Below are positions 1 through 64,000 of a DNA stretch of 64,000 nt, in pieces. The stretch comes from Podarcis muralis. Taxonomy: Eukaryota. Each line of letters starts with the position of its first letter. Position 1 is the first letter of the stretch. The notes beneath the pieces were generated by a model, which did not search any database, was not told the origin of the DNA, and saw only the letters and a program-made list of their open reading frames with translations. The DNA lies in contig NC_135670.1 in NCBI RefSeq assembly GCF_964188315.1, positions 1,178,001-1,242,000 on the forward strand. The letters run 5' to 3'. A program made the translations under genes and the position numbers.

Positions 1-55
1 ATTCTAGTAAGGTTTGCTATTCAGGGGTGGGGAGAAAGATTAACTGTCTTCCAAA

Positions 56-3000
56 ATGAAGATCCCCTCCTGTAAGATGGTAGCATTTGTACTGTTGGTA
101 TTAGTGTTGCCGCCTCAAGTTGTGTGCAAGCTTCCTGTTGCTCGGTGTTCCATTGTAGACCCTCTTCCTATTCTTCACCAATATTATTGGTCAGGAGACC
201 TCATCATTGCTGGCATTATGTCTCAAATCTATATGACCTCAAGCGTCTTGACTTTCAGGGAACCTCCCTCTCCTGAACTTTTTGATGACTTTCTGTAAGG
301 AGTTGTCTTCTTTTAACCATATCATACATATATAATGAATGTATAGTGAATGCATAGTGAATGGTGGTGATGCTGCTACTACATCCCTCTAACTTCCCAG
401 TAGTTCTGGTGTTATGGAAGCTCTGGGCAACCATCCTATGCACAAGGATCTGGTATGAAGCAAGATGCAAAGCCACTCAATGGCAGCTCAAGCTAAGCCT
501 GGCAAGTGAATAACAGGTCTTGAAAAGTCTTTACAAAGTCAGTTTTTTATGGTAGGGTGTTGTGTTGTGGGGCTTACATCAGTCTTGGCTCAGAATGAAC
601 AAGTTACACTGGTGTATCTTAAACAGAGTCATGGATGGAGAGTTGCTGCTGTCTGTCCCAGCTGACTCAGCAATCAGCTAGCTAAGCAGGAGGTCCACGG
701 TATCCCATTTCAATTTTCAATTGTGTTTTCATGAGTCACTGCCAAAGCCAATGCTTGAGATGCTGCAGTCTCAATGCCCTATATTCAAGATCCTGATGTG
801 TTCATTAGTTTTCCTCCAAAAGTTCCCCGGAGCCCTGTAATATCTATACCTTGAGATATTTAGGTTGTTGAGTCATGCCACGTTCTCCTCCAAGAAGCTT
901 TCAGTCTGGGCCCCTTTCAAAGCTTTTTGTATTTGGGGCACCATCTTCATTTATAGAGAGCTGGTGAGCTGCTGCTGCTGCTGCTCCCTTGAACTGATAA
1001 AAGTTCATTAGGTAAGAGTTTATGTAACTATTTTTGTCTGCCAGCTCGCTCTAGATAAGGAAATAATTTAAAGCCATTTTTACTATACAGAGTCTCCATT
1101 TCCCCACTTTCTTTAATTTAAAGCCATTTTTACTATACAGAGTCTCCATTTCCCCACGCTCCCTCCCCACTTTCTCCTTACCTACTGCTGCCTAAGCTTC
1201 TTATTCTGACAGATCTTTCCATAGGATTGCTCCTGTAGAAGCTGGTTTCAGCAACAGCATCTCTTGAGTCATCGTCATCATGCACATGTAAGATCCCAAA
1301 GCAAATATCAATGTTCCCTTATTATCAAAACATCATTTTAATCAACAATCTTAGTCCATAAGGTTGTCCTCCACCTAAGCCTATTATCCCAAACTACTAG
1401 GAAGCTTTAAAAGCATTTTAAATGAATTTATGGCAGCCCTGAGGGAATCTGAAGAACCCTAAATATATAAAAAAATAAAGAAGCACAAATATCTAAACTA
1501 GTGTTTATAAAATTGGAACTTAGGAAATCATTGTTCGTTACTTGCCCTATCCCACAAGGTCACAAAGTGGGTTTAAACAATAAAAAAATGCAATATTAAA
1601 ATCAGTTCAAACAATCTGCAATGCTAAGAAATGTTTGCCAGTGTATCCATGTGATTCACTGGACTATAGGCATAAATCTATTTTTCTGTGTGAAGATGCA
1701 TTATTTTCACAGCATTTCACTGCCATAGCATTAAAAAAACCCACTCCGGATTTCCTGGGATTTTTCCAGGAAAGTGAGGAAACCCTGAACATTCTGCACA
1801 AGGGCCAGTAGCAAAGTTCAATAATGTGAAGATGAGATGTGAAGATGAGCCCTTCCAGGTCTGAGGCAAAAGTGCTTCCCAAGATGCCGTAATGTCAACT
1901 TGGCTACTCCTCTCACACTCTCTTATTTCAGAGTAATGACACAGCTCTACCAACATGTTGTGGCTTTGGCATTTGCTACAAAGGGAATAAATGAAAATCC
2001 TGAAATCTTGCCCAACGTCACCTTGGGATTCCACATCTACAATAGCCATTTCAGTCCAAGCTGGACTTACCTGGCCTCCATGGAACTTTTCTCCAGGCAG
2101 GGAAGATTCATTCCAAACTACAAGTGTGACACTGAGAACATTCCAAGAGCAGTCATTGAGGGACCAAATTCTGATCTAGGTCTTCACATGGCAACCATCC
2201 TCTATATGTACAAGCTGCCACAAGTAAGATATGGGCACGGAATATTGATTGTTAACGGTCCATTTTCTGTTTTCCACTATGTCCTTTAAGACTTATATTT
2301 GAATGTTTGGGTGGTTCTCAATGGAGATTTAACTCCTCCTAAAACATAATATACTACACCATCGGGTCACTGATAGTCTGCCTGGAGTTACAATTCATAA
2401 CCTACAGCCTAAAACGATTCACTCCTTGATTTTGCATAACCATACCTGTATATCAAGTACTTTATTATGGTCATAGAGCAGCATAAGCAAAACATCTAAA
2501 TAAATAGCATAACAGTATGAATCTAAGTGAATAATTATTAAATGGGAGCAAGAACCAAATGTAGATTTAAACATATACATAGAATACTAAATTAAGCATA
2601 GATAATGGGCGAGTAAAAAATTATAAGAAAAATTAAAAGATAGGTTAACATAGCTATATGGGGTGGGCTTCAGAAGTGCAGCTCTAATAATATGGGCCTT
2701 CAGTTTAGGATTGAATTGTAGCATAGACCATTCTTCATCAAATATCTATCGAGGCAGCGCAAAATCTGGCGACTGAATATGTGACTTCTGTATATCCATT
2801 TGTAAAGATACTGAAATTCCAAAGAGTTCAAAGCCATAGTGATATGGAAGCAGCAATGCTATTGATATTTCTTGTGTGTTTGGAGTATGGTTGACTAACA
2901 TGCCATTCTCAACTGTCACTATGTCCCTGCAGGCTGCATGTTGATACTTGAAAGGTTGAGTGATTCATACTGAAATTCCCTTTACCATCTTTGAGAATTA

Positions 3001-6000
3001 GAGGGGTTGTGAAATACCACAGGAACAAAACAAGAATTAGCGCAAGAAAGCGACACATTTGGGGAACAGGTTGAAGGTTTTCAACCGAAGGAAGAGAGGG
3101 AGAGGAAAGAGGAGGGGGACAGAATAAAATGTTTCTAAAGTAGCTCCGTGTGTGTGTGTGTGTGTGTGTGTGCGCGATTCTAAGAGCATTCTCATGCCAA
3201 GAAAAAAGGATGATTTTTTTTTTCATTGGGCAACATCAGGGGTCGGCAAGGGTTACCTTGCTTGGGCTCATACACTGCTGCAGAGCCCCCTTCATGGGCC
3301 AGATTTCCAGCGCCACGAAAGCGAGTCCCTGCGCTGCGTTGCACCGGTTTAGTACAGCATGCGGGGACTTGCCGAGCGGGCGGCTCAGTTCGGGGGCATC
3401 TTGTGGGCCGGTAAAACAACCCCCGTGGGCCACTTGTGGCCCATGGGTCTTAGGTTGCCAACCCCTGGGCTGTTAGAATTCCTGCTCCGTGGTTGCAGTC
3501 ATAGGATTATTGTCTATCACATGATAGGATGTTTGTGTGACTGTGTTCCGTGAAGTGGGACTATTGTCCTTTGTTCTTTTTCTCTTTGCTGTCTGATGCT
3601 AGAGAGAGAGGGAGCCACGTTGCAGTGCTCCGTGTGTGTTTATATGTAAATAAAGTAGATTAGCCAAAATGCTGAGTTGCTGAGGTCTGTCATGCGAACT
3701 GCGAAGACACTGCGGATCCCTAAGTGTGCCAATGTCGGTTGGCATCGGTCACTGTGATGTTCGGGCTGAAGAAACATGAACATTCCCTAACCTTTTCCAT
3801 ACAGCCACAGCAAAATCAAGTCCATCACACTAAAACTGTTATCAAATCTAAGGGAAATTTCAACGAAAATTGGAATATATTATCTCTCTTTGCATGCTTC
3901 TGTCTGGTTTTCTGTAGAAAGGGTGTATTGATCCTTATGCTTGCTTGTTGATTTATGTCAAATCTCCTGGGCCCCAGGGAGCAGCAATGGAAAGGGATCT
4001 AGCAGCATAGGACCCTTTTGAAGTTAGATGAATTTCCAAATGGACTTTCCTCACCTGTACAGGTCACAACAAAACTTTCACTGAATGTTTGCTGTGCCTG
4101 CAAGGGTCACTAAATGTTTTAGATCAGTGGGAAACACTCGGCATTTTGAGAAAGTGCTGCGGGTCCCCATCATAGAATAGCTGGCATGTGTGGCATCAAA
4201 CAAAACAGCTGTTGTGGGGTGTGACACAAAGACTTAGAAAAAGATGGCTTCTGCACCGAAAAGGGCAGAAAAGGAGACACAAAATTGTGTGGTGTGTGCA
4301 TCCTGACAGAATGGAAGGGGCAGCAGGTGTCCAACGCTGGGTGTCTAACCCACTGAAAATAAGAACTGGGCAGGAAGAGCAAATCATTTTTCATCTATTG
4401 CAGATTTTGGAGGGGATACTTGCTGACACCTTTTGCAGGTGCTGTAGAGGGTAATGGAGGGCAGGTTTGCACCCATAGGAGCCATTTTAGTGACCCTTGT
4501 GTTAAATCATTAATCAGCTTATTTCCCCACTCAGTTACATTCATATAAATAAATAAATGGGAGGGGCAATCCTCCTAATTAGCTATTTTCATTTTCATTT
4601 TTATTGGGAAGACATCTCTTGCAAATGAATGGTATTTGTATTTATAAAGCACAACGCATCACACAGTAAAATCAACAAATCAGCGAATAAAAACTATTGA
4701 ATACTACCAACCAAACGGAGAAAAAATTGTATTTGGTATCCCTTTTTCTTTTTCAAAAATCTTATTTTTAGGTCATCTATGGCTCTCATCCCGTAACAGA
4801 TACTGACTTCCATGCGGCTTTCTTCTGCTACATGTTCCCAAATGGAGCTCATCAATATGTCGGGATTCTCCAGTTGCTTCTTCATTTCACCTGGACGTGG
4901 ATCGGGGTGCTTTCTCTGAGCGATGACAACGGAGAGAGATTTGTACAAAACGTTCTTCCCATGTTTGCTGAGAGAGGCATCTGTTTTGATTTTATAGAAA
5001 GATTCCCCAGGCTCACCTTTTCTGGTGAGTTCATCGAAACAGTAGAGGAATCTTCTGAACTATGCCATATCATTATGGGAAGTACTGCCAGTGTTGTCAT
5101 TGTGAATGGCGAAATTCATTCCATTATGGCACTAAGAGTGTTGCCCAATATTGCAGAAATAGAAGGGGTACCTGTGCAAGCCAGGGCAAAAGTTTGGATT
5201 ATGACAGCCCAGATGGATTTCACATCCTTTCCCTTCCAACAAAGTTGGGATGTAAGTTTCCTGCACGGTGCTCTATCCTTTGCTGTTCACTCAAGGGATA
5301 TTCCAGGGTTCCAGAAATTTATTCAGATGAGAAACCCTCTCTCTGAAAAAGAAGACGGGTTCATCAAGGACTTCTGGGAAGTAGCATTTAACTGCTATTT
5401 GCCCCATCCTTCTTCTTCAGACAAGAAAGACAGGGAATTCTGCACCGGGCAGGAAAAGCTTGAGAGCCTTCCTGACACTGTTTTTGAAATGAGCATGACT
5501 TCTCACAGCTACAGCATCTACAATGCAATCTATATTTTGGCACATGCGTTGCACACCATGCATTCCACCAAATTAAAATCCAGAGCGAGAACTGGTGGAA
5601 TAAGGTGGGAACTTATAGATCAACAGCCATGGCAGGTAATGTTGTATTCCAGAGGTCTGGATGCTGTGGTACATGCTTTGCAAGCCAGGCATGCAACAAA
5701 ACTCAAACACAAAGCGATGAAGAGTGTATTGAGATTGGAGGTTCTGGGTGAACCTATGTGGCATGTGATGGACTAATCAGACTAATGCAGAACGTGCATA
5801 ATAACTGCAGGTGCATAAATAGGTTGATAGGCTGCCATGTGCTTCGTACAACCCTAGGGCTGAGCCCAAGGAAGCACATTTCTTGAACACGGAGTGGAAA
5901 AGCCTGTTCCCTTTCGATGATTTTGAGGGAGAAAATGAGAGGGGGTTTTGGGGGGGAGGGGAATTGATGAAATATCACCAAGACTCTAGTGGGCTTGTCT

Positions 6001-8048
6001 GTCTTTAGTGATACTCATTTCACTGCCATAGCATTAAAAAAACCCACTCCGGATTTCCTGGGATTTTTCCAGGAAAGTGAAGAAACCCTGAACATTCTGC
6101 ACAAGGGCCAGTAGCAAAGTTCAATAATGTGAAGATGAGATATGAAGATGAGCCCTTCCAGGTCTGAGGCAAAAGTGCTTCCCAAGATGCCCTAATGTCA
6201 ACTTGGCTACTCCTCTCACACTCTTTTGCTACTCCTCTCCTTCTTTTGCTGCATTCCTCCCTTCCCCTTGCTAGGGCATTCTTGCTCTGGGATGCCATAT
6301 CCACCCGTTTCAGAATCCTCAGAGGTCCGTTCCCTTCCAGCATATGAAGCAGTAGATGGTTCCTCCCCCCCCCCTTTTAAGAGACATTTTAGTATAGCCA
6401 GGAATCCTGCACAGAATCCTGCACAGAGGCCCCTGATTCAGGCACTCCTGCCATCTTCATTGCTCCAGGGAAAGGGTGGTGCACTGTCACCCTGTTCTTT
6501 ATTTGTACATTGTTTTTAACACTTTACTCTCCCCCATTTGGCTCAACCTGTTTCTAAGAACAACCTCGTTCAACGAGGCAAATAATAAATCCATATACAG
6601 CTTTTTAAGAGGCCATGTACCAAAGTGCTCAAGTGTGAAAGATTATCACTCACTTGTAATATTGCACCATTTTACAGTGGTGCCCCGCAAGACGAATGCC
6701 TCGCAAGACGAAAAACTCGCTAGACGAAAGGGTTTTCCGTTTTTTGAGTCGTTCCACAAGACGAATTTCCCTGTGGGCTTGCTTCGCAAGACGAAACGTC
6801 TTGCGAGTTCTTGCGAGTTTGTTTCCTTTTTCTTAAAGCCACTAAGCCGTTAATAGCCGCTAAGCCACTAAGCCGCTAATAGCTGCTAAGCCGCTAATAG
6901 CCGTGCTTCGCAAGACGAAAAAACCGCAAGACGAAGAGACTCACGGAACGGATTAATTTCGTCTTGCAAGGCACCACTGTATACATCCTTATTTATTGCT
7001 TTTTCTCTCTCCACTGATTTAGCTTCACCACTTTCTGAGAAGTGTCTCGTTTAACAATAGTGTTAAAGAAGAGGTTTCCTTTGATCAAAATGGGGAACTG
7101 GTATCTGGATTTGATATCATCAACTGGGTCATATTCCCCAATGACTCCTTCCTGAGAGTCAAAGTTGGAAAAATAGACCCCCAGGCTTCCCCAGACAAGA
7201 GGTTCAACATTCATGGCAACGCAGTTGTGTGGCCCAACAGGTTCAACCAAGTAAGGTCTACTTCAGGTTGTCTCCAGTTATTTATTCAGTGTTGAAAGAT
7301 TGGTTTCTGGTTCGAACCCTGAAACAGCTGCCTGTCAGGGTCAAAATAGATACAGCAGGTGAGATCTGAGGCCATTGTCTCCCAAAACAGCTTTTGACTT
7401 TGTAATGGAGGACCTACTGAAAATAACATGGGGCTTCAACCAGCACAATGGGAGGGAGAGTTCGTCTTAAAAAGTGCATAAGTTGGTGAGATCATCAGTT
7501 CCTTGATATTCAGAAAAGCCTAAAATTTCAGTGAACTGGTACTTTAAAAAGGGAATGGGACCCCTGACCATTGGGTCCAGTCGTGGCCGACTCTGGGGTT
7601 GTGGCTCTCATCTCACTTTACTGGCCGAGGGAGCCGGCGTTTGTCTACAGACAGTTTTTCCGGGTCATGTGGCCAGCAGGACTAAGCCGCTTCTGGCGAA
7701 CCAGAGCAGCGCACGGAAACGCCGTCTACCTTCCCGCCAGAGCGGTACCTATTTATCTACTTGCACTTTGATGTACTTTTGAACTGCTAGGTTGGCAGGA
7801 GCTGGGACCAAGCAATGGGAGCTCACCCTGTCATGGGGATTTGAACTGCCAATCTTCTGATCGGCAAGCCCTAGGCTCTGTGGTTTAGACCACAGCGCCA
7901 CCCGCGTCCCCTGAACTGGTACTTTACTAAGACATTAAAAAGGAAATCCAACCACAGTGATTTCCAAAGCTATGAAAAATGTAAAGGCAGCACAATTCCA
8001 TAGTCCATAGTCAACACAATTTTCTCACTGTGCCAGCTGCAGGAGAAG

Positions 8049-8094
<46 letters not shown>

Positions 8095-10015
8095 CCCAGT
8101 GTTTCACCCTCTTTAGCTAACCAGGTCCCAAGTTTCACAGGAATTAGTGATGGCTGGTGATCATTACAACTGGAAGGGCAGTGGATGAAGATAGGTCCAA
8201 TGACAGGCTCCTTGGAGACCAGATTTGGAGACCTTTCCTCTCACACAGATGCACCAGCACTACAGTGGCCTGTCTAGGGCACCAGGACACCCCAATGACA
8301 AGGAGGTGGGTTATGGGGAGATGTGGGGATAGCACATAAAAATAAATTGTACAAGACATGAATGTGCTGACAAAGAAGCTAACTTGAAGCAAGGAATATT
8401 GGCAAGGTGGTATCAAGGGCAGATAATTGTGTTTAACACCTGTATTTGATCTAAATAAATAAGACAATGGACCGTGCTTTGAGAAAGTCAATGCATATTC
8501 CAACGTCTTCGTCATAAATGAAACACAAGTGTAGTATTGCCAGACATTCCACAACTTGAATTGGCCGTGGTGCATAAACAATTCTCTCTGGAAACGATAT
8601 GATTTTCCTATACGTACCAGAATTAACACATTTCATTACATCAGAAGGCTTCTTCATAGTGATATGCAAACTCCCACACTATCATCTGCTCTCATTTATT
8701 TACAGGCATTACCCCTTTCGGTGTGCAATGATCATTGCTATTTAGGTTACAGGAAGGCCAAGAAGGAAGGAGAGGAATTTTGCTGCTATGATTGCCTCCC
8801 GTGTCCTGAAGGAAAGATAACAAACCAGAAGGGTACAGTATACAGTATACATTGTTTACAAATTACATATGGTGTGATCCACTACATGCTTATGTCAAAC
8901 TAATTTCCCTCATAACTGGAGCAACTGGTGGGTACCGCCTGATATTACCCTGAATGTCATAGTGACTTAAGGTCACACTGGGCAGAAGCATTAAGCATAA
9001 CCTGAAAAATGAAGGGTGGAACACTCAGTAAATCTTAAAGTTGGGCTACCCTGCATACCTTTATCTCCTAATTCTTATTTTTGCCTCAGTCTGGCTCACA
9101 CAGACACCAGTTTTATTAAAATAAGCATTTTTAAAAACAAATATGTAATTGTGTGCTTCCATATGGTAAATACAGTCATACCTTCAATCTCAAACGCCTT
9201 GGCTCTTAAATAAATCGGCTCCCGAACGATCAAAACCTGGAAGTGAGTGTTCCAGTTTTTGAACGATTTTCGGAAGCAGAATGTCCTCCACGGCTTCCGG
9301 TTGGCTGCAGGAGCTTCCTGAAGCCAATCAGAAGCCGTGCTTTGGTTTCCGAAAGTTTTGGAAGTCGAATGTACTTCCAGAACGGATTCTGTTCAACTTC
9401 CAAGGTATGACTGTATGTACTGTATTTTCTGGCGTATAAGACGACTGGGCATATAAGATGACCCCCCAGCTTTTCCAGTTAAAATATAGAGTTTGGGATA
9501 TACTCGCCGTATAAGACTACCCCTCTTCCAACGCACACCAAATAAAAATTAAAAAAACCAGTCTCCAGTCCGGCTCGGAAATCTGCTCCACTTCCCAGTG
9601 GCCAGGGACTTTTGGGGCCAATTTTCAAGCGTATTTCTGCTTCATCTGGAGAGCTTGGTGTCCTCTGATTTAATTTGCTGTCGTTTTATCCTTTGGTGGG
9701 GAGTTGCTGCAGGAGCTGCTGCTGTAGCTGGCGTATAAGATGACCCCCGACTTTTGAGAAGATTTTCCTGGGTTAAAAAGTAGTCTTATACGCCAGAAAA
9801 TACAGTAATACAATGTGCACAGAAAAAACGATTGCTAAAATGGACAAACTAATTACTCTATCAAGTAAAAGATGCAGCTTAAAATTGTTCTGTGTCTTTT
9901 ATTTCATTTTATTTACCGGTATCTAGAAAAGTTCTATACACCTTAATATAAATAAATAAATAGTTAAATAATAGTACAATATAAACCAAAATATGATTAA
10001 GATTATTAAGTACTT

Positions 10016-10060
<45 letters not shown>

Positions 10061-11682
10061 CAAAATGCAATGCCAGAGGTAGAAAGACAAATGGTTTTAG
10101 TATTATTAATTAGTTTTAAAATTTTGGAAAGTGGGGCATAAACAAAAAAGGCTGAATGCAGATTCACCTGACCAAATCCAGGAATCAAAGAAATATTCCT
10201 GTGATTCCAAATTTTAGTATTTATACAGTAATGTTTTGCGACTGGAGAATAAAGCCCAATCATGGTGGCAAATACAATTTCTCTGCCATTGAAATTATAG
10301 TGTGCAGCAAAGAAGTCAGGGCGATAACAGTGAACTAATCACCATGGGGGAGGAGAATCACAAACAACACAACCCATACACAGGATGTGAGCACAATGCA
10401 TACAATCTGTTTTCTGTGCATTTATATGCTTTATTTCTTTATTTATTCTCTTTCATAGAATTTCTGGACCCTTTCTTCTTTTTGAAGTGAACCTGGGCCT
10501 CATTTTAACCATCTCTCTGAAATGAACACATCACAATCCAGAAATCCACACTGAAGTCCCTATGAAGGGCTTTGTTGCCCATCCCTAGAGAGAGAAGTTT
10601 TGTTATTCAGACTGGCCCGAAAAGCTACATAGCTGAGAATGGCTTCTTAGGTTAGAAACATCTTTCAGATACTGAGCTAAGAGACATTATTTAGGGTTGT
10701 CCAATATTGATGTCCGTTCTTTCCTGTCAAGCACAAAACACAGAGCATCACTGTATAGACACCTGTCTATTCTCTTTCAGATATGGATGACTGTTTTGAA
10801 TGCCGTGGAGATCAGTATCCAAACCATGACCAGGATGGATGCATTCCAAAAGAACTGACCTTCTTGTCTTATGGAGAAACTTTGGGGATCTGTTTGGCTA
10901 CTTTCTCTCTCTCTTTTGCTGCCATCACAGCTTTGGTACTTGGAATTTTCATGAAGCACAAGGAGACTCCCATCGTCAAAGCCAACAACAGGAACCTCAC
11001 CTACGCTCTCCTCCTCTCCCTCATTCTCTCCTTCCTTTGTGCTCTGCTCTTCATTGGCCAGCCTGAGAAAGTGACCTGCCTCCTTCGACAGACAGCATTT
11101 GGCATGGCTTTTTCCGTGGCAGTTTCTAGCATATTGGCCAAAACCACCATTGTGGTTCTGGCTTTCATGGCTACCAAGCCGGGGTCCAGGATGAGGAAGT
11201 GGGTGGGGAAACAATTGGCCAGCTCCATTGTTCTTTCCTGCTCTCTTATTCAAGCCACGATTTGTACTGTGTGGCTGGCAAATTCTCCCCCATTTCCAGA
11301 TTTGGACACGCATTCAATGCCAGAAAAAATTGTACTGGAGTGTAATGAAGGTTCAGCTTTCATGTTCTACTGTGTCTTAGGATTTATGGGTCTCCTGGCC
11401 ATTGTCAGTTTCACTGTGGCTTTCCTAGCTAGAAAACTGCCCGACAGTTTCAATGAAGCCAAGTTTATCACTTTCAGCATGTTAGTATTTTGCAGTGTTT
11501 GGTTGTCCTTTGTTCCAACCTACCTGAGCACCAAGGGGAAGTACATGGTGGCTGTGGAGATCTTCTCCATCTTGGCATCTGGTGCTGGCTTACTGGGCTG
11601 CATCTTTTCCCCCAAAGTCTATGTCATTTTACTGAGGCCTGAGTTGAACAGTAGGAGGCAGCTAATCAGGATGAATAATTAA
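56..11682 (+). CDS. V2R gene 1: vomeronasal type-2 receptor (class C GPCR), 6 exons, ~883 aa, intact
   Basis: Exons 56-294, 1932-2223, 4772-5635, 7023-7250, 8706-8832, 10781-11682, all with AG/GT ends and compatible phases (2652 nt). Signal peptide (ATG 56 or 77), VFT motifs ([19 protein letters not shown]), Cys-rich [11 protein letters not shown] exon and 7TM exon with TPIVKANN and [15 protein letters not shown]. Confidence 0.95.
1065..1157. repeat. ~43-bp tandem duplication (50-bp period)
   Basis: AATTTAAAGCCATTTTTACTATACAGAGTCTCCATTTCCCCAC occurs twice in succession. Confidence 0.9.
1713..1921 (+). repeat. 209-bp segment, copy 1 (3' end of gene 1 intron 1)
   Basis: Direct repeat of 6016-6224 with 3 mismatches. 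Confidence 0.95.
3237..3467. mobile_element. hAT-type MITE
   Basis: TIRs CAGGGGTCGGCAA / TTGCCAACCCCTG. Right TSD disrupted. Confidence 0.7.
3471..3791 (+). mobile_element. LTR-like segment
   Basis: Starts TGTTAG, ends CTAAC, internal AATAAA. No TSD found. Confidence 0.4.
5636..5776 (+). pseudogene. Degenerate in-frame echo of a V2R exon-3 3' end, directly after the gene 1 exon-3 donor
   Basis: [36 protein letters not shown] aligns to the preceding [42 protein letters not shown]|GTGATG mirrors TGGCAG|GTAATG. Confidence 0.75.
6016..6224 (+). repeat. 209-bp segment, copy 2 (gene 1 intron 3)
   Basis: Direct repeat of 1713-1921 with 3 mismatches. Confidence 0.95.
6674..6979. mobile_element. 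Tc1/mariner (Tigger/pogo-like) MITE
   Basis: TIRs CAGTGGTGCC..GCAAGACGAA / TTCGTCTTGCAAGGCACCACTG, TA on both sides, many internal GCAAGACGAA and TAAGCCGCTAATAG subrepeats. Confidence 0.85.
7547..7911 (-). mobile_element. Sauria SINE, full length
   Basis: GGGACGCGGGTGGCGCTGTGG head. 15-bp TSD TGAACTGGTACTTTA at 7532-7546 and 7912-7926. Confidence 0.92.
9173..9413. mobile_element. Tc1/mariner-type MITE
   Basis: TIRs CAGTCATACCT / AGGTATGACTG flanked by TA. Confidence 0.8.
9420..9805. mobile_element. Tc2/pogo-like MITE
   Basis: 23-bp TIRs CTGTATTTTCTGGCGTATAAGAC / GTCTTATACGCCAGAAAATACAG flanked by TA. Confidence 0.85.
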
Positions 11683-12329
11683 AGAACTGACATTACTTTC
11701 TAGAAATATTAAATGTACCTGTAATTTAACCCCATTGTATTGAGCTGCATGTAATGAGAAATTAGTTATATTCCATTTCTGATCACTGTCTCTGATGGAT
11801 CAAGATTGTTTGCAATTCAGAATGTGGTGTTTCACAACCAATTCTCTTTGAGTTCAGACAATAATAGGCTATTACAGGCTAAGTCCCAGCCTGAACGTGG
11901 AAGATAATGCTCTACCCATTGCTCTTCATATTTAATATATCCCTCCTTGTTCCTGATATCCATTTGGTCAATCTGTATAGCAAACTAGCTCCTGAAACAG
12001 GAGGAATGTCATTAATTTTGTTGTGGAAGTCTTCTGCAGCTGCAGTGCCCTCATCCTTAAAGAACGGTCACAAATGAATTATTCTGAACATGGCTGCAAG
12101 ATTCCATTTCATGCTGGGGATTCGGGGAATAAATGAGGGCTGCCTCTGTGAATTGTGGAAGTGTCCAGTCCTCCCTTGTCATTGCAGTAAATTCTAGCCA
12201 AAGAAGGAACCAATTGAGACATTTTGGAGAAAACTCCACTATTCTGGATCTCTCTCAATGGTTTAAATCTCTAGAAGGCAAGTCCCACCCACCCCCACCC
12301 CTGAGAATTCTGCAATATAGCACTGAACT

Positions 12330-12330
12330 T

Positions 12331-12371
<41 letters not shown>

Positions 12372-12810
12372 TATTATTATTATTTATACCCCGTCCATCT
12401 GGCTGGGTTTCCCCAGCCACTCTGGGCGGCTTCCAACAAAATATTAAAATACAATAGTCTATTAAACATTAAAAGCTTCCCTAAACAGGGCTGCCTTCAG
12501 ATGTCTTCTAAAAGTCTGGTAGTTGTTTTTTTCTTTGACATCTGGTGGGAGGGCGTTCCACCGGGCGGGTGCCACTACCTCAGTGTCTGGGCAGAACGAT
12601 GGGGGTGGAGATCCTCCTTCAGGTATACTGGGCTGAGGCCGTTTAGGGCTTTCAAGGTCAGCACCAACACTTTGAATTGTGCTCGGAAATGTACTGGGAG
12701 CCAACGTAGGTTTTTCACATAACTGGTGTTCAGCAGTCACTTGCAGTCACCAGTCTAGCTGCTGCATTCTTGATTAGTTGCAGTTTCTGATGCACACAGT
12801 CTGTCACCTC
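12330..12810 (-). mobile_element. L2-clade LINE 3' fragment with (TAA)n tail and internal deletions
   Basis: Reverse complement matches the 3' end of the 22801-24713 element (GGAAGCCGCCCAGAGTGGCTGGGGAAAC). Confidence 0.85.
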
Positions 12811-12835
12811 GGCAGCCCCTCAAATCTCCTGACAC

Positions 12836-13056
12836 TGTCCAGTCTTCGAAGTGGGGGGGGGGGGAGAGAGGATAGCTTTTTGTCCTTAATACCCCAGTGC
12901 TCTTCACTAGCCCAGCCAGGATGGTTTGAGCTTTTTTTAGGGAAGCCAAAGTTGTTGAGCTTCTCTGGGGGGAGCCAGTGATCTACCACAGACATCCAGT
13001 GATCTACCAGTAGATCTCGATCTATGATCTGCAGGTCTACCTGTTGGACATGCCTG
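12836..13056. mobile_element. hAT-type MITE fragment
   Basis: Right TIR TTGGACATGCCTG resembles the TIR of the 61595-61843 element. Left end unclear. Confidence 0.4.
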
Positions 13057-13464
13057 CCATAAGCTAACTCATTAATTTCTTACCTGGCACATTTCTGCAA
13101 CTTGTGTTTTGCCTTCAGATCCCAAATATTATCTATATACTTTAACTTCTACCGTTCACTAACACGCTTTAGTACCCCAGATCTATGTCAATACACTGGG
13201 CACACCCTCTCTTGCAATGCTGAAGGGGGCTATTTTCCCATGATATTTGTGACTGATATCGATTGATTGAGTTCCATATCACAAAGAGGAAGCTACAAGC
13301 AAATGCACACAGATTTCTTTATTTTATATATCCATGGAGACAAGGTGGCAAAAACTCATTTAAGTGAAAAAATATATACTTCAAGCTAAAATAAAACACA
13401 GTTTTTAAAAAATCAAAAATAGAACATCTAAAACAAATTTAGAACTGCGTGTAACCAAATTGAT

Positions 13465-13675
13465 TGGTTACATTAGGAAGAACTTCCTGACAGTAAGAGC
13501 TGTTCGACAGTGGAATTTGCTGCCAAGGAGTGTGGTGGAGTCTCCGTATTTGGAGGTCTTTAAGCAGAGGCTTGACAACCATATGTCAGGAGTGCTCTGA
13601 TGGTGTTTCCTGCTTGGCAGGGGGTTGGACTCGATGGCCCTTGTGGTCTATTCCAACTCTATGATTCTATGATTG
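13465..13675 (+). mobile_element. CR1 LINE 3' end
   Basis: AGGAAGAACTTCCTGACAGTAAGAGC...GGGGGTTGGACTCGATG...TTCCAACTCTATGATTCTATGATT, the typical CR1 terminus. Confidence 0.85.
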
Positions 13676-14119
13676 TAGAATCCCCATTCATTCATTCATT
13701 CCCCATTCAACATGGAAAAAAGCATAAACTTAGGTATTTTGAGCTGGCAGCTGTGACCACATAGCTCCTAAATGGGCTCATATTTAATCATCAAGCATAA
13801 TACCTAATCAGGCTTACATTCATTCTAATGATGGGAATAAGTATAAACTTGAAAAACACAGCTCCTCTTCATAGCTGTCAACTTTTCCCTTTTCTTGCGA
13901 GGAATCCTATTTGGAATAAGGGAATTTCCCTTTTAAAAAGGGAAATGTTGACAGCTATGTTCCTCATGCAGCTATAATTATCTATGATTGAATACTTCTT
14001 CCCAGAGCAAGAAACTGTTAGTGCCTGTAATGATGACGACGAAGAAATATTCTGTTCCTTAAAATGGAACAGAATGACAGCTAATTGTAGCTATAGTTGG
14101 AAAATAGGAATTAAGAATT

Positions 14120-17100
14120 TTAATCATTTATCCTTATTAGCTGCCCCCTAGTGTTCAACTCAGGCCTAACCACAATGATATAGCATTTTGGTAAAAATAT
14201 ACAAATCAGTAACCCTGCACTGGAAGCTAAGATGGAGAAGATCTCCACGGCCACCATGTATTTTCCCTTGGTGCTCTGGTAGGTGGGAACAAAGGACAAC
14301 CAAACACTGCAAAACAGAAGCATACTGAAGGTGATAAACTTGGCTTCATTAAAACTGTCAGGCAACTTCCTGGCTAGGAAAGCCACAGTGAAGCTGACAA
14401 TGGCTAGGAAGCCCATAAAGCCCAAGACACAGTAGAACATAATAACTGAACCTTCATTACATTCCAGAACAATTTCTTCGGTCATTGAGTGCATGTCAAA
14501 ATGCAAGAATGGGGGAGAGGTTGCCAGCCACACAGCACAAATAGTGGTTTGAATAAGGGAGCACGACAGAACAATGGAAAAGGCCAGTCTTTTCCCTATC
14601 CATTTCCTCATCCTGGACCCAGGCTTGGTCGCCGCGAAAGCCATGATGACGGTGATGGTTTTGGCCAAGACACAAGAAACTGCCATTGAGAAGATAATGC
14701 CAAAGGCAGGTTGTCGAAAGAGGCATGGTATCTTCTCAGGCTGACCAATGAATAGGAGTACACAAAGGAAGCAGAGCAGTAGGGAGATGAGGAGACCGTA
14801 GGTGAGGCTCCGGTTGTTGGCTTTGACTATGGGAGTGTCTTTGTGCTTAATGAAGACTCCAAGTACCAGAGCTGTGAGGAAAGAGAAGGAAAGAGCAAAA
14901 ATGGCCAGACTGGTCCCCAAAGGTTCGTCATAAGACAAGAAGCTTATCTTTTTTGGAATGCATAAATCCTGGTCACGGTTTGGATATTGATCTTCTTGAC
15001 ACTGAATGCAGTCATCCATGTCTGTAAAAAAAATAGCTTTTTATATATGGTAACCCCGTATATGGGGCAATATAATAATAATTCCTTAAAATTCAAAAGT
15101 GCTCTATGAGGGCTGATCATTGAAAGCTAATTTCATGACCTAAAAAATGTAATGATGTTTGCAAGAAGTCACTGGGATGATCCAGAGAAACTTTGTACTT
15201 GGAACATCTCATATTAAGCTTCAGACAAAATCTTTCTTAATCCTAAAACTGAGGTTGCTTTCTCTCTTTGCACAGCACAACCTCGAAGATAGTACCACCT
15301 CAGCTTTTATTGGAACATAGTGTAACATGTTTTGCCTTTTCTCAGATGAGGTGCTACACACAATCAGTCATCATATCGTTCTTTTTCTTGGCGATATTAT
15401 GGATACCAACCATATATTTATTTTTTAGAGGTTTTTGTACATGATATTTCTTACCTGTCTTATTTGAGATCTTCCCTTCTGGACAAGGCAAACAGTCATA
15501 GCAACAAAATGGTCTCCCTTCCTTCTTAGCCCTCCTATAACCCAGATGACAGTTGTCATTACACAATGAACGGGGCGGTGTCTGTGCACAATTGAAAGAC
15601 ATAATGCATTTTAACACTCAGAAAGTACAATTTTGGAGTTTGGATATCATAGGTCATTATACATTAAGAAATTTCTTGATTCTGGAAAGACAGGAACCGT
15701 TTGGGGACATTCTACTCATGTGTAAAACCAACGGAATACTGCACTAAACTTCCTCTGCCCCGGCTTCAGCTTTTATTCCTGTTGCTCTTCAAGAGTTCTA
15801 CCAGCATTCAAAATCACTCGGGGAGCCTCCATTAATATGGAGCTGAAAGGGATTTGAAACAGGTGTAAGTCTCTCATTGCCCCATCCCACCTTTGTCATA
15901 CACCTTCCATGCTACAGGAATTCCACCTTGGGGGGGGGGGCGCACTTACACCAGCTTATGTTGCACTGATCTAAACCTCATTGTCTGAGATGTTATACCT
16001 TTGGTTCAGCTAGGGTGAGGTATTTACCCCAATGTAAGCTTCCACTGAGCCTTTGCTCAGCTAGGAAAGCCTAAGATCTGCTGAATCCAAACTCGGATTT
16101 AGATTTAACTATGAAGTCTGTTTTTCCGAACAAACACAGACCTCCTGTCAATCATGGGGCCTGATAAATCAGGATTAACGGCTGACAACAGACAGTATAT
16201 AAACAGCATTTCACTATTTTAGCATTGCTGAAATGAGTTGAATCTGTCCCCAGTTCCAGACACCACACAGAGGCAGCTTAAGGTCCAAAACAGTTTACTG
16301 CTGGAGAAGATAAGGCTTCAGTAATACAGTTCCAGCCACACACAGACACGTTGTAGGCTTTGCAGATACAGATACAGATATAATAGTTCAAAGCAAATTT
16401 CAGTTGTTCAACTAATTCAAGATGTAACACAGACTCTGACTCACTTTTCAAGACTAACCCTAACACACAGCACCCACCCCAACATTAATGAGCTGACATG
16501 CCTTAATAACTTATATAGTCAGCACTGGTTGACTTATCTCGTACAAAGGGTGATTTGTGCTCATGAAGGAAATAAACCCCCTCGTCCATGTCCAGTTCAT
16601 CCAACGGCTGATATATCTGGAAGTGAACACAGACCCTACCTGGTTGAATTTGCTGGGCCATATAATGTCATCTGCAGAAATGGTGAGCACTTTGCCAGTA
16701 TGAGCTTGTGGGTCTATTTTTCCAACTCTCACTCTAAGAAAAGATTGGTTTGGGAATGTGATCCAATTTATAATATCAAATCCAGCAACTAAGGACCCAT
16801 TTTCATCAAAGGATACCTTTTCCCCAGAACTGTTGTTAAACGAAACATATCTCAGGTAGTGGTGGAGCTAAAGTAGGATAGAAAAGACACAGAGAACAAA
16901 GCATTGCAGAGGATATTAAAATGTAAGATTCCATGGTGGTGGCAATATTCCACAGCTGAGTACCGTGATTAATGTGTGTTTTAGAAGCTTTGTGCAGACT
17001 GACCATATTGAAAAGTCTAAATATTAAAGGACATATGTTGTTTTAACAACAACAAATTCAATCCATGAGCATGATATTTGAGAGTGCCTTTAAAAAACCA

Positions 17101-20100
17101 AACCAGAACTAGGGATAAAGTAAACAAAACAAAACCAACAATTTCCCTCTAAACTGTTGTTTTATTGCAGGAGTATTCTGCAAATTTGACACGCAAATTT
17201 CCTGTGAAATAGAAGCTATAGGAGACCACCCTAAAATGCTTGGTAATAATTCAATTTCCTACACATTCTGATTAGTTTTGCATCTACAGATATGGATAAT
17301 AATGCATTAATCTGCTGAGGATATTACCTGCCATGGTTGTGTCCATCCCCCTCTATTTGCAATTGCTCTCTGCTTGGATTTGAGTAATTCAATGTTGTGC
17401 AGAACATGCGCCACAGCATAGACAGCATTGTATATGCTATAGCTGTGGCCAGTCATGCTCATTTCAAAAACTGTTGCAGGTAGAGTCTCCAGCTTCTCCT
17501 CTCCAGTGCAGATTTTGCTGTCCACATTGTCTACTACGGATCTTAAGAAGGAACATTTAAATGCATGTTCCCAAAAGTCTCTGATAAAGTCATCTCCTTT
17601 TGTCAAGGTAGGATCTCTTACTTGAAGGAGTTTCTGGAATCCTAGCAACTCACTTGAATGTATTGCAAAGGATATGGCTCCATGGATTAACTCTATGCCA
17701 CAACTTATTGGAAAGGAAGGTGATGTGAAATCCATCTGGGCTGTCATAATCCAGACCTTTGTTTTCACTGGTATATCAAAAAATGCTGAGGAACAGACTG
17801 ATGCTCTCATATAAGCCATGGTCTGAATTTCACCATGTACAACCAAAGCACTGGCAGTGCTACCCATGATAACCTTTACCATTTGAATCCCATAGTCCAC
17901 CATTACATCGGCATTGCTGGCAAATGTTGGTTCTGGGATTTTGTCTATGAAATCAAAGCAGATGCCACTCTGAGAGAACTTGGGAAGTACATTCTGTACA
18001 AATCTCTTACCATTGCTGTCATCCAAATAAAGTATGCCAATCCAGGTCCACCTGAAATGAAGGAGTAACTGGAGCATGCCCTTATACTGATGGTCCACAT
18101 TTGGGAACATCTGGTGGAAGAAAACTCCTTGCATTTTGTTATCCGTTATTAGGGCAGAGCCATATGAGAGCTAAACAACATTTCAAACGAGGAGAAGAAG
18201 AAGAAGAAGAGTTTGGATTTGATATCCCGCCTTTCACTCCCCTTAAGGAGTCTCAAAGCGGCTAACATTCTCCTTTCCCTTCCTCCCCCACAACAAACAC
18301 TCTGTGAGGTGAGTGGGGCTGAGAGACTTCAAAGAAGTGTGACTAGCCCAAGGTCACCCAGCAGCTGCATGTGGAGGAGCGGAGACGCGAACCCGGTTCC
18401 CCAGATTACGAGACTACTGCTCTTAACCACTACACCACACTGGCCATCTCAGGAGATGGAAAAGTTATTTTTAAGACGATGTTTTCCAAAGTAAAACAAA
18501 TTTTGAGTTGGGGGTGTGTGATGCAAAATGATTATGCATCTCCCCCAATTATCTACTGAGATCCCATCCAGATTTCATCTTGTTGCTTAAGCGAGTATCT
18601 ATGAACCATGATGATTCAAAATCTTCTCAGTTCCTACAGGTGGGATAGACTGAAGAAGGCATAGACACTGGGTTTGATCCAGTGCTTACGGTCCATCAGC
18701 TGTATTGGAAATGAGATCGTTTTTGGTGATCTCTTTCCCCATTGCAGTATTCCACACAAACCAAGTGTCGCTAATGAGAGCCCCCCCACCAACGCCACCA
18801 TTTGTAGAAGTTGGCATGGGGAACTCCAGGGTGGAAGAGGGATAGTAAATAATGGCCCTTCCTCCCAGTTGCACTGATAGATTCTACTCTATCTGCAAAT
18901 AATCACCATATGATACTATTGTTATTTAATGCACCCACACAGAAGATTTGCTGCCAAGCTGCGGTAGATATTCCACAAGGGTTGCAGACAGGAGCACTGA
19001 GGTATAAACAGGGCAAGAGCTGGGAGGTCAGTGGACCAGGTCAGGGCAGCAAATTGTGCTTGCACCCTATTTATCTTCCCAACATACTGGAGATGAAAAG
19101 CACATCAAGCGATGAAGAGCTAAAGATGTTTGTATTCTGTTATGCTTTAAGCTTGGATCATAGCACACTGGTTCGAAACACTGGTCAGCAGCTTTAGTTG
19201 AGGAACATTACATTCCCCATAACTTTGTTTATATCCCTTCTTAGCTTTCTTTGTTTCTTTTTCTTTTTTAGAATTTGCTGTGACATGGAGCTGGCAGCCA
19301 AAATATGTCCTGAAATTTCATTATTAGAGCTACCTCTTACTTACCTACAACAGAAGTGTGCCTGGTTCCGAACAACTATTTTAAATGATCCCAAGCACAA
19401 TGTGGTGCAGTTCAAGGCTAATTATTATGGAACACACAATATGCTGGAATTTTTCATTTTTTTAAAATATTAACTAATATGTTGCATAAAAACTTTGTAG
19501 TTTAAGATTTAAGTTTTTGTATTAATGTTTAATTTATTTATTTATTAAAGTATGTTTTTAGCCATTTGTGTTTTTTATCTGTAAGCCACATTGAGTCCCT
19601 GTCTGGGAATAATGTGGGGGATGGATGGATGAATGGATGGATAAATAAATAAATAAATAAATAAATGAACATTTCTTTTTTTAAAAAATATGTCCCTCTC
19701 TCCATCCCTCAGACGCTCATATCTAACAAATATATTGCTCCACAAATTGTTTCTGAAAGCCCACTCAGATCTAAAAACTGAAAGAAAACAAAATATAATA
19801 TTTGGCCTATCAGAAACTAGTTGCCCTTTGGATCCTAGCCAATATTTGCAGTAACAAAAACCTTCAAGAATGTAGAAAATTTCTTTATTTCCCTGTAAGT
19901 GGTTATGCGCATGAATACCAGAATAGCCAACTCTGAATCAACTGTAAATACTCTTTTTCTTGGACAGAATGTTATGCCTAAACTGAGTAAAAGGTGTTCC
20001 GATTTATCTCAAACCCTCTTTATAATCTCCACAAGAAAAACTTCACTTTGAAGAAAGCAGGATAGACAAGAGCTCTCTAAATTCCTGTACTTTATGTGAA

Positions 20101-21080
20101 CAACTTACCTGCGGGATCTTGTAGTTATACAGCATGTCTGCCATGTTGAGATCAACATCAGAATTAGGTCCCCCAATGACTGCTACCAGATTTTCCTGGG
20201 TATCACACTTGTAGTTAGGAAAAAACGTGCCCTTTGTGGAGAGAAGTTCCATGGAGGCAAGATATATGGATCTTGCACTGAATTCACTGTTACAGACATG
20301 GGCACCCAGGCTGATGTTGGCTAAGATCTGGGGATTTTCATTTATTTCTTTTAAAGCAAAAACCAAGGCCAGGATGTGCTGGTAATGCTGCGTCAGAACT
20401 CTAAAATGAAAGAAATTGCCACCTTAAAATGAGTGTGCTAAAGATTTCAAGTCAATACTCAATTACTAAACATTCTTGCGCTATATGGCCAAGGTTGAGG
20501 AACACATGAATTGATTTTTACATTCACACCTCAACTTTTGACTTGCATGCATTTTATTCAAATAATATCCCTCTTTTGGTAGCTTTTAAATAGCACATGC
20601 AATATATTTAAATCCAGGTTATCTACTATGTTACTGATACTGGCTATCATTATTTTTTCTTTTCTTTAAGGAAGCTATAACTGCCCCCCGCCATCTCTTT
20701 TGACCAATGTAGATAAAATTCCCAGGCATTGCAACATCTATAGATTGAATATAGATTGACAGGCAAATAGGCCCACAGATTTTGAAAACTATAATAGAAT
20801 CAGACCAGCAACAAACATTATCAGGATAGATATGGTACATTTAAGAAAACCCAACTCCTTACATGAGATCACCAAAAAGTTCAGGAGAGGGACGGTTTTG
20901 GAAGCAAATCGTATCTAAAAAACGGAAGATATGAGAAATAATGCCACCAATTATGAGGTCTCCTGACTGATGATACTTGTGATGAATAGGAAGAGGGCGA
21001 CTAACATTGCATCTAGAAATAGGAACCTTGCTCACTGCTTGAGGAAGCAGTACTAATACCAACGCCACAAATATCACCAT
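14120..21080 (-). CDS. V2R gene 2: vomeronasal type-2 receptor, 6 exons, ~869 aa, intact
   Basis: Exons (minus) 21080-20863, 20400-20109, 18170-17328, 16867-16640, 15581-15455, 15021-14120. Canonical splice sites, 2610 nt open frame, same V2R motifs as gene 1. Confidence 0.95.
18191..18444 (-). mobile_element. tRNA-derived squamate SINE with (CTT)n tail (family A)
   Basis: GCCAGTGTGGTGTAGTGGTTAAG head with A/B-box-like motifs, end GGATATCAAATCCAAACTC(TTC)n. Five copies in the window. Confidence 0.88.
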
Positions 21081-21240
21081 ACTGCATAAAAACCTCCTTT
21101 CTAGAAACCAAATAACCTGTTCCTACATCGGCAAGTCTCTGGCTTGAATGTCCACTCACTCAGAAGACTGAAGCCAGGGTGATACGATACAAAGTTTTAG
21201 CAATCAGACTGATGCAGTCCTGTGCACCTCAAGCCCCAGC

Positions 21241-21343
21241 TCTGAATGGTGCAGGTGATATTAAAAGCAACCCTCTGTCTTGCTTCGATGTTTTGCTACT
21301 GAACACTGGAACTCTCTGTAGAACTGGAGAAGTAATCATAGTT
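21241..21343 (-). promoter_or_regulatory. Putative conserved V2R promoter boxes upstream of gene 2
   Basis: AACTATGATTACTTCTCC at -263 and TGCACCATTCAGA at -173 from the ATG, matched in gene 3 at -271 and -172. Confidence 0.55.
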
Positions 21344-21639
21344 ATTGTCATAATCGCAAGAGAGATAATCACCTGCGCAGCATTGCAGCCTCTGAGACAA
21401 GGTGGAGGGGGGGGATGTTTATCACACTTCAGCAGCAGTTCCTATTTTATCCTCCTTAATAAGACATCAAAAGACTAACAGTAACAAAATAAAATAAAGA
21501 CCACAAGGACTTTGTGGTCTTCAAAAAGAAAAGAAAGAGGCTCTTAAACGATAGCCAGTTCGCAAGATAGTTTGTGCATTCCAAATTGGGCTAGGATTTC
21601 ATAATGCAAATGGAATTATCCATTGTTATACTATGAATT

Positions 21640-22158
21640 GTTGTTGTTGTTTAGTTGTTTAGTCATGTCCGACTCTTCGTGACCCCCTGGACCAGAGCAC
21701 GCCAGGCACTTCTGTCTTCCACTGCCTCCCGCAGTTTAATCAAACTCAGGTTGGTAGCTTCGAGAACACTATCCCACCATCTCGTCCTCTCTCGTCCCCT
21801 TCTCCTTGTGCCCTCCATCTTTCCCAACATCAGGGTCTTTTCCAGGGAGTCTTCTCTTCTCATGAGGTGGCCAAAGTATTGGAGCCTCAGCTTCAGGATC
21901 TGTCCTTCCAGTGAGCCCTCAGGGCTGAATTCCTTAAGAATGGAGAGGTTTGGTCTTCTTGCAGTCCATGGGACTCTCAAGAGTCTCCTCCAGCACCAGA
22001 ATTCAAAAGCACCAATTCTTCAGCGATCAGCCTTCTTTATGATCCAGCTCTCACTTCCATACATCACTACTGGGAAAAGCATAGCTTTTACTATACGGAC
22101 CTTTGTTGGCAAGGTGATGTCTCTACTTTTTAAGAAGCTGTCTAGGTTTGCCATCGCT
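21640..22158 (-). mobile_element. BovB (RTE clade LINE), 5'-truncated
   Basis: ORF ...LKLRLQYFGHLMRREDSLEKTLMLGK..., (CAA)n tail, 14-bp TSD TTATACTATGAATT at 21626-21639 and 22159-22172. Confidence 0.92.
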
Positions 22159-22800
22159 TTATACTATGAATTAAGGTTTCATAATTCCAGTAGAGTTTTG
22201 TTTAATTCCAGTAAAGGGAAAATAAAGTGGGTGATATCCTTGATGGCAGGACTGGGGTGGATGGATGGGAAATTTCCATCAGAATTAGGAGATGGAAGGT
22301 TCAAAAGCTTCCTCTTCCAGCAATGCCCCTTGTGCTGCTCAGCTGACTGGCAAACAGCAGATGGTCATGAAAAGTGGTCCGCAGAAAAAAGTGTGAAAAT
22401 TATCTGGAGCCCAACCTTCTTCATGCTGTTTGACCCATCGCAGGTTGTGTTGTGGGCCACGTAAGATTAGGCAGTGGGCAAGAAGCAGCCTGCTGAACAC
22501 AGATTGCACACTTCTGAACAAGAAATAGAGTGGGGAACCATGTTTATTCCAGACTTTGCATACTGACTGGACAGGACAGATTTTCTCAAAGGCCTGTTGG
22601 GAGCTATGTATAGTGACGGGAAAATGTAGAAATTCCCTCTTCCTGGAAGAATTATATGCATATGGGAGCTGAAAAACACACACAGTGACTAGCTGATGTG
22701 CCCAGTAACCACTCAACTTACATCAGCATTGTTATAAGAATCCTAAGGTGTCATAAATAAAATGAACGTTCATAAGTGCACAAGGTTAAACACACATGCA

Positions 22801-24713
22801 TCAGGTGATTCGAGACTCAGGTGGTTCGCAATTTAGCTGAACCACCTGCTCCATCGGGGCCCAGTACGGGCCACATGATCTCCTGCAATGATTTCGCAAA
22901 GTTTTTTTGCAGATAAAGTCGCTCAGATTCAGGAAGAGGTAGACTCCACTGTGGGAGCAGGGCCGGGGTGGGGAGAGTGCTAGAGTCAAGTTGCGTGGGA
23001 TCACTTCCAATCTGTTACCTCCAAGGATGTGGACAGGCTGCTTGGACGAGTGAAACCAACCACCTGTCTCCTGGATCCTTGCCCATCCTGGCTTATAAAA
23101 GCTAGCCGGGAAGGGCTGGGCGATAGGCTTTGCGGGGTGGTGAATGCTTCTCTCTATGAGGGAGCCTTCCCAGACCTCCTGAAAGAGGCGGTCCTTAAAC
23201 TGCTTCTTAAAAAAAACAATTCTAGACCCGGCCAACATGGCCAACTATCATCCAGTCTCAAATTTACCATTCTTGGGCAAGGTGATTGAGCGAGTGGTTG
23301 CTGAACAACTCCAGGCACACCTGGAGGATGCAGACCATTTGGATCCCTTCCAGTCGGGATTCAGGCCTCATCATGGGACTGAAACTGCCTCGGTCATGCT
23401 GGTCGATGATCTCCGGCGGGCTAGGGAGAAAAGTGAGAGCTGTTTCCTAGTTCTGCTGGATCTCTGAGCGGCTTTCGATACAATTGACCATAACATCCTT
23501 CTGGACTGTCTAGAGGGACTGGGAGCTGGGGGCACTGTCATACAGTGGTTCCACTCCTTCCTCCTGGGCCGTGTCCAGAAAGTGGTAGTAGGGGATGAGT
23601 GTTCAGACCCCTGGACCCTCACTTGTGGGGTGCCTCAGGGTTATGTCCTCTCCCCCATGCTTTTCAACATCTACATGAAGCCGCTGGGAGAGATCATCAG
23701 GGGATTTGGGCTGGATGTTCCATCAGTATGCGAATGATACCCAACTCTACCTCTCTTTCAAATCAGAACCAGTGAAGGCGGTGAAGGTCCTGTGTGAGTG
23801 TCTGGAGGCGGTTGGAGGATGGATGGCGGCTAACAGATTGAGGTTGAATCCTGTCTTGGGGGACAGGAGGCGGGCGGGTGTGGAGGACTCCCTGGTCATG
23901 AATGGGGTAACTGTGCCCCTGAAGGACCAGGTGTGCAACCTGGGAGTCATTTTGGACTCACAGCTGTCCATGGAGGTGCAGTTCAATTCTGTGTCCAGGG
24001 CAGCTGTTTACCAGCTCCATCTGGTACGCAGGCTGAGACCCTTCCTGCCCACAGACTGTCTCGCCAGAGTGGTGCATGCTCTGGTTATCTCCCGCTTGGA
24101 CTACTGCAATGTATTCTATGTGGGGCTGCCTTTGAAGGTGACCCGGAAACTGCAACCAATCCAGAATGCGGCAGCTAGACTGGTGACTGGGGGCGGCCGC
24201 CAAGACCACATAACACCAGTCTTGAAAGACCTACATTGGCTCCCAGTACATTTCCGAGCACAATTCAAAGTGTTAGTGCTGACCTTGAAAGCCCTAGATG
24301 GCCTCGGTCCAGTATACCTGAAGGAGAGTCTCCACCCCCATCATTCTGCCAGGACACTGAGGTCCAGCGCCGAGGGCCTTCTGGCGGTTCCCTCACTGTG
24401 AGAAGTGAGGTTATAGGGAACCAGGCAGAGGGCCTTCTCGGTAGTGGCACCCGCTCTGTGGAACACCCTCCCAGCAGATGTCAAAGAGACAAACAACTAG
24501 TACCAGATTTTTAGAAGACATCTGAAGGCAGCTCTGTTTAGGGAAGCTTTTAATGTTTAATAGACTACTGTATTTTAATACTTTGTTGGAAGCCGCCCAG
24601 AGAGTGGCTGGGGAAACCCAACCAGATTGGCAGGGTATAAATAATAAATTCTATTCTATTCTATTCTATTCTATTCTATTCTATTCTATTCTATTCTATT
24701 CTATTCTATTCTA
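22801..24713 (+). mobile_element. L2-clade LINE, 5'-truncated, dead reverse transcriptase
   Basis: RT blocks NYHPVSNLPFLGKVIE, QSGFRPHHGTETA, LDLS*AFDTID, GVPQG, HQYANDTQLY (YADD->YAND). Stops and frameshifts present. (ATTCT)n tail. Confidence 0.9.
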
Positions 24714-25525
24714 CTTAAACCACATATCTTAAATAGTACAGGAGAGCAATCCTGAAGCCATCTTGACTCTTAATGACCCCAAATATTTCCTCTGCAGAAA
24801 GAAATGTCTTGGAAAAACCTCTCCCAATAGTTCTTTTCACTTACAGATTCTTTAAATCCTGTCCAAAGGGCATATTTTGTGTATGAATAGGGTAAGTCTG
24901 TGAACTGGATTCAAGAACTAAGGTATTTACCATTTCAAAAGCATGACCCAGACTGGCCAAGGTGAGGGCAACCAGCAAACCTTATCAGATTATCTTGACA
25001 AATGGGAGACAAGCTGCACTCTCGGATTTCTGTTGTAGACCACATCTTTCTGTGATGCTTTTGGGTGATCTTTGGCTAAGGGACTGCACAATTTCTAGTG
25101 TATTTAAAAGCTGTGACACACCTTTCTTCTGAGTCCTCACCTCCTTGTGGGGTGTGTGTGGGGGACTCTGTTGCAAGACAAAAAAGGTCTTCCTTGCTTC
25201 CCTTCTCCTGGTTCCTGCCTCCACTCACTTTCCTCTGACAGATAAATCCAATTTTTTCCTACAACAGTATCTAAGTGCTCAACTTACATTGGTATTGTGG
25301 GTGCTGCATAAAGAACTCATTTATGTGGGAACAGGAGGCTAGACTAGATGGACTCCCAGTCTGATCCAGCAAGGCTTGTTGGGTAATATAACTGGGTAAC
25401 AGGTATTTTATCATCCAGCTGGATAGTTCAGTTGGTTAGAGTGTGGTGCTGATAAAGTCTGGGTCACAGGTTCGATCTCTGCATGGGACAGTTGCATCTT
25501 CCTGCATATTCCCTCCCAACCCTAC

Positions 25526-26126
25526 TGTGATGGCCTGGGAATCTGATTCAGAGGCTGAATCGGAGGAATCCCAGCCTGCACAGGATTCCCCGCCTCCAGA
25601 ACCAGCTGAACTGGGACTGGGGCTTGAGCCTGAAGGGTCTTCACCTGCGCTGGATCCTCAGGTACAGGCACCAGCTGAGTCTGCTCTGGCTCCTGAGGGG
25701 ATGGAGGACCCATTGCCTGCAGGTGCTCCACTCTCAGCCCCATCAGAGGAGGCTGAGGTTGCCTCTGGGTCCGGTAACCCTTCAGCCTCTCCTGAGCTGC
25801 AGAGGCTCAGGGCAGAGAGGCAGAGGGAACTAAGTTCTCTCAGGAGGAGGGCTCGCCTTAAGGCCAAGTCACCTGTGGGCCGGGACCGCCCTAGGCCCCA
25901 GAGGAGATAAAGGCCAGTCAGCCAAGTTCCAGGTTGCGGGAGCAACATCGCTGTAAACCTGTTCCTGCCAGCACCCTCACCTGCTCTTCTGGAGTTCCTG
26001 ACCACGCCCTGCTCCTTGCCTTGGACCTCGCTTCGCCCTTGACGGACAGCCTCCAGACCCTTGACCCAGGACCGGACTCAGACCACGCCGTACGGAACCC
26101 CCCCCCCCCCCCCCAGGACCAGCACA
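25526..26126 (+). mobile_element. Solo LTR (601 bp, TG...CA, 5-bp TSD)
   Basis: Begins TGTGATGG, ends CCAGCACA, CCTAC on both sides (25521-25525 and 26127-26131). Confidence 0.85.
25530..25910 (+). other. LTR-internal ORF, 126 aa, acidic/Pro-rich N-terminus and basic C-terminus, function unknown
   Basis: ATG 4 nt after the LTR start: MAWESDSEAESEESQPAQDSPPPEP...ELQRLRAERQRELSSLRRRARLKAKSPVGRDRPRPQRR*. Expression not shown. Confidence 0.4.
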
Positions 26127-27046
26127 CCTACAATTATCTGATTCTAAGGAAACTTCAATACTACCAATACATTTCTGCTGTGAAAAAATCATACAGAATA
26201 TAGGCAAGAGCAAAATTTTTGTACTTAAATGTCCACCTCAGAAAACAATGTGACTATCTAGCCTTTGTAAAATAATTCACCTGGATAAGGAGCTTGGCCA
26301 GTAACTCACAAAACTATACCTGCAAGTTTCGCTTGCCTTTGATGTTTCCATCATATGGGAAACTTTGTAAAAATGTTTCATTTTGGCAGACATAGTGATC
26401 ACACATATGAAATAACATGAGTTTGGGGAGGTGTATGCCCCCTTTTAGATGAAAACAGAAGGGAGACTGCTTTATGTTGGGCAACTGCTTTAAAAAAAGG
26501 TTTTCACACAGTTCTACATATAAATATATTGCACAATGATTTTTATTTGAAAGACTCATTTTTCTTACAGACAAGAAAATTATGCTGAGTTAAACATGTT
26601 TTCTTTTTCATGTCTCAGAGAACCTAGAAGTCTGAGTAGTGATTATTTCCCCTCTAATTACCTGGTTAACTGTGATTACACTTTCTCCAATTCCCTGTTG
26701 ACCTGTAGTGGGCACTAGCAAAATTACAAAACAACAGTGAAATATAGGTTTGTATTATTTCCTGTGCCACTTAGAAGTAAGGCTAGAAGGAGACACAACT
26801 TCATCAATCTGTTTGCTGCAACTTCACACTGCATAATATTTGCTTGAATCAATTCCATACCAAGTGAGTTGAAATTAGGTCCCATGGAAATCAAGGCGAC
26901 AAACTAGGAATCATTTAAGTCCCTTTCAATTTAGTAGGCACTATATTCAATTAGGCATGATCAACTGAACATTTTCATGGAGAAAATGCAGTTCTGAATA
27001 ATTATCTGCAGTCATGGAGAAACTGCAGTTATGTAATTAACAAATT

Positions 27047-27158
27047 AACTATGATTAATTCTCCTTGTTTTCAAAGTTCCTGGGGAGTGCCCATGGCCAT
27101 GAGCAAAACAATCGGTTGGCACTGAATAAACCATCCATATCCCTTTGCACCATTCAGA
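27047..27158 (+). promoter_or_regulatory. Putative conserved V2R promoter boxes upstream of gene 3
   Basis: AACTATGATTAATTCTCC (27047-27064) and TGCACCATTCAGA (27146-27158). Extra AACTGTGATTACA at 26668. Confidence 0.55.
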
Positions 27159-27317
27159 AAAGAGAAAGAGACAGGCAGAAATCCATCATTCTGAGATGCA
27201 AATCATCACATCTGCTGAATAAGCAGCCATTTGAATCTAATTCCAGGATTCACAGCTCCTTGAACAGCAATGCTGGAATAGGTGAAATTCTTTCTAGAAA
27301 TCAGATTTTAATAGAAA

Positions 27318-30300
27318 ATGATGGTGTTAGTTGTGCTAATATTTGTGCTATTGCCTGAAGCAGTGTGCAAGCTTCCAAATGCTAAATGTAGTACCAGGGA
27401 CCCTCTTCCTATTCTCCACAAGTATTATCAGCCTGGAGATCTCAATATCGCTGGCATTTCTTCGCAAAACTTTGTGTTTTCAAGTCCAATGACATTTGAA
27501 AAACCTCCCTCTACTGAGCTCTTTGGTGATATCATGTAAGGAGTTTATAAAATGTACCTGTTCTGATAAAATTATTGCAAGCATAGCTTTGTGGATAAGC
27601 ATTTACATTCACCATAATCTTTTTTCGAATTGTCTGCTGTGGGGTAATCTATTTCCTTATCTGCTATAACTTGTTCTATATAATACAAGGTGCAATAACT
27701 GTCCTACTCAAGAATTGGGTCAGTCCTATATTTGCACTTCTGAACTAACTGCCTGGAACAGCCTATTAAATTGTAGGGGAATGATATTTTGAACTGTATT
27801 GTCTATTAGATATTCTGGATTGGATAACAATTTACAGGCAATTATTACCATCCTGGATTATCATCCTGGTACTTTCAGTATATCTTCTTTTGTTAAATAT
27901 ACGGTACCAGATAATTTCAAAAATTGGAATAGACCTGATTTAGGGAATAAAAAGCCTCCCAACTTGGCCTTCTTTAGCCTCTACCAAGTGCCATTAATAG
28001 ATGCATATTGAGAAGCGTAAAGGGGATAAAATGCCAGTGGATGCATGACCACAGTCAACTGACTCTTTCCTGTGTATGAGCTGTAATACATAGCTTGATG
28101 AAATGCCACATTGTATTGAAATGTGGCCCATATAATCTGCAGCAGATGCACCATTTTGTGGCATGTAACTCTCCTTACAGGGTACTGACCCAGCTCTACC
28201 AGCACATCGTGGCCTTGGCATTTGCTGTAAGGGAAATTAATTTAAATCCTCGACTCTTACCCAACATCACTCTGGGCTTCCAGATCTATAATAGCCAGTT
28301 CAGTGCAAGCGCAACCTATCAAGCTTCCATGGAACTTCTCTCGACTCAGGAAAGATTAATCCCAAACTACAAGTGTGACACCCGGAGCAACCCAGTAGCA
28401 GTCATCGGGGGACCTAATTCCAACGTCTGCCTCCATATGGCAACCATCTTGAGCAACTACAAGATGCCACAGGTAAGCTTTGCTCATGAGCAGGATAGAT
28501 GAGCAAACCATGGGGTGCTTCTCCTGCTTTATAGATGTGGTTTGGAGGTTAAAATGGATGTGGCTGAAATCACACTGGAAGCCTTGCAGGGAAACTTGAC
28601 TATGGGGAGAATGTCTACATTATCTCAGGTCCATTTGGCATAAAGAGGTTTGCTGCTCATGCAACAGGACTTCTTGTCTCTCTTGTCCTCTGTGTCGCCT
28701 TCAGCATGCCCCTTGGGTTGTGGCAAAAAAGGCCCTCACACAATCCACCTGAGTGTGCTTCAGAAATAGGAGGGGAGCCAACAGCCTTGCATCTAAGACA
28801 TGTTTGTGATCGGACCTGACACCTCTTGGAACATACACAGCTGTCTCACCAACGTATGGTGGGGGGAAGTGCTATTGTTTGTAGTGACCCAAAGATAAAT
28901 ACACTCAGCGCTGTCTGAAGACTGGGATTATTTTTTAATAATTTTTTAAGATAAAGGTACAGTGTATATAGGCTCTGAAATAGAAATCTCTATTTGGCAT
29001 TGATCAGTGCTACCATCAGGGACGCGGGTGGCACTGAGGGGTAAACCACAGAGCCTAGGAATTGCTGGGCAGAAGGTCGGCGGTTCGAATCCCCGCAACG
29101 AGGTGAGCTCCCGTTGTTCAGTCCCTGCTCCTGCCAACCTAGCAGTTCGTAAGCAAGTCAAAGTGCAAGTAGATCAATAGGTACCGCTCCGGCGGGAAGG
29201 TAAGTGGTGTTTCCATGCACTGCTCTGGTTCACCAGAAGCAACTTAGTCATGCTGGCCACATGACCCGGAAGCAGTACAAAGGCTCCCTCGGCCAATAAA
29301 GCGAGATGAGCGCCGCAACCCCAGAGGCAGTCACGACTGGACCTAATGGTCAGGGGTCCCTTTACCTTTACCTTTTAATGCTACCATCAGAGTTTAAGAT
29401 GAGGTTAGATTGGCAGAAGGTTCAAAAGAAAATGTTGATGCTTCTTAGGTGATATTTTGTGGGAAGCATTATGATTTGGTAGTACAGTGGCTGTATTGCC
29501 AGAGATACACACATCAACCTACAAGAACATGATAATATGAGAACGTACTCTTTTATTTTAATGTGTCTTCAGCTTGCATATGGTTCCGCACCAGTCCTGG
29601 ATATTGAAAACCAAGGTGCTTTCATCCAACAGATGTTTCCAAATGGGACTCACCAATATATGGGGATTCTCCAGCTACTTCTTCATTTCAGGTGGACATG
29701 GATTGGGGTGCTTTATCTGGATGATGACAACGGAGAGAGGTTTGTGCAGAAGGTGCTTCCCATCTTCTCCCAAAGAGGCATCTGCTTTGCCTTCGTAGAA
29801 AGTTTACCAAGACAAGGATCCTCCAGTGCTTTTGGTGAAGTTGTGGGCAAGGGGATCAACATGACTGTGGGAATCATGGCGAGCACTGCCAGTGTGGTGG
29901 TTGTGCATGGTGAAATTCAGACCATGCTTGTCCTGAGGACATTGTTCCAGTTTTGGGAATTCAGTCATGGCCTAAAGAATGCAAAACTCCTGATTATGAC
30001 AGCTCAAATGGATTTCACCTCATTTCATTTGCAAAGACAGTGGGATATAGACTTCATCCATGGTGCTCTGTCTTTTGCAGTTCACTCTAAAGGAGTGTTA
30101 GGATTCCATAAATTTATTCAGAACAGGAACCCCATTTCAGAAAAAGAAGACGAATTTCTTAGAGTATTCTGGGAACATACATTTACCTGTCTTCTCCCTG
30201 ACACCAAAGTAGACATGGCAAATGAGGGATTCTGCACAGGAAACGAGAAGCTAGACACTCTTCCAGCATCAGTTTTTGAAATGAGTGCAACTGCTCACAG

Positions 30301-31175
30301 TTACAACATCTACCTGGCTGTTTTTGCTATAGTTCATGCCCTGCAATCCATGGATTTGTCCAATTTCAAAAAGAAAGCAATTGCAGGAGGACAGAGAAAG
30401 AAGTTTCTCATCAAACTGCAATGGCAGGTAAAATGAAAAAAAAGAAATTGGTCCCTCTCTCTGCCAAGTCTGGGTTTGGGGCAGCTGCAAACTTGGTTTC
30501 TCACTAAGCCATTTTTCAACTTTATTTTCTGGTGTTTCTTGCTCACAGTAAACACATTAAACACTGGTTAGTTTGGAAATACAGTGGTACCTCAAGTCAC
30601 ATACGCTTCAGGTTACATAAGCTTCAGGCTACAGACTCCGCTAACCCAGAAATAGTGCTTCAGGTTCAGAACTTTGCTTCAGGATGAGAACAGAAATCGT
30701 GCTCCCGCGGCGCAGCAGCAGCGGGAGGCCCCATTAGCTAAAGTGGTGCTTCAGGTTAAGTACGGACCTCCAAAACGAATTAAATACTTAATCCGAGGTT
30801 CCCTTTTGAGGGTCATAAGCGCCCAATGAGCAAGCTGATCTTTGCAGCTTCATACTGTTTGGTGAATGTCACTGTGGCTAAAGTTTTTTTTCATGTTGGT
30901 GAACTCCACAATACGCAGTAAAAGCACATATTTCTAATAGTATAAGAAAGCAATCCCCCACACACCAAAACATGCTCAGTAGCCTCCAGAAGACAAGGAA
31001 CATGGTGGAACAAGGGGGTTTGCCCTGCTTGAGCCCATAGTACCATAGCGGAGAACTTCAGTGGCTTCCTGCTTGGAACATTGAACTGCCACATCCTGCA
31101 CTGATCATTTAAAGAGCCCACTGATCCTAGTTTGAAGTGTGTTGTGTGTTGTATTATTGCCTTGATTCTCTCTCA

Positions 31176-31214
<39 letters not shown>

Positions 31215-34200
31215 CTTTAGCTCCAACGTTTTCTCCGAAATGTTTCATTTAACAACAGTGCTGGGGAAAAGGTTTCATTTGACCAAAATGGGGCCTTACA
31301 ATCTGGATTTGATATTATAAATTGGGTCACATTCCCAAATCAATCTTTTCTTAGAGTCAGAGTTGGAAGCATAGACCCAGATGCTCCCCAAGCATTCACT
31401 ATTGATGAGGATGCCATTGTATGGCCTAATATCTCTTACCAGGTAAGGATGCACAAAACTTTTCAGATGGTTCCCATTATTTCCCCAAAGTTTAAAAAGC
31501 GGTTTATTCTTCAGAATTGGAACCAACTTTGCCTCTTTGAGAGCCAGTGTGGTGTAGTGGTTAAGAGTGGTGGACTCGTAATCCAGTGAACTGGGTTCAC
31601 GTCTCCGCTCCTCCACATGCAGCTGCTGGGTGACCTTGGGCTAGTCAGCCCCACTCACCTCACGGAGTGTTTGTTGTGGAGGAGAAAGGGAAAGGAGAAT
31701 GTTAGGCACTTTGAGAGTCCTTCGGGTAGTGATAAAGCGGGATATCAAATCCAAACTCCTCCTCCTCCTCCTCCTCTTCTTCTTCTTCTTTTTTTTTTTA
31801 AATAATTTTTTATTAATTTTCCAAACATGTAATAAAAACAAACAATAAAACAAAACAAAACATACAAACAAATAAACATATATAATTTCTTAAACTTATT
31901 TTCCTTCACCTTACTTCCCGGACTTCCCCATACCTCCCTTTTTCTGCATCCTTATATTTACCCTTTCTCAGCAACCCTCTATTTCATTAATTGACTCATT
32001 TTCGTTATAATTTCCTTAGACTTATGATTTACAGCTGCAATTCTCTGTTTCTTAACACCGTAACTCTCCTCTTCTTCTTCTTCTTCTTCTTCTTCTTCTT
32101 CTTCTTCTTCTTCTTCTTCTTCTTCTTCTTCTTCTTCTTCTCTTTCTCATGTCAGCTAGATGAGGCTCGTTTATCTTAAGCACAACCAAGGTGGAAGTTC
32201 AATCAGTCCTACTGCATAGAAAGTAACTCCTAAGACTCAAGCAGATTTATTATGCCATGCCAACATCAATCTCGTTCTCAGCTGTAGATTAAACTATATC
32301 ATACAAACTATCTAGACCTATTTTTTGAATGTTAAAATATTCTGTGCTTTCTTTTATGTACAGTTGCTTCCCATTTCTCTGTGCAATGACAATTGTCATC
32401 CAGGTTATAGAAAGGGCAAGAAGGAGGGGAAGCCATCTTGCTGCTATGATTGCCTTCCATGTCCAGAAGGAAAGATCTCCAACGAGAAGGGTAAGCATGA
32501 TAATGTATCAAGTTCTCCAAAGTATCGCATGTAGTCCACTGGATGCATACAAGGCTGACACTCATTTGTCTAATGATTCTAAAAAACGTTTGTAGTTCTG
32601 TTTTCCATGTATTTTCTTACAGATTTTTGGATTAGAACTCTAACAAAGCTCAAAAAAAAAGTGAATTCTGAAGGTTAACAGTGTTTTCAGTTCTTGTATT
32701 ATTTCAGGAAGAATAGGCAATTTTTATTGGAGATGCTAATATTGAACAGTTTGAAGTGAATGGATACATGAAAACAAAGAAATATAGCTCTGGAGAGCTT
32801 CATTTACACCCTTACTCCACAGAGTTTGAGAGCAAAGAAACCCAAAGGCAACTCCCTTCAAAATGGAGATTTGCAACCAAAAGCCTTTGTCATCTGATCT
32901 AATGTTAATCACTCACATGTTAGCTGCTAGAGAACAACAACCAGTTAATTATCAACTCAGTTAAAGCTCAGAGAGAGCTGTTCTTGCTGTTCTTAGGCTT
33001 CAATGGAATCTTCAAGTTAAGCCCTTTCACCAAAACAAACAGGCAGTCCCATTCCAGTGTGAATTAAACCAATTATACTTAACAAATCTATATTACAACC
33101 CAAACGGAATGATCCTTTCCTCCATAAATCATTTCAATTTGATGGTGATGGTTAAGAGAATGCAAACTGATATGTGTAATGTAGGCAGCCCTGAAGGCAG
33201 CCCTGTTCCGGGAACTTTTTAATGTGTGACATTTTAATGTATTTTTGATCTTTGCTGGAAGCCGCCCAGAGTGGCTGGGGAGCCCAGCTAGATAATAATA
33301 AATTAGTAGTAGTACAGCTGCATTTTATGCCACTTGACTAAAACAAAATAAATGTTTTGATATATACACCCAGACAAGATGGGAGCAGAGGCATTATTCC
33401 CATTTTATCGTGGACAAAAAGCAGCGGTGGTATTTCGCTGTGCCACTGAGCTCTTAGCGTTTGGGTGCAATATTTTGTATCATGTTTTGACCTATTTGCC
33501 TTCATTAGGTTTTTCCAATGTCAGAGCATGTACAACAAAATGAAACGTGTTTGAAAACTACATTTTCTTTTTTCAGACCTGGATGCCTGCTTCCAATGTC
33601 CAGATGGACAATATCCAAACAATGACCAGGATTCATGTATTCCAAAATATATAACCTTCTTGTCTTACGAGGAAACATTGGGCCTCGGTTTGGCTTTCCT
33701 TGCTCTTTCCTTGTCTTTCATCACAGCTTTGGTGCTGGGAATCTTCATTATGCACAGGGACACTCCCATCGTCAAAGCCAACAACCGGAGCCTCACCTAC
33801 ACTCTCCTCATCTCCCTCATGCTCTCCTTCCTTTGTGCTTTGCTCTTCATTGGCCAACCTGAGAAGGCAACCTGCCTCCTCCAACAACTTGCTTTTGGCT
33901 TCATATTTACCGTGGCTGTATCAAGTGTGCTGGCTAAAACCATCATTGTGGTCCTAGCTTTCCGGGCCACCAAGCCAGGGTCTAAAATGAGAAAATGGGT
34001 GGGGAAACACCTGGCCACCTCAATTGTTCTTTCCTGCTGCCTGATTCAAGCCATTATTTGTACTGTGGGGTTGTCAATCTCTCCTCCATTCCCATATTTG
34101 GACATGCACACAATGCGTGATGCAATTGTACTGCAATGTAGTGAAGGTTCACCTCTCATGTTCTACTCTGTGCTGGGCTTTTTGGGCTTCCTAGCCATTG

Positions 34201-34487
34201 TCAGCTTCAGTGTGGCTTTCCTCGCCAGGAAGTTGCCTGACAGTTTTAATGAAGCCAAGTTTATCACCTTCAGTATGCTTCTGTTTTGCAGTGTTTGGTT
34301 GTCCTTTGTTCCCACCTACCTGAGTACTAAGGGGAAGTACATGGTGGCTGTGGAGATCTTTTCAATCTTGTCCTCCAGTGCAGGCTTACTGGTTTGTATC
34401 TTTTTCCCAAAAAGCTATATAATTATGGTAAGGCCTGAGTTGAACAACAGGGAGCAGCTAATACAGAGGAAAAAATCATCATTGTAA
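27318..34487 (+). CDS. V2R gene 3: vomeronasal type-2 receptor, 6 exons, ~874 aa, intact
   Basis: Exons 27318-27535, 28181-28472, 29573-30427, 31221-31442 (222 nt, 2 codons shorter than paralogs), 32364-32490, 33577-34487. 2625 nt open frame. Confidence 0.95.
29019..29376 (+). mobile_element. Sauria SINE, full length
   Basis: GGGACGCGGGTGG head, (ACCTTT)n tail, TSD TGCTACCATCAG at 29008-29019 and 29379-29390. Confidence 0.92.
30582..30798. mobile_element. Tigger-like MITE, one TIR degraded
   Basis: TA|CAGTGGTACCTC start. Reverse-complement relative of 59291-59508. Confidence 0.75.
31159..31211. repeat. (CT)n microsatellite abutting the gene 3 exon-4 acceptor
   Basis: Direct reading. Confidence 0.95.
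31543..31789 (+). mobile_element. tRNA-derived SINE family A
   Basis: Same head and tail as 18191-18444. Confidence 0.88.
32066..32140. repeat. (CTT)n microsatellite
   Basis: Direct reading. Confidence 0.95.
33186..33305 (+). mobile_element. L2 3' end fragment
   Basis: CTGAAGGCAGCCCTGTT...GGAAGCCGCCCAGAGTGGCTGGGG matches the 24.5-kb L2 terminus. Confidence 0.75.
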
Positions 34488-35454
34488 TGTGGTACTCAAC
34501 CCAAATAACGTTATTCATCATTTAACCGCATTGTAAGCAATGGAAATTTAGTCATAGCTAAATATCCACCTTGTCATCTATGAAACTCACAATGCTATTC
34601 CAACCAAATATACTTATCTTCAGCTAAGTTGCACTACTATTGCAGCCCCAATCGTGAGAAGAAAATGAAAGAGAGAGACAAGAAAAAGAAAAAGAGGACA
34701 GAAGAAGGGAAAGAGATAGAAGCAGAAAGACGACAGGAAAGTAAGAAGAGAAATGATTGAGAAAAGAAAAGAAACAATTAAGGAGGGGAAAGGACTTAAT
34801 GATTTTCCATCTGTTGATTACAGAAAAAGCGGGGGAGGGGGATTAAGACATTTAGTCCAGATAACACCATATTATCTACTTTCTGTTAAATAATATTTCT
34901 TTTAAGTATCTCAAAGTCATTCATTTCTTTTCCCCATGAAAGCCCCACTTGTGATCACATATTGGAATAATATTCCATAATTCTTGTCCCGTGTCTTTAA
35001 GAAATGTGTGACTCTGCACGCTTTGTTGTTAGTTTACACCTTCCTTTAATAAAGGATTGGATCTGGCCATTCTCATGTCTTTGCTCAACCCCTCCTTTGG
35101 GCCTGCAGTTCAGGACAGCGTGCTTGGCGTGCCTTGTGTTCATCCACATTTGAGTGGAGAAAAATGATTGGTGGAAAAAGGTAATGTCTTGATTGGACTA
35201 GGGCAAGAAGGCTCACCAGATCTTTGGCTGGAGCTATCCAAACATCCGAGCTTAATTAGAAAACTGTAGCAGGCCTGGTGTTTTGATATCTCAGAATTGG
35301 GTCTGTCATAACGTAATTTTTACAACCACCAGAACAAGTCTAGTGTCATGAAAGAAAAGCAGGATTGTTCTCCCCCGCAAAAAAAGCTTTTAAACATTTT
35401 AAAAACATTTTTCTTAAGGGAAATAGTGATGGTGAGGTGAATGTTACTATATTC

Positions 35455-35458
<4 letters not shown>

Positions 35459-35510
<52 letters not shown>
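35459..35510. repeat. (AT)n microsatellite
   Basis: Direct reading. Confidence 0.95.
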
Positions 35511-35513
<3 letters not shown>

Positions 35514-36034
35514 CACCACAGGATTTAGTCACTAACATAATTTAATGGTTGGCCTATGTATCTATGGAATAAGTCTCCTTTTCTTGGGCCCTGAATACCA
35601 GAGAAAATGCAATGGTTCCTATTATCTGACGGCCCCATGGGCTGAGATTAGGAAATGAATACTTTTTAAGGTACCATTACCATTTGGTGCCAGATTATTC
35701 TGTGAACCGCCCTGATATTCTGTGAACAGCTCTGAGACCCCCAGGTATAGGGTGGTATGTAAATTCAATAAAATCATCATCACTACCATCATCCTGAATT
35801 AGTGATAGGATTGTTTCTGGAATCTGACCACAATTGTGGCATTTCATAGGGCTGAAAGGCCAACACAACTTTGTGTTAGTCTTTGTTTCTTGGTGCCTCT
35901 CTTTTTTGGTGGCCTTGTAGATGCTTTGGAGCTTATTGTTGCCACACCAGGGAGGGCTGTGAAGCCTACTGAGTTCTGCTGATATGTCGGGGGGGGGGGG
36001 GATATTCTTCTGCACCTGCACAGTAAATGCTAAA

Positions 36035-36077
36035 CATGTGATTAACTCCCCAGTAATTATCAAATCAACTGTGATTA
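36035..36077 (+). promoter_or_regulatory. Putative conserved promoter box upstream of gene 4
   Basis: AACTGTGATTA at 36067 (-261 from ancestral start position 36328), plus CATGTGATTAACTCCCC at 36035. Confidence 0.45.
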
Positions 36078-36279
36078 CAACCGCTTCTGCAAATATCATG
36101 GGAAATTCTATTGGCCACTGGCAAAATAGTAAATTCTGACTCAAACTAGATATTAACATCCGCTGTGCCATCAATCTGAGCGCTAATAAACTGCACTCTT
36201 GAAAGTCCCGGCTTTTGAGCTCGGCTGACTGAGTGATTATTCTGCTCAGATGATGAAACGAGCAGGCACTCAAATGCTA

Positions 36280-39200
36280 ATGTGGGAACTGATAAAATGG
36301 TTTCTCACTGGATGGTTTTCATCCAAGATTATTCTATTTGGAATATTGGCATTAGTGTGGCTGCCTCAAGCTGGTTGCAGACTCCCTGTTCTTAAATCTT
36401 GCAGGGATGAGCATACTCCTAGTCTTCACAACTATTATCAGCCAGGTGATCTCATCATTGGGTACATTATTTCACAGATCTACATGTCTTCTTACCAGAT
36501 AACATTCACAAAGCATCCCTCTCAGGACGTAGGTGATGAGCTCATGTACGGAGCTAGGTTTTAATGATGATGATGATGACAATAATAATAATAATAATCT
36601 TTTCCAATAATATTATCCGGATGGTTCTATGAAGATGAGCTTTAGCTTCAGTAGTTAGGGGGGATGACCTGAGCTCATTCCTTACTTCCTTTTCAGAAAG
36701 GCATTCTGCCTCTACCGCTACCTTTTGGTATATTCTTATTTGCTGTGCTGTTGTAGATGATAATATTAGCATTAAAAGTAGTAATAAATGCAGATATTCT
36801 CTGACATTACTTCTCTCAGTAGCCATGTGTACAATTTCTGAAGCTGAGTGTACAATTGCTAAGCCTAATCCTATTATATGTAAGTATGTTCAGTCCTGAG
36901 ACTTCACTGTTGCTGGCATTATTTCTCAGATTTACATTATAGTAAGCTTTTAATAGATTTTATCTCTGTTGAATTTCTTGAACTTGCTGCACACTGCTGA
37001 GAGACTGTTGTCAAAACATGTGCTACTCCCCTGACATATTTAGAAGGCAGCTGGGCTGCCATTGACTCTGGATGGCTTCCACTTGAGGTTAGAAATGCAC
37101 TTATTTCTTAGTTTTCATGACCACAATTATCAGTTCCTGTTGTTGATCATGTGATCTTGACGTATCTTTTGACCTGATTTTTTAAAAAGTCAACAGCTGG
37201 ATTTTCTTGATTATAGGTGACAGCCAACTAAATCATGCTGAGAGTACACCCTTTGAAATCAGTATCTGTTTATTCCAATGGATCCGTTCTGAATATGATC
37301 AGCCTTGTCTCTCACCCCATATATTTACTAGATATTGTCTTGTATTTTCATGATATGACCGCCTTGATATTTATCATAGAAGTGCAAAGCAGTCCGAAAA
37401 AATAATCAAACTTCCATTGTAGGTTTCTGACTCAAAATTACCAGAACATCCTGGCCTTTGTATTTGCTGTTAGGGAGATAAATTGCAACACTCATATCTT
37501 ACCCAATGTCACCCTGGGTTTCAACATCTATGAGAATTATTTCCATCCAATATCTACACTTCAAGCCTCTATGGAAGTCCTCTGCACACGGGGAAGATTT
37601 ATCCATAACTACAAATGTGAACCCCAGAACAGTTTGGCAGCGGTCATTGGGGGACCTGACTCTAATGTCTGTCTCCACATGGCAGTCATTTTGAACAACT
37701 ATAAGATTCCACGTGTAAGTTGGCTACCCAAGGAACTGGAAGTTTATAAATCTGGGGTGGAGGCAGGAAGAGGAGTGTCTTAGAGAGTCAGGCTGCATGC
37801 TGCTTAAGGAACAATTATACACCAAGGAAAAATAATCCTTAAACTGGCTTCATGTGCAGTTCCAAACTGCCAGTGTTTGCTTCCCCGCTCCTCCACATGC
37901 AGCTGCTGGGTGACCTTGGACTAGTTGCACTTCTCTGAAGTCTCTCAGCCTCACTCACCTCACAGAGTGTTTGTTGTGGGGGAGGAAGGGAAAGGAGATT
38001 GTGAGCCGCTTTGAGACTCTTTAAGGGGAGTGAAGGGTGAGATATCAAGTCAAAACTTCTCCTTCTCCTCCTCCTCCTCCTCCTCCTCCTCCTCCTCCTC
38101 TTCTTCTTCTTCAAACTAATATTCCTTTTATGACCTCTGTTAGTCCAACTCCCTATTCACTGCAAGAACCCACAGCATTCCTAGCAAGTGGACATCCAGC
38201 TCTCCTTAAAGACCGCAGATGATTGAGAAATGCAGAAGCAGTGCTGGAGAGTCAGGCAGGAGTGTAGGTCAAACAAAATTGTGGAATCTTTACTGCCAAC
38301 TTAGCAGTTCAAAAGCACGTCAAAGTGCAAGAAGATAAATAGGTACCGCTCTGGCGGGAAGGTAAATGGCGTTTCCATGCACTTCTCTGGTTTCACCAGA
38401 AGCGGCTTAGTCATGCTGGCCACATGACCCAGAAAAACCGCCTGCGGACAAACACCAGCTCCCTCGGCCAGTAAAGCGACATGAGCCCCGCAACCCCAGA
38501 GCCTGGACTTAATTGTCAGAGGTCCCTTTACCTTTACCTTTACTGCCAATCCATGGGGGTGGAGTCCTCCGCAGCAACATTTATTTTTTTAAAAAAGAGA
38601 GAGTCCCTTAGACACAGTAACACAGTCATAGGAATTGGGGTGGGGAAGAGAGATATGTGAAAATGGCCTCTTGGACACAGCAGCTGAGTTGCCAGCCTGA
38701 TCACCATTTTGCAATATGAACCATGCCCTGGATCCAGCAATGTTCCAGGGATTTGCAATGGTGTTGGGAACAAGAGAAGATGATGGTGAAAAAATAATAT
38801 TTTGAGGAAAACCCTGCAAAGTAGTTTTCTCTTCCTACAGGGATAGATGAGAGAAAGAATAACTGTGTTTTGATAATGTCTAGAGGGGGACGGGAATCCT
38901 TCTGCTTAATAACTAGCCATCTTAGACTAGGTCTGTTTATGACCTCAATGGATGATTGGGGAAAAGCATTACATTTTGGCAAATGTATCAATGTATTTGG
39001 TGTAGGAAATCAGGTAATGGACATCAGGGGAAGACATCCGCCTCTCTCTTTGATCTGTACAGCAACATAAAAATGCAACTCAAAACACAACAAGGAGAAC
39101 TGACTTTGCTGCTTTTTCAAACTACTAATGTGTACATGGCCAGAAAAAGAAAGAAAGTTGCAAAATCATCTTTCAATTATTATTTTTTTGAAAATACCTT

Positions 39201-42200
39201 TTCCACTCTTCTCGTTTTTCTTGATTTTCTTTAGCTCACCTATAGCTCCGCTCCAGAAACCACCAGCAACCCCCAAGCTGCTTTCGAGTACTGGATGTTT
39301 CCAAGTGCATCCAGTCAACACAAGGGTCTTCTCCAATTACTGCTGCATTTTGGGTGGACGTGGATTGGAGTCCTTTATTTCAGTGTCACAAGTACAGAGA
39401 TATTTGTACAGAACATGCTTCCCATGTTTTCCCAGAACGGTATCTGCTTTGACTTCGTAGAGAAATTACCCCAAATAGATTTTTCCAGTCAGATTGAAAA
39501 AACCTTGCAGAAGGTGATTGGAACATTTAGGGTCATCATGGGAAGCAAAGCCAATGTGGTGGTCTTCCATGGTGAGACTCATACTATGATAGTTTTTAGA
39601 AATTGTATTCAGTATTTAGAGTTTTTTGATATATCGGTGAACACCCAAGGTAAGGTATGGCTTATGACAGCTGAGATGGCTTTCACGTCCCTTCCTCTTC
39701 AAAGAAGATGGAATGTAGACATCCTGCATGGTGCACTATCCTTTGCTGTTCACTCAAAAGAGGTGCTGGGGTTCCATAAATTTCTTCAGGTGAGAAATCC
39801 TGCTTTAGAAAAAGAAGATGGCTTCATCAGGGTCTTCTGGGAAAATGTATTTGAATGCTTTTTCCCCATATCCATGGTTGACACGGAGGTTGATGAAATC
39901 TGCACTGGAGAGGAGAGGCTGGAAACTCTTCCTGCATCTATTTTTGAAATGAGCATGACTAGTCACAGCTACGGTGCCCACAATGCAGTCTATGCTATCG
40001 CTCATGCTTTGCATGCCATGCAGTCATCCAGATTCAAGTGCAGAGCAACAGCGGATGAAGGAAAATGGAAGTTTCTTAATCTACATCCATGGCAGGTAAC
40101 GTTCTGAACTTAAAACTATCATAGATCTCACCCTATCCATGGGTGAAGAAACAAACCATCCTTGATTGTTTATAAATTAGTGGTGGGTAATCTGGCTCTG
40201 CCTTAATTTGCAATTCCCTCAATGACTTCAGAATCTGACATTATAAACTCACACAGAAGTTGTATTTCATAATTTTATTAGAATTAAAATTTGCTCCAAT
40301 ATGAGGTGGCCTGTGGACCTTTTAAGCCAGGCATAGGCAAACTCTGACCCTCCAGTTGTTTGGAACTACAATTCCCATCATCCCTAGCTAACAGGACCAG
40401 TGGTCAGGGATGATGGGAAATGTAGCCCCGCAACATCTGGAGGGGCGGAGTTTGCCTATGCCTGTTTTAAGCATTCTGCTCATTATCTTTAACTTCCTTA
40501 ATTGTACAAGTCTGTCTTGAGAGTCTTGGAAGCAAATATGCCCTATGCACTCTTTACAAGTGGGCCTGTAACTGTCCTTGGGTGTCACTGGGATGTTTTA
40601 CAAAAAGAAAGGCAGCTTTCATCTATTATTGTATATGTATATTGAATTCTTTTCCTTAAGAATGCATCCTTGACATGTTCCCTTGACATGGTTTTCTCCA
40701 TGCATTCAAAGCATACATGAAAAGTGGAGTGGTACTATGCGCATTGGCCTCACCACCACCACAAGTGATCATTGCCATTGGCTTCATACCCCAGGCACCT
40801 CTCTATTCTTTGAAGATATATGAAGCTTTACAGGTGAAGGCTTCTCTGTGCAACTGGGAGCCCTGATCATGAAAGTTTTCCAAATGATGTTTGACTGTAT
40901 GTCCACAGCTCCCACACTATAATTTTGCCTAATAAGTGGAGGTTTTGGAGGTAGAGCTTATTGGAATGCTCACACAGTTGGGAGAGTCAGCGTAGGGTAA
41001 ATCAGGGTTTCCCAAACTTGGGTCTCCAGCTGTCTTTGGACTACAGTTCCTCTCATCCCTGACCACTGGTCCCGCTAGCCAGGAATGATGGGAGTTGTAA
41101 TCCAACAACAGCTGGAGACCCAAGTTTGGGAAACCCTGGGGTAAATGAATGGAGACATACAAATGAAGAGTTTTGGTTTAGCACAGAAGAGGATAAGCAG
41201 ACAATGAGTCCATGCCCACCTCTTCCCCCCAAGTCTTAACCTTTTTATTAGTTCATCCTTATATAAGCCCAATGATTGGATCAGGGAACAAATCTACCAT
41301 GACAGCACCTCTTTTATTTGCTCTTCTATATTGCCTCTAATTTGATCATCGGCATTTTTACGGTGCAAATGTGTTTCTCCCCTCTGTTTAGATGGTCCAC
41401 TTTCTGAGAAGTGCTACATTTAACAACAGTGCCGGGGATACGATTTCCTTTGACCAAAATGGGGAATTGTTAGGTGGACTTGATATTATCAACTGGGTTA
41501 CTTTCCCCAACCAGTCTTTCGTTAGAGTAAAGGTGGGAAAGATAGACCCTAATGCTCCCACAGACAAAGTGTTTGCCATTTCCGATGGTATCATCAGATG
41601 GCCTGACAGATTCAACCAGGTAGGACCAGTGGTGACGCTACCTGCTACAACACTGGGAGTGGCGTACATCCGGGGGCATGGCTGACACGCGTCCCAGGGG
41701 GCATGGCACGTGTAGTGATATTGGGAAATCTTAGTAGAATAAAACTTTGGCTCATGCAGAAGAAGAGCATTATAGGAGAGCCAAAAAAAAAAACAAAAAC
41801 TGTAGAATGCTGGGAATGTGTATCTGGGTTTAATTGCAGACTTTCTGTCTTTAGAAGTGTGAACCGGGTTATCTCCTTCATCTGCAGGGAGAGAGCTTCT
41901 ATTTGATTTGAAGTTTTGACACCTGGGGTCTCGGATGTAGATTCAGTATGAAAAGGCTATCAGGCTAAATTTACAACTAAAAGGAATCTGGTGTGTCTCT
42001 GGGAATGAGAGGAGGACGCTTTGATTCTCAAGGTCCTTATGAATAAATAGACTTCAGCTGTCGAGTCTCCTAACAAGCCTGAGTTATTGTTCCCCCATGT
42101 AACCATTGGTGAATTGCTAATTAATCTAAAGAACTGATTGGCTCCTAAGTTGTGTACCCCTGTGGGATCCTAAGGGATAAAACTTCAAGAAATTTAGTTG

Positions 42201-45200
42201 CAAATCGCAGACCATCTTGCCAGGCTTACCATCTTGTCATGCAAAGCCTTTGCTATGCAGAGCAGCCTGCCCTGGGCCTGGGGGCGCGGGACCAGCCGAG
42301 ACACTCTTTTGAATTGCTAAGCTTTGTATTTCTGTTCCTGCTTTCAGTATGTGCCTAGTCAGTGATATTCTATAATGTTTTTATTTTCTGTTTGAAACCT
42401 GTGAGAAATATGTATGCTTTTATTTTCTGAAATGATCCTTTTTTAATAAATTGGGAAAAGGACTTTTGCTTTCTTGTGTTCTGTGCCTTTTACTGGGGAA
42501 GCTGAACCAGTGCCTAATTCACTCAGATGCCTACCAGAGTACCTGTTGGATTTCTGGCTGTGTCACGGTAAAGTGACATAGAGTGGGGCAGTCCGGTAAA
42601 TACTGAAAGGTGATCCTCCTCCTGGATTCCTTTTGGGGGACTGATCTGAATAGGAGGCGGTGGAAGCATACTACTGTTTGACTCGTATTCCGCAAACCCT
42701 TTCACGTCCCTCTCCCTCTCCCTACCAGGTCTTGCTGGAGTTGGAGGACTGGTGAGGGGGGAGTGGATAGCGCGTGTGAATGCTACAGCATGCATCAGGG
42801 GGGCTGTGCAGTGAGCATCCCGAGGAGCGGGGCAGCCGCGATGTTGCCCCCTGGATGGAACCCATGGCAGCCGCCCCCCGCCTGCCCCCACCTTCATCCA
42901 CCAGTGACTAGGGCCTGTACACACTTCTACATGTATGCACTTAATTTCTGCATTTAAAAAACCTCTCAAAACAAAGCAAAAACAGTTCATTGCCTAGTCC
43001 AGTGATGCTGCCAAATTCTGCATGTCAAGTGCTCTGAAAGTGAAGCTGGAAAAGCAACCCCACCTTTCATCACCCACTTGCTTATTTAGCTGCATCACTT
43101 AGTGCTACTCCTCCCCCCCCCCTCAAACAAGATGTATGACTGCATTCTCAAATTGTGAAAATGTTGGGGACTTACAGGATCTAGGAAAGGGGATATTTGA
43201 AGAATTTCATTGATAAACTTATCACAGTAGCTTCCAAAACTCTGTCCAGCCAGCAGCCACGGGACTAATTTTTCACAAAATACATTGGTAGGCACAAATA
43301 AATGGCAACCCCTTCTTCTTCAGCCGCCCATTTCTTAAGAAAACATCACAAAGCTTTCAGAACACTATTTTCCCGTAACTGTTAAAACAAGCCCCTCTTT
43401 CATTTATCAACAGGCTCAACCTCTTTCTCTATGCAATGACAAATGCTCTTTGGGTTACAGTAGAAAGAAGAAAGAGGGAAAGCCACCTTGTTGCTATGAT
43501 TGTCTTCCATGTCCAGAAGGAAAGGTATCAAACCAGATAGGTAAGAAATGGGTGTTTTTTTATGGAATACGTCAAGTATTTGGGCATACAGTTGTATTAG
43601 AATTTCATTTCACTCAGGTCTAAAAATTCATTCAAAGTGGGAAAATTATTAGAGGCCATACAGAAAATATGGTTGTTTCAGAATGACCAGGGATGACATA
43701 AATGGATACCCATAATTTGGGAATTATTTGTGTGTGTAGTAAGGTTGACCAAAATGCTAATATCAGCCGTCTCTCTCTGTGTGTGCTTCTCTGTGTGTAG
43801 TGACTATAAAGAGTATATAATGATGATTGCATATAACAATGTCTGGATGTGCTGGTAAGAATCTTTTTAAACTGCATGCAGACTTTATAAGGTCTAAAGT
43901 CGAAGTGGACTTATTTTTGGTTATCTATTTATGTATGCTATATTGTTACGGCAAGGAGAATATACATTTTACATATTTGGGTCTTCCTGGTGGTTTAATT
44001 ATTTTTTGGGAGATCCTTATTGTGTTTAGGAATTATATCTACAGTCTATCTATATACATACACATTATAGGTGTTCAAAAGCCCAAGGTGGTTGAATGTG
44101 CATGTGTACTCCATTTCCCTCCCTCCCTCCCACCCCCTCCATGCTGCCCCGGGTGCTGGCAACCCCTGCTATGCCACTGAAGCACATTGAGTCAAATGCA
44201 CCTGGAATACCCCTTTGCTGCTTCAATAGATGATGTAACAGTGAGTGGGCATGGTCAACATGCACAGGGATATGGGAGATGGGACCAGTGCATTTATGAC
44301 CAGTCCCCTACATACTGTATTTTAAGCCCATAACTACATCTGTAAGGAGACATTGCATGTTAGGAAATCGACTCTAATTATGAAACAAATGTCATCATTT
44401 GTATGCTAGGCCTGAAGAGACAGAAGAACATTCACTGGCTTTGTTTTACTTTTCTTTTTCAGACATGGACGTCTGCTTTCAGTGTCAAGAAGATCATTAT
44501 CCAAATAATAACAAAACTTTTTGCATTCCAAAATATATAACTTTCTTGTCCTATGGAGAATCTTTAGGCTACAGCATTGCCATTTCTGCCCTCACTTTTT
44601 CTTTCTCCACAGTTTGGGTGCTTTGGATCTTTGTTAAGCACCGAAACACCCCCATCGTCAAAGCCAACAACCGGAACCTCACCTACACTCTCCTCATCTC
44701 CCTCATTCTCTCTTTCCTTTGTGCTTTGCTATTTATTGGCCAACCTGGAAAGCTGACCTGCCTCCTTAGACAAGCTGCATTTGGCATCATCTTCTCAGTG
44801 TCAATTTCTTGCATCTTGGCCAAAACTGCCATTGTGATTCTCGCTTTCATGGCCACCAAGCCAGGATCCAATATGAGGACATGGATGGGGAAAGATCTGG
44901 CCAGCTCCATTGTTCTATGCTTCTCCTTTATTCAAGCCACCATTTGCACAGTGTGGCTGGTAACTTCTCCTCCATTCCCAGATATGGACATGCACTCCAT
45001 GACTAAAGAAATTATACTGGAGTGTAATGAAGGTTCCACTATCATGTTCTATTCAGTCCTGGGCTTTATGGGCTTCCTGGCCATTGTCAGCTTTGCTGTG
45101 GCCTTCCTAGCCAGGAAGTTGCCTGACAGCTTCAATGAAGCCAAGTTCATCACCTTCAGCATGATGGTGTTCTGCAGTGTTTGGTTGTCTTTTATTCCAA

Positions 45201-45382
45201 CCTACCTGAGCACCAAAGGGAAGTACATGGTGGCTGTGGAGATCTTCTCTATCTTAGCCTCCAGCTTGGGGCTACTGGGTTGCATCTTTCCCCCAAAATG
45301 TTACATCATTTTGATGAGACCAGAATTGAACAACAAAGAACAACTTATGAGGAAAAAAGTAAAGAATTTTAAGCCCAAATAG
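36280..45382 (+). CDS. V2R gene 4: vomeronasal type-2 receptor, 6 exons, ~897 aa if an upstream ATG is used (start uncertain)
   Basis: Exons 36280(or 36250/36253/36274)-36545, 37423-37714, 39235-40095, 41392-41619, 43414-43540, 44463-45382. Frame is open throughout. The position homologous to the paralog ATG is ATT (36328). Confidence 0.88.
36788..36990 (+). pseudogene. Dead V2R exon-1 copy in intron 1 of gene 4
   Basis: Frame from 36801 reads [45 protein letters not shown], aligning to gene 3 [47 protein letters not shown]->TGA stop at 36897. ATG 36788 is out of frame. Confidence 0.85.
37869..38112 (+). mobile_element. tRNA-derived SINE family A with deleted head
   Basis: GCCAGTGT joined directly to TTGCTTCCCCGCTCC (promoter region missing). 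(CCT)n(CTT)n tail. Confidence 0.8.
38300..38541 (+). mobile_element. Sauria SINE, 5'-truncated
   Basis: 3' two-thirds with (ACCTTT)n tail. TTTACTGCCAA repeated at both junctions. Confidence 0.85.
40328..40464. mobile_element. hAT MITE
   Basis: TIRs CAGGCATAGGCAAACT / AGTTTGCCTATGCCTG, 8-bp TSD TTTTAAGC. Confidence 0.92.
41003..41138. mobile_element. hAT MITE
   Basis: TIRs CAGGGTTTCCCAAACTTGGGTCTCCAGCTG and reverse complement, 8-bp TSD GGGTAAAT. Confidence 0.92.
41711..42578 (+). mobile_element. LTR-like segment within a GC-rich repeat
   Basis: TG...CA ends, AATAAA near 42446. No TSD found, so boundaries are approximate. Confidence 0.35.
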
Positions 45383-45600
45383 TCTCAAGCCAGCTCTTTG
45401 AATCAAATTTACGATTCAAGTCTATTTTCAATGTAAACCTAATCACACCTGTAGGGGAATCATGTTGAACTCAAAGTAATTTACTTCCTATTAAACATAG
45501 GTTGAAATGGTGCATTCCCTTGTAGTAAATGGCACTTTATTGTTGATTCAGTTATTTCCATTGAAAATCATGATTAATTTTAATTGCACTCGGTGCTAAG

Positions 45601-45603
45601 TTT

Positions 45604-45667
<64 letters not shown>
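45601..45667. repeat. (TTTC)n microsatellite
   Basis: Direct reading. Confidence 0.95.
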
Positions 45668-45714
45668 AATTTGGTGACTTAGTCCACCTTTCATCCATTG
45701 ATGACAGGGTGGGA

Positions 45715-45835
45715 TAAAGGTTGGTTGGCATCCATCTGTTTGAGAGACAATAGGGAGGGCGTCCAGAGGTGAAATCAAACCACTGCGTTAGCAGCAGCAA
45801 AACGACTTACCTGGGGCATGAACCTGAATGGTGTG
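45715..45835 (+). mobile_element. Interspersed repeat fragment (possibly an RTE-LINE 5' region)
   Basis: GTTGGCATCCATCT..GAGAGACAA..AAACCACTG.GTTAGCA is shared with 63535-63690. Confidence 0.45.
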
Positions 45836-46477
45836 CATGGGGTGTCAGGGACGAACCAGAGGTCTCAAGTTCCCCAGAGGGAGGGGGAAGCCTGGGAGCA
45901 GAAGATGTGGACGAGGTGACTGAGGGGGAGGGAGGAAAGGAAGAGAGAGAGATTGGAATAAGCCCAGGAACTTTCCGTCTCTACAGCCCTTCCTGCTTAG
46001 GGCAAACCTCTTACATCTGTTGTCAATAAAGTTGTGGTCTGATTTCACAAAAATATTGGTTGTCATGTCTCTTATTCTTAGAATTGGGGAGGACAGAAGA
46101 GTGTGGAGGGGATGCCTTGCTACACAAGCATATATTTCCCACAAAAGAGACACAAACCTTTTGATTCCTGGGAGGTCACCTGAGTATCAATCTGTACAGC
46201 AATGTGATCCTTCAGGAGTAAAATTATACCCTGATAAAACTGAACTTCAACTTCCTAGTCAACTATACTTGTTGTTTTGCTGTTGGCTTTTATTTTAATC
46301 TCTACATCAACACTCAGCCTAGGCCAGACCAGTGTCAGTCTTAAAAACTTGGGCTCCTATCACACTAAGCTTTCAGTCATGTCTCCGTAGCACAGCAATG
46401 CAGATCTATGAGCAGCAAAAAAACACTCTATTTTAATAGTTATAAGGTTTTTCTGTCCTTATATTGTCTATATGCTC

Positions 46478-46883
46478 TATTCATGAATATAGTCAATAAG
46501 TTGTTCATTTTTCACACTCCCACCACACATGAAGGAAAGTGTCCTTGTGACTGCAAGCTCTCCAGTACAATGGTTGGGTGTCACACAGTAATGTTTTTGA
46601 AAATAATCAGCGTCTTGGTATTTTCTCACGCCAGTGTGGTGTAGTGGTTAAGAGCGGTGGACTCGTAATCTGGTGAACCGGCTTCACTTCCCCGCTCCTC
46701 CACATGCAGCTGCTGGGTGACCTTGGGCTAGTCACACTTCTCTGAAGTCTCTCAGCCTCACTCACCTCACAGAGTGTTTGTTGTGGGGGAGGAAGGGAAA
46801 GAAGAATGTTAGCTGCTTTGAGACTCCTTCGGGTAGTGATAAAGCAGGATATCAAATCCAAACTCCTCCTCCTCCTCCTCTTC
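46478..46883 (+). repeat. Inverted copy of gene 5 intron-3 segment (~150-nt unique flank + SINE family A)
   Basis: Reverse complement of ~50199-50600. First ~92 nt identical, shared diagnostic GCTTCACTTCCCC. Confidence 0.92.
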
Positions 46884-47038
46884 TATATGTCTCTGTTAGG
46901 GTGTTTGGGGGTATGAGAATGTACTGAAATCTTGTAAAGAACACGCAGCAGCAGCAGCAACAACCCTGGGATTTTGTGCAGGCTTTCCCTGATCCATAAG
47001 ATGAAAGCCTGTCTCATCTGTAGGAATTCTTGTTCCCA

Positions 47039-47168
47039 CAGAATCATAGAGTTGGAAAAGACCATGAGGATAAGCTAGTCCAACCACTGCAATGCAGGAA
47101 TCTTATGCCCAAAGTGGAGTTGAACCCATGACCCTGAGGTTATAAGTCTCATGCCCTACAAACTGAGC
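47039..47168 (-). mobile_element. tRNA-Lys-headed SINE with CR1-like tail
   Basis: Reverse complement: GCTCAGTTTGTAGGGCATGAGACTTATAACCTCAGGGTCATGGGTTCAACTCC...TTCCAACTCTATGATTC. Confidence 0.7.
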
Positions 47169-47608
47169 ACAGAGTTGAACTCTGGAAGTCTAATGATTAA
47201 GTGAGAATGTATCCAGCTAGCTCTGTCATGAGGTGTTGAGCATAGATCACATGAAAAAGGATACAATTACAGATCTGTTTTTATATGCAGTTTTGTTATT
47301 AGTTATAAATTTTCCTCAGTGATATAGGTTTTATATATATATATTGTACACCACTTAATAATCTCAATAAAGGTACAATAAACTCCACCCTACAAGTGTT
47401 TTGCTGTAAGGAAAATTTTGTGGCATGGTAAACATTTTAAATCGCCATTTCAACTCTTTCTTTCTTTGATGCATGTGAGGAGAGTAGATCAAAGGTTTCA
47501 GCAGGATAGCACAGAATCATGCTTTGTATAAAGCCACATATGAGTTTATCTGATATTTTAGAGGAAACAAAAATAGAAATTAAGGAAATAGGTTGAATAT
47601 TTGGAACG

Positions 47609-50600
47609 TTAATGTTTTCTCCGTATTAGCTGCTCCTTTTTGTTCAGATCAGGCCTAAAAACAATAATGTAGCATTTAGGAGCAAAGATACAGCTCAGTA
47701 AACCTGAGCCAGATGACAGGATGGAGAAGACCTCCACGGCCACCATGTATTTCCCCTTGGTGCTCAGGTAAGTTGGAACAAAGGACAGCCACACACTGCA
47801 GAAGACCAACATGCTGAAGGTGATGAACTTGGCTTCATTGAAACTGTCTGGCAGCTTCCTAGCAAGGAAAGCCACCGTGAAGCTGACAGTGGCTAGAAAG
47901 CCCATATAACCCAGGACACAGTAGAACATGGTGACTGACCCTTCATTACATTCAATTATGATTTCTCCATACACTGAGTGACTGTCCAAATCTGGGAATG
48001 GGGGAGAAAAACCCAGCCAAAGAGCACAAATGGCGACTTGAACGAGGGAGCAACACAATACGACAGAATGTGCCAATCTTTTCCCCACCCATTTCCGGAA
48101 AATGTTTCCTGGCTTGGAGGCCATGAAAGCCACAACCACTGTAATCGTCTTAGCCAAAACGGAAGAGACAGCAATCGAAAAGATGATGCCAAAAGCTGTT
48201 TGTCTGAGGAGGCAGGTGGTTTTCTTGGGTTGTCCGATGAATAGCAAAGCGCAGAGGAAGCAAAGGAGGAGAGAGGCCAGGAGAAGGTAGGTGAGGCTCC
48301 GATTGTTGGCTTTGACGATGGGAGTGTCCCGCTGCTTGATGAAGACTGCAAGCACCAGAGCTGTGATCAGGGCAAAGAGAAGAGCCAGAGAAGTCAAAGT
48401 AATGCCCAAAGTATCTTCAAAAGAAAGAAAACTTTGAATCTTGGGGAAGCAGTGATCTCTACGATTATTAGGGAAGTGATCTTCAGGGCATCTGGTACAG
48501 TAATCCAGGTCTGTAAGAGAAATATAATATGCATATGGTAAAGATGTCCATAATTGTTCTGTCTTATAAGAGTCACTTTTCTAAAAATCCACCTAAATCC
48601 AGTGTTTAAATCTTCTGGATCCAGCATTGTCCACCAGTGACCTTTATCCAGCACCGAAGTGAGAAAATAAATCTATTGAGTGAATGGACATCAAAATGGC
48701 AAATGAAATTCAGCATTAGCAAGTGTAAATTGCAGCAAAAATCCTAATTTCACATATTCATAAATTCAGTCGGATCTGGTGGTTATTGACTAGTAGTGAG
48801 ATCTTTAAATTATGGAGGATAGCTTGATGAAGAATTTAACCTTGAATGTGGCAGCTGTGTGTTAAGGAGTGTTAGGGAAATTATTGGATGGAAACCAGTT
48901 AGCGTCATTATATAAATCTATAGTGTGACCACTATTGGAATATTAATGTGGTGCTAGAAAAGTTTCTGAAAGGGCAAGTAAAATGATCAGAGGGTTGGAA
49001 CAACTCCTTTTTGAGGAATGTTGCAGTTGCAGCTTCTAACATCAAAGAAAAAAAGGCATGGGAAGGTGGACACTAGAGTGTTTGGACTATGCATGGTGTG
49101 AAGATTTGGAAGCCCACTGTTTTTACTTGTTAGGTTTCTTTGCTGGTAGTTATATTATTATTGTTGAGTTTTTGGGTTTGTGTGTGTAACTTTTTTATCA
49201 ATTTTTTGAAGGCAGAAATAAAAAAAATAAATTATTTAACTGAGTACAAAACATAAAGCATGGTCAAGGATTGTTAAAGATAAACACTCTACAGCTATGC
49301 AACCCATTGGAAGAATTGTACAGAGAAATAAATAAAATCTATCTTGTTGACAATTTCTAATTAATAATCAATGTTCTTGCATGCTCCAGGTTACTGTTTA
49401 CTCCCTCCCAAACTAGACGTTATTACTCTAACCACAAACAAGAATATTCTGCAACTGGCAGCAGCTAAATCTGAAGAATGGTGCTTGTTTACACATATAT
49501 GTTCTACTACTACCCATACTTTTCATGACAAACGTATTTCTTATAAATATTTCTCCTACCCTCCTGGTTCGAAATCATATCTTCTGGACATGGAGAACAG
49601 TCATAGCAACAAAATTTCTTTCCCTCCTTTTTTTTCCTGCTGTACCCCGGATAGCACTGATCATTACATAAAGAGAATGGAGGTACCTATTCTTGAACAA
49701 AGGAAGGATTGAGCATTAATTGTTTGGATTTCCTTTCTTTTCCAAATAATATCCAATAAACAAAGGGCTGATGAAATGAAGTATTAACATCTGTGATTGC
49801 GCAAATGGCAAGTTCAGTGTAAAGAATGCTGTACTAAGTCTTTAGGTGGGGGTGGGTCTACTCCACCACAATGAAGGAGGAAATCTAATGCCGCCTCAGC
49901 CACCCAGTTACTATGAAAGTTATCATAAAGTGAGAATTTTCCACACCTGAGACAATTCTCTGTGCCATTCAAGTCTCTCTTCGTTAATAGTGAGCACTTC
50001 ACCAGGGGGAGCCTGAGGATCCAGCCTTCCCACTTTGACTTTGACATAAGAGTTATTTGGGAAAGTGACCAAGCTGGTAATGTCAAATCCAGCTACTATT
50101 TCTCTGTTTTCATTAAACATAATTTCATCACCAGCACTGTTGTTGAATAGAATGTCTCTAAACAATGAATGACTCTGGATGGGGAGAGAAAAAGAACTGA
50201 GAAGAAGAAGATGGGTTTGGATTTGACACCCCGCTTTATCACTACCCTAAGAAGTCTCAAAGCGGCTAACATTCTCCTTTCCCTTCCTCCCCCACAAGAA
50301 ACACTCTGTGAGGTGAGTGAGGCTCAGAGACTTCAGAGAAGTGTGACTGGCCCAAGGTCACCCAGCAGCTGCATGTGGAGGAGCGGGGAAGTGAAGCTGG
50401 TTCACCAGATTACAAGTCCACCGCTCTTAACCACTACGCCACACTGGCGTTAGAAAATACCAAGACGTTGATTATTTTCAGAAACATTACTCTGGGACAC
50501 CCCGCCACTGTACTGGAGAGCTTGCAGTCACAAGGACACTTTCCTTCATGTGTGGTGGGAGTGTGAAAAATGAACAACTTATTGACTATATTCATGAATA

Positions 50601-53600
50601 TTTCTTCAATAACAAGCCAGTCTATAGCCCTGCACTTGGCTGTTAAAAGTGATGTAAATTTCACCCTTGTTTAGAAGGAGCTGCTAACTCTGCTGCTGGC
50701 TGCAGTCAAACTTGAAACTGGAAGTCTACATTGGGTTCCTTCCAGGAATGAATGGTGTCAGACATTAACCTATCATGGCAGGGTTTTGATGCTGTTTGGG
50801 CCTATGTTGTGCATAACTTTCATGATAAAAAGTGTTCTTTTTATCATACCACATTGTTCCACCATACAGTTATATGTATGCAACTATTTTTCAGTTAAAG
50901 GGTTATGGTAAGGGACAGCATCTCAAGTATGGTACCAAGTGTGAGGTGCAACATGTGAACCCATGTCACTTCACCAAAAGTGTCAAAATCTTCCATCACC
51001 CTCCACCAAATCTCCACTCTCCCTGAAAATAGATTTTTTTAAAATATAAAAACAAAACAAAAACCTACCCTAAATATTTATAGGGAGGATTGAAATTGAT
51101 GAGCGGGACCAAGGGTTTAGACACATGTTCTAAATGGATTTCAGAGGCATTACCTTCCAGGGTTCCACTTTCCAAGGATGCAGCTTGCCTCCATTTTCCA
51201 TATGTCTGTAATTTAATCTGTATGAACGCATGATCCGTAAAGCATGTGCCACAGCAAAGACAGCATTATAGATACTGTAGCTGTGACCTGTCATGCTTAA
51301 TTGAAAAAATTGCCCAGGAAGGCTCTCCAGCTTCTCCTCACCACTACATGCTCCATCAATATCTGTGAAGCCATCAGAACTTGGAACAAAGCAGTCAAAT
51401 GCTTGTTCCCAGAAATCTTTGATAAAACCATCTCCTTTGGCTTGAGTAGGTTTTAAAGTTTGAATATATTTTCGGAATCCTTGAACCTCATTTGAAGGAA
51501 TTGTGAAAGAAATAGCCCCATGGAACATTTGGATATCCCAGGTTTTTTGTAATATAAAGAGTGCAAAATCAATCTGGGCTGTTGTAATCCATACTTTCCC
51601 AAAAGATGCAGTCTCATTGTACTGAGACTCAGCTGCTAGAGACTTCTTTACCCCCAAGATAATGGCTGCCAACCATCTAATATTTGCAGTTTCTCCATAT
51701 AGAACAATCACATTGGCTTTGCTGTTCTTGAAAACTGGCACGCTCTTCATAATGTATTTGTTCATTTCACCCATTTCCAATATTCTCAAATAAATTGGAA
51801 CTTTATTTGTGAAGGCTGAACAGATTCCATTCTTGGAAAAGATTGCTTCCATGACCTGCAAGAAATGTTCTCCACCAGCATCATCAAAAGTCATCAGCCC
51901 AACCCATTTCCATCTAAAATGCACTAGTAGCTCAACAATTCCTTGGTACTGGAGGGCTTCATTGGGGACCATGCGGTAAAAGGAAGGGAAAGCTACTTGA
52001 TCATTCATTGCTGGTTGAAATGAGCCATATGAAAACTAGAACAAAGAAAGAAACAGATTTTAACTGTGATAGCATCCTGAAGAATGAGCCAGGTTGTATT
52101 TTCCCTCTGCCTCTTTTCAACAGCAGACTATTGGTCCAAAGAAGCAAGACAATATCCATCCCAACACCAGATCTAAAACCTGGACGATATCATTTAATTG
52201 GATCTGTTCCTGGAAGTCACAGTCCTCTGCCAAGAAATCGAGGCACAAACAGAAGTGTGAGTGAGCCCTTAGACTCCTTCCAGGAAAAGAAGAAGATTTT
52301 ATTATCCCCTATGAATGCAACACATTGATCCTACCTGTGGAATCTTGTAAAGTCCTAAAATATCTGCCATCTGTGAAGATGTATCAGATCTAAGGCCACC
52401 AATGATGCCCATTAGATGTGTCTGGGTGTCACATTTGTAGTTGGGGAAAAACTGATGGAATTTGAAAATAAGATCCAGTGTGGTGCGGTAGGTCATCCTT
52501 GCATCATAGTAGCTATCATAGATGTGGAACCCAAGAGTGACATTGGGCAAGATGTTGGAATTCTCGTTGATCTCATGCACAGCAAATGCCAAGGCCAGGA
52601 TGTGCTGGTAGAATTTTGGCACCATCCTGGAAACAGATTTACAAGCTCTTCTTAGGAGAAAAATCAACAGTACATTAAAATATGGTTCCACTCTGGTTTT
52701 AAGATAATTTAGCGGTCCAGTGAAAAGGAAAAGCTACAATTCCCAGAAGATGGTAGAGGTAAATACTTTTCGTTGGACAGAAAATGAAATTCACATTGGC
52801 TCACTTTTACTGGATTGCATTTCTTTATTATTTACTTTAATAGAACACTTACCTCTGAAGATCTTGAAGTGTTGTTTTTTTTAAATTACCCACTATTCCA
52901 CCATGTAGCCCAAAGCTTCCAAACAAAAACATGGCAAGCCAAAGGCTTACACCACCTAACAGACTTCTACAAAAATGGCAAACCCATACCGACACAAGAA
53001 ATACAAGACAAACTAGCAGACACCCAAATACCCTAGCTGACCCAGCAACAACTACACGACTTCTTAAATAATCCACCAATCATAGCAGCAGCCATTAGGC
53101 CTCTGGCAACCTTTGAAAAACTTTCCTGACAACAGAGGGACACAGCAAGGGGATGGTATCCACACTATACAAAAGACAACTCCAAGACCCTACAAAATCC
53201 CTCACCACAATTAAAGTCCAATGGGAACATGATATAGGTTACGAAATAAATCCTACTGAATGATCTAAACTGTGGTCTAAACCACCCTTTAAGTCCATCT
53301 CATCCAAAAGAAGGAAACTCACTTTGCAACTAATTCATAGATGGTACCTGACACCTCGAAAGCAGGTCCTGACACACCTAGGAACTTCACCTAAATGCAG
53401 GGGAGGTTGCACCTCTACAGGAACATACCTTCAAATGTGGTGGGATTACCACCCAATTCAATCCTTTTGGGCATCAGTCCTACAAGAAATATGCAAAATA
53501 ACAAAACAGGTACAGTGGTACTTCAGCCAATCACCCATTCCCACCACCCTTCTGAGTAATACCCCTCCCCACCCTCTCACCATATATAAGGGTCTGATGA

Positions 53601-55069
53601 CTTCTGTTTCAGTGTATCTGAAGAAGTGTGCATGCACATGAAAGCTCATACCAAGAACAAACTTAATTGGTCTCTAAGGTGCTACTGGACATTTTTTTTT
53701 ATTTTTTAAATTTATATATTTATACATTATCTTTGTAACCGAAGCAGTCATAAATAAACAACACATACTGAACAATATTAGAACTTACAAAGATTGGCTA
53801 CCAAGCATATACATATAAGACTACCTCCACATTCCTGAAGCTCTAATGGGTTTATTGCCCCACAGTCGCTGGACCATTTAATACATCTCTCCCATCTTTC
53901 ACCTGAGAAAGGGTCAGTTCAGAGCAGGCTGTCACCTGCGGGGGGTGGGGAGCTATAATACTACTTCCACCCACTCAATCCCAGCTCCTGATAAATAACC
54001 AATCAGCACTGGTAGTGACAGAGCTGGCTCAAGAGATTTTGGCATCTAGGCGAACCATAAAATTGCACATACACCCTCCCTGCCAGGGAAGAAGGGGCGA
54101 GTGAAGATCTGCACCAGGAACAAGTGGGGAATAAATATCTACATCAGGATCTTCTACCACTGTGGATCCTGCCATCTGAGGAAGTTACCTCACCTTGCCT
54201 CATGGGTGCGCCTGCCCTGGAAAGCTGACACAAACATCAGCCTCGCACTCAAGTGGTCCTGAAGGGCACTATAAACTCAAGTTGTTGCAGCCAATCAGCA
54301 GCTATGCTCTTCTTCTCCACCAGCAATTTCAGTAAAAGGAAGGGTTGGGGCAATTCAATGTATGTTTGCCCAGACAAAAACTGATAGAAGAAGTTAACAA
54401 AAGTTACAGACTGATTTTTAAAGCACTTCTTTAACTTCATATATTTACTGAGATATTTCCAGGTGGGGAAAAATGGAGATCTCTTAAAAAGCAGCACATT
54501 GTTCATCATTGACCTGTTTCGTATAAATTTTAAAAAGAGAGAGAAACAAGCCAATAAGAAAAAACAACAACATGCTGCTTCTTTGCTAAAATGGGAAGCC
54601 TCAGCAGGCAAGCCTATCGCCTCAGCTGAGTGAAATCATCTCAAAATATTTTAATGATTCAAATGGGTATTTAGAACAATGATATATCTAGTTAATGTCT
54701 TCTGGTCCTTAGGAACATTCACTCAGTCACAACAATTGATACTGTTCAATATAAACCAACCTTTGGTGATTCTAAAAGGATATAAACACCAAAATAAAAG
54801 CAAAGCTCACTTTTATGGTGTGTGGGAAAAATAATTTCTTACAGTTGGACACCAATCTCCTCCTCCAAAGGGTGTTTCAGGAAATCGATATCAGTTAAAA
54901 GGAAGTAGATATGAGACATTATTCCTCCAATGTGGATTTCACTTGACTGGTACCATTCATGCGGAATATGTACTGAATCATTCCCAGTGCAGTTGAAATT
55001 TTCTACTTTGCAAGCCGTATGTGGTAGCAACAGCAAGAACAACATCTCAAACCTCGTCCTGATGGCCAT
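47609..55069 (-). CDS. V2R gene 5: vomeronasal type-2 receptor (second sequence group, [11 protein letters not shown] type), 6 exons, ~885 aa, intact
   Basis: Exons (minus) 55069-54843, 52626-52335, 52035-51154, 50174-49947, 49686-49560, 48510-47609. 2658 nt open frame, canonical splice sites. Confidence 0.95.
50199..50448 (-). mobile_element. tRNA-derived SINE family A
   Basis: Same family. Tail ends ~24 nt upstream of the gene 5 exon-4 acceptor. Confidence 0.88.
52850..53510 (+). mobile_element. L1/Tx1-clade LINE ORF2 C-terminal fragment (degraded)
   Basis: LIHRWYLTP...C.GGC...GTY..MWW....I..FW..V...I, the Cys-rich C-terminus of L1-clade ORF2, with stops. Confidence 0.75.
53524..53690 (+). 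mobile_element. Retroelement terminus (Penelope-like, tentative)
   Basis: TCTGAAGAAGTGTGCATGCACATGAAAGCTCATACC...GGTCTCTAAGGTGCTACTGGA resembles a common reptile repeat terminus. Class assigned from memory. Confidence 0.45.
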
Positions 55070-56333
55070 AGGAAGCTCTGAACTGAGATTTCTTTCTGAT
55101 GCTCTAGGGTATAGTTATTATTGCTAGCTTGGATTGAACAAATTAGCTCTGCTGCTGGTCTCTTTTGAAAATACACTTTTAGGGACCTGTATCTCGTATC
55201 TACCTTGCATTTACCATCAAGAGGGTGAATGTCCCTTCACATCAATTGCAAGACAATAATCTGACTCTTGACCTGTTAGATCTCAAGCCTTGCCTCTCTC
55301 CAATCCCCTTACCTGTAGCTGGCAATTTTACAGTGGGGTAGTATAAAATCCTTCCAGGCATGCTTATTTTCTGCACCACCACCCCACTGAAAAGTCCCTG
55401 CAGAGTTGGCCAGCTGAATAAAATACAGTAATTTGGGTAATTACAGGGTGGCATCACTAGCTGCTGATTCAAACATGTTTGTGAGATTTCAAATCAAACT
55501 TCTTCAGCTCTCTAGTTGGTCTTCAGCTGAGTGGTGACTAGAAAGTGACCCACAGTGACCACAAGGATAGAACATGTCTGGATGCAGGGATATTAGATAT
55601 GTCAAAGTTACAGTTGAACTCCTGCTCTCCAATGGCATTAAGGCAAATAACAAAGCCCCCTTGGTGGTGTGTCATTTCCCACACACCCTGCCCTGTCCCT
55701 TGTCCTCAATTTCCACTGGTTATCACAAGATAATTCCTCATATCAAAATAATATGTATTTTGGAGTGATATATGATCACTGTACTCCTCTAGGCTTTTAT
55801 TAGTAGATTTTGTACTTATAAAAGTACATGGAATGTGAGCTATAAGCTATGAGCCAAGGGAGCTATGATTTTGAGAATGTATATGAGCACAAGTAACAAA
55901 CTAGCAACCATTGTATGCTTCACATGATACAAAATGGCTTCCAATAGAGGGCTGGCATGACATGAAATGGCTGTTGTGGCTCTAAAGCACAAGTGAAATT
56001 TTGTAGTTAAAGACTCACATATACATAAAAAATAGGAATGGGGAAATAAGGACACTATGGATTAGTCTGTTCAACATTTTACTTTCAAATTCTACAATTT
56101 ACTATACTTCACCAAGAAAACAGGAACAAAATTCAATACTGAGGAAGGCATTACTCAAAAAGGCATATGAAGGTTTCATTCTACTTAAATTTCAACGGCT
56201 GTTTGTTTTGTGTATGTGAGAAGAATGCTTCAGATATTTCAAAAGGGCGGTCCAAAATTAGACATTGCACAGGGAAGCTGACTTTCACAGAAAATAAATA
56301 AAAATGAAGAAAATGATCTGAATATTTGAAACG

Positions 56334-57277
56334 TTAATGTTTCTTCCTTATTAGCTGCTCCTTTTTGTTCAGATCAGGCCTAAAAACAATAATGTAGCAT
56401 TTAGGAGCAAAGATACAGCTCAGTAAACCTGAGCCAGATGACAGGATGGAGAAGACCTCCACGGCCACCATGTATTTCCCCTTGGTGCTCAGGTAAGTTG
56501 GAACAAAGGAGAGCCACACACTGCAGAAGACCAACATGCTGAAAGTGATGAACTTGGCTTCATTGAAACTGTCTGGCAGCTTCCTAGCAAGGAAAGCCAC
56601 CGTGAAGCTGACAGTGGCTAGAAAGCCCATATAACCCAGGACACAGTAGAACATGGTGACTGACCCTTCATTACATTCAATTATGATTTCTCCATACACT
56701 GAGTGACTGTCCAAATCTGGGAATGGGGGAGAAAAACCCAGCCAAAGAGCACAAACGGCGACTTGAATGAGGGAGCAACACAATACGACAGAATGTGCCA
56801 ATCTTTTCCCCACCCATTTCCGGAAAATGTTTCCTGGCTTGGAGGCCATGAAAGCCACAACCACTGTAATCGTCTTAGCCAAAACGGAAGAGACAGCAAT
56901 CGAAAAGATGATGCCAAAAGCTGTTTGTCTGAGGAGGCAGGTGATTTTCTTGGGTTGTCCGATGAATAGCAAAGCGCAGAGGAAGCAAAGGAGGAGAGAG
57001 GCCAGGAGAAGGTAGGTGAGGCTCCGATTGTTGGCTTTGACGATGGGAGTGTCCCGCTGCTTGATGAAGACTGCCAGCACCAGAGCTGTGATCAGGGCAA
57101 AGAGAAGAGCCAGAGAAGTCAAAGTAATGCCCAAAGTATCTTCAAAAGAAAGAAAACTTTGAATCTTGGGGATGCAGTGATCTCTACGATGATTAGGGAA
57201 GTGATCTTCGGGGCATCTGGTACAGTAATCCAAATCTGGAAGAAAAAGATATGTATATATATATGTATATATGTATA

Positions 57278-57324
<47 letters not shown>

Positions 57325-60300
57325 GATAACATCAGTAATCAGAACCAAGTTTCTATGAGTCCACCTAAATCGGTATTTGCAGTCTTGGTAATTGTTTCCA
57401 GGGATTAATTCTAATTCATTCTGCATAAGAAACATGTGGTTTGTCAGGGTTCTTTAACCCTACTGAGTAAAGAAAGACTTGTGGTGTGGCAGGCTATTTG
57501 GAGATAGGGAAAATGGGTTGATTTCAATTGAGATTTCCCGAGCCTTCTCTTCCCTTTTACAGTATATAACATACAGTATATATATAGACATATAACTATT
57601 ACTATTCCCCATCTTTGTCAGTGCTTTAGGCAGCGTCAAAAGCTCACTAGACCCCTTGCCTGGCTATTTTGCATTAATTCAGCCAAAGTGATCCAGCTTT
57701 CTATTGTGGAGATCTATGATTTTCTCCCTTCCCCCTTCTTTTTGGTAGAGTTCCAAGATTTCAACGAATGATCAATTGTTTCAAACATGATTAAAGGGTC
57801 ATACAATATGCTGTTGGGTTTTTTTGCCGAAGCAACTTCTCCATCTCCTTCCCATCCATAAAAACACTATTGAAAATAATCTGCAGGCTAAATCTCATGC
57901 ATCCACCTCCAAAAACTGTCTATACTTTTCATTAGAAATATTTAAACATGTCTCCTACCTTCCTGTGTTGAGATCATTTCCTCTGGGCATGGATAGCAGT
58001 CGTAGCAACAAAATTTCATCCCCTCCTTCTTTTTTCTGCTGTACCCAGGATAGCATTTATCATTGCATAAGGAGAATGGAGGCACCTATACATTGATGAA
58101 GGAATAATTTTCCATGGAATTAATTGTTTTCATTTTACAAAGAAGGGTTGATTAATTTTAAACATTAACATATGTCAGTGTTTCCCAACCTTGGGCCTCC
58201 AGCTGTTTTTGGACTACAACTCCCATCATCCCTAGCTAGCAAGACCAGTGGTCAGGGATGATGGGAATTGTAGTTCAAAAACAGCTGGAGGCCCAAGGTT
58301 GGGAAACACTGACATATGTGACTACAGAGACAGTGCAGAGAGTGTGGGCAATGCTTACTATTGGAATAAGAGGAAAACATCATAAAGAAATCTCTGTCCA
58401 TGGCAAACCCTGTACTATATTTTTTTCAATAACTAGAAAGTACCAAAAGGGGGGGGGGATTAGAAATAGCAAGATAAGATGGGCTAAAATATCTACAGTC
58501 TCTTAGTGACCAGCACCAATCTTCTGCAGTGGCTTCCTGTTTGCTACAAAGCCAGGTTCAAAATCTACGTCTAGGGACTTCCTGAACAAATATATCCCAG
58601 CTCAGAGTCTTTCAGAAGTCCTGGTTCTCAGCTTGATAACACAGTAAGAATAGGTAATTAAAAAGGAGGATTTATTGCAAAAACAAACAGATAGCTCCAG
58701 ATGGCTCTAACAAAGCCTCTGGCATCATTACTCAAGATGACCCTTCTGAAGATTCCTTCCTATGATGACAGAAGATATTGAACTCATGAACCTTACGTCT
58801 CTTGTTTTGCTTCCTGTCTAACAGCCCATCCCTTCACCGATTCTCCACACTTATTGGATTAGCTCCAGCCTCTTCCTTTTCTGACAGGCTACCCATGTCT
58901 CTATTCGCTCCTGTTTGAATTTCCTGAGAGCTTTGGCTGCGCTCCAATGCTCAGAGGAGTCAAATTTGAGCCTCTCTGTTCTGCCACAGGCTCTAACGTT
59001 CCACTAGGAGCTGGCTCATTCCTGGCAGTGTCACTGGTTGTCCCCCACATTGATTCAGTTGACACTGACAAGAAATTGAGTGCCATTGGCCCAGCCTTGT
59101 AGAACACTCTTCCAATGGAGATTCAGAATGCAGCTTCTATATTGACCTTTAAATGCATACTGAAAACTTTAATCGGACGCTTTCTGTAATGGTTTATGAT
59201 CTGATGATGGTGATGGCATGATGGTTCTTATTCTGCATATATAATTCTGCATATATAAACTTCAGTTCCTTTCAATGAAATTGAGGTGTACAGTGGTACC
59301 TTGGGTTAAGAACTTAATTCGTTCTGGAGGTCTGTTCTTAACCTGAAACTGTTCTTAACCTGAGGTACCACTTTAGCTAATGGGACCTCCTGTTGCCACC
59401 AGAGCACGATTTCTGTTCTCATCCTGAAGCAAAGTTCTTAACCCAAGGTACTATTTCTGGGTTAGTGGAGTCTGCAACCTGAAGCGTCTGTAGCCCGAGG
59501 TACCACTGTACAAGCATTTTAATAAATAATTAAAGAGTTTTCACAATGATTTTTTTCCTTAGGGTGGCATTTCTCTAGTAATGATATCACTCATTATATA
59601 TCTGTGTGTGCGCTTGTGTATAATTGTAGGCTGCCTTTTTCTATTAAAGAAAAAAACCAGCAAGGTGATGGACAGCATACAAAATTACTCTAAGTTCAAA
59701 AACAAACCAACAAATTACCACCCTTATTCAAGATACATTGTTATTTATTAATTGGAATAATGTGCTAATATTATGCCAAGCCAATGAATGTCATTGATTG
59801 TATGAAACAAAATTTGTATCCATTTATTTTAAATGGATGCCAGCCCATGGATGGATATCAATGGTATCATACGAGATGCTCTGCCAATGCTCTGCACCTG
59901 AGACAAGTCTCTGTGCCACTCAAGTTTCTCCTCGCTGATGGTGAGTGCTTTGTCCGGAGCAGCCTGAGGATCCAGCCTTCCCACTTTGATTCTAGCATAG
60001 GAATTGTTAGGGAAGGTGACTATGTTTGTAACATCAAATCCAGCTACAAATTCCCCATGTTCATTGAACATAATTTCGTCTCCAACAGTGTTGTTGAGTG
60101 GGTTGTTCCTAAGCAATGAATGGAGCTACACGAGGAGAGAAATAGAACAGAGAGCCCCATAAGAGGCAGAATATTCTCAGCAAGATATACATAAACCATT
60201 TCCAGCTCATGCTAAGCATATCTGCTCAGAAATATATCCTAGTAAAGTAAAGGTAAAGGGACTCCTGACCATTAGGTCCTGTTGCGGACGATTCTGGGGT

Positions 60301-63300
60301 TGCGGCACTCATCTCGCTTTATTGGCCGAGGGAGCCGGCGTACAGCTTCTGGGTCATGTGGCCAGCATGACTAAGCCGCTTCTGGCGAACCAGAGCAGCA
60401 CACGGAAACGCCGTTTACCTTCCCGCTGGAGCGGTACCTATTTATCTACTTGCACTTTGACGTGCTTTTGAACTGCTAGGTGGGCAGGAGCAGGGACTGA
60501 GCAACCGGAGCTCACCCCGTCGTGGGGATTCGAACCGCCGACCTTCTGATCGGCAAGTCCTAGGCTCTGTGGTTTAACCCACAGCGCCACCCACGTAAAA
60601 TAATTAACCTAGTAAATTAATTGGGGCTAATTCAATTTCCTTAGGTAAGAACAAAGTAATACACAATAGTTGGGGTTTTTCCCGGTCTGAGAGCTGTGTC
60701 ATTTTGTGGGAACACCTTCCTGGGGGTACGTTGCCAGTGGCAGGAAGGCTAGGAGGCAAAAGTGGGCATACGCAAAGCAGTTTACAAAAAGATGAGACAA
60801 GGAAATCAAGGAAAAATTACTGCCCAACTTTAAAACACATATCTGCTCAGAAATATATCCTAGTAAAGTAAAGGTAAAGGGACTCCTGACCATTAGGTCC
60901 TGTTGCGGATGACTCTGGGGTGGCGGCACTCATCTCACTTTATTGGCCAAGGGAGCCGGCATACAGCTTCCGGGTCATGTGGCCAGCATGACTAAGCCGC
61001 TTCTGGCGAACCAGAGCAGCACATGGAAACGCCGTTTACCTTCCCGCCGGAGTGGTACCTATTTATCTACTTGCATTCTGACTGCTTTCGAACTGCAGTT
61101 TAGTATTTTAACACTAAAGTTAAAATACTGAAACTTTAAAACACACTAAAGTTAAAATAAGGGACGCGGGTGGTGCTGTGGGTAAAAGCCTCAGCGCCTA
61201 GGGCTTGCCAATCAAAAGGTCGGCGGTTCGAATCCCTGCGGCAGGGTGCGCTCCCGATGTTCGGTCCCAGCGCCTGCCAACCTAGCAGTTCGAAAGCACC
61301 CTTAAAGTGCAAGTAGATAAATAGGGACCGCTTACTAGCGGGAAGGTAAACGGCGTTTCCGTGTGCGGCTCTGGCTCGCCAGAGCAGCGATGTCACGCTG
61401 GCCACGTGACCCGGAAGTGTCTCTGGACAGCGCTGGCCCCCGGCCTCTTGAGTGAGATGGGCGCACAGCCCTAGAGTCTGTCAAGACTGGCCCGTACGGG
61501 CAGGGGTACCTTTACCTTTACCTTTAAAGTTAAAATACTGAAACAGATTCAAATTACCTTAACTTTCTAAGCAACTGAGCAGGTTTGTCTAAACTAGGCA
61601 TGTCCAAAGTCCGTTTCGGGGGCCTAATCCAGCCCGCCAGCCAGTTTAATCTAGCCCCTCTGGCAGATTATTTCCTGGGGTAAAATCCTAAAAAAAAACC
61701 CTTAACAACTTCAATCCTAAAAGAAGCTTGACAACTCCAACCCCCCAAAAAGGTCAGCAACTTTGGTTGGCCCTTTGGTTGGCCCCCACGGCCCTTTACT
61801 TCATCAAATCTGGCCCTCTTTGGAAAAAGTTTGGACACCACTGGTCTAAACAATATATGGAAACTACAGAAAGGAAATTGATGTGATGAGTCTGACTAGC
61901 TGCTTGGACCTATTTTTTGAAGAGAGCTCAAAACGAAATCCATGCATACTATTCTGTGTGCCACTATAATGCTCTAGCCCAAGTCATAGATGTTTATGAG
62001 TGAGGAGTCATTTACCTGCCAGGGCTCCACTTGCCAAGAATGCAGCTTGCCTCTACTTTCAATGTTTCTGTGGTTGGAGCTAGCTGAGTATTTGACACGT
62101 AAGGCATGGACTACAGCATAAACAGCATTATAGATACTATAGCTATGGCCTGTCATCTTCAACTGAAAAAATTGTGCAGGAAGGTTCTCCAGCTTCTCCT
62201 CACCAGTACACGCTCCATCAATATCTATAGAGCCATCAGAATTTGGAACAAAGCAGTCAAATGCTTGCTCCCAGAAATCTTTGATAAAGCCATCCCCTTT
62301 CGGTTGGGTAGGACTCATACTCTGAACAAATGTTTGGAAACCTGGAATGTCTTTTGAAGGAATTGTGAAGGAGATGGCTCCGTGGAACACCTGGATATCC
62401 CAGTTTCTTTGGAATAGAAATAGTGCTAAATCAATCTGGGCTGTCGTAATCCATACTTTCCCCAAAGGTGCCTTTGCATTGTAGTAAAGATTACCAGCAA
62501 GAGACTCTTTGATCCCAAAGATAATGGCAGCCAACCACCTGAGGTTTGACGTTTTCCCATATATAACGATTGCATTGGCTTTGCTGTCCCTAAAAATAGG
62601 AATACTTTCCAATATGTATTTGTTCATATCGCCCATTTCCAATATACGGATATTAGCTGGAACTTTGTTGGTGAAGGCTGAGCAGATGCCATTCTCGGAA
62701 AGCATGGCTTCTATAGTCTGCAGGAAATGCTGTCCCCCATCATCATCAAAACTCATCAAACCAATCCATTTCCATTTGAAATGCAGAAGCAACTGGACAA
62801 TTCCTTGGTACTGTAGAGATTCATTGGGAACCATGCGGTAAAAGGAGGGGAACCCAATGTGATCATTCACTGCTGGATGAAATGAGCCATAAGAAAACTA
62901 AAATATAAAAAAAGTAATAGACAGGTAGTTATCTGAAGACTCTGTAAGGAATCATTGCTGTCCAACACTTATCATTTCATGGTTTTATTCTTGCAATAAA
63001 ATTCTAGATGCATATTTTTTATTATTTCCAAGGCCAGAGTCAGTAGTTGGAATTGCACCCAGAAACAAATATGGATGCAATGTTCCATTCTACGTAGTGT
63101 GCACCTCTAAACAAACATCAGACTGGTGTCCAGCCTGTGAGTTCTGTATATTTCTTCAATAGCAGTCCCAAACAGATTTTATTGCAATAATCTACTCAGG
63201 AAATTATGAAAGCATGAAGGAGAGTGGCAAGCAGCCAAGAGAGCTAGAGAGTTCTTGGGGGGGGGGGGTGGAATACCACCTGGGCATTCAGAATCAGACT

Positions 63301-64000
63301 TCTTGCCATGTTACCTCCAAGGTGAGGCAGGCAGGCTAATCTAATAAGACTGTCCTCCAGCTCCATGATCAGTTTAACTACCCTACCACCTTCCCCATCT
63401 TCCATGATTTCATGTATTTATTGACCTCAATCCATCCTCTTACTCACAACACACATTTTCTGAGGGCATCTGTAGGAGAGTTTTGTTATTAGTGATTGTT
63501 GTTTACGGATTGTGCTTCTGATAGATTCTGGTTTACTTGTTGGCATCCATCTTCCTTGAGAGACAAGGAGTTGAAGCCAAACCACTGTGTTAGCAACACC
63601 AAAGTGACCTCCCCAGGGTGCAAGCCTGGGCAGTGTATATGGAGGGCCTGGGCTGCCTAGATGACAAGTCCCCCCTCTTGGCCATGCTGTTGTGGTCCAA
63701 AGGAAAGCAGAGCAAGATGTTTTTGTTTGTTTATTTGTTTGTTTTGAATATGGGCTACCTTCCCAGGTTGACAATCCCCATCTGCCCCTTTATTTACTAG
63801 TTTTATTATAAACCATTGCACGGCCTGTGCAAAAAATGGAATATAAATCTAAAAATAAAATATTCATCATTTTGAAAATACTTCCCCATGAACTCCTCAC
63901 CTGTGGAATCTTGTAACGTCCCAAGACATCTGCCATCTGTGAGGAGGTATCAGACCGAAGTCCACCAATGACTCCCATTAGGTGTGTTCTGCTGCCACAT
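56334..64000 (-). CDS. V2R gene 6: vomeronasal type-2 receptor, close paralog of gene 5, 5' end beyond window
   Basis: Exons (minus) >64000-63901 (partial exon 2), 62897-62016, 60125-59898, 58085-57959, 57235-56334. Frames open, canonical splice sites. Confidence 0.93.
57252..57322. repeat. Compound (TA)n/(TG)n microsatellite near the gene 6 exon-6 acceptor
   Basis: Direct reading. Confidence 0.95.
58176..58311. mobile_element. hAT MITE
   Basis: TIRs CAGTGTTTCCCAACCTTGGGCCTCCAGCTG and reverse complement, 8-bp TSD ACATATGT. Confidence 0.92.
59291..59508. mobile_element. Tigger-like MITE
   Basis: TA|CAGTGGTACCT...AGGTACCACTG|TA. Confidence 0.88.
60243..60597 (-). mobile_element. Sauria SINE, near full length
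   Basis: Tail TAAAGTAAAGGTAAAGGG at left, head ...CACAGCGCCACCCACGT at right. Imperfect TSD ..CCTAGTAAA. Confidence 0.9.
60838..61096 (-). repeat. Copy of 60217-60476 (26-nt flank + SINE 3' part)
   Basis: Shares the flank CATATCTGCTCAGAAATATATCCTAG and diagnostic GGGACTCCTGACC / GGTCCTGTTGCGGA. Confidence 0.9.
61161..61525 (+). mobile_element. Sauria SINE, different subfamily
   Basis: GGGACGCGGGTGG head, (ACCTTT)n tail, TSD TAAAGTTAAAATA. Confidence 0.9.
61595..61843. mobile_element. hAT MITE
   Basis: Imperfect TIRs (TAGGCATGTCCAAA / TTTGGACACCACTG), 8-bp TSD GTCTAAAC. Confidence 0.85.
63535..63690 (+). mobile_element. Interspersed repeat fragment related to 45715-45835
   Basis: Shared GTTGGCATCCATCT..GAGAGACAA..AAACCACTG.GTTAGCA. 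Confidence 0.45.

What the first reader, a model, noticed from the sequence alone, without database searches (positions are those of the whole stretch)
47609..57235. Exon-restricted gene conversion homogenises the 7TM exon of genes 5 and 6 while ligand-binding exons diverge
Seen (by-eye counts): exon 6 differs at 14 of 902 nt (6 aa), mostly near the ends. Exon 5, ~1 kb away, differs at 21 of 127 nt, about 14 of them synonymous. Exon 3 differs at ~84 of 285 aa. Similarity collapses right at the intron boundary and ~20 nt into the 3' UTR. Purifying selection cannot suppress synonymous change, so exon 6 was recently overwritten. Inference: a modular 'constant 7TM / variable VFT' mode of evolution maintained by concerted evolution. 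The 3' bias and exon-bounded tract are compatible with cDNA-mediated conversion, or with DNA conversion limited by intron divergence.
Basis: partly seen in the sequence, partly recalled or inferred. Interest (0 to 1): 0.8.

Follow-up and report, generated by a model that had tools for sequence, protein, structure and literature searches.

The report
Scent-receptor pair keeps sharing one exon
Two neighbouring pheromone-receptor genes of the wall lizard, which duplicated long ago, keep copying their membrane-spanning last exon onto each other while their odour-binding exons drift apart; the same is seen in three other lizard species, making it a clean new example of a known process, gene conversion.

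Summary
In this Podarcis muralis V2R cluster, genes 5 and 6 differ at 14 of 902 nt in exon 6 (dS 0.034). They differ at 17-22% in exons 3-5 (dS 0.65-2.2), and their introns do not align.

Orthologous loci from P. raffonei, Lacerta agilis and Zootoca vivipara settle the interpretation.
- Exon 6 groups by species (26 sites by species against 1 by gene; the by-gene tree is rejected, AU p=6e-5).
- Exons 3, 4 and 5 group by gene (136:2, 40:1 and 16:1).

So the 7TM exon of this pair has evolved in concert since before the Lacertini radiation, with conversions after each species split.

Tract ends vary by lineage but stay between 16 nt upstream of exon 6 and about 23 nt into the 3'UTR. In Lacerta the tract crosses the splice acceptor, which points to a genomic DNA template, not cDNA. 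Changes fixed in both paralogues are GC-biased (19:4).

The pattern is not general. Genes 1-4 of the window and the Rhineura relatives show no such tract.

This is a new, well-documented member of a known kind: region-restricted concerted evolution, as in clustered protocadherins. Other first-reader notes on this genome (s1-152772, s1-188963) describe similar tracts. I did not check them.

The parts
47609..48510 (-). Gene 5 exon 6 (end of the Cys-rich linker, 7TM domain, stop codon); one copy of the homogenised exon
   Evidence: Pfam 7tm_3, E=6e-88. Splice acceptor and stop codon placed. It differs from gene 6 exon 6 at 14/902 nt.
56334..57235 (-). Gene 6 exon 6; the other copy of the homogenised exon
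   Evidence: Pfam 7tm_3, E=2e-87. Coordinates.
47586..48507 (-). Widest extent of the conversion domain in gene 5 in Podarcis (exon position 4 to 3'UTR +23). The near-identical core in P. muralis is 47624-48447 (exon positions 64-887, 6 differences in 824 nt).
   Evidence: Four-way and multi-species site patterns. Sites group by gene at exon positions 2-3 and in the intron, by species at positions 74-887, and by gene again from UTR +24.
56311..57232 (-). The same conversion domain in gene 6 (core 56349-57172)
57249..57323 (-). (TA)n/(CA)n microsatellite in intron 5 of gene 6. It ends about 14-17 nt upstream of exon 6 and is a large heterology that bounds the 5' edge of the homology island. All four gene-6 orthologues carry it.
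   Evidence: Tandem Repeats Finder. Alignment of intron ends in four species.
49560..49686 (-). Gene 5 exon 5 (NCD3G), about 1 kb from exon 6 and not homogenised
   Evidence: 21/127 differences. Pfam NCD3G. Quartet sites: 16 by gene, 1 by species.
57959..58085 (-). Gene 6 exon 5, not homogenised
49947..50174 (-). Gene 5 exon 4, not homogenised
   Evidence: 51/228 differences. Quartet sites: 40 by gene, 1 by species.
59898..60125 (-). Gene 6 exon 4, not homogenised
51154..52035 (-). Gene 5 exon 3 (main part of the Venus-flytrap ligand-binding domain), diverged
   Evidence: Pfam ANF_receptor. 177/882 nt and 85/294 aa differ, dS 0.65. The tree groups by gene.
62016..62897 (-). Gene 6 exon 3, diverged
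   Evidence: Pfam ANF_receptor.
52335..52626 (-). Gene 5 exon 2
   Evidence: 17/100 differences from the part of gene 6 exon 2 that lies in the window.
54843..55045 (-). Gene 5 exon 1 (start codon, signal peptide). With it gene 5 is a complete 877-aa ORF.
   Evidence: tblastx against the Rhineura loci, then ORF assembly.
63901..64000 (-). Gene 6 exon 2, cut by the window end. The rest of the gene lies in L006, which is the same assembly.

Best explanation
Genes 5 and 6 are old tandem paralogues of one V2R subfamily. They repeatedly exchange a stretch of about 0.9 kb by interlocus (non-allelic) gene conversion templated on genomic DNA.

The exchange is confined to a homology island made of exon 6 plus at most ~16 nt of intron 5 and ~23 nt of 3'UTR. 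Everything around that island has diverged beyond what strand invasion and heteroduplex extension tolerate. Upstream, gene 6 carries a microsatellite that gene 5 lacks. Downstream, identity falls to ~62% with indels.

Each conversion resets identity and so makes the next one more likely, which makes the island self-maintaining. Exon 6 therefore evolves in concert within each species, while exons 1-5 (signal peptide, Venus-flytrap and Cys-rich domains) diverge independently.

Shown here: the by-species against by-gene pattern, tract ends that vary between lineages, inclusion of intron sequence in one lineage, and a GC-biased substitution spectrum.

Inferred: the molecular pathway (double-strand-break repair by synthesis-dependent strand annealing or similar), the reading of the tract limits as homology limits, and the assumption that no selection for a shared 7TM is needed.
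For: 1. Within P. muralis, exon 6 dS is 0.034 against 0.65-2.2 in exons 3-5. Four-fold sites differ at 2.9% against 41%. Introns do not align.
2. The window is P. muralis OZ076970.1, since L006 is 100% identical to it. Syntenic loci were obtained for P. raffonei (L005), L. agilis (L007, L009) and Z. vivipara (L008).
3. The exon 6 ML tree groups (La5,La6) at 100%, (Zv5,Zv6) at 99% and (Pr5,Pr6) at 92%. The exon 3 tree splits into a gene-5 clade and a gene-6 clade, each at 100%.
4. Quartet sites for P. muralis and L. agilis, by species to by gene: exon 6 26:1, exon 3 2:136, exon 4 1:40, exon 5 1:16. Fisher p=7e-27.
5. AU tests reject the by-gene topology on exon 6 (p=6e-5) and the by-species topology on exon 3 (p=4e-76).
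6. Exon 6 dS between paralogues within a species is 0.024-0.064. Between orthologues of P. muralis and L. agilis it is 0.123.
7. Even the close pair P. muralis and P. raffonei has 5 by-species and 0 by-gene sites in the exon core. The last 30 nt of the intron have 10 by-gene sites and the UTR beyond +24 has 12.
8. In La5, the last ~13 nt of intron 5 and exon position 2 carry four clustered La6 states. The 3'UTR of Pr5 is of gene-6 type up to about +23 and then of gene-5 type.
9. Changes fixed in both paralogues are W>S 19 to S>W 4, against 36:26 in exon 3 (p=0.043). GC3 is 0.55 in exon 6 and 0.37-0.45 in exon 3.
10. Control: the Rhineura paralogues of the same subfamily have exon 6 dS of 0.49-0.66, at or above their exon 3 dS of 0.38-0.45. 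Exon 6 therefore has no intrinsically low synonymous rate.
Against: - Phasing of the 14 differences rests on the assemblies and on weak k-mer support.
- The GC-bias test is only marginal (p=0.043) and uses an outgroup that is itself subject to conversion.
- Donor and direction are resolved only at tract edges, where they point from gene 6 to gene 5 in Lacerta and probably in P. raffonei.
- Exon position 3 stays by-gene in all species although La5 carries gene-6 states on both sides of the acceptor. At least one tract is therefore patchy.
- Nothing tested here separates neutral self-maintenance from selection for a shared 7TM.
Confidence: 0.9

Rival explanations
1. cDNA-mediated conversion: a spliced V2R transcript is reverse-transcribed and used as the repair template, so the tract ends at the exon 5/6 junction because a cDNA has no intron.
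For: In P. muralis and P. raffonei the 5' end of the tract lies within exon positions 4-25, very near the acceptor. The tract covers the 3'-terminal exon.
Against: - In L. agilis the gene-5 copy carries four clustered gene-6 states in the last ~13 nt of intron 5, sequence that a spliced cDNA lacks.
- Identity ends ~23 nt after the stop codon in all species instead of running through the 3'UTR. No AATAAA or ATTAAA lies within 700 nt downstream in gene 5, and the first one in gene 6 is at +533.
- Exon 5 is not converted and intron 5 is retained.
- A microsatellite heterology ending about 14-17 nt upstream of exon 6 explains the 5' limit without invoking cDNA.
Confidence: 0.04
2. A single conversion event in the common ancestor, followed by ordinary divergence.
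For: One event would explain the low exon 6 divergence seen inside any single genome.
Against: After a single ancestral event, exon 6 should group by gene among descendant species. It groups by species instead: 26:1, 30:1 and 5:2 informative sites in three quartets, and AU p=6e-5. Tract ends also differ between lineages.
Confidence: 0.02
3. No exchange at all: extreme purifying selection on the nucleotide sequence of exon 6, for example an embedded regulatory element or codon-usage constraint, keeps the copies alike.
For: The 7TM exon is the most conserved part of V2R proteins. Across genes 1-4, exon 6 four-fold divergence is 0.6-0.8 times that of exon 3.
Against: - Orthologous exon 6 sequences diverge normally: dS 0.12 between Podarcis and Lacerta, and 0.5-0.7 to Rhineura.
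- The same new substitutions appear in both paralogues of one species.
- Rhineura paralogues show no dS deficit in exon 6.
Confidence: 0.01
4. Assembly artefact: the two exon 6 copies were collapsed or cross-polished.
For: No read-level check was possible. Near-identical 0.9-kb repeats are the kind of sequence where polishing can homogenise copies.
Against: - The same pattern, each time with species-specific shared substitutions, is present in four independent assemblies of four species.
- Cross-polishing can only act on copies that are already similar enough to cross-map. It cannot turn ~20% divergence into 1.5%.
- 31-mers of gene 6 exon 6 are held at 0.6-0.83 in contigs of many independent individuals and of sister species, similar to the 0.6-0.91 for the wider gene 5 region.
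Confidence: 0.01
5. The mechanism is the same gene conversion, but natural selection retains the homogeneity: the two receptors need an identical 7TM/signalling module, so converted haplotypes are favoured and divergent ones are purged.
For: - The state has persisted since before the Lacertini crown, with both genes intact in Podarcis and Lacerta.
- Exon 6 is under purifying selection (dN/dS about 0.2).
- In Zootoca, where gene 5 is broken, the paralogues are the most diverged (5.1% over 395 nt).
Against: A self-reinforcing homology island predicts the same persistence without selection. Rhineura keeps several members of the subfamily with diverged 7TM exons. No functional data exist.
Confidence: 0.2

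Closest known systems
Region-restricted gene conversion in clustered protocadherin variable exons (Noonan et al. 2004, cited in PMC2764143; fugu clusters PMC1852091)
   Same: - Tandem paralogues of a neuronal receptor family.
- Conversion homogenises the membrane-proximal and cytoplasmic part and spares the specificity-determining ectodomains.
- It is diagnosed by a large ratio of dS between regions. PMC2764143 reports 2-8 for the anole and 38 to over 1000 for teleosts. Here the ratio is about 19-26.
- Phylogenies must therefore avoid the converted region.
   Different: In protocadherins the converted and unconverted regions lie within one large exon and involve many paralogues. Here the tract coincides with a separate terminal exon, involves one gene pair, and is documented by orthologous flanks in four species.
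GENECONV-detected conversion among OlfC/V2R-like genes in catfish (PMC6588630), and the untested suggestion for squamate V2Rs (Brykczynska et al. 2013, PMC3590772)
   Same: Same receptor superfamily. Concerted evolution is invoked to explain paralogues that look species-specific.
   Different: As far as I read them, those studies report statistical tracts on coding alignments, without exon-level localisation, orthologous flanks or a cross-species by-gene against by-species test. Brykczynska et al. explicitly left the question open.
Exon-restricted concerted evolution in CEACAM paired receptors (PMC2832619, PMC7042247)
   Same: Gene conversion keeps one exon or domain alike between paralogues while other domains differ. 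Escape from conversion is also described (abstracts only).
   Different: The polarity is reversed. In CEACAMs the ligand-binding N domain is homogenised and the signalling tails differ. Here the signalling/7TM module is homogenised and the ligand-binding domain differs.
Primate L/M opsin genes (from my own knowledge, not checked here)
   Same: Tandem GPCR paralogues in which conversion homogenises most exons and introns, while a few spectrally important sites stay distinct.
   Different: In opsins the conversion is broad and selection protects small patches. Here the conversion is narrow and bounded by loss of homology.

Membership tests
V2R (class C GPCR, vomeronasal type 2 receptor) | 7tm_3 transmembrane domain encoded by a single large terminal exon | tested here: met
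   PF00003, E=6e-88 and 2e-87, full-length match 1-251/251.
V2R (class C GPCR, vomeronasal type 2 receptor) | Venus-flytrap (ANF_receptor) ligand-binding domain and NCD3G Cys-rich linker, in a six-exon gene | tested here: met
   PF01094 on exon 3 and PF07562 on exon 5. Six exons with AG/GT splice sites and an 877-aa ORF for gene 5. The nearest database proteins are named 'vomeronasal type-2 receptor 26-like'.
Concerted evolution by interlocus gene conversion | Within the tract, paralogues of one species are closer to each other than to their orthologues | tested here: met
   Exon 6 tree groups by species at 92-100%. dS is 0.024-0.064 between paralogues and 0.123 between orthologues. AU rejects the by-gene topology, p=6e-5.
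Concerted evolution by interlocus gene conversion | Sequence on both sides of the tract follows orthology, so the tract is bounded and is neither a crossover nor a recent duplication | tested here: met
   The intron 5 end, the 3'UTR beyond +24 and exons 3-5 all group by gene.
Concerted evolution by interlocus gene conversion | Homogenisation affects synonymous sites as much as non-synonymous ones | tested here: met
   Four-fold sites differ at 4/140 against 33/80. Codons with the same amino acid but a synonymous difference: 2.0% against 28-38%.
Concerted evolution by interlocus gene conversion | GC-biased substitution spectrum in the converted tract | tested here: inconclusive
   W>S 19 to S>W 4 against 36:26 in exon 3, Fisher p=0.043. 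GC3 is 0.55 against 0.37-0.45. The sample is small and the outgroup is itself converted.
Concerted evolution by interlocus gene conversion | Conversion events or polymorphisms shared between paralogues observed directly in populations or pedigrees | not testable with these tools
The only hint is that the masked gene-6-type protein P0127 carries gene 5's derived Ile at residue 160 of the exon 6 product.
cDNA (retrotranscript)-mediated gene conversion | The tract contains only mature-mRNA sequence and never intron sequence | tested here: not met
   La5 carries four clustered La6 states within the last ~13 nt of intron 5.
cDNA (retrotranscript)-mediated gene conversion | The tract runs along the mRNA (through the 3'UTR, or across exon junctions with intron loss) | tested here: not met
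   Identity ends ~23 nt after the stop codon. Exon 5 is unconverted and intron 5 is retained. The true poly(A) site is unknown.
Protocadherin-type region-restricted conversion | Large ratio between the highest and lowest regional dS among paralogues, with the specificity domain spared | tested here: met
   dS of exon 3 over exon 6 is 19, and of exon 4 over exon 6 is 26. The criterion and reference values come from PMC2764143.

The most novel reading that the evidence does not exclude
Conversion restricted to exon 6 may be common in squamate V2R repertoires and not a peculiarity of this pair. If so, two things follow.
(a) Many 'species-specific expansions' inferred from 7TM-only V2R trees would partly be artefacts of concerted evolution.
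(b) Selection may exploit it to keep a shared signalling or wiring module under receptors with different ligand-binding domains.

My data neither show nor exclude this. One of the two subfamilies in the window shows the pattern and four Rhineura relatives do not. Several unchecked first-reader notes on this genome describe similar 3'-half or 7TM tracts.
Probability: 0.2. Interest if true: 0.65.

Novelty: new member of a known kind. Interest (0 to 1): 0.45.

Why it matters
1. This is an unusually clean natural example of how loss of flanking homology confines gene conversion to an island the size of one exon. Four species provide replicate outcomes with different tract ends.

2. It answers, for one gene pair, a question that Brykczynska et al. 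2013 left open: whether conversion homogenises squamate V2Rs. It also gives a practical warning. V2R phylogenies and repertoire counts are often built on the 7TM exon. For this pair that exon reports species, not gene identity, so exon 3 should be used for orthology.

3. It provides two receptors with about 29% different ligand-binding exon 3 products and an almost identical 7TM. That is a ready-made pair for testing how modular V2R ligand recognition and signalling are.

4. The pair could serve to estimate interlocus conversion rates and GC bias in a reptile from population resequencing.

Tried and rejected
I could use only the shares of 31-mers held in public runs, which is weak evidence.
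- Sawyer-type permutation within single exons: it also flags cross-species pairs such as g4-RhE, so it is confounded by rate variation among sites. I did not use it for genes 1-4 or for Rhineura. For g5/g6 it shows only that the differences cluster at the exon ends (p=0.027).
- Dating the duplication against Rhineura: in exon 3, g5 and g6 are not sisters, but support is weak (50-78%) and AU does not reject their monophyly (p=0.145). I claim only that the duplication is old: dS is 0.65 between g5 and g6, against 0.44-0.50 between g5 and the Rhineura genes.
- Donor and direction of the core tract: polarising the 14 differences with outgroups gave no clear donor.
- First protein search with exon 6 alone: it missed the lacertid orthologues because of the tool's length filter. 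The best hit was Rhineura at 88%. I recovered the orthologues through P0003, P0125 and the cluster listing.
- Exact-product look-ups for P0124 and P0127 returned nothing.
- Literature: six searches found no report of concerted evolution restricted to the 7TM exon in V2Rs. The library does not hold most subscription journals.
- The 400-nt inverted repeat that encloses exons 4-6 of gene 5 does not match the tract limits, so I did not link it to the conversion.
Full report
**What the window is.** The window holds six V2R genes (tblastn map). Genes 5 and 6 lie head to tail on the minus strand and belong to one subfamily. Genes 1-4 belong to another, with about 40% amino-acid identity to gene 5 in exon 3 and about 70% in exon 6.

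Pfam confirms 7tm_3 on exon 6, ANF_receptor on exon 3 and NCD3G on exon 5.

The window is Podarcis muralis. Locus L006 (OZ076970.1), fetched through a P. muralis protein, is 100% identical to the window over 17,667 nt. An earlier scan note (s1-152553) had already called this genome a wall lizard.

**The observation.** I rebuilt both gene models with canonical splice sites. Gene 5 is a complete six-exon, 877-aa ORF.

- exon 6: 14/902 nt, 6 aa
- exon 5: 21/127 nt
- exon 4: 51/228 nt
- exon 3: 177/882 nt, 85/294 aa

dS is 0.65, 0.88 and 2.2 in exons 3, 4 and 5, and 0.034-0.039 in exon 6. Four-fold sites differ at 4/140 against 33/80. The depletion of differences in exon 6 has Fisher p=2e-47, and no permutation out of 10,000 reaches the observed fragment.

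Only the exons align between the two genes. Introns and flanks keep at most 62-76% remnants next to exons.

The 14 differences cluster at the ends of the exon. The core, exon positions 64-887, has 6 differences in 824 nt.

**Is a low synonymous rate a property of exon 6?** It is not. I fetched four Rhineura floridana loci holding five genes of the same subfamily. Their paralogue pairs have exon 6 dS of 0.49-0.66, at or above their exon 3 dS of 0.38-0.45. Exon 6 of g5 and g6 lies at dS 0.53-0.71 from the Rhineura genes, on a long shared stem.

In exon 3, g5 is closer to the Rhineura genes (dS 0.44-0.50) than to g6 (0.65). The duplication is therefore old, roughly as old as the split from the Rhineura lineage. 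The branching order itself is not resolved (AU p=0.145).

**The decisive test: orthologues.** Through P0003, P0125 and their 90% clusters I obtained syntenic loci from three more species:
- P. raffonei (L005)
- Lacerta agilis (L007, L009)
- Zootoca vivipara (L008)

Each has a gene-6 orthologue followed by a gene-5 orthologue.

The exon 3 tree splits cleanly by gene, with both clades at 100%, and every 5-against-6 comparison is 19-21% diverged in every species.

The exon 6 tree splits by species: (La5,La6) 100%, (Zv5,Zv6) 99%, (Pr5,Pr6) 92%, all Podarcis 87%.

Informative quartet sites for P. muralis and L. agilis:

| Exon | By species | By gene |
|---|---|---|
| 6 | 26 | 1 |
| 3 | 2 | 136 |
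| 4 | 1 | 40 |
| 5 | 1 | 16 |

AU tests reject the by-gene tree on exon 6 (p=6e-5) and the by-species tree on exon 3 (p=4e-76).

Exon 6 dS between paralogues within a species is 0.034 (P. muralis), 0.024 (P. raffonei) and 0.064 (L. agilis). Between orthologues of Podarcis and Lacerta it is 0.123.

Even between the two Podarcis species the exon core has 5 by-species and 0 by-gene sites, while the adjacent intron end and the UTR beyond +24 have 10 and 12 by-gene sites and none by species.

The copies were therefore already homogeneous at each speciation, and new substitutions have since been shared between paralogues in each lineage. That is ongoing concerted evolution, not a single event.

[quoted passage not shown] The process has run for at least that long.

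**Tract limits and mechanism.** Intron 5 is gene-specific in all species. Every gene-6 orthologue has a (TA)n/(CA)n microsatellite ending about 14-17 nt before exon 6 (57249-57323 in the window), which gene 5 lacks.

In Podarcis and Zootoca the 5' limit lies between exon positions 3 and about 25. In Lacerta, the last ~13 nt of the gene-5 intron plus exon position 2 carry four clustered gene-6 states, so one tract crossed the splice acceptor.

At the 3' end, the UTR of Pr5 is of gene-6 type to about +23 and then of gene-5 type. In P. muralis gene 5 differs from position 888 onward. From +24 all species group by gene.

Tract ends that vary, that always stay inside the short stretch where the two loci can still pair, and that in one case lie inside the intron fit conversion from genomic DNA limited by heterology. 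They do not fit a spliced cDNA template.

Changes fixed in both paralogues are GC-biased, 19 W>S to 4 S>W against 36:26 in exon 3 (p=0.043). Exon 6 GC3 is 0.55 against 0.37-0.45. This is what biased gene conversion predicts, but the evidence is only suggestive.

**How general is it?** It has not been shown to be general. Among genes 1-4 no pair has a recent tract. Their exon 6 four-fold divergence is 0.32-0.38 against 0.41-0.57 in exon 3. That could reflect old exchanges or merely base composition.

In Rhineura the tendency is reversed, with exon 3 more alike than exon 6. Other first-reader notes on this genome mention similar tracts (s1-152772, s1-188963). I did not test them.

However, the pattern recurs in four independent assemblies, each time with its own species-specific shared substitutions. 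An assembly artefact cannot explain that. The k-mer shares in many individuals are unremarkable.

**What is known.** Conversion restricted to a region or exon is well known, for example in clustered protocadherins (PMC2764143) and CEACAM paired receptors. Conversion among OlfC genes has been reported from GENECONV (PMC6588630). For squamate V2Rs it was raised as an open possibility (PMC3590772).

I found no report of concerted evolution restricted to the 7TM exon in V2Rs, within the limits of the searchable library.

**Verdict.** This is a new member of a known kind, and its interest is moderate.

Noticed in passing
window 46478-46877 and 50201-50600: A 400-nt inverted repeat, 94% complementary, encloses exons 4-6 of gene 5. 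It consists of a SINE-like element (other copies at 18196-18444, 31543-31756 and 37880-38033) plus about 150 nt shared only by the two arms. Both arms are also present in P. raffonei (L005 12641-13023 and 16349-16734). It is the subject of note s1-184838. Its limits do not match the conversion tract.
   Followed up: partly
L008 (Zootoca vivipara) 14864-21485: The Zootoca gene-5 orthologue looks like a pseudogene. Exon 2 is hit in two frames, exons 4-5 were not found, and exon 6 reads through only about 133 codons before stop codons appear. Its remaining exon 6 part is the most diverged from its paralogue (5.1% over 395 nt), as expected if conversion or constraint has lapsed.
   Followed up: partly
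L005 (P. raffonei) 1-4573: In the P. raffonei gene-6 orthologue, at least 4.5 kb upstream of about -530 from exon 6 has no similarity to the P. muralis window. This points to a large lineage-specific insertion or rearrangement in intron 5. The annotated 833-aa gene still spans it.
   Followed up: no
window, exon 6 of genes 1-4 (10780-11679, 14123-15019, 33576-34475, 44462-45358): All six genes have a higher GC3 in exon 6 (0.54-0.56) than in exon 3 (0.37-0.47). Genes 1-4 show 0.6-0.8 times the four-fold divergence in exon 6 relative to exon 3. This could be a trace of older 7TM exchanges or simply a composition effect.
   Followed up: partly
L001-L003 (Rhineura floridana), exon 3 of RhA-RhD: The Rhineura paralogues show the opposite tendency. 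Exon 3 is more alike at four-fold sites (17-22%) than exon 6 (28-32%), and long similar fragments cover exon 3 positions about 139-577 between RhB/RhC/RhD. This may be conversion in the ligand-binding exon there, though the test used is confounded by rate variation among sites.
   Followed up: partly
proteins P0124 and P0127 compared with window 47612-48508 and 56337-57233: Older protein models of this gene pair differ from the window in the exon 6 product exactly where the window copies carry singleton changes. P0124 is P. muralis XP_028566569.1. P0127 is of gene-6 type with its name masked. P0124 (gene 5) has Ile21, Ile97 and Val160, matching the other copies (Pr5, g6, Pr6) where window g5 has derived singletons. 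P0127 (gene 6) has gene 5's derived Ile160. If both are P. muralis, this is a polymorphism shared between the paralogues.
   Followed up: partly
database hits: This V2R subfamily appears to have only two members in the Lacertini species sampled. Its nearest relatives elsewhere are at least five genes in the amphisbaenian Rhineura (77% identity over the full length). Other squamates reach at most about 68%.
   Followed up: no
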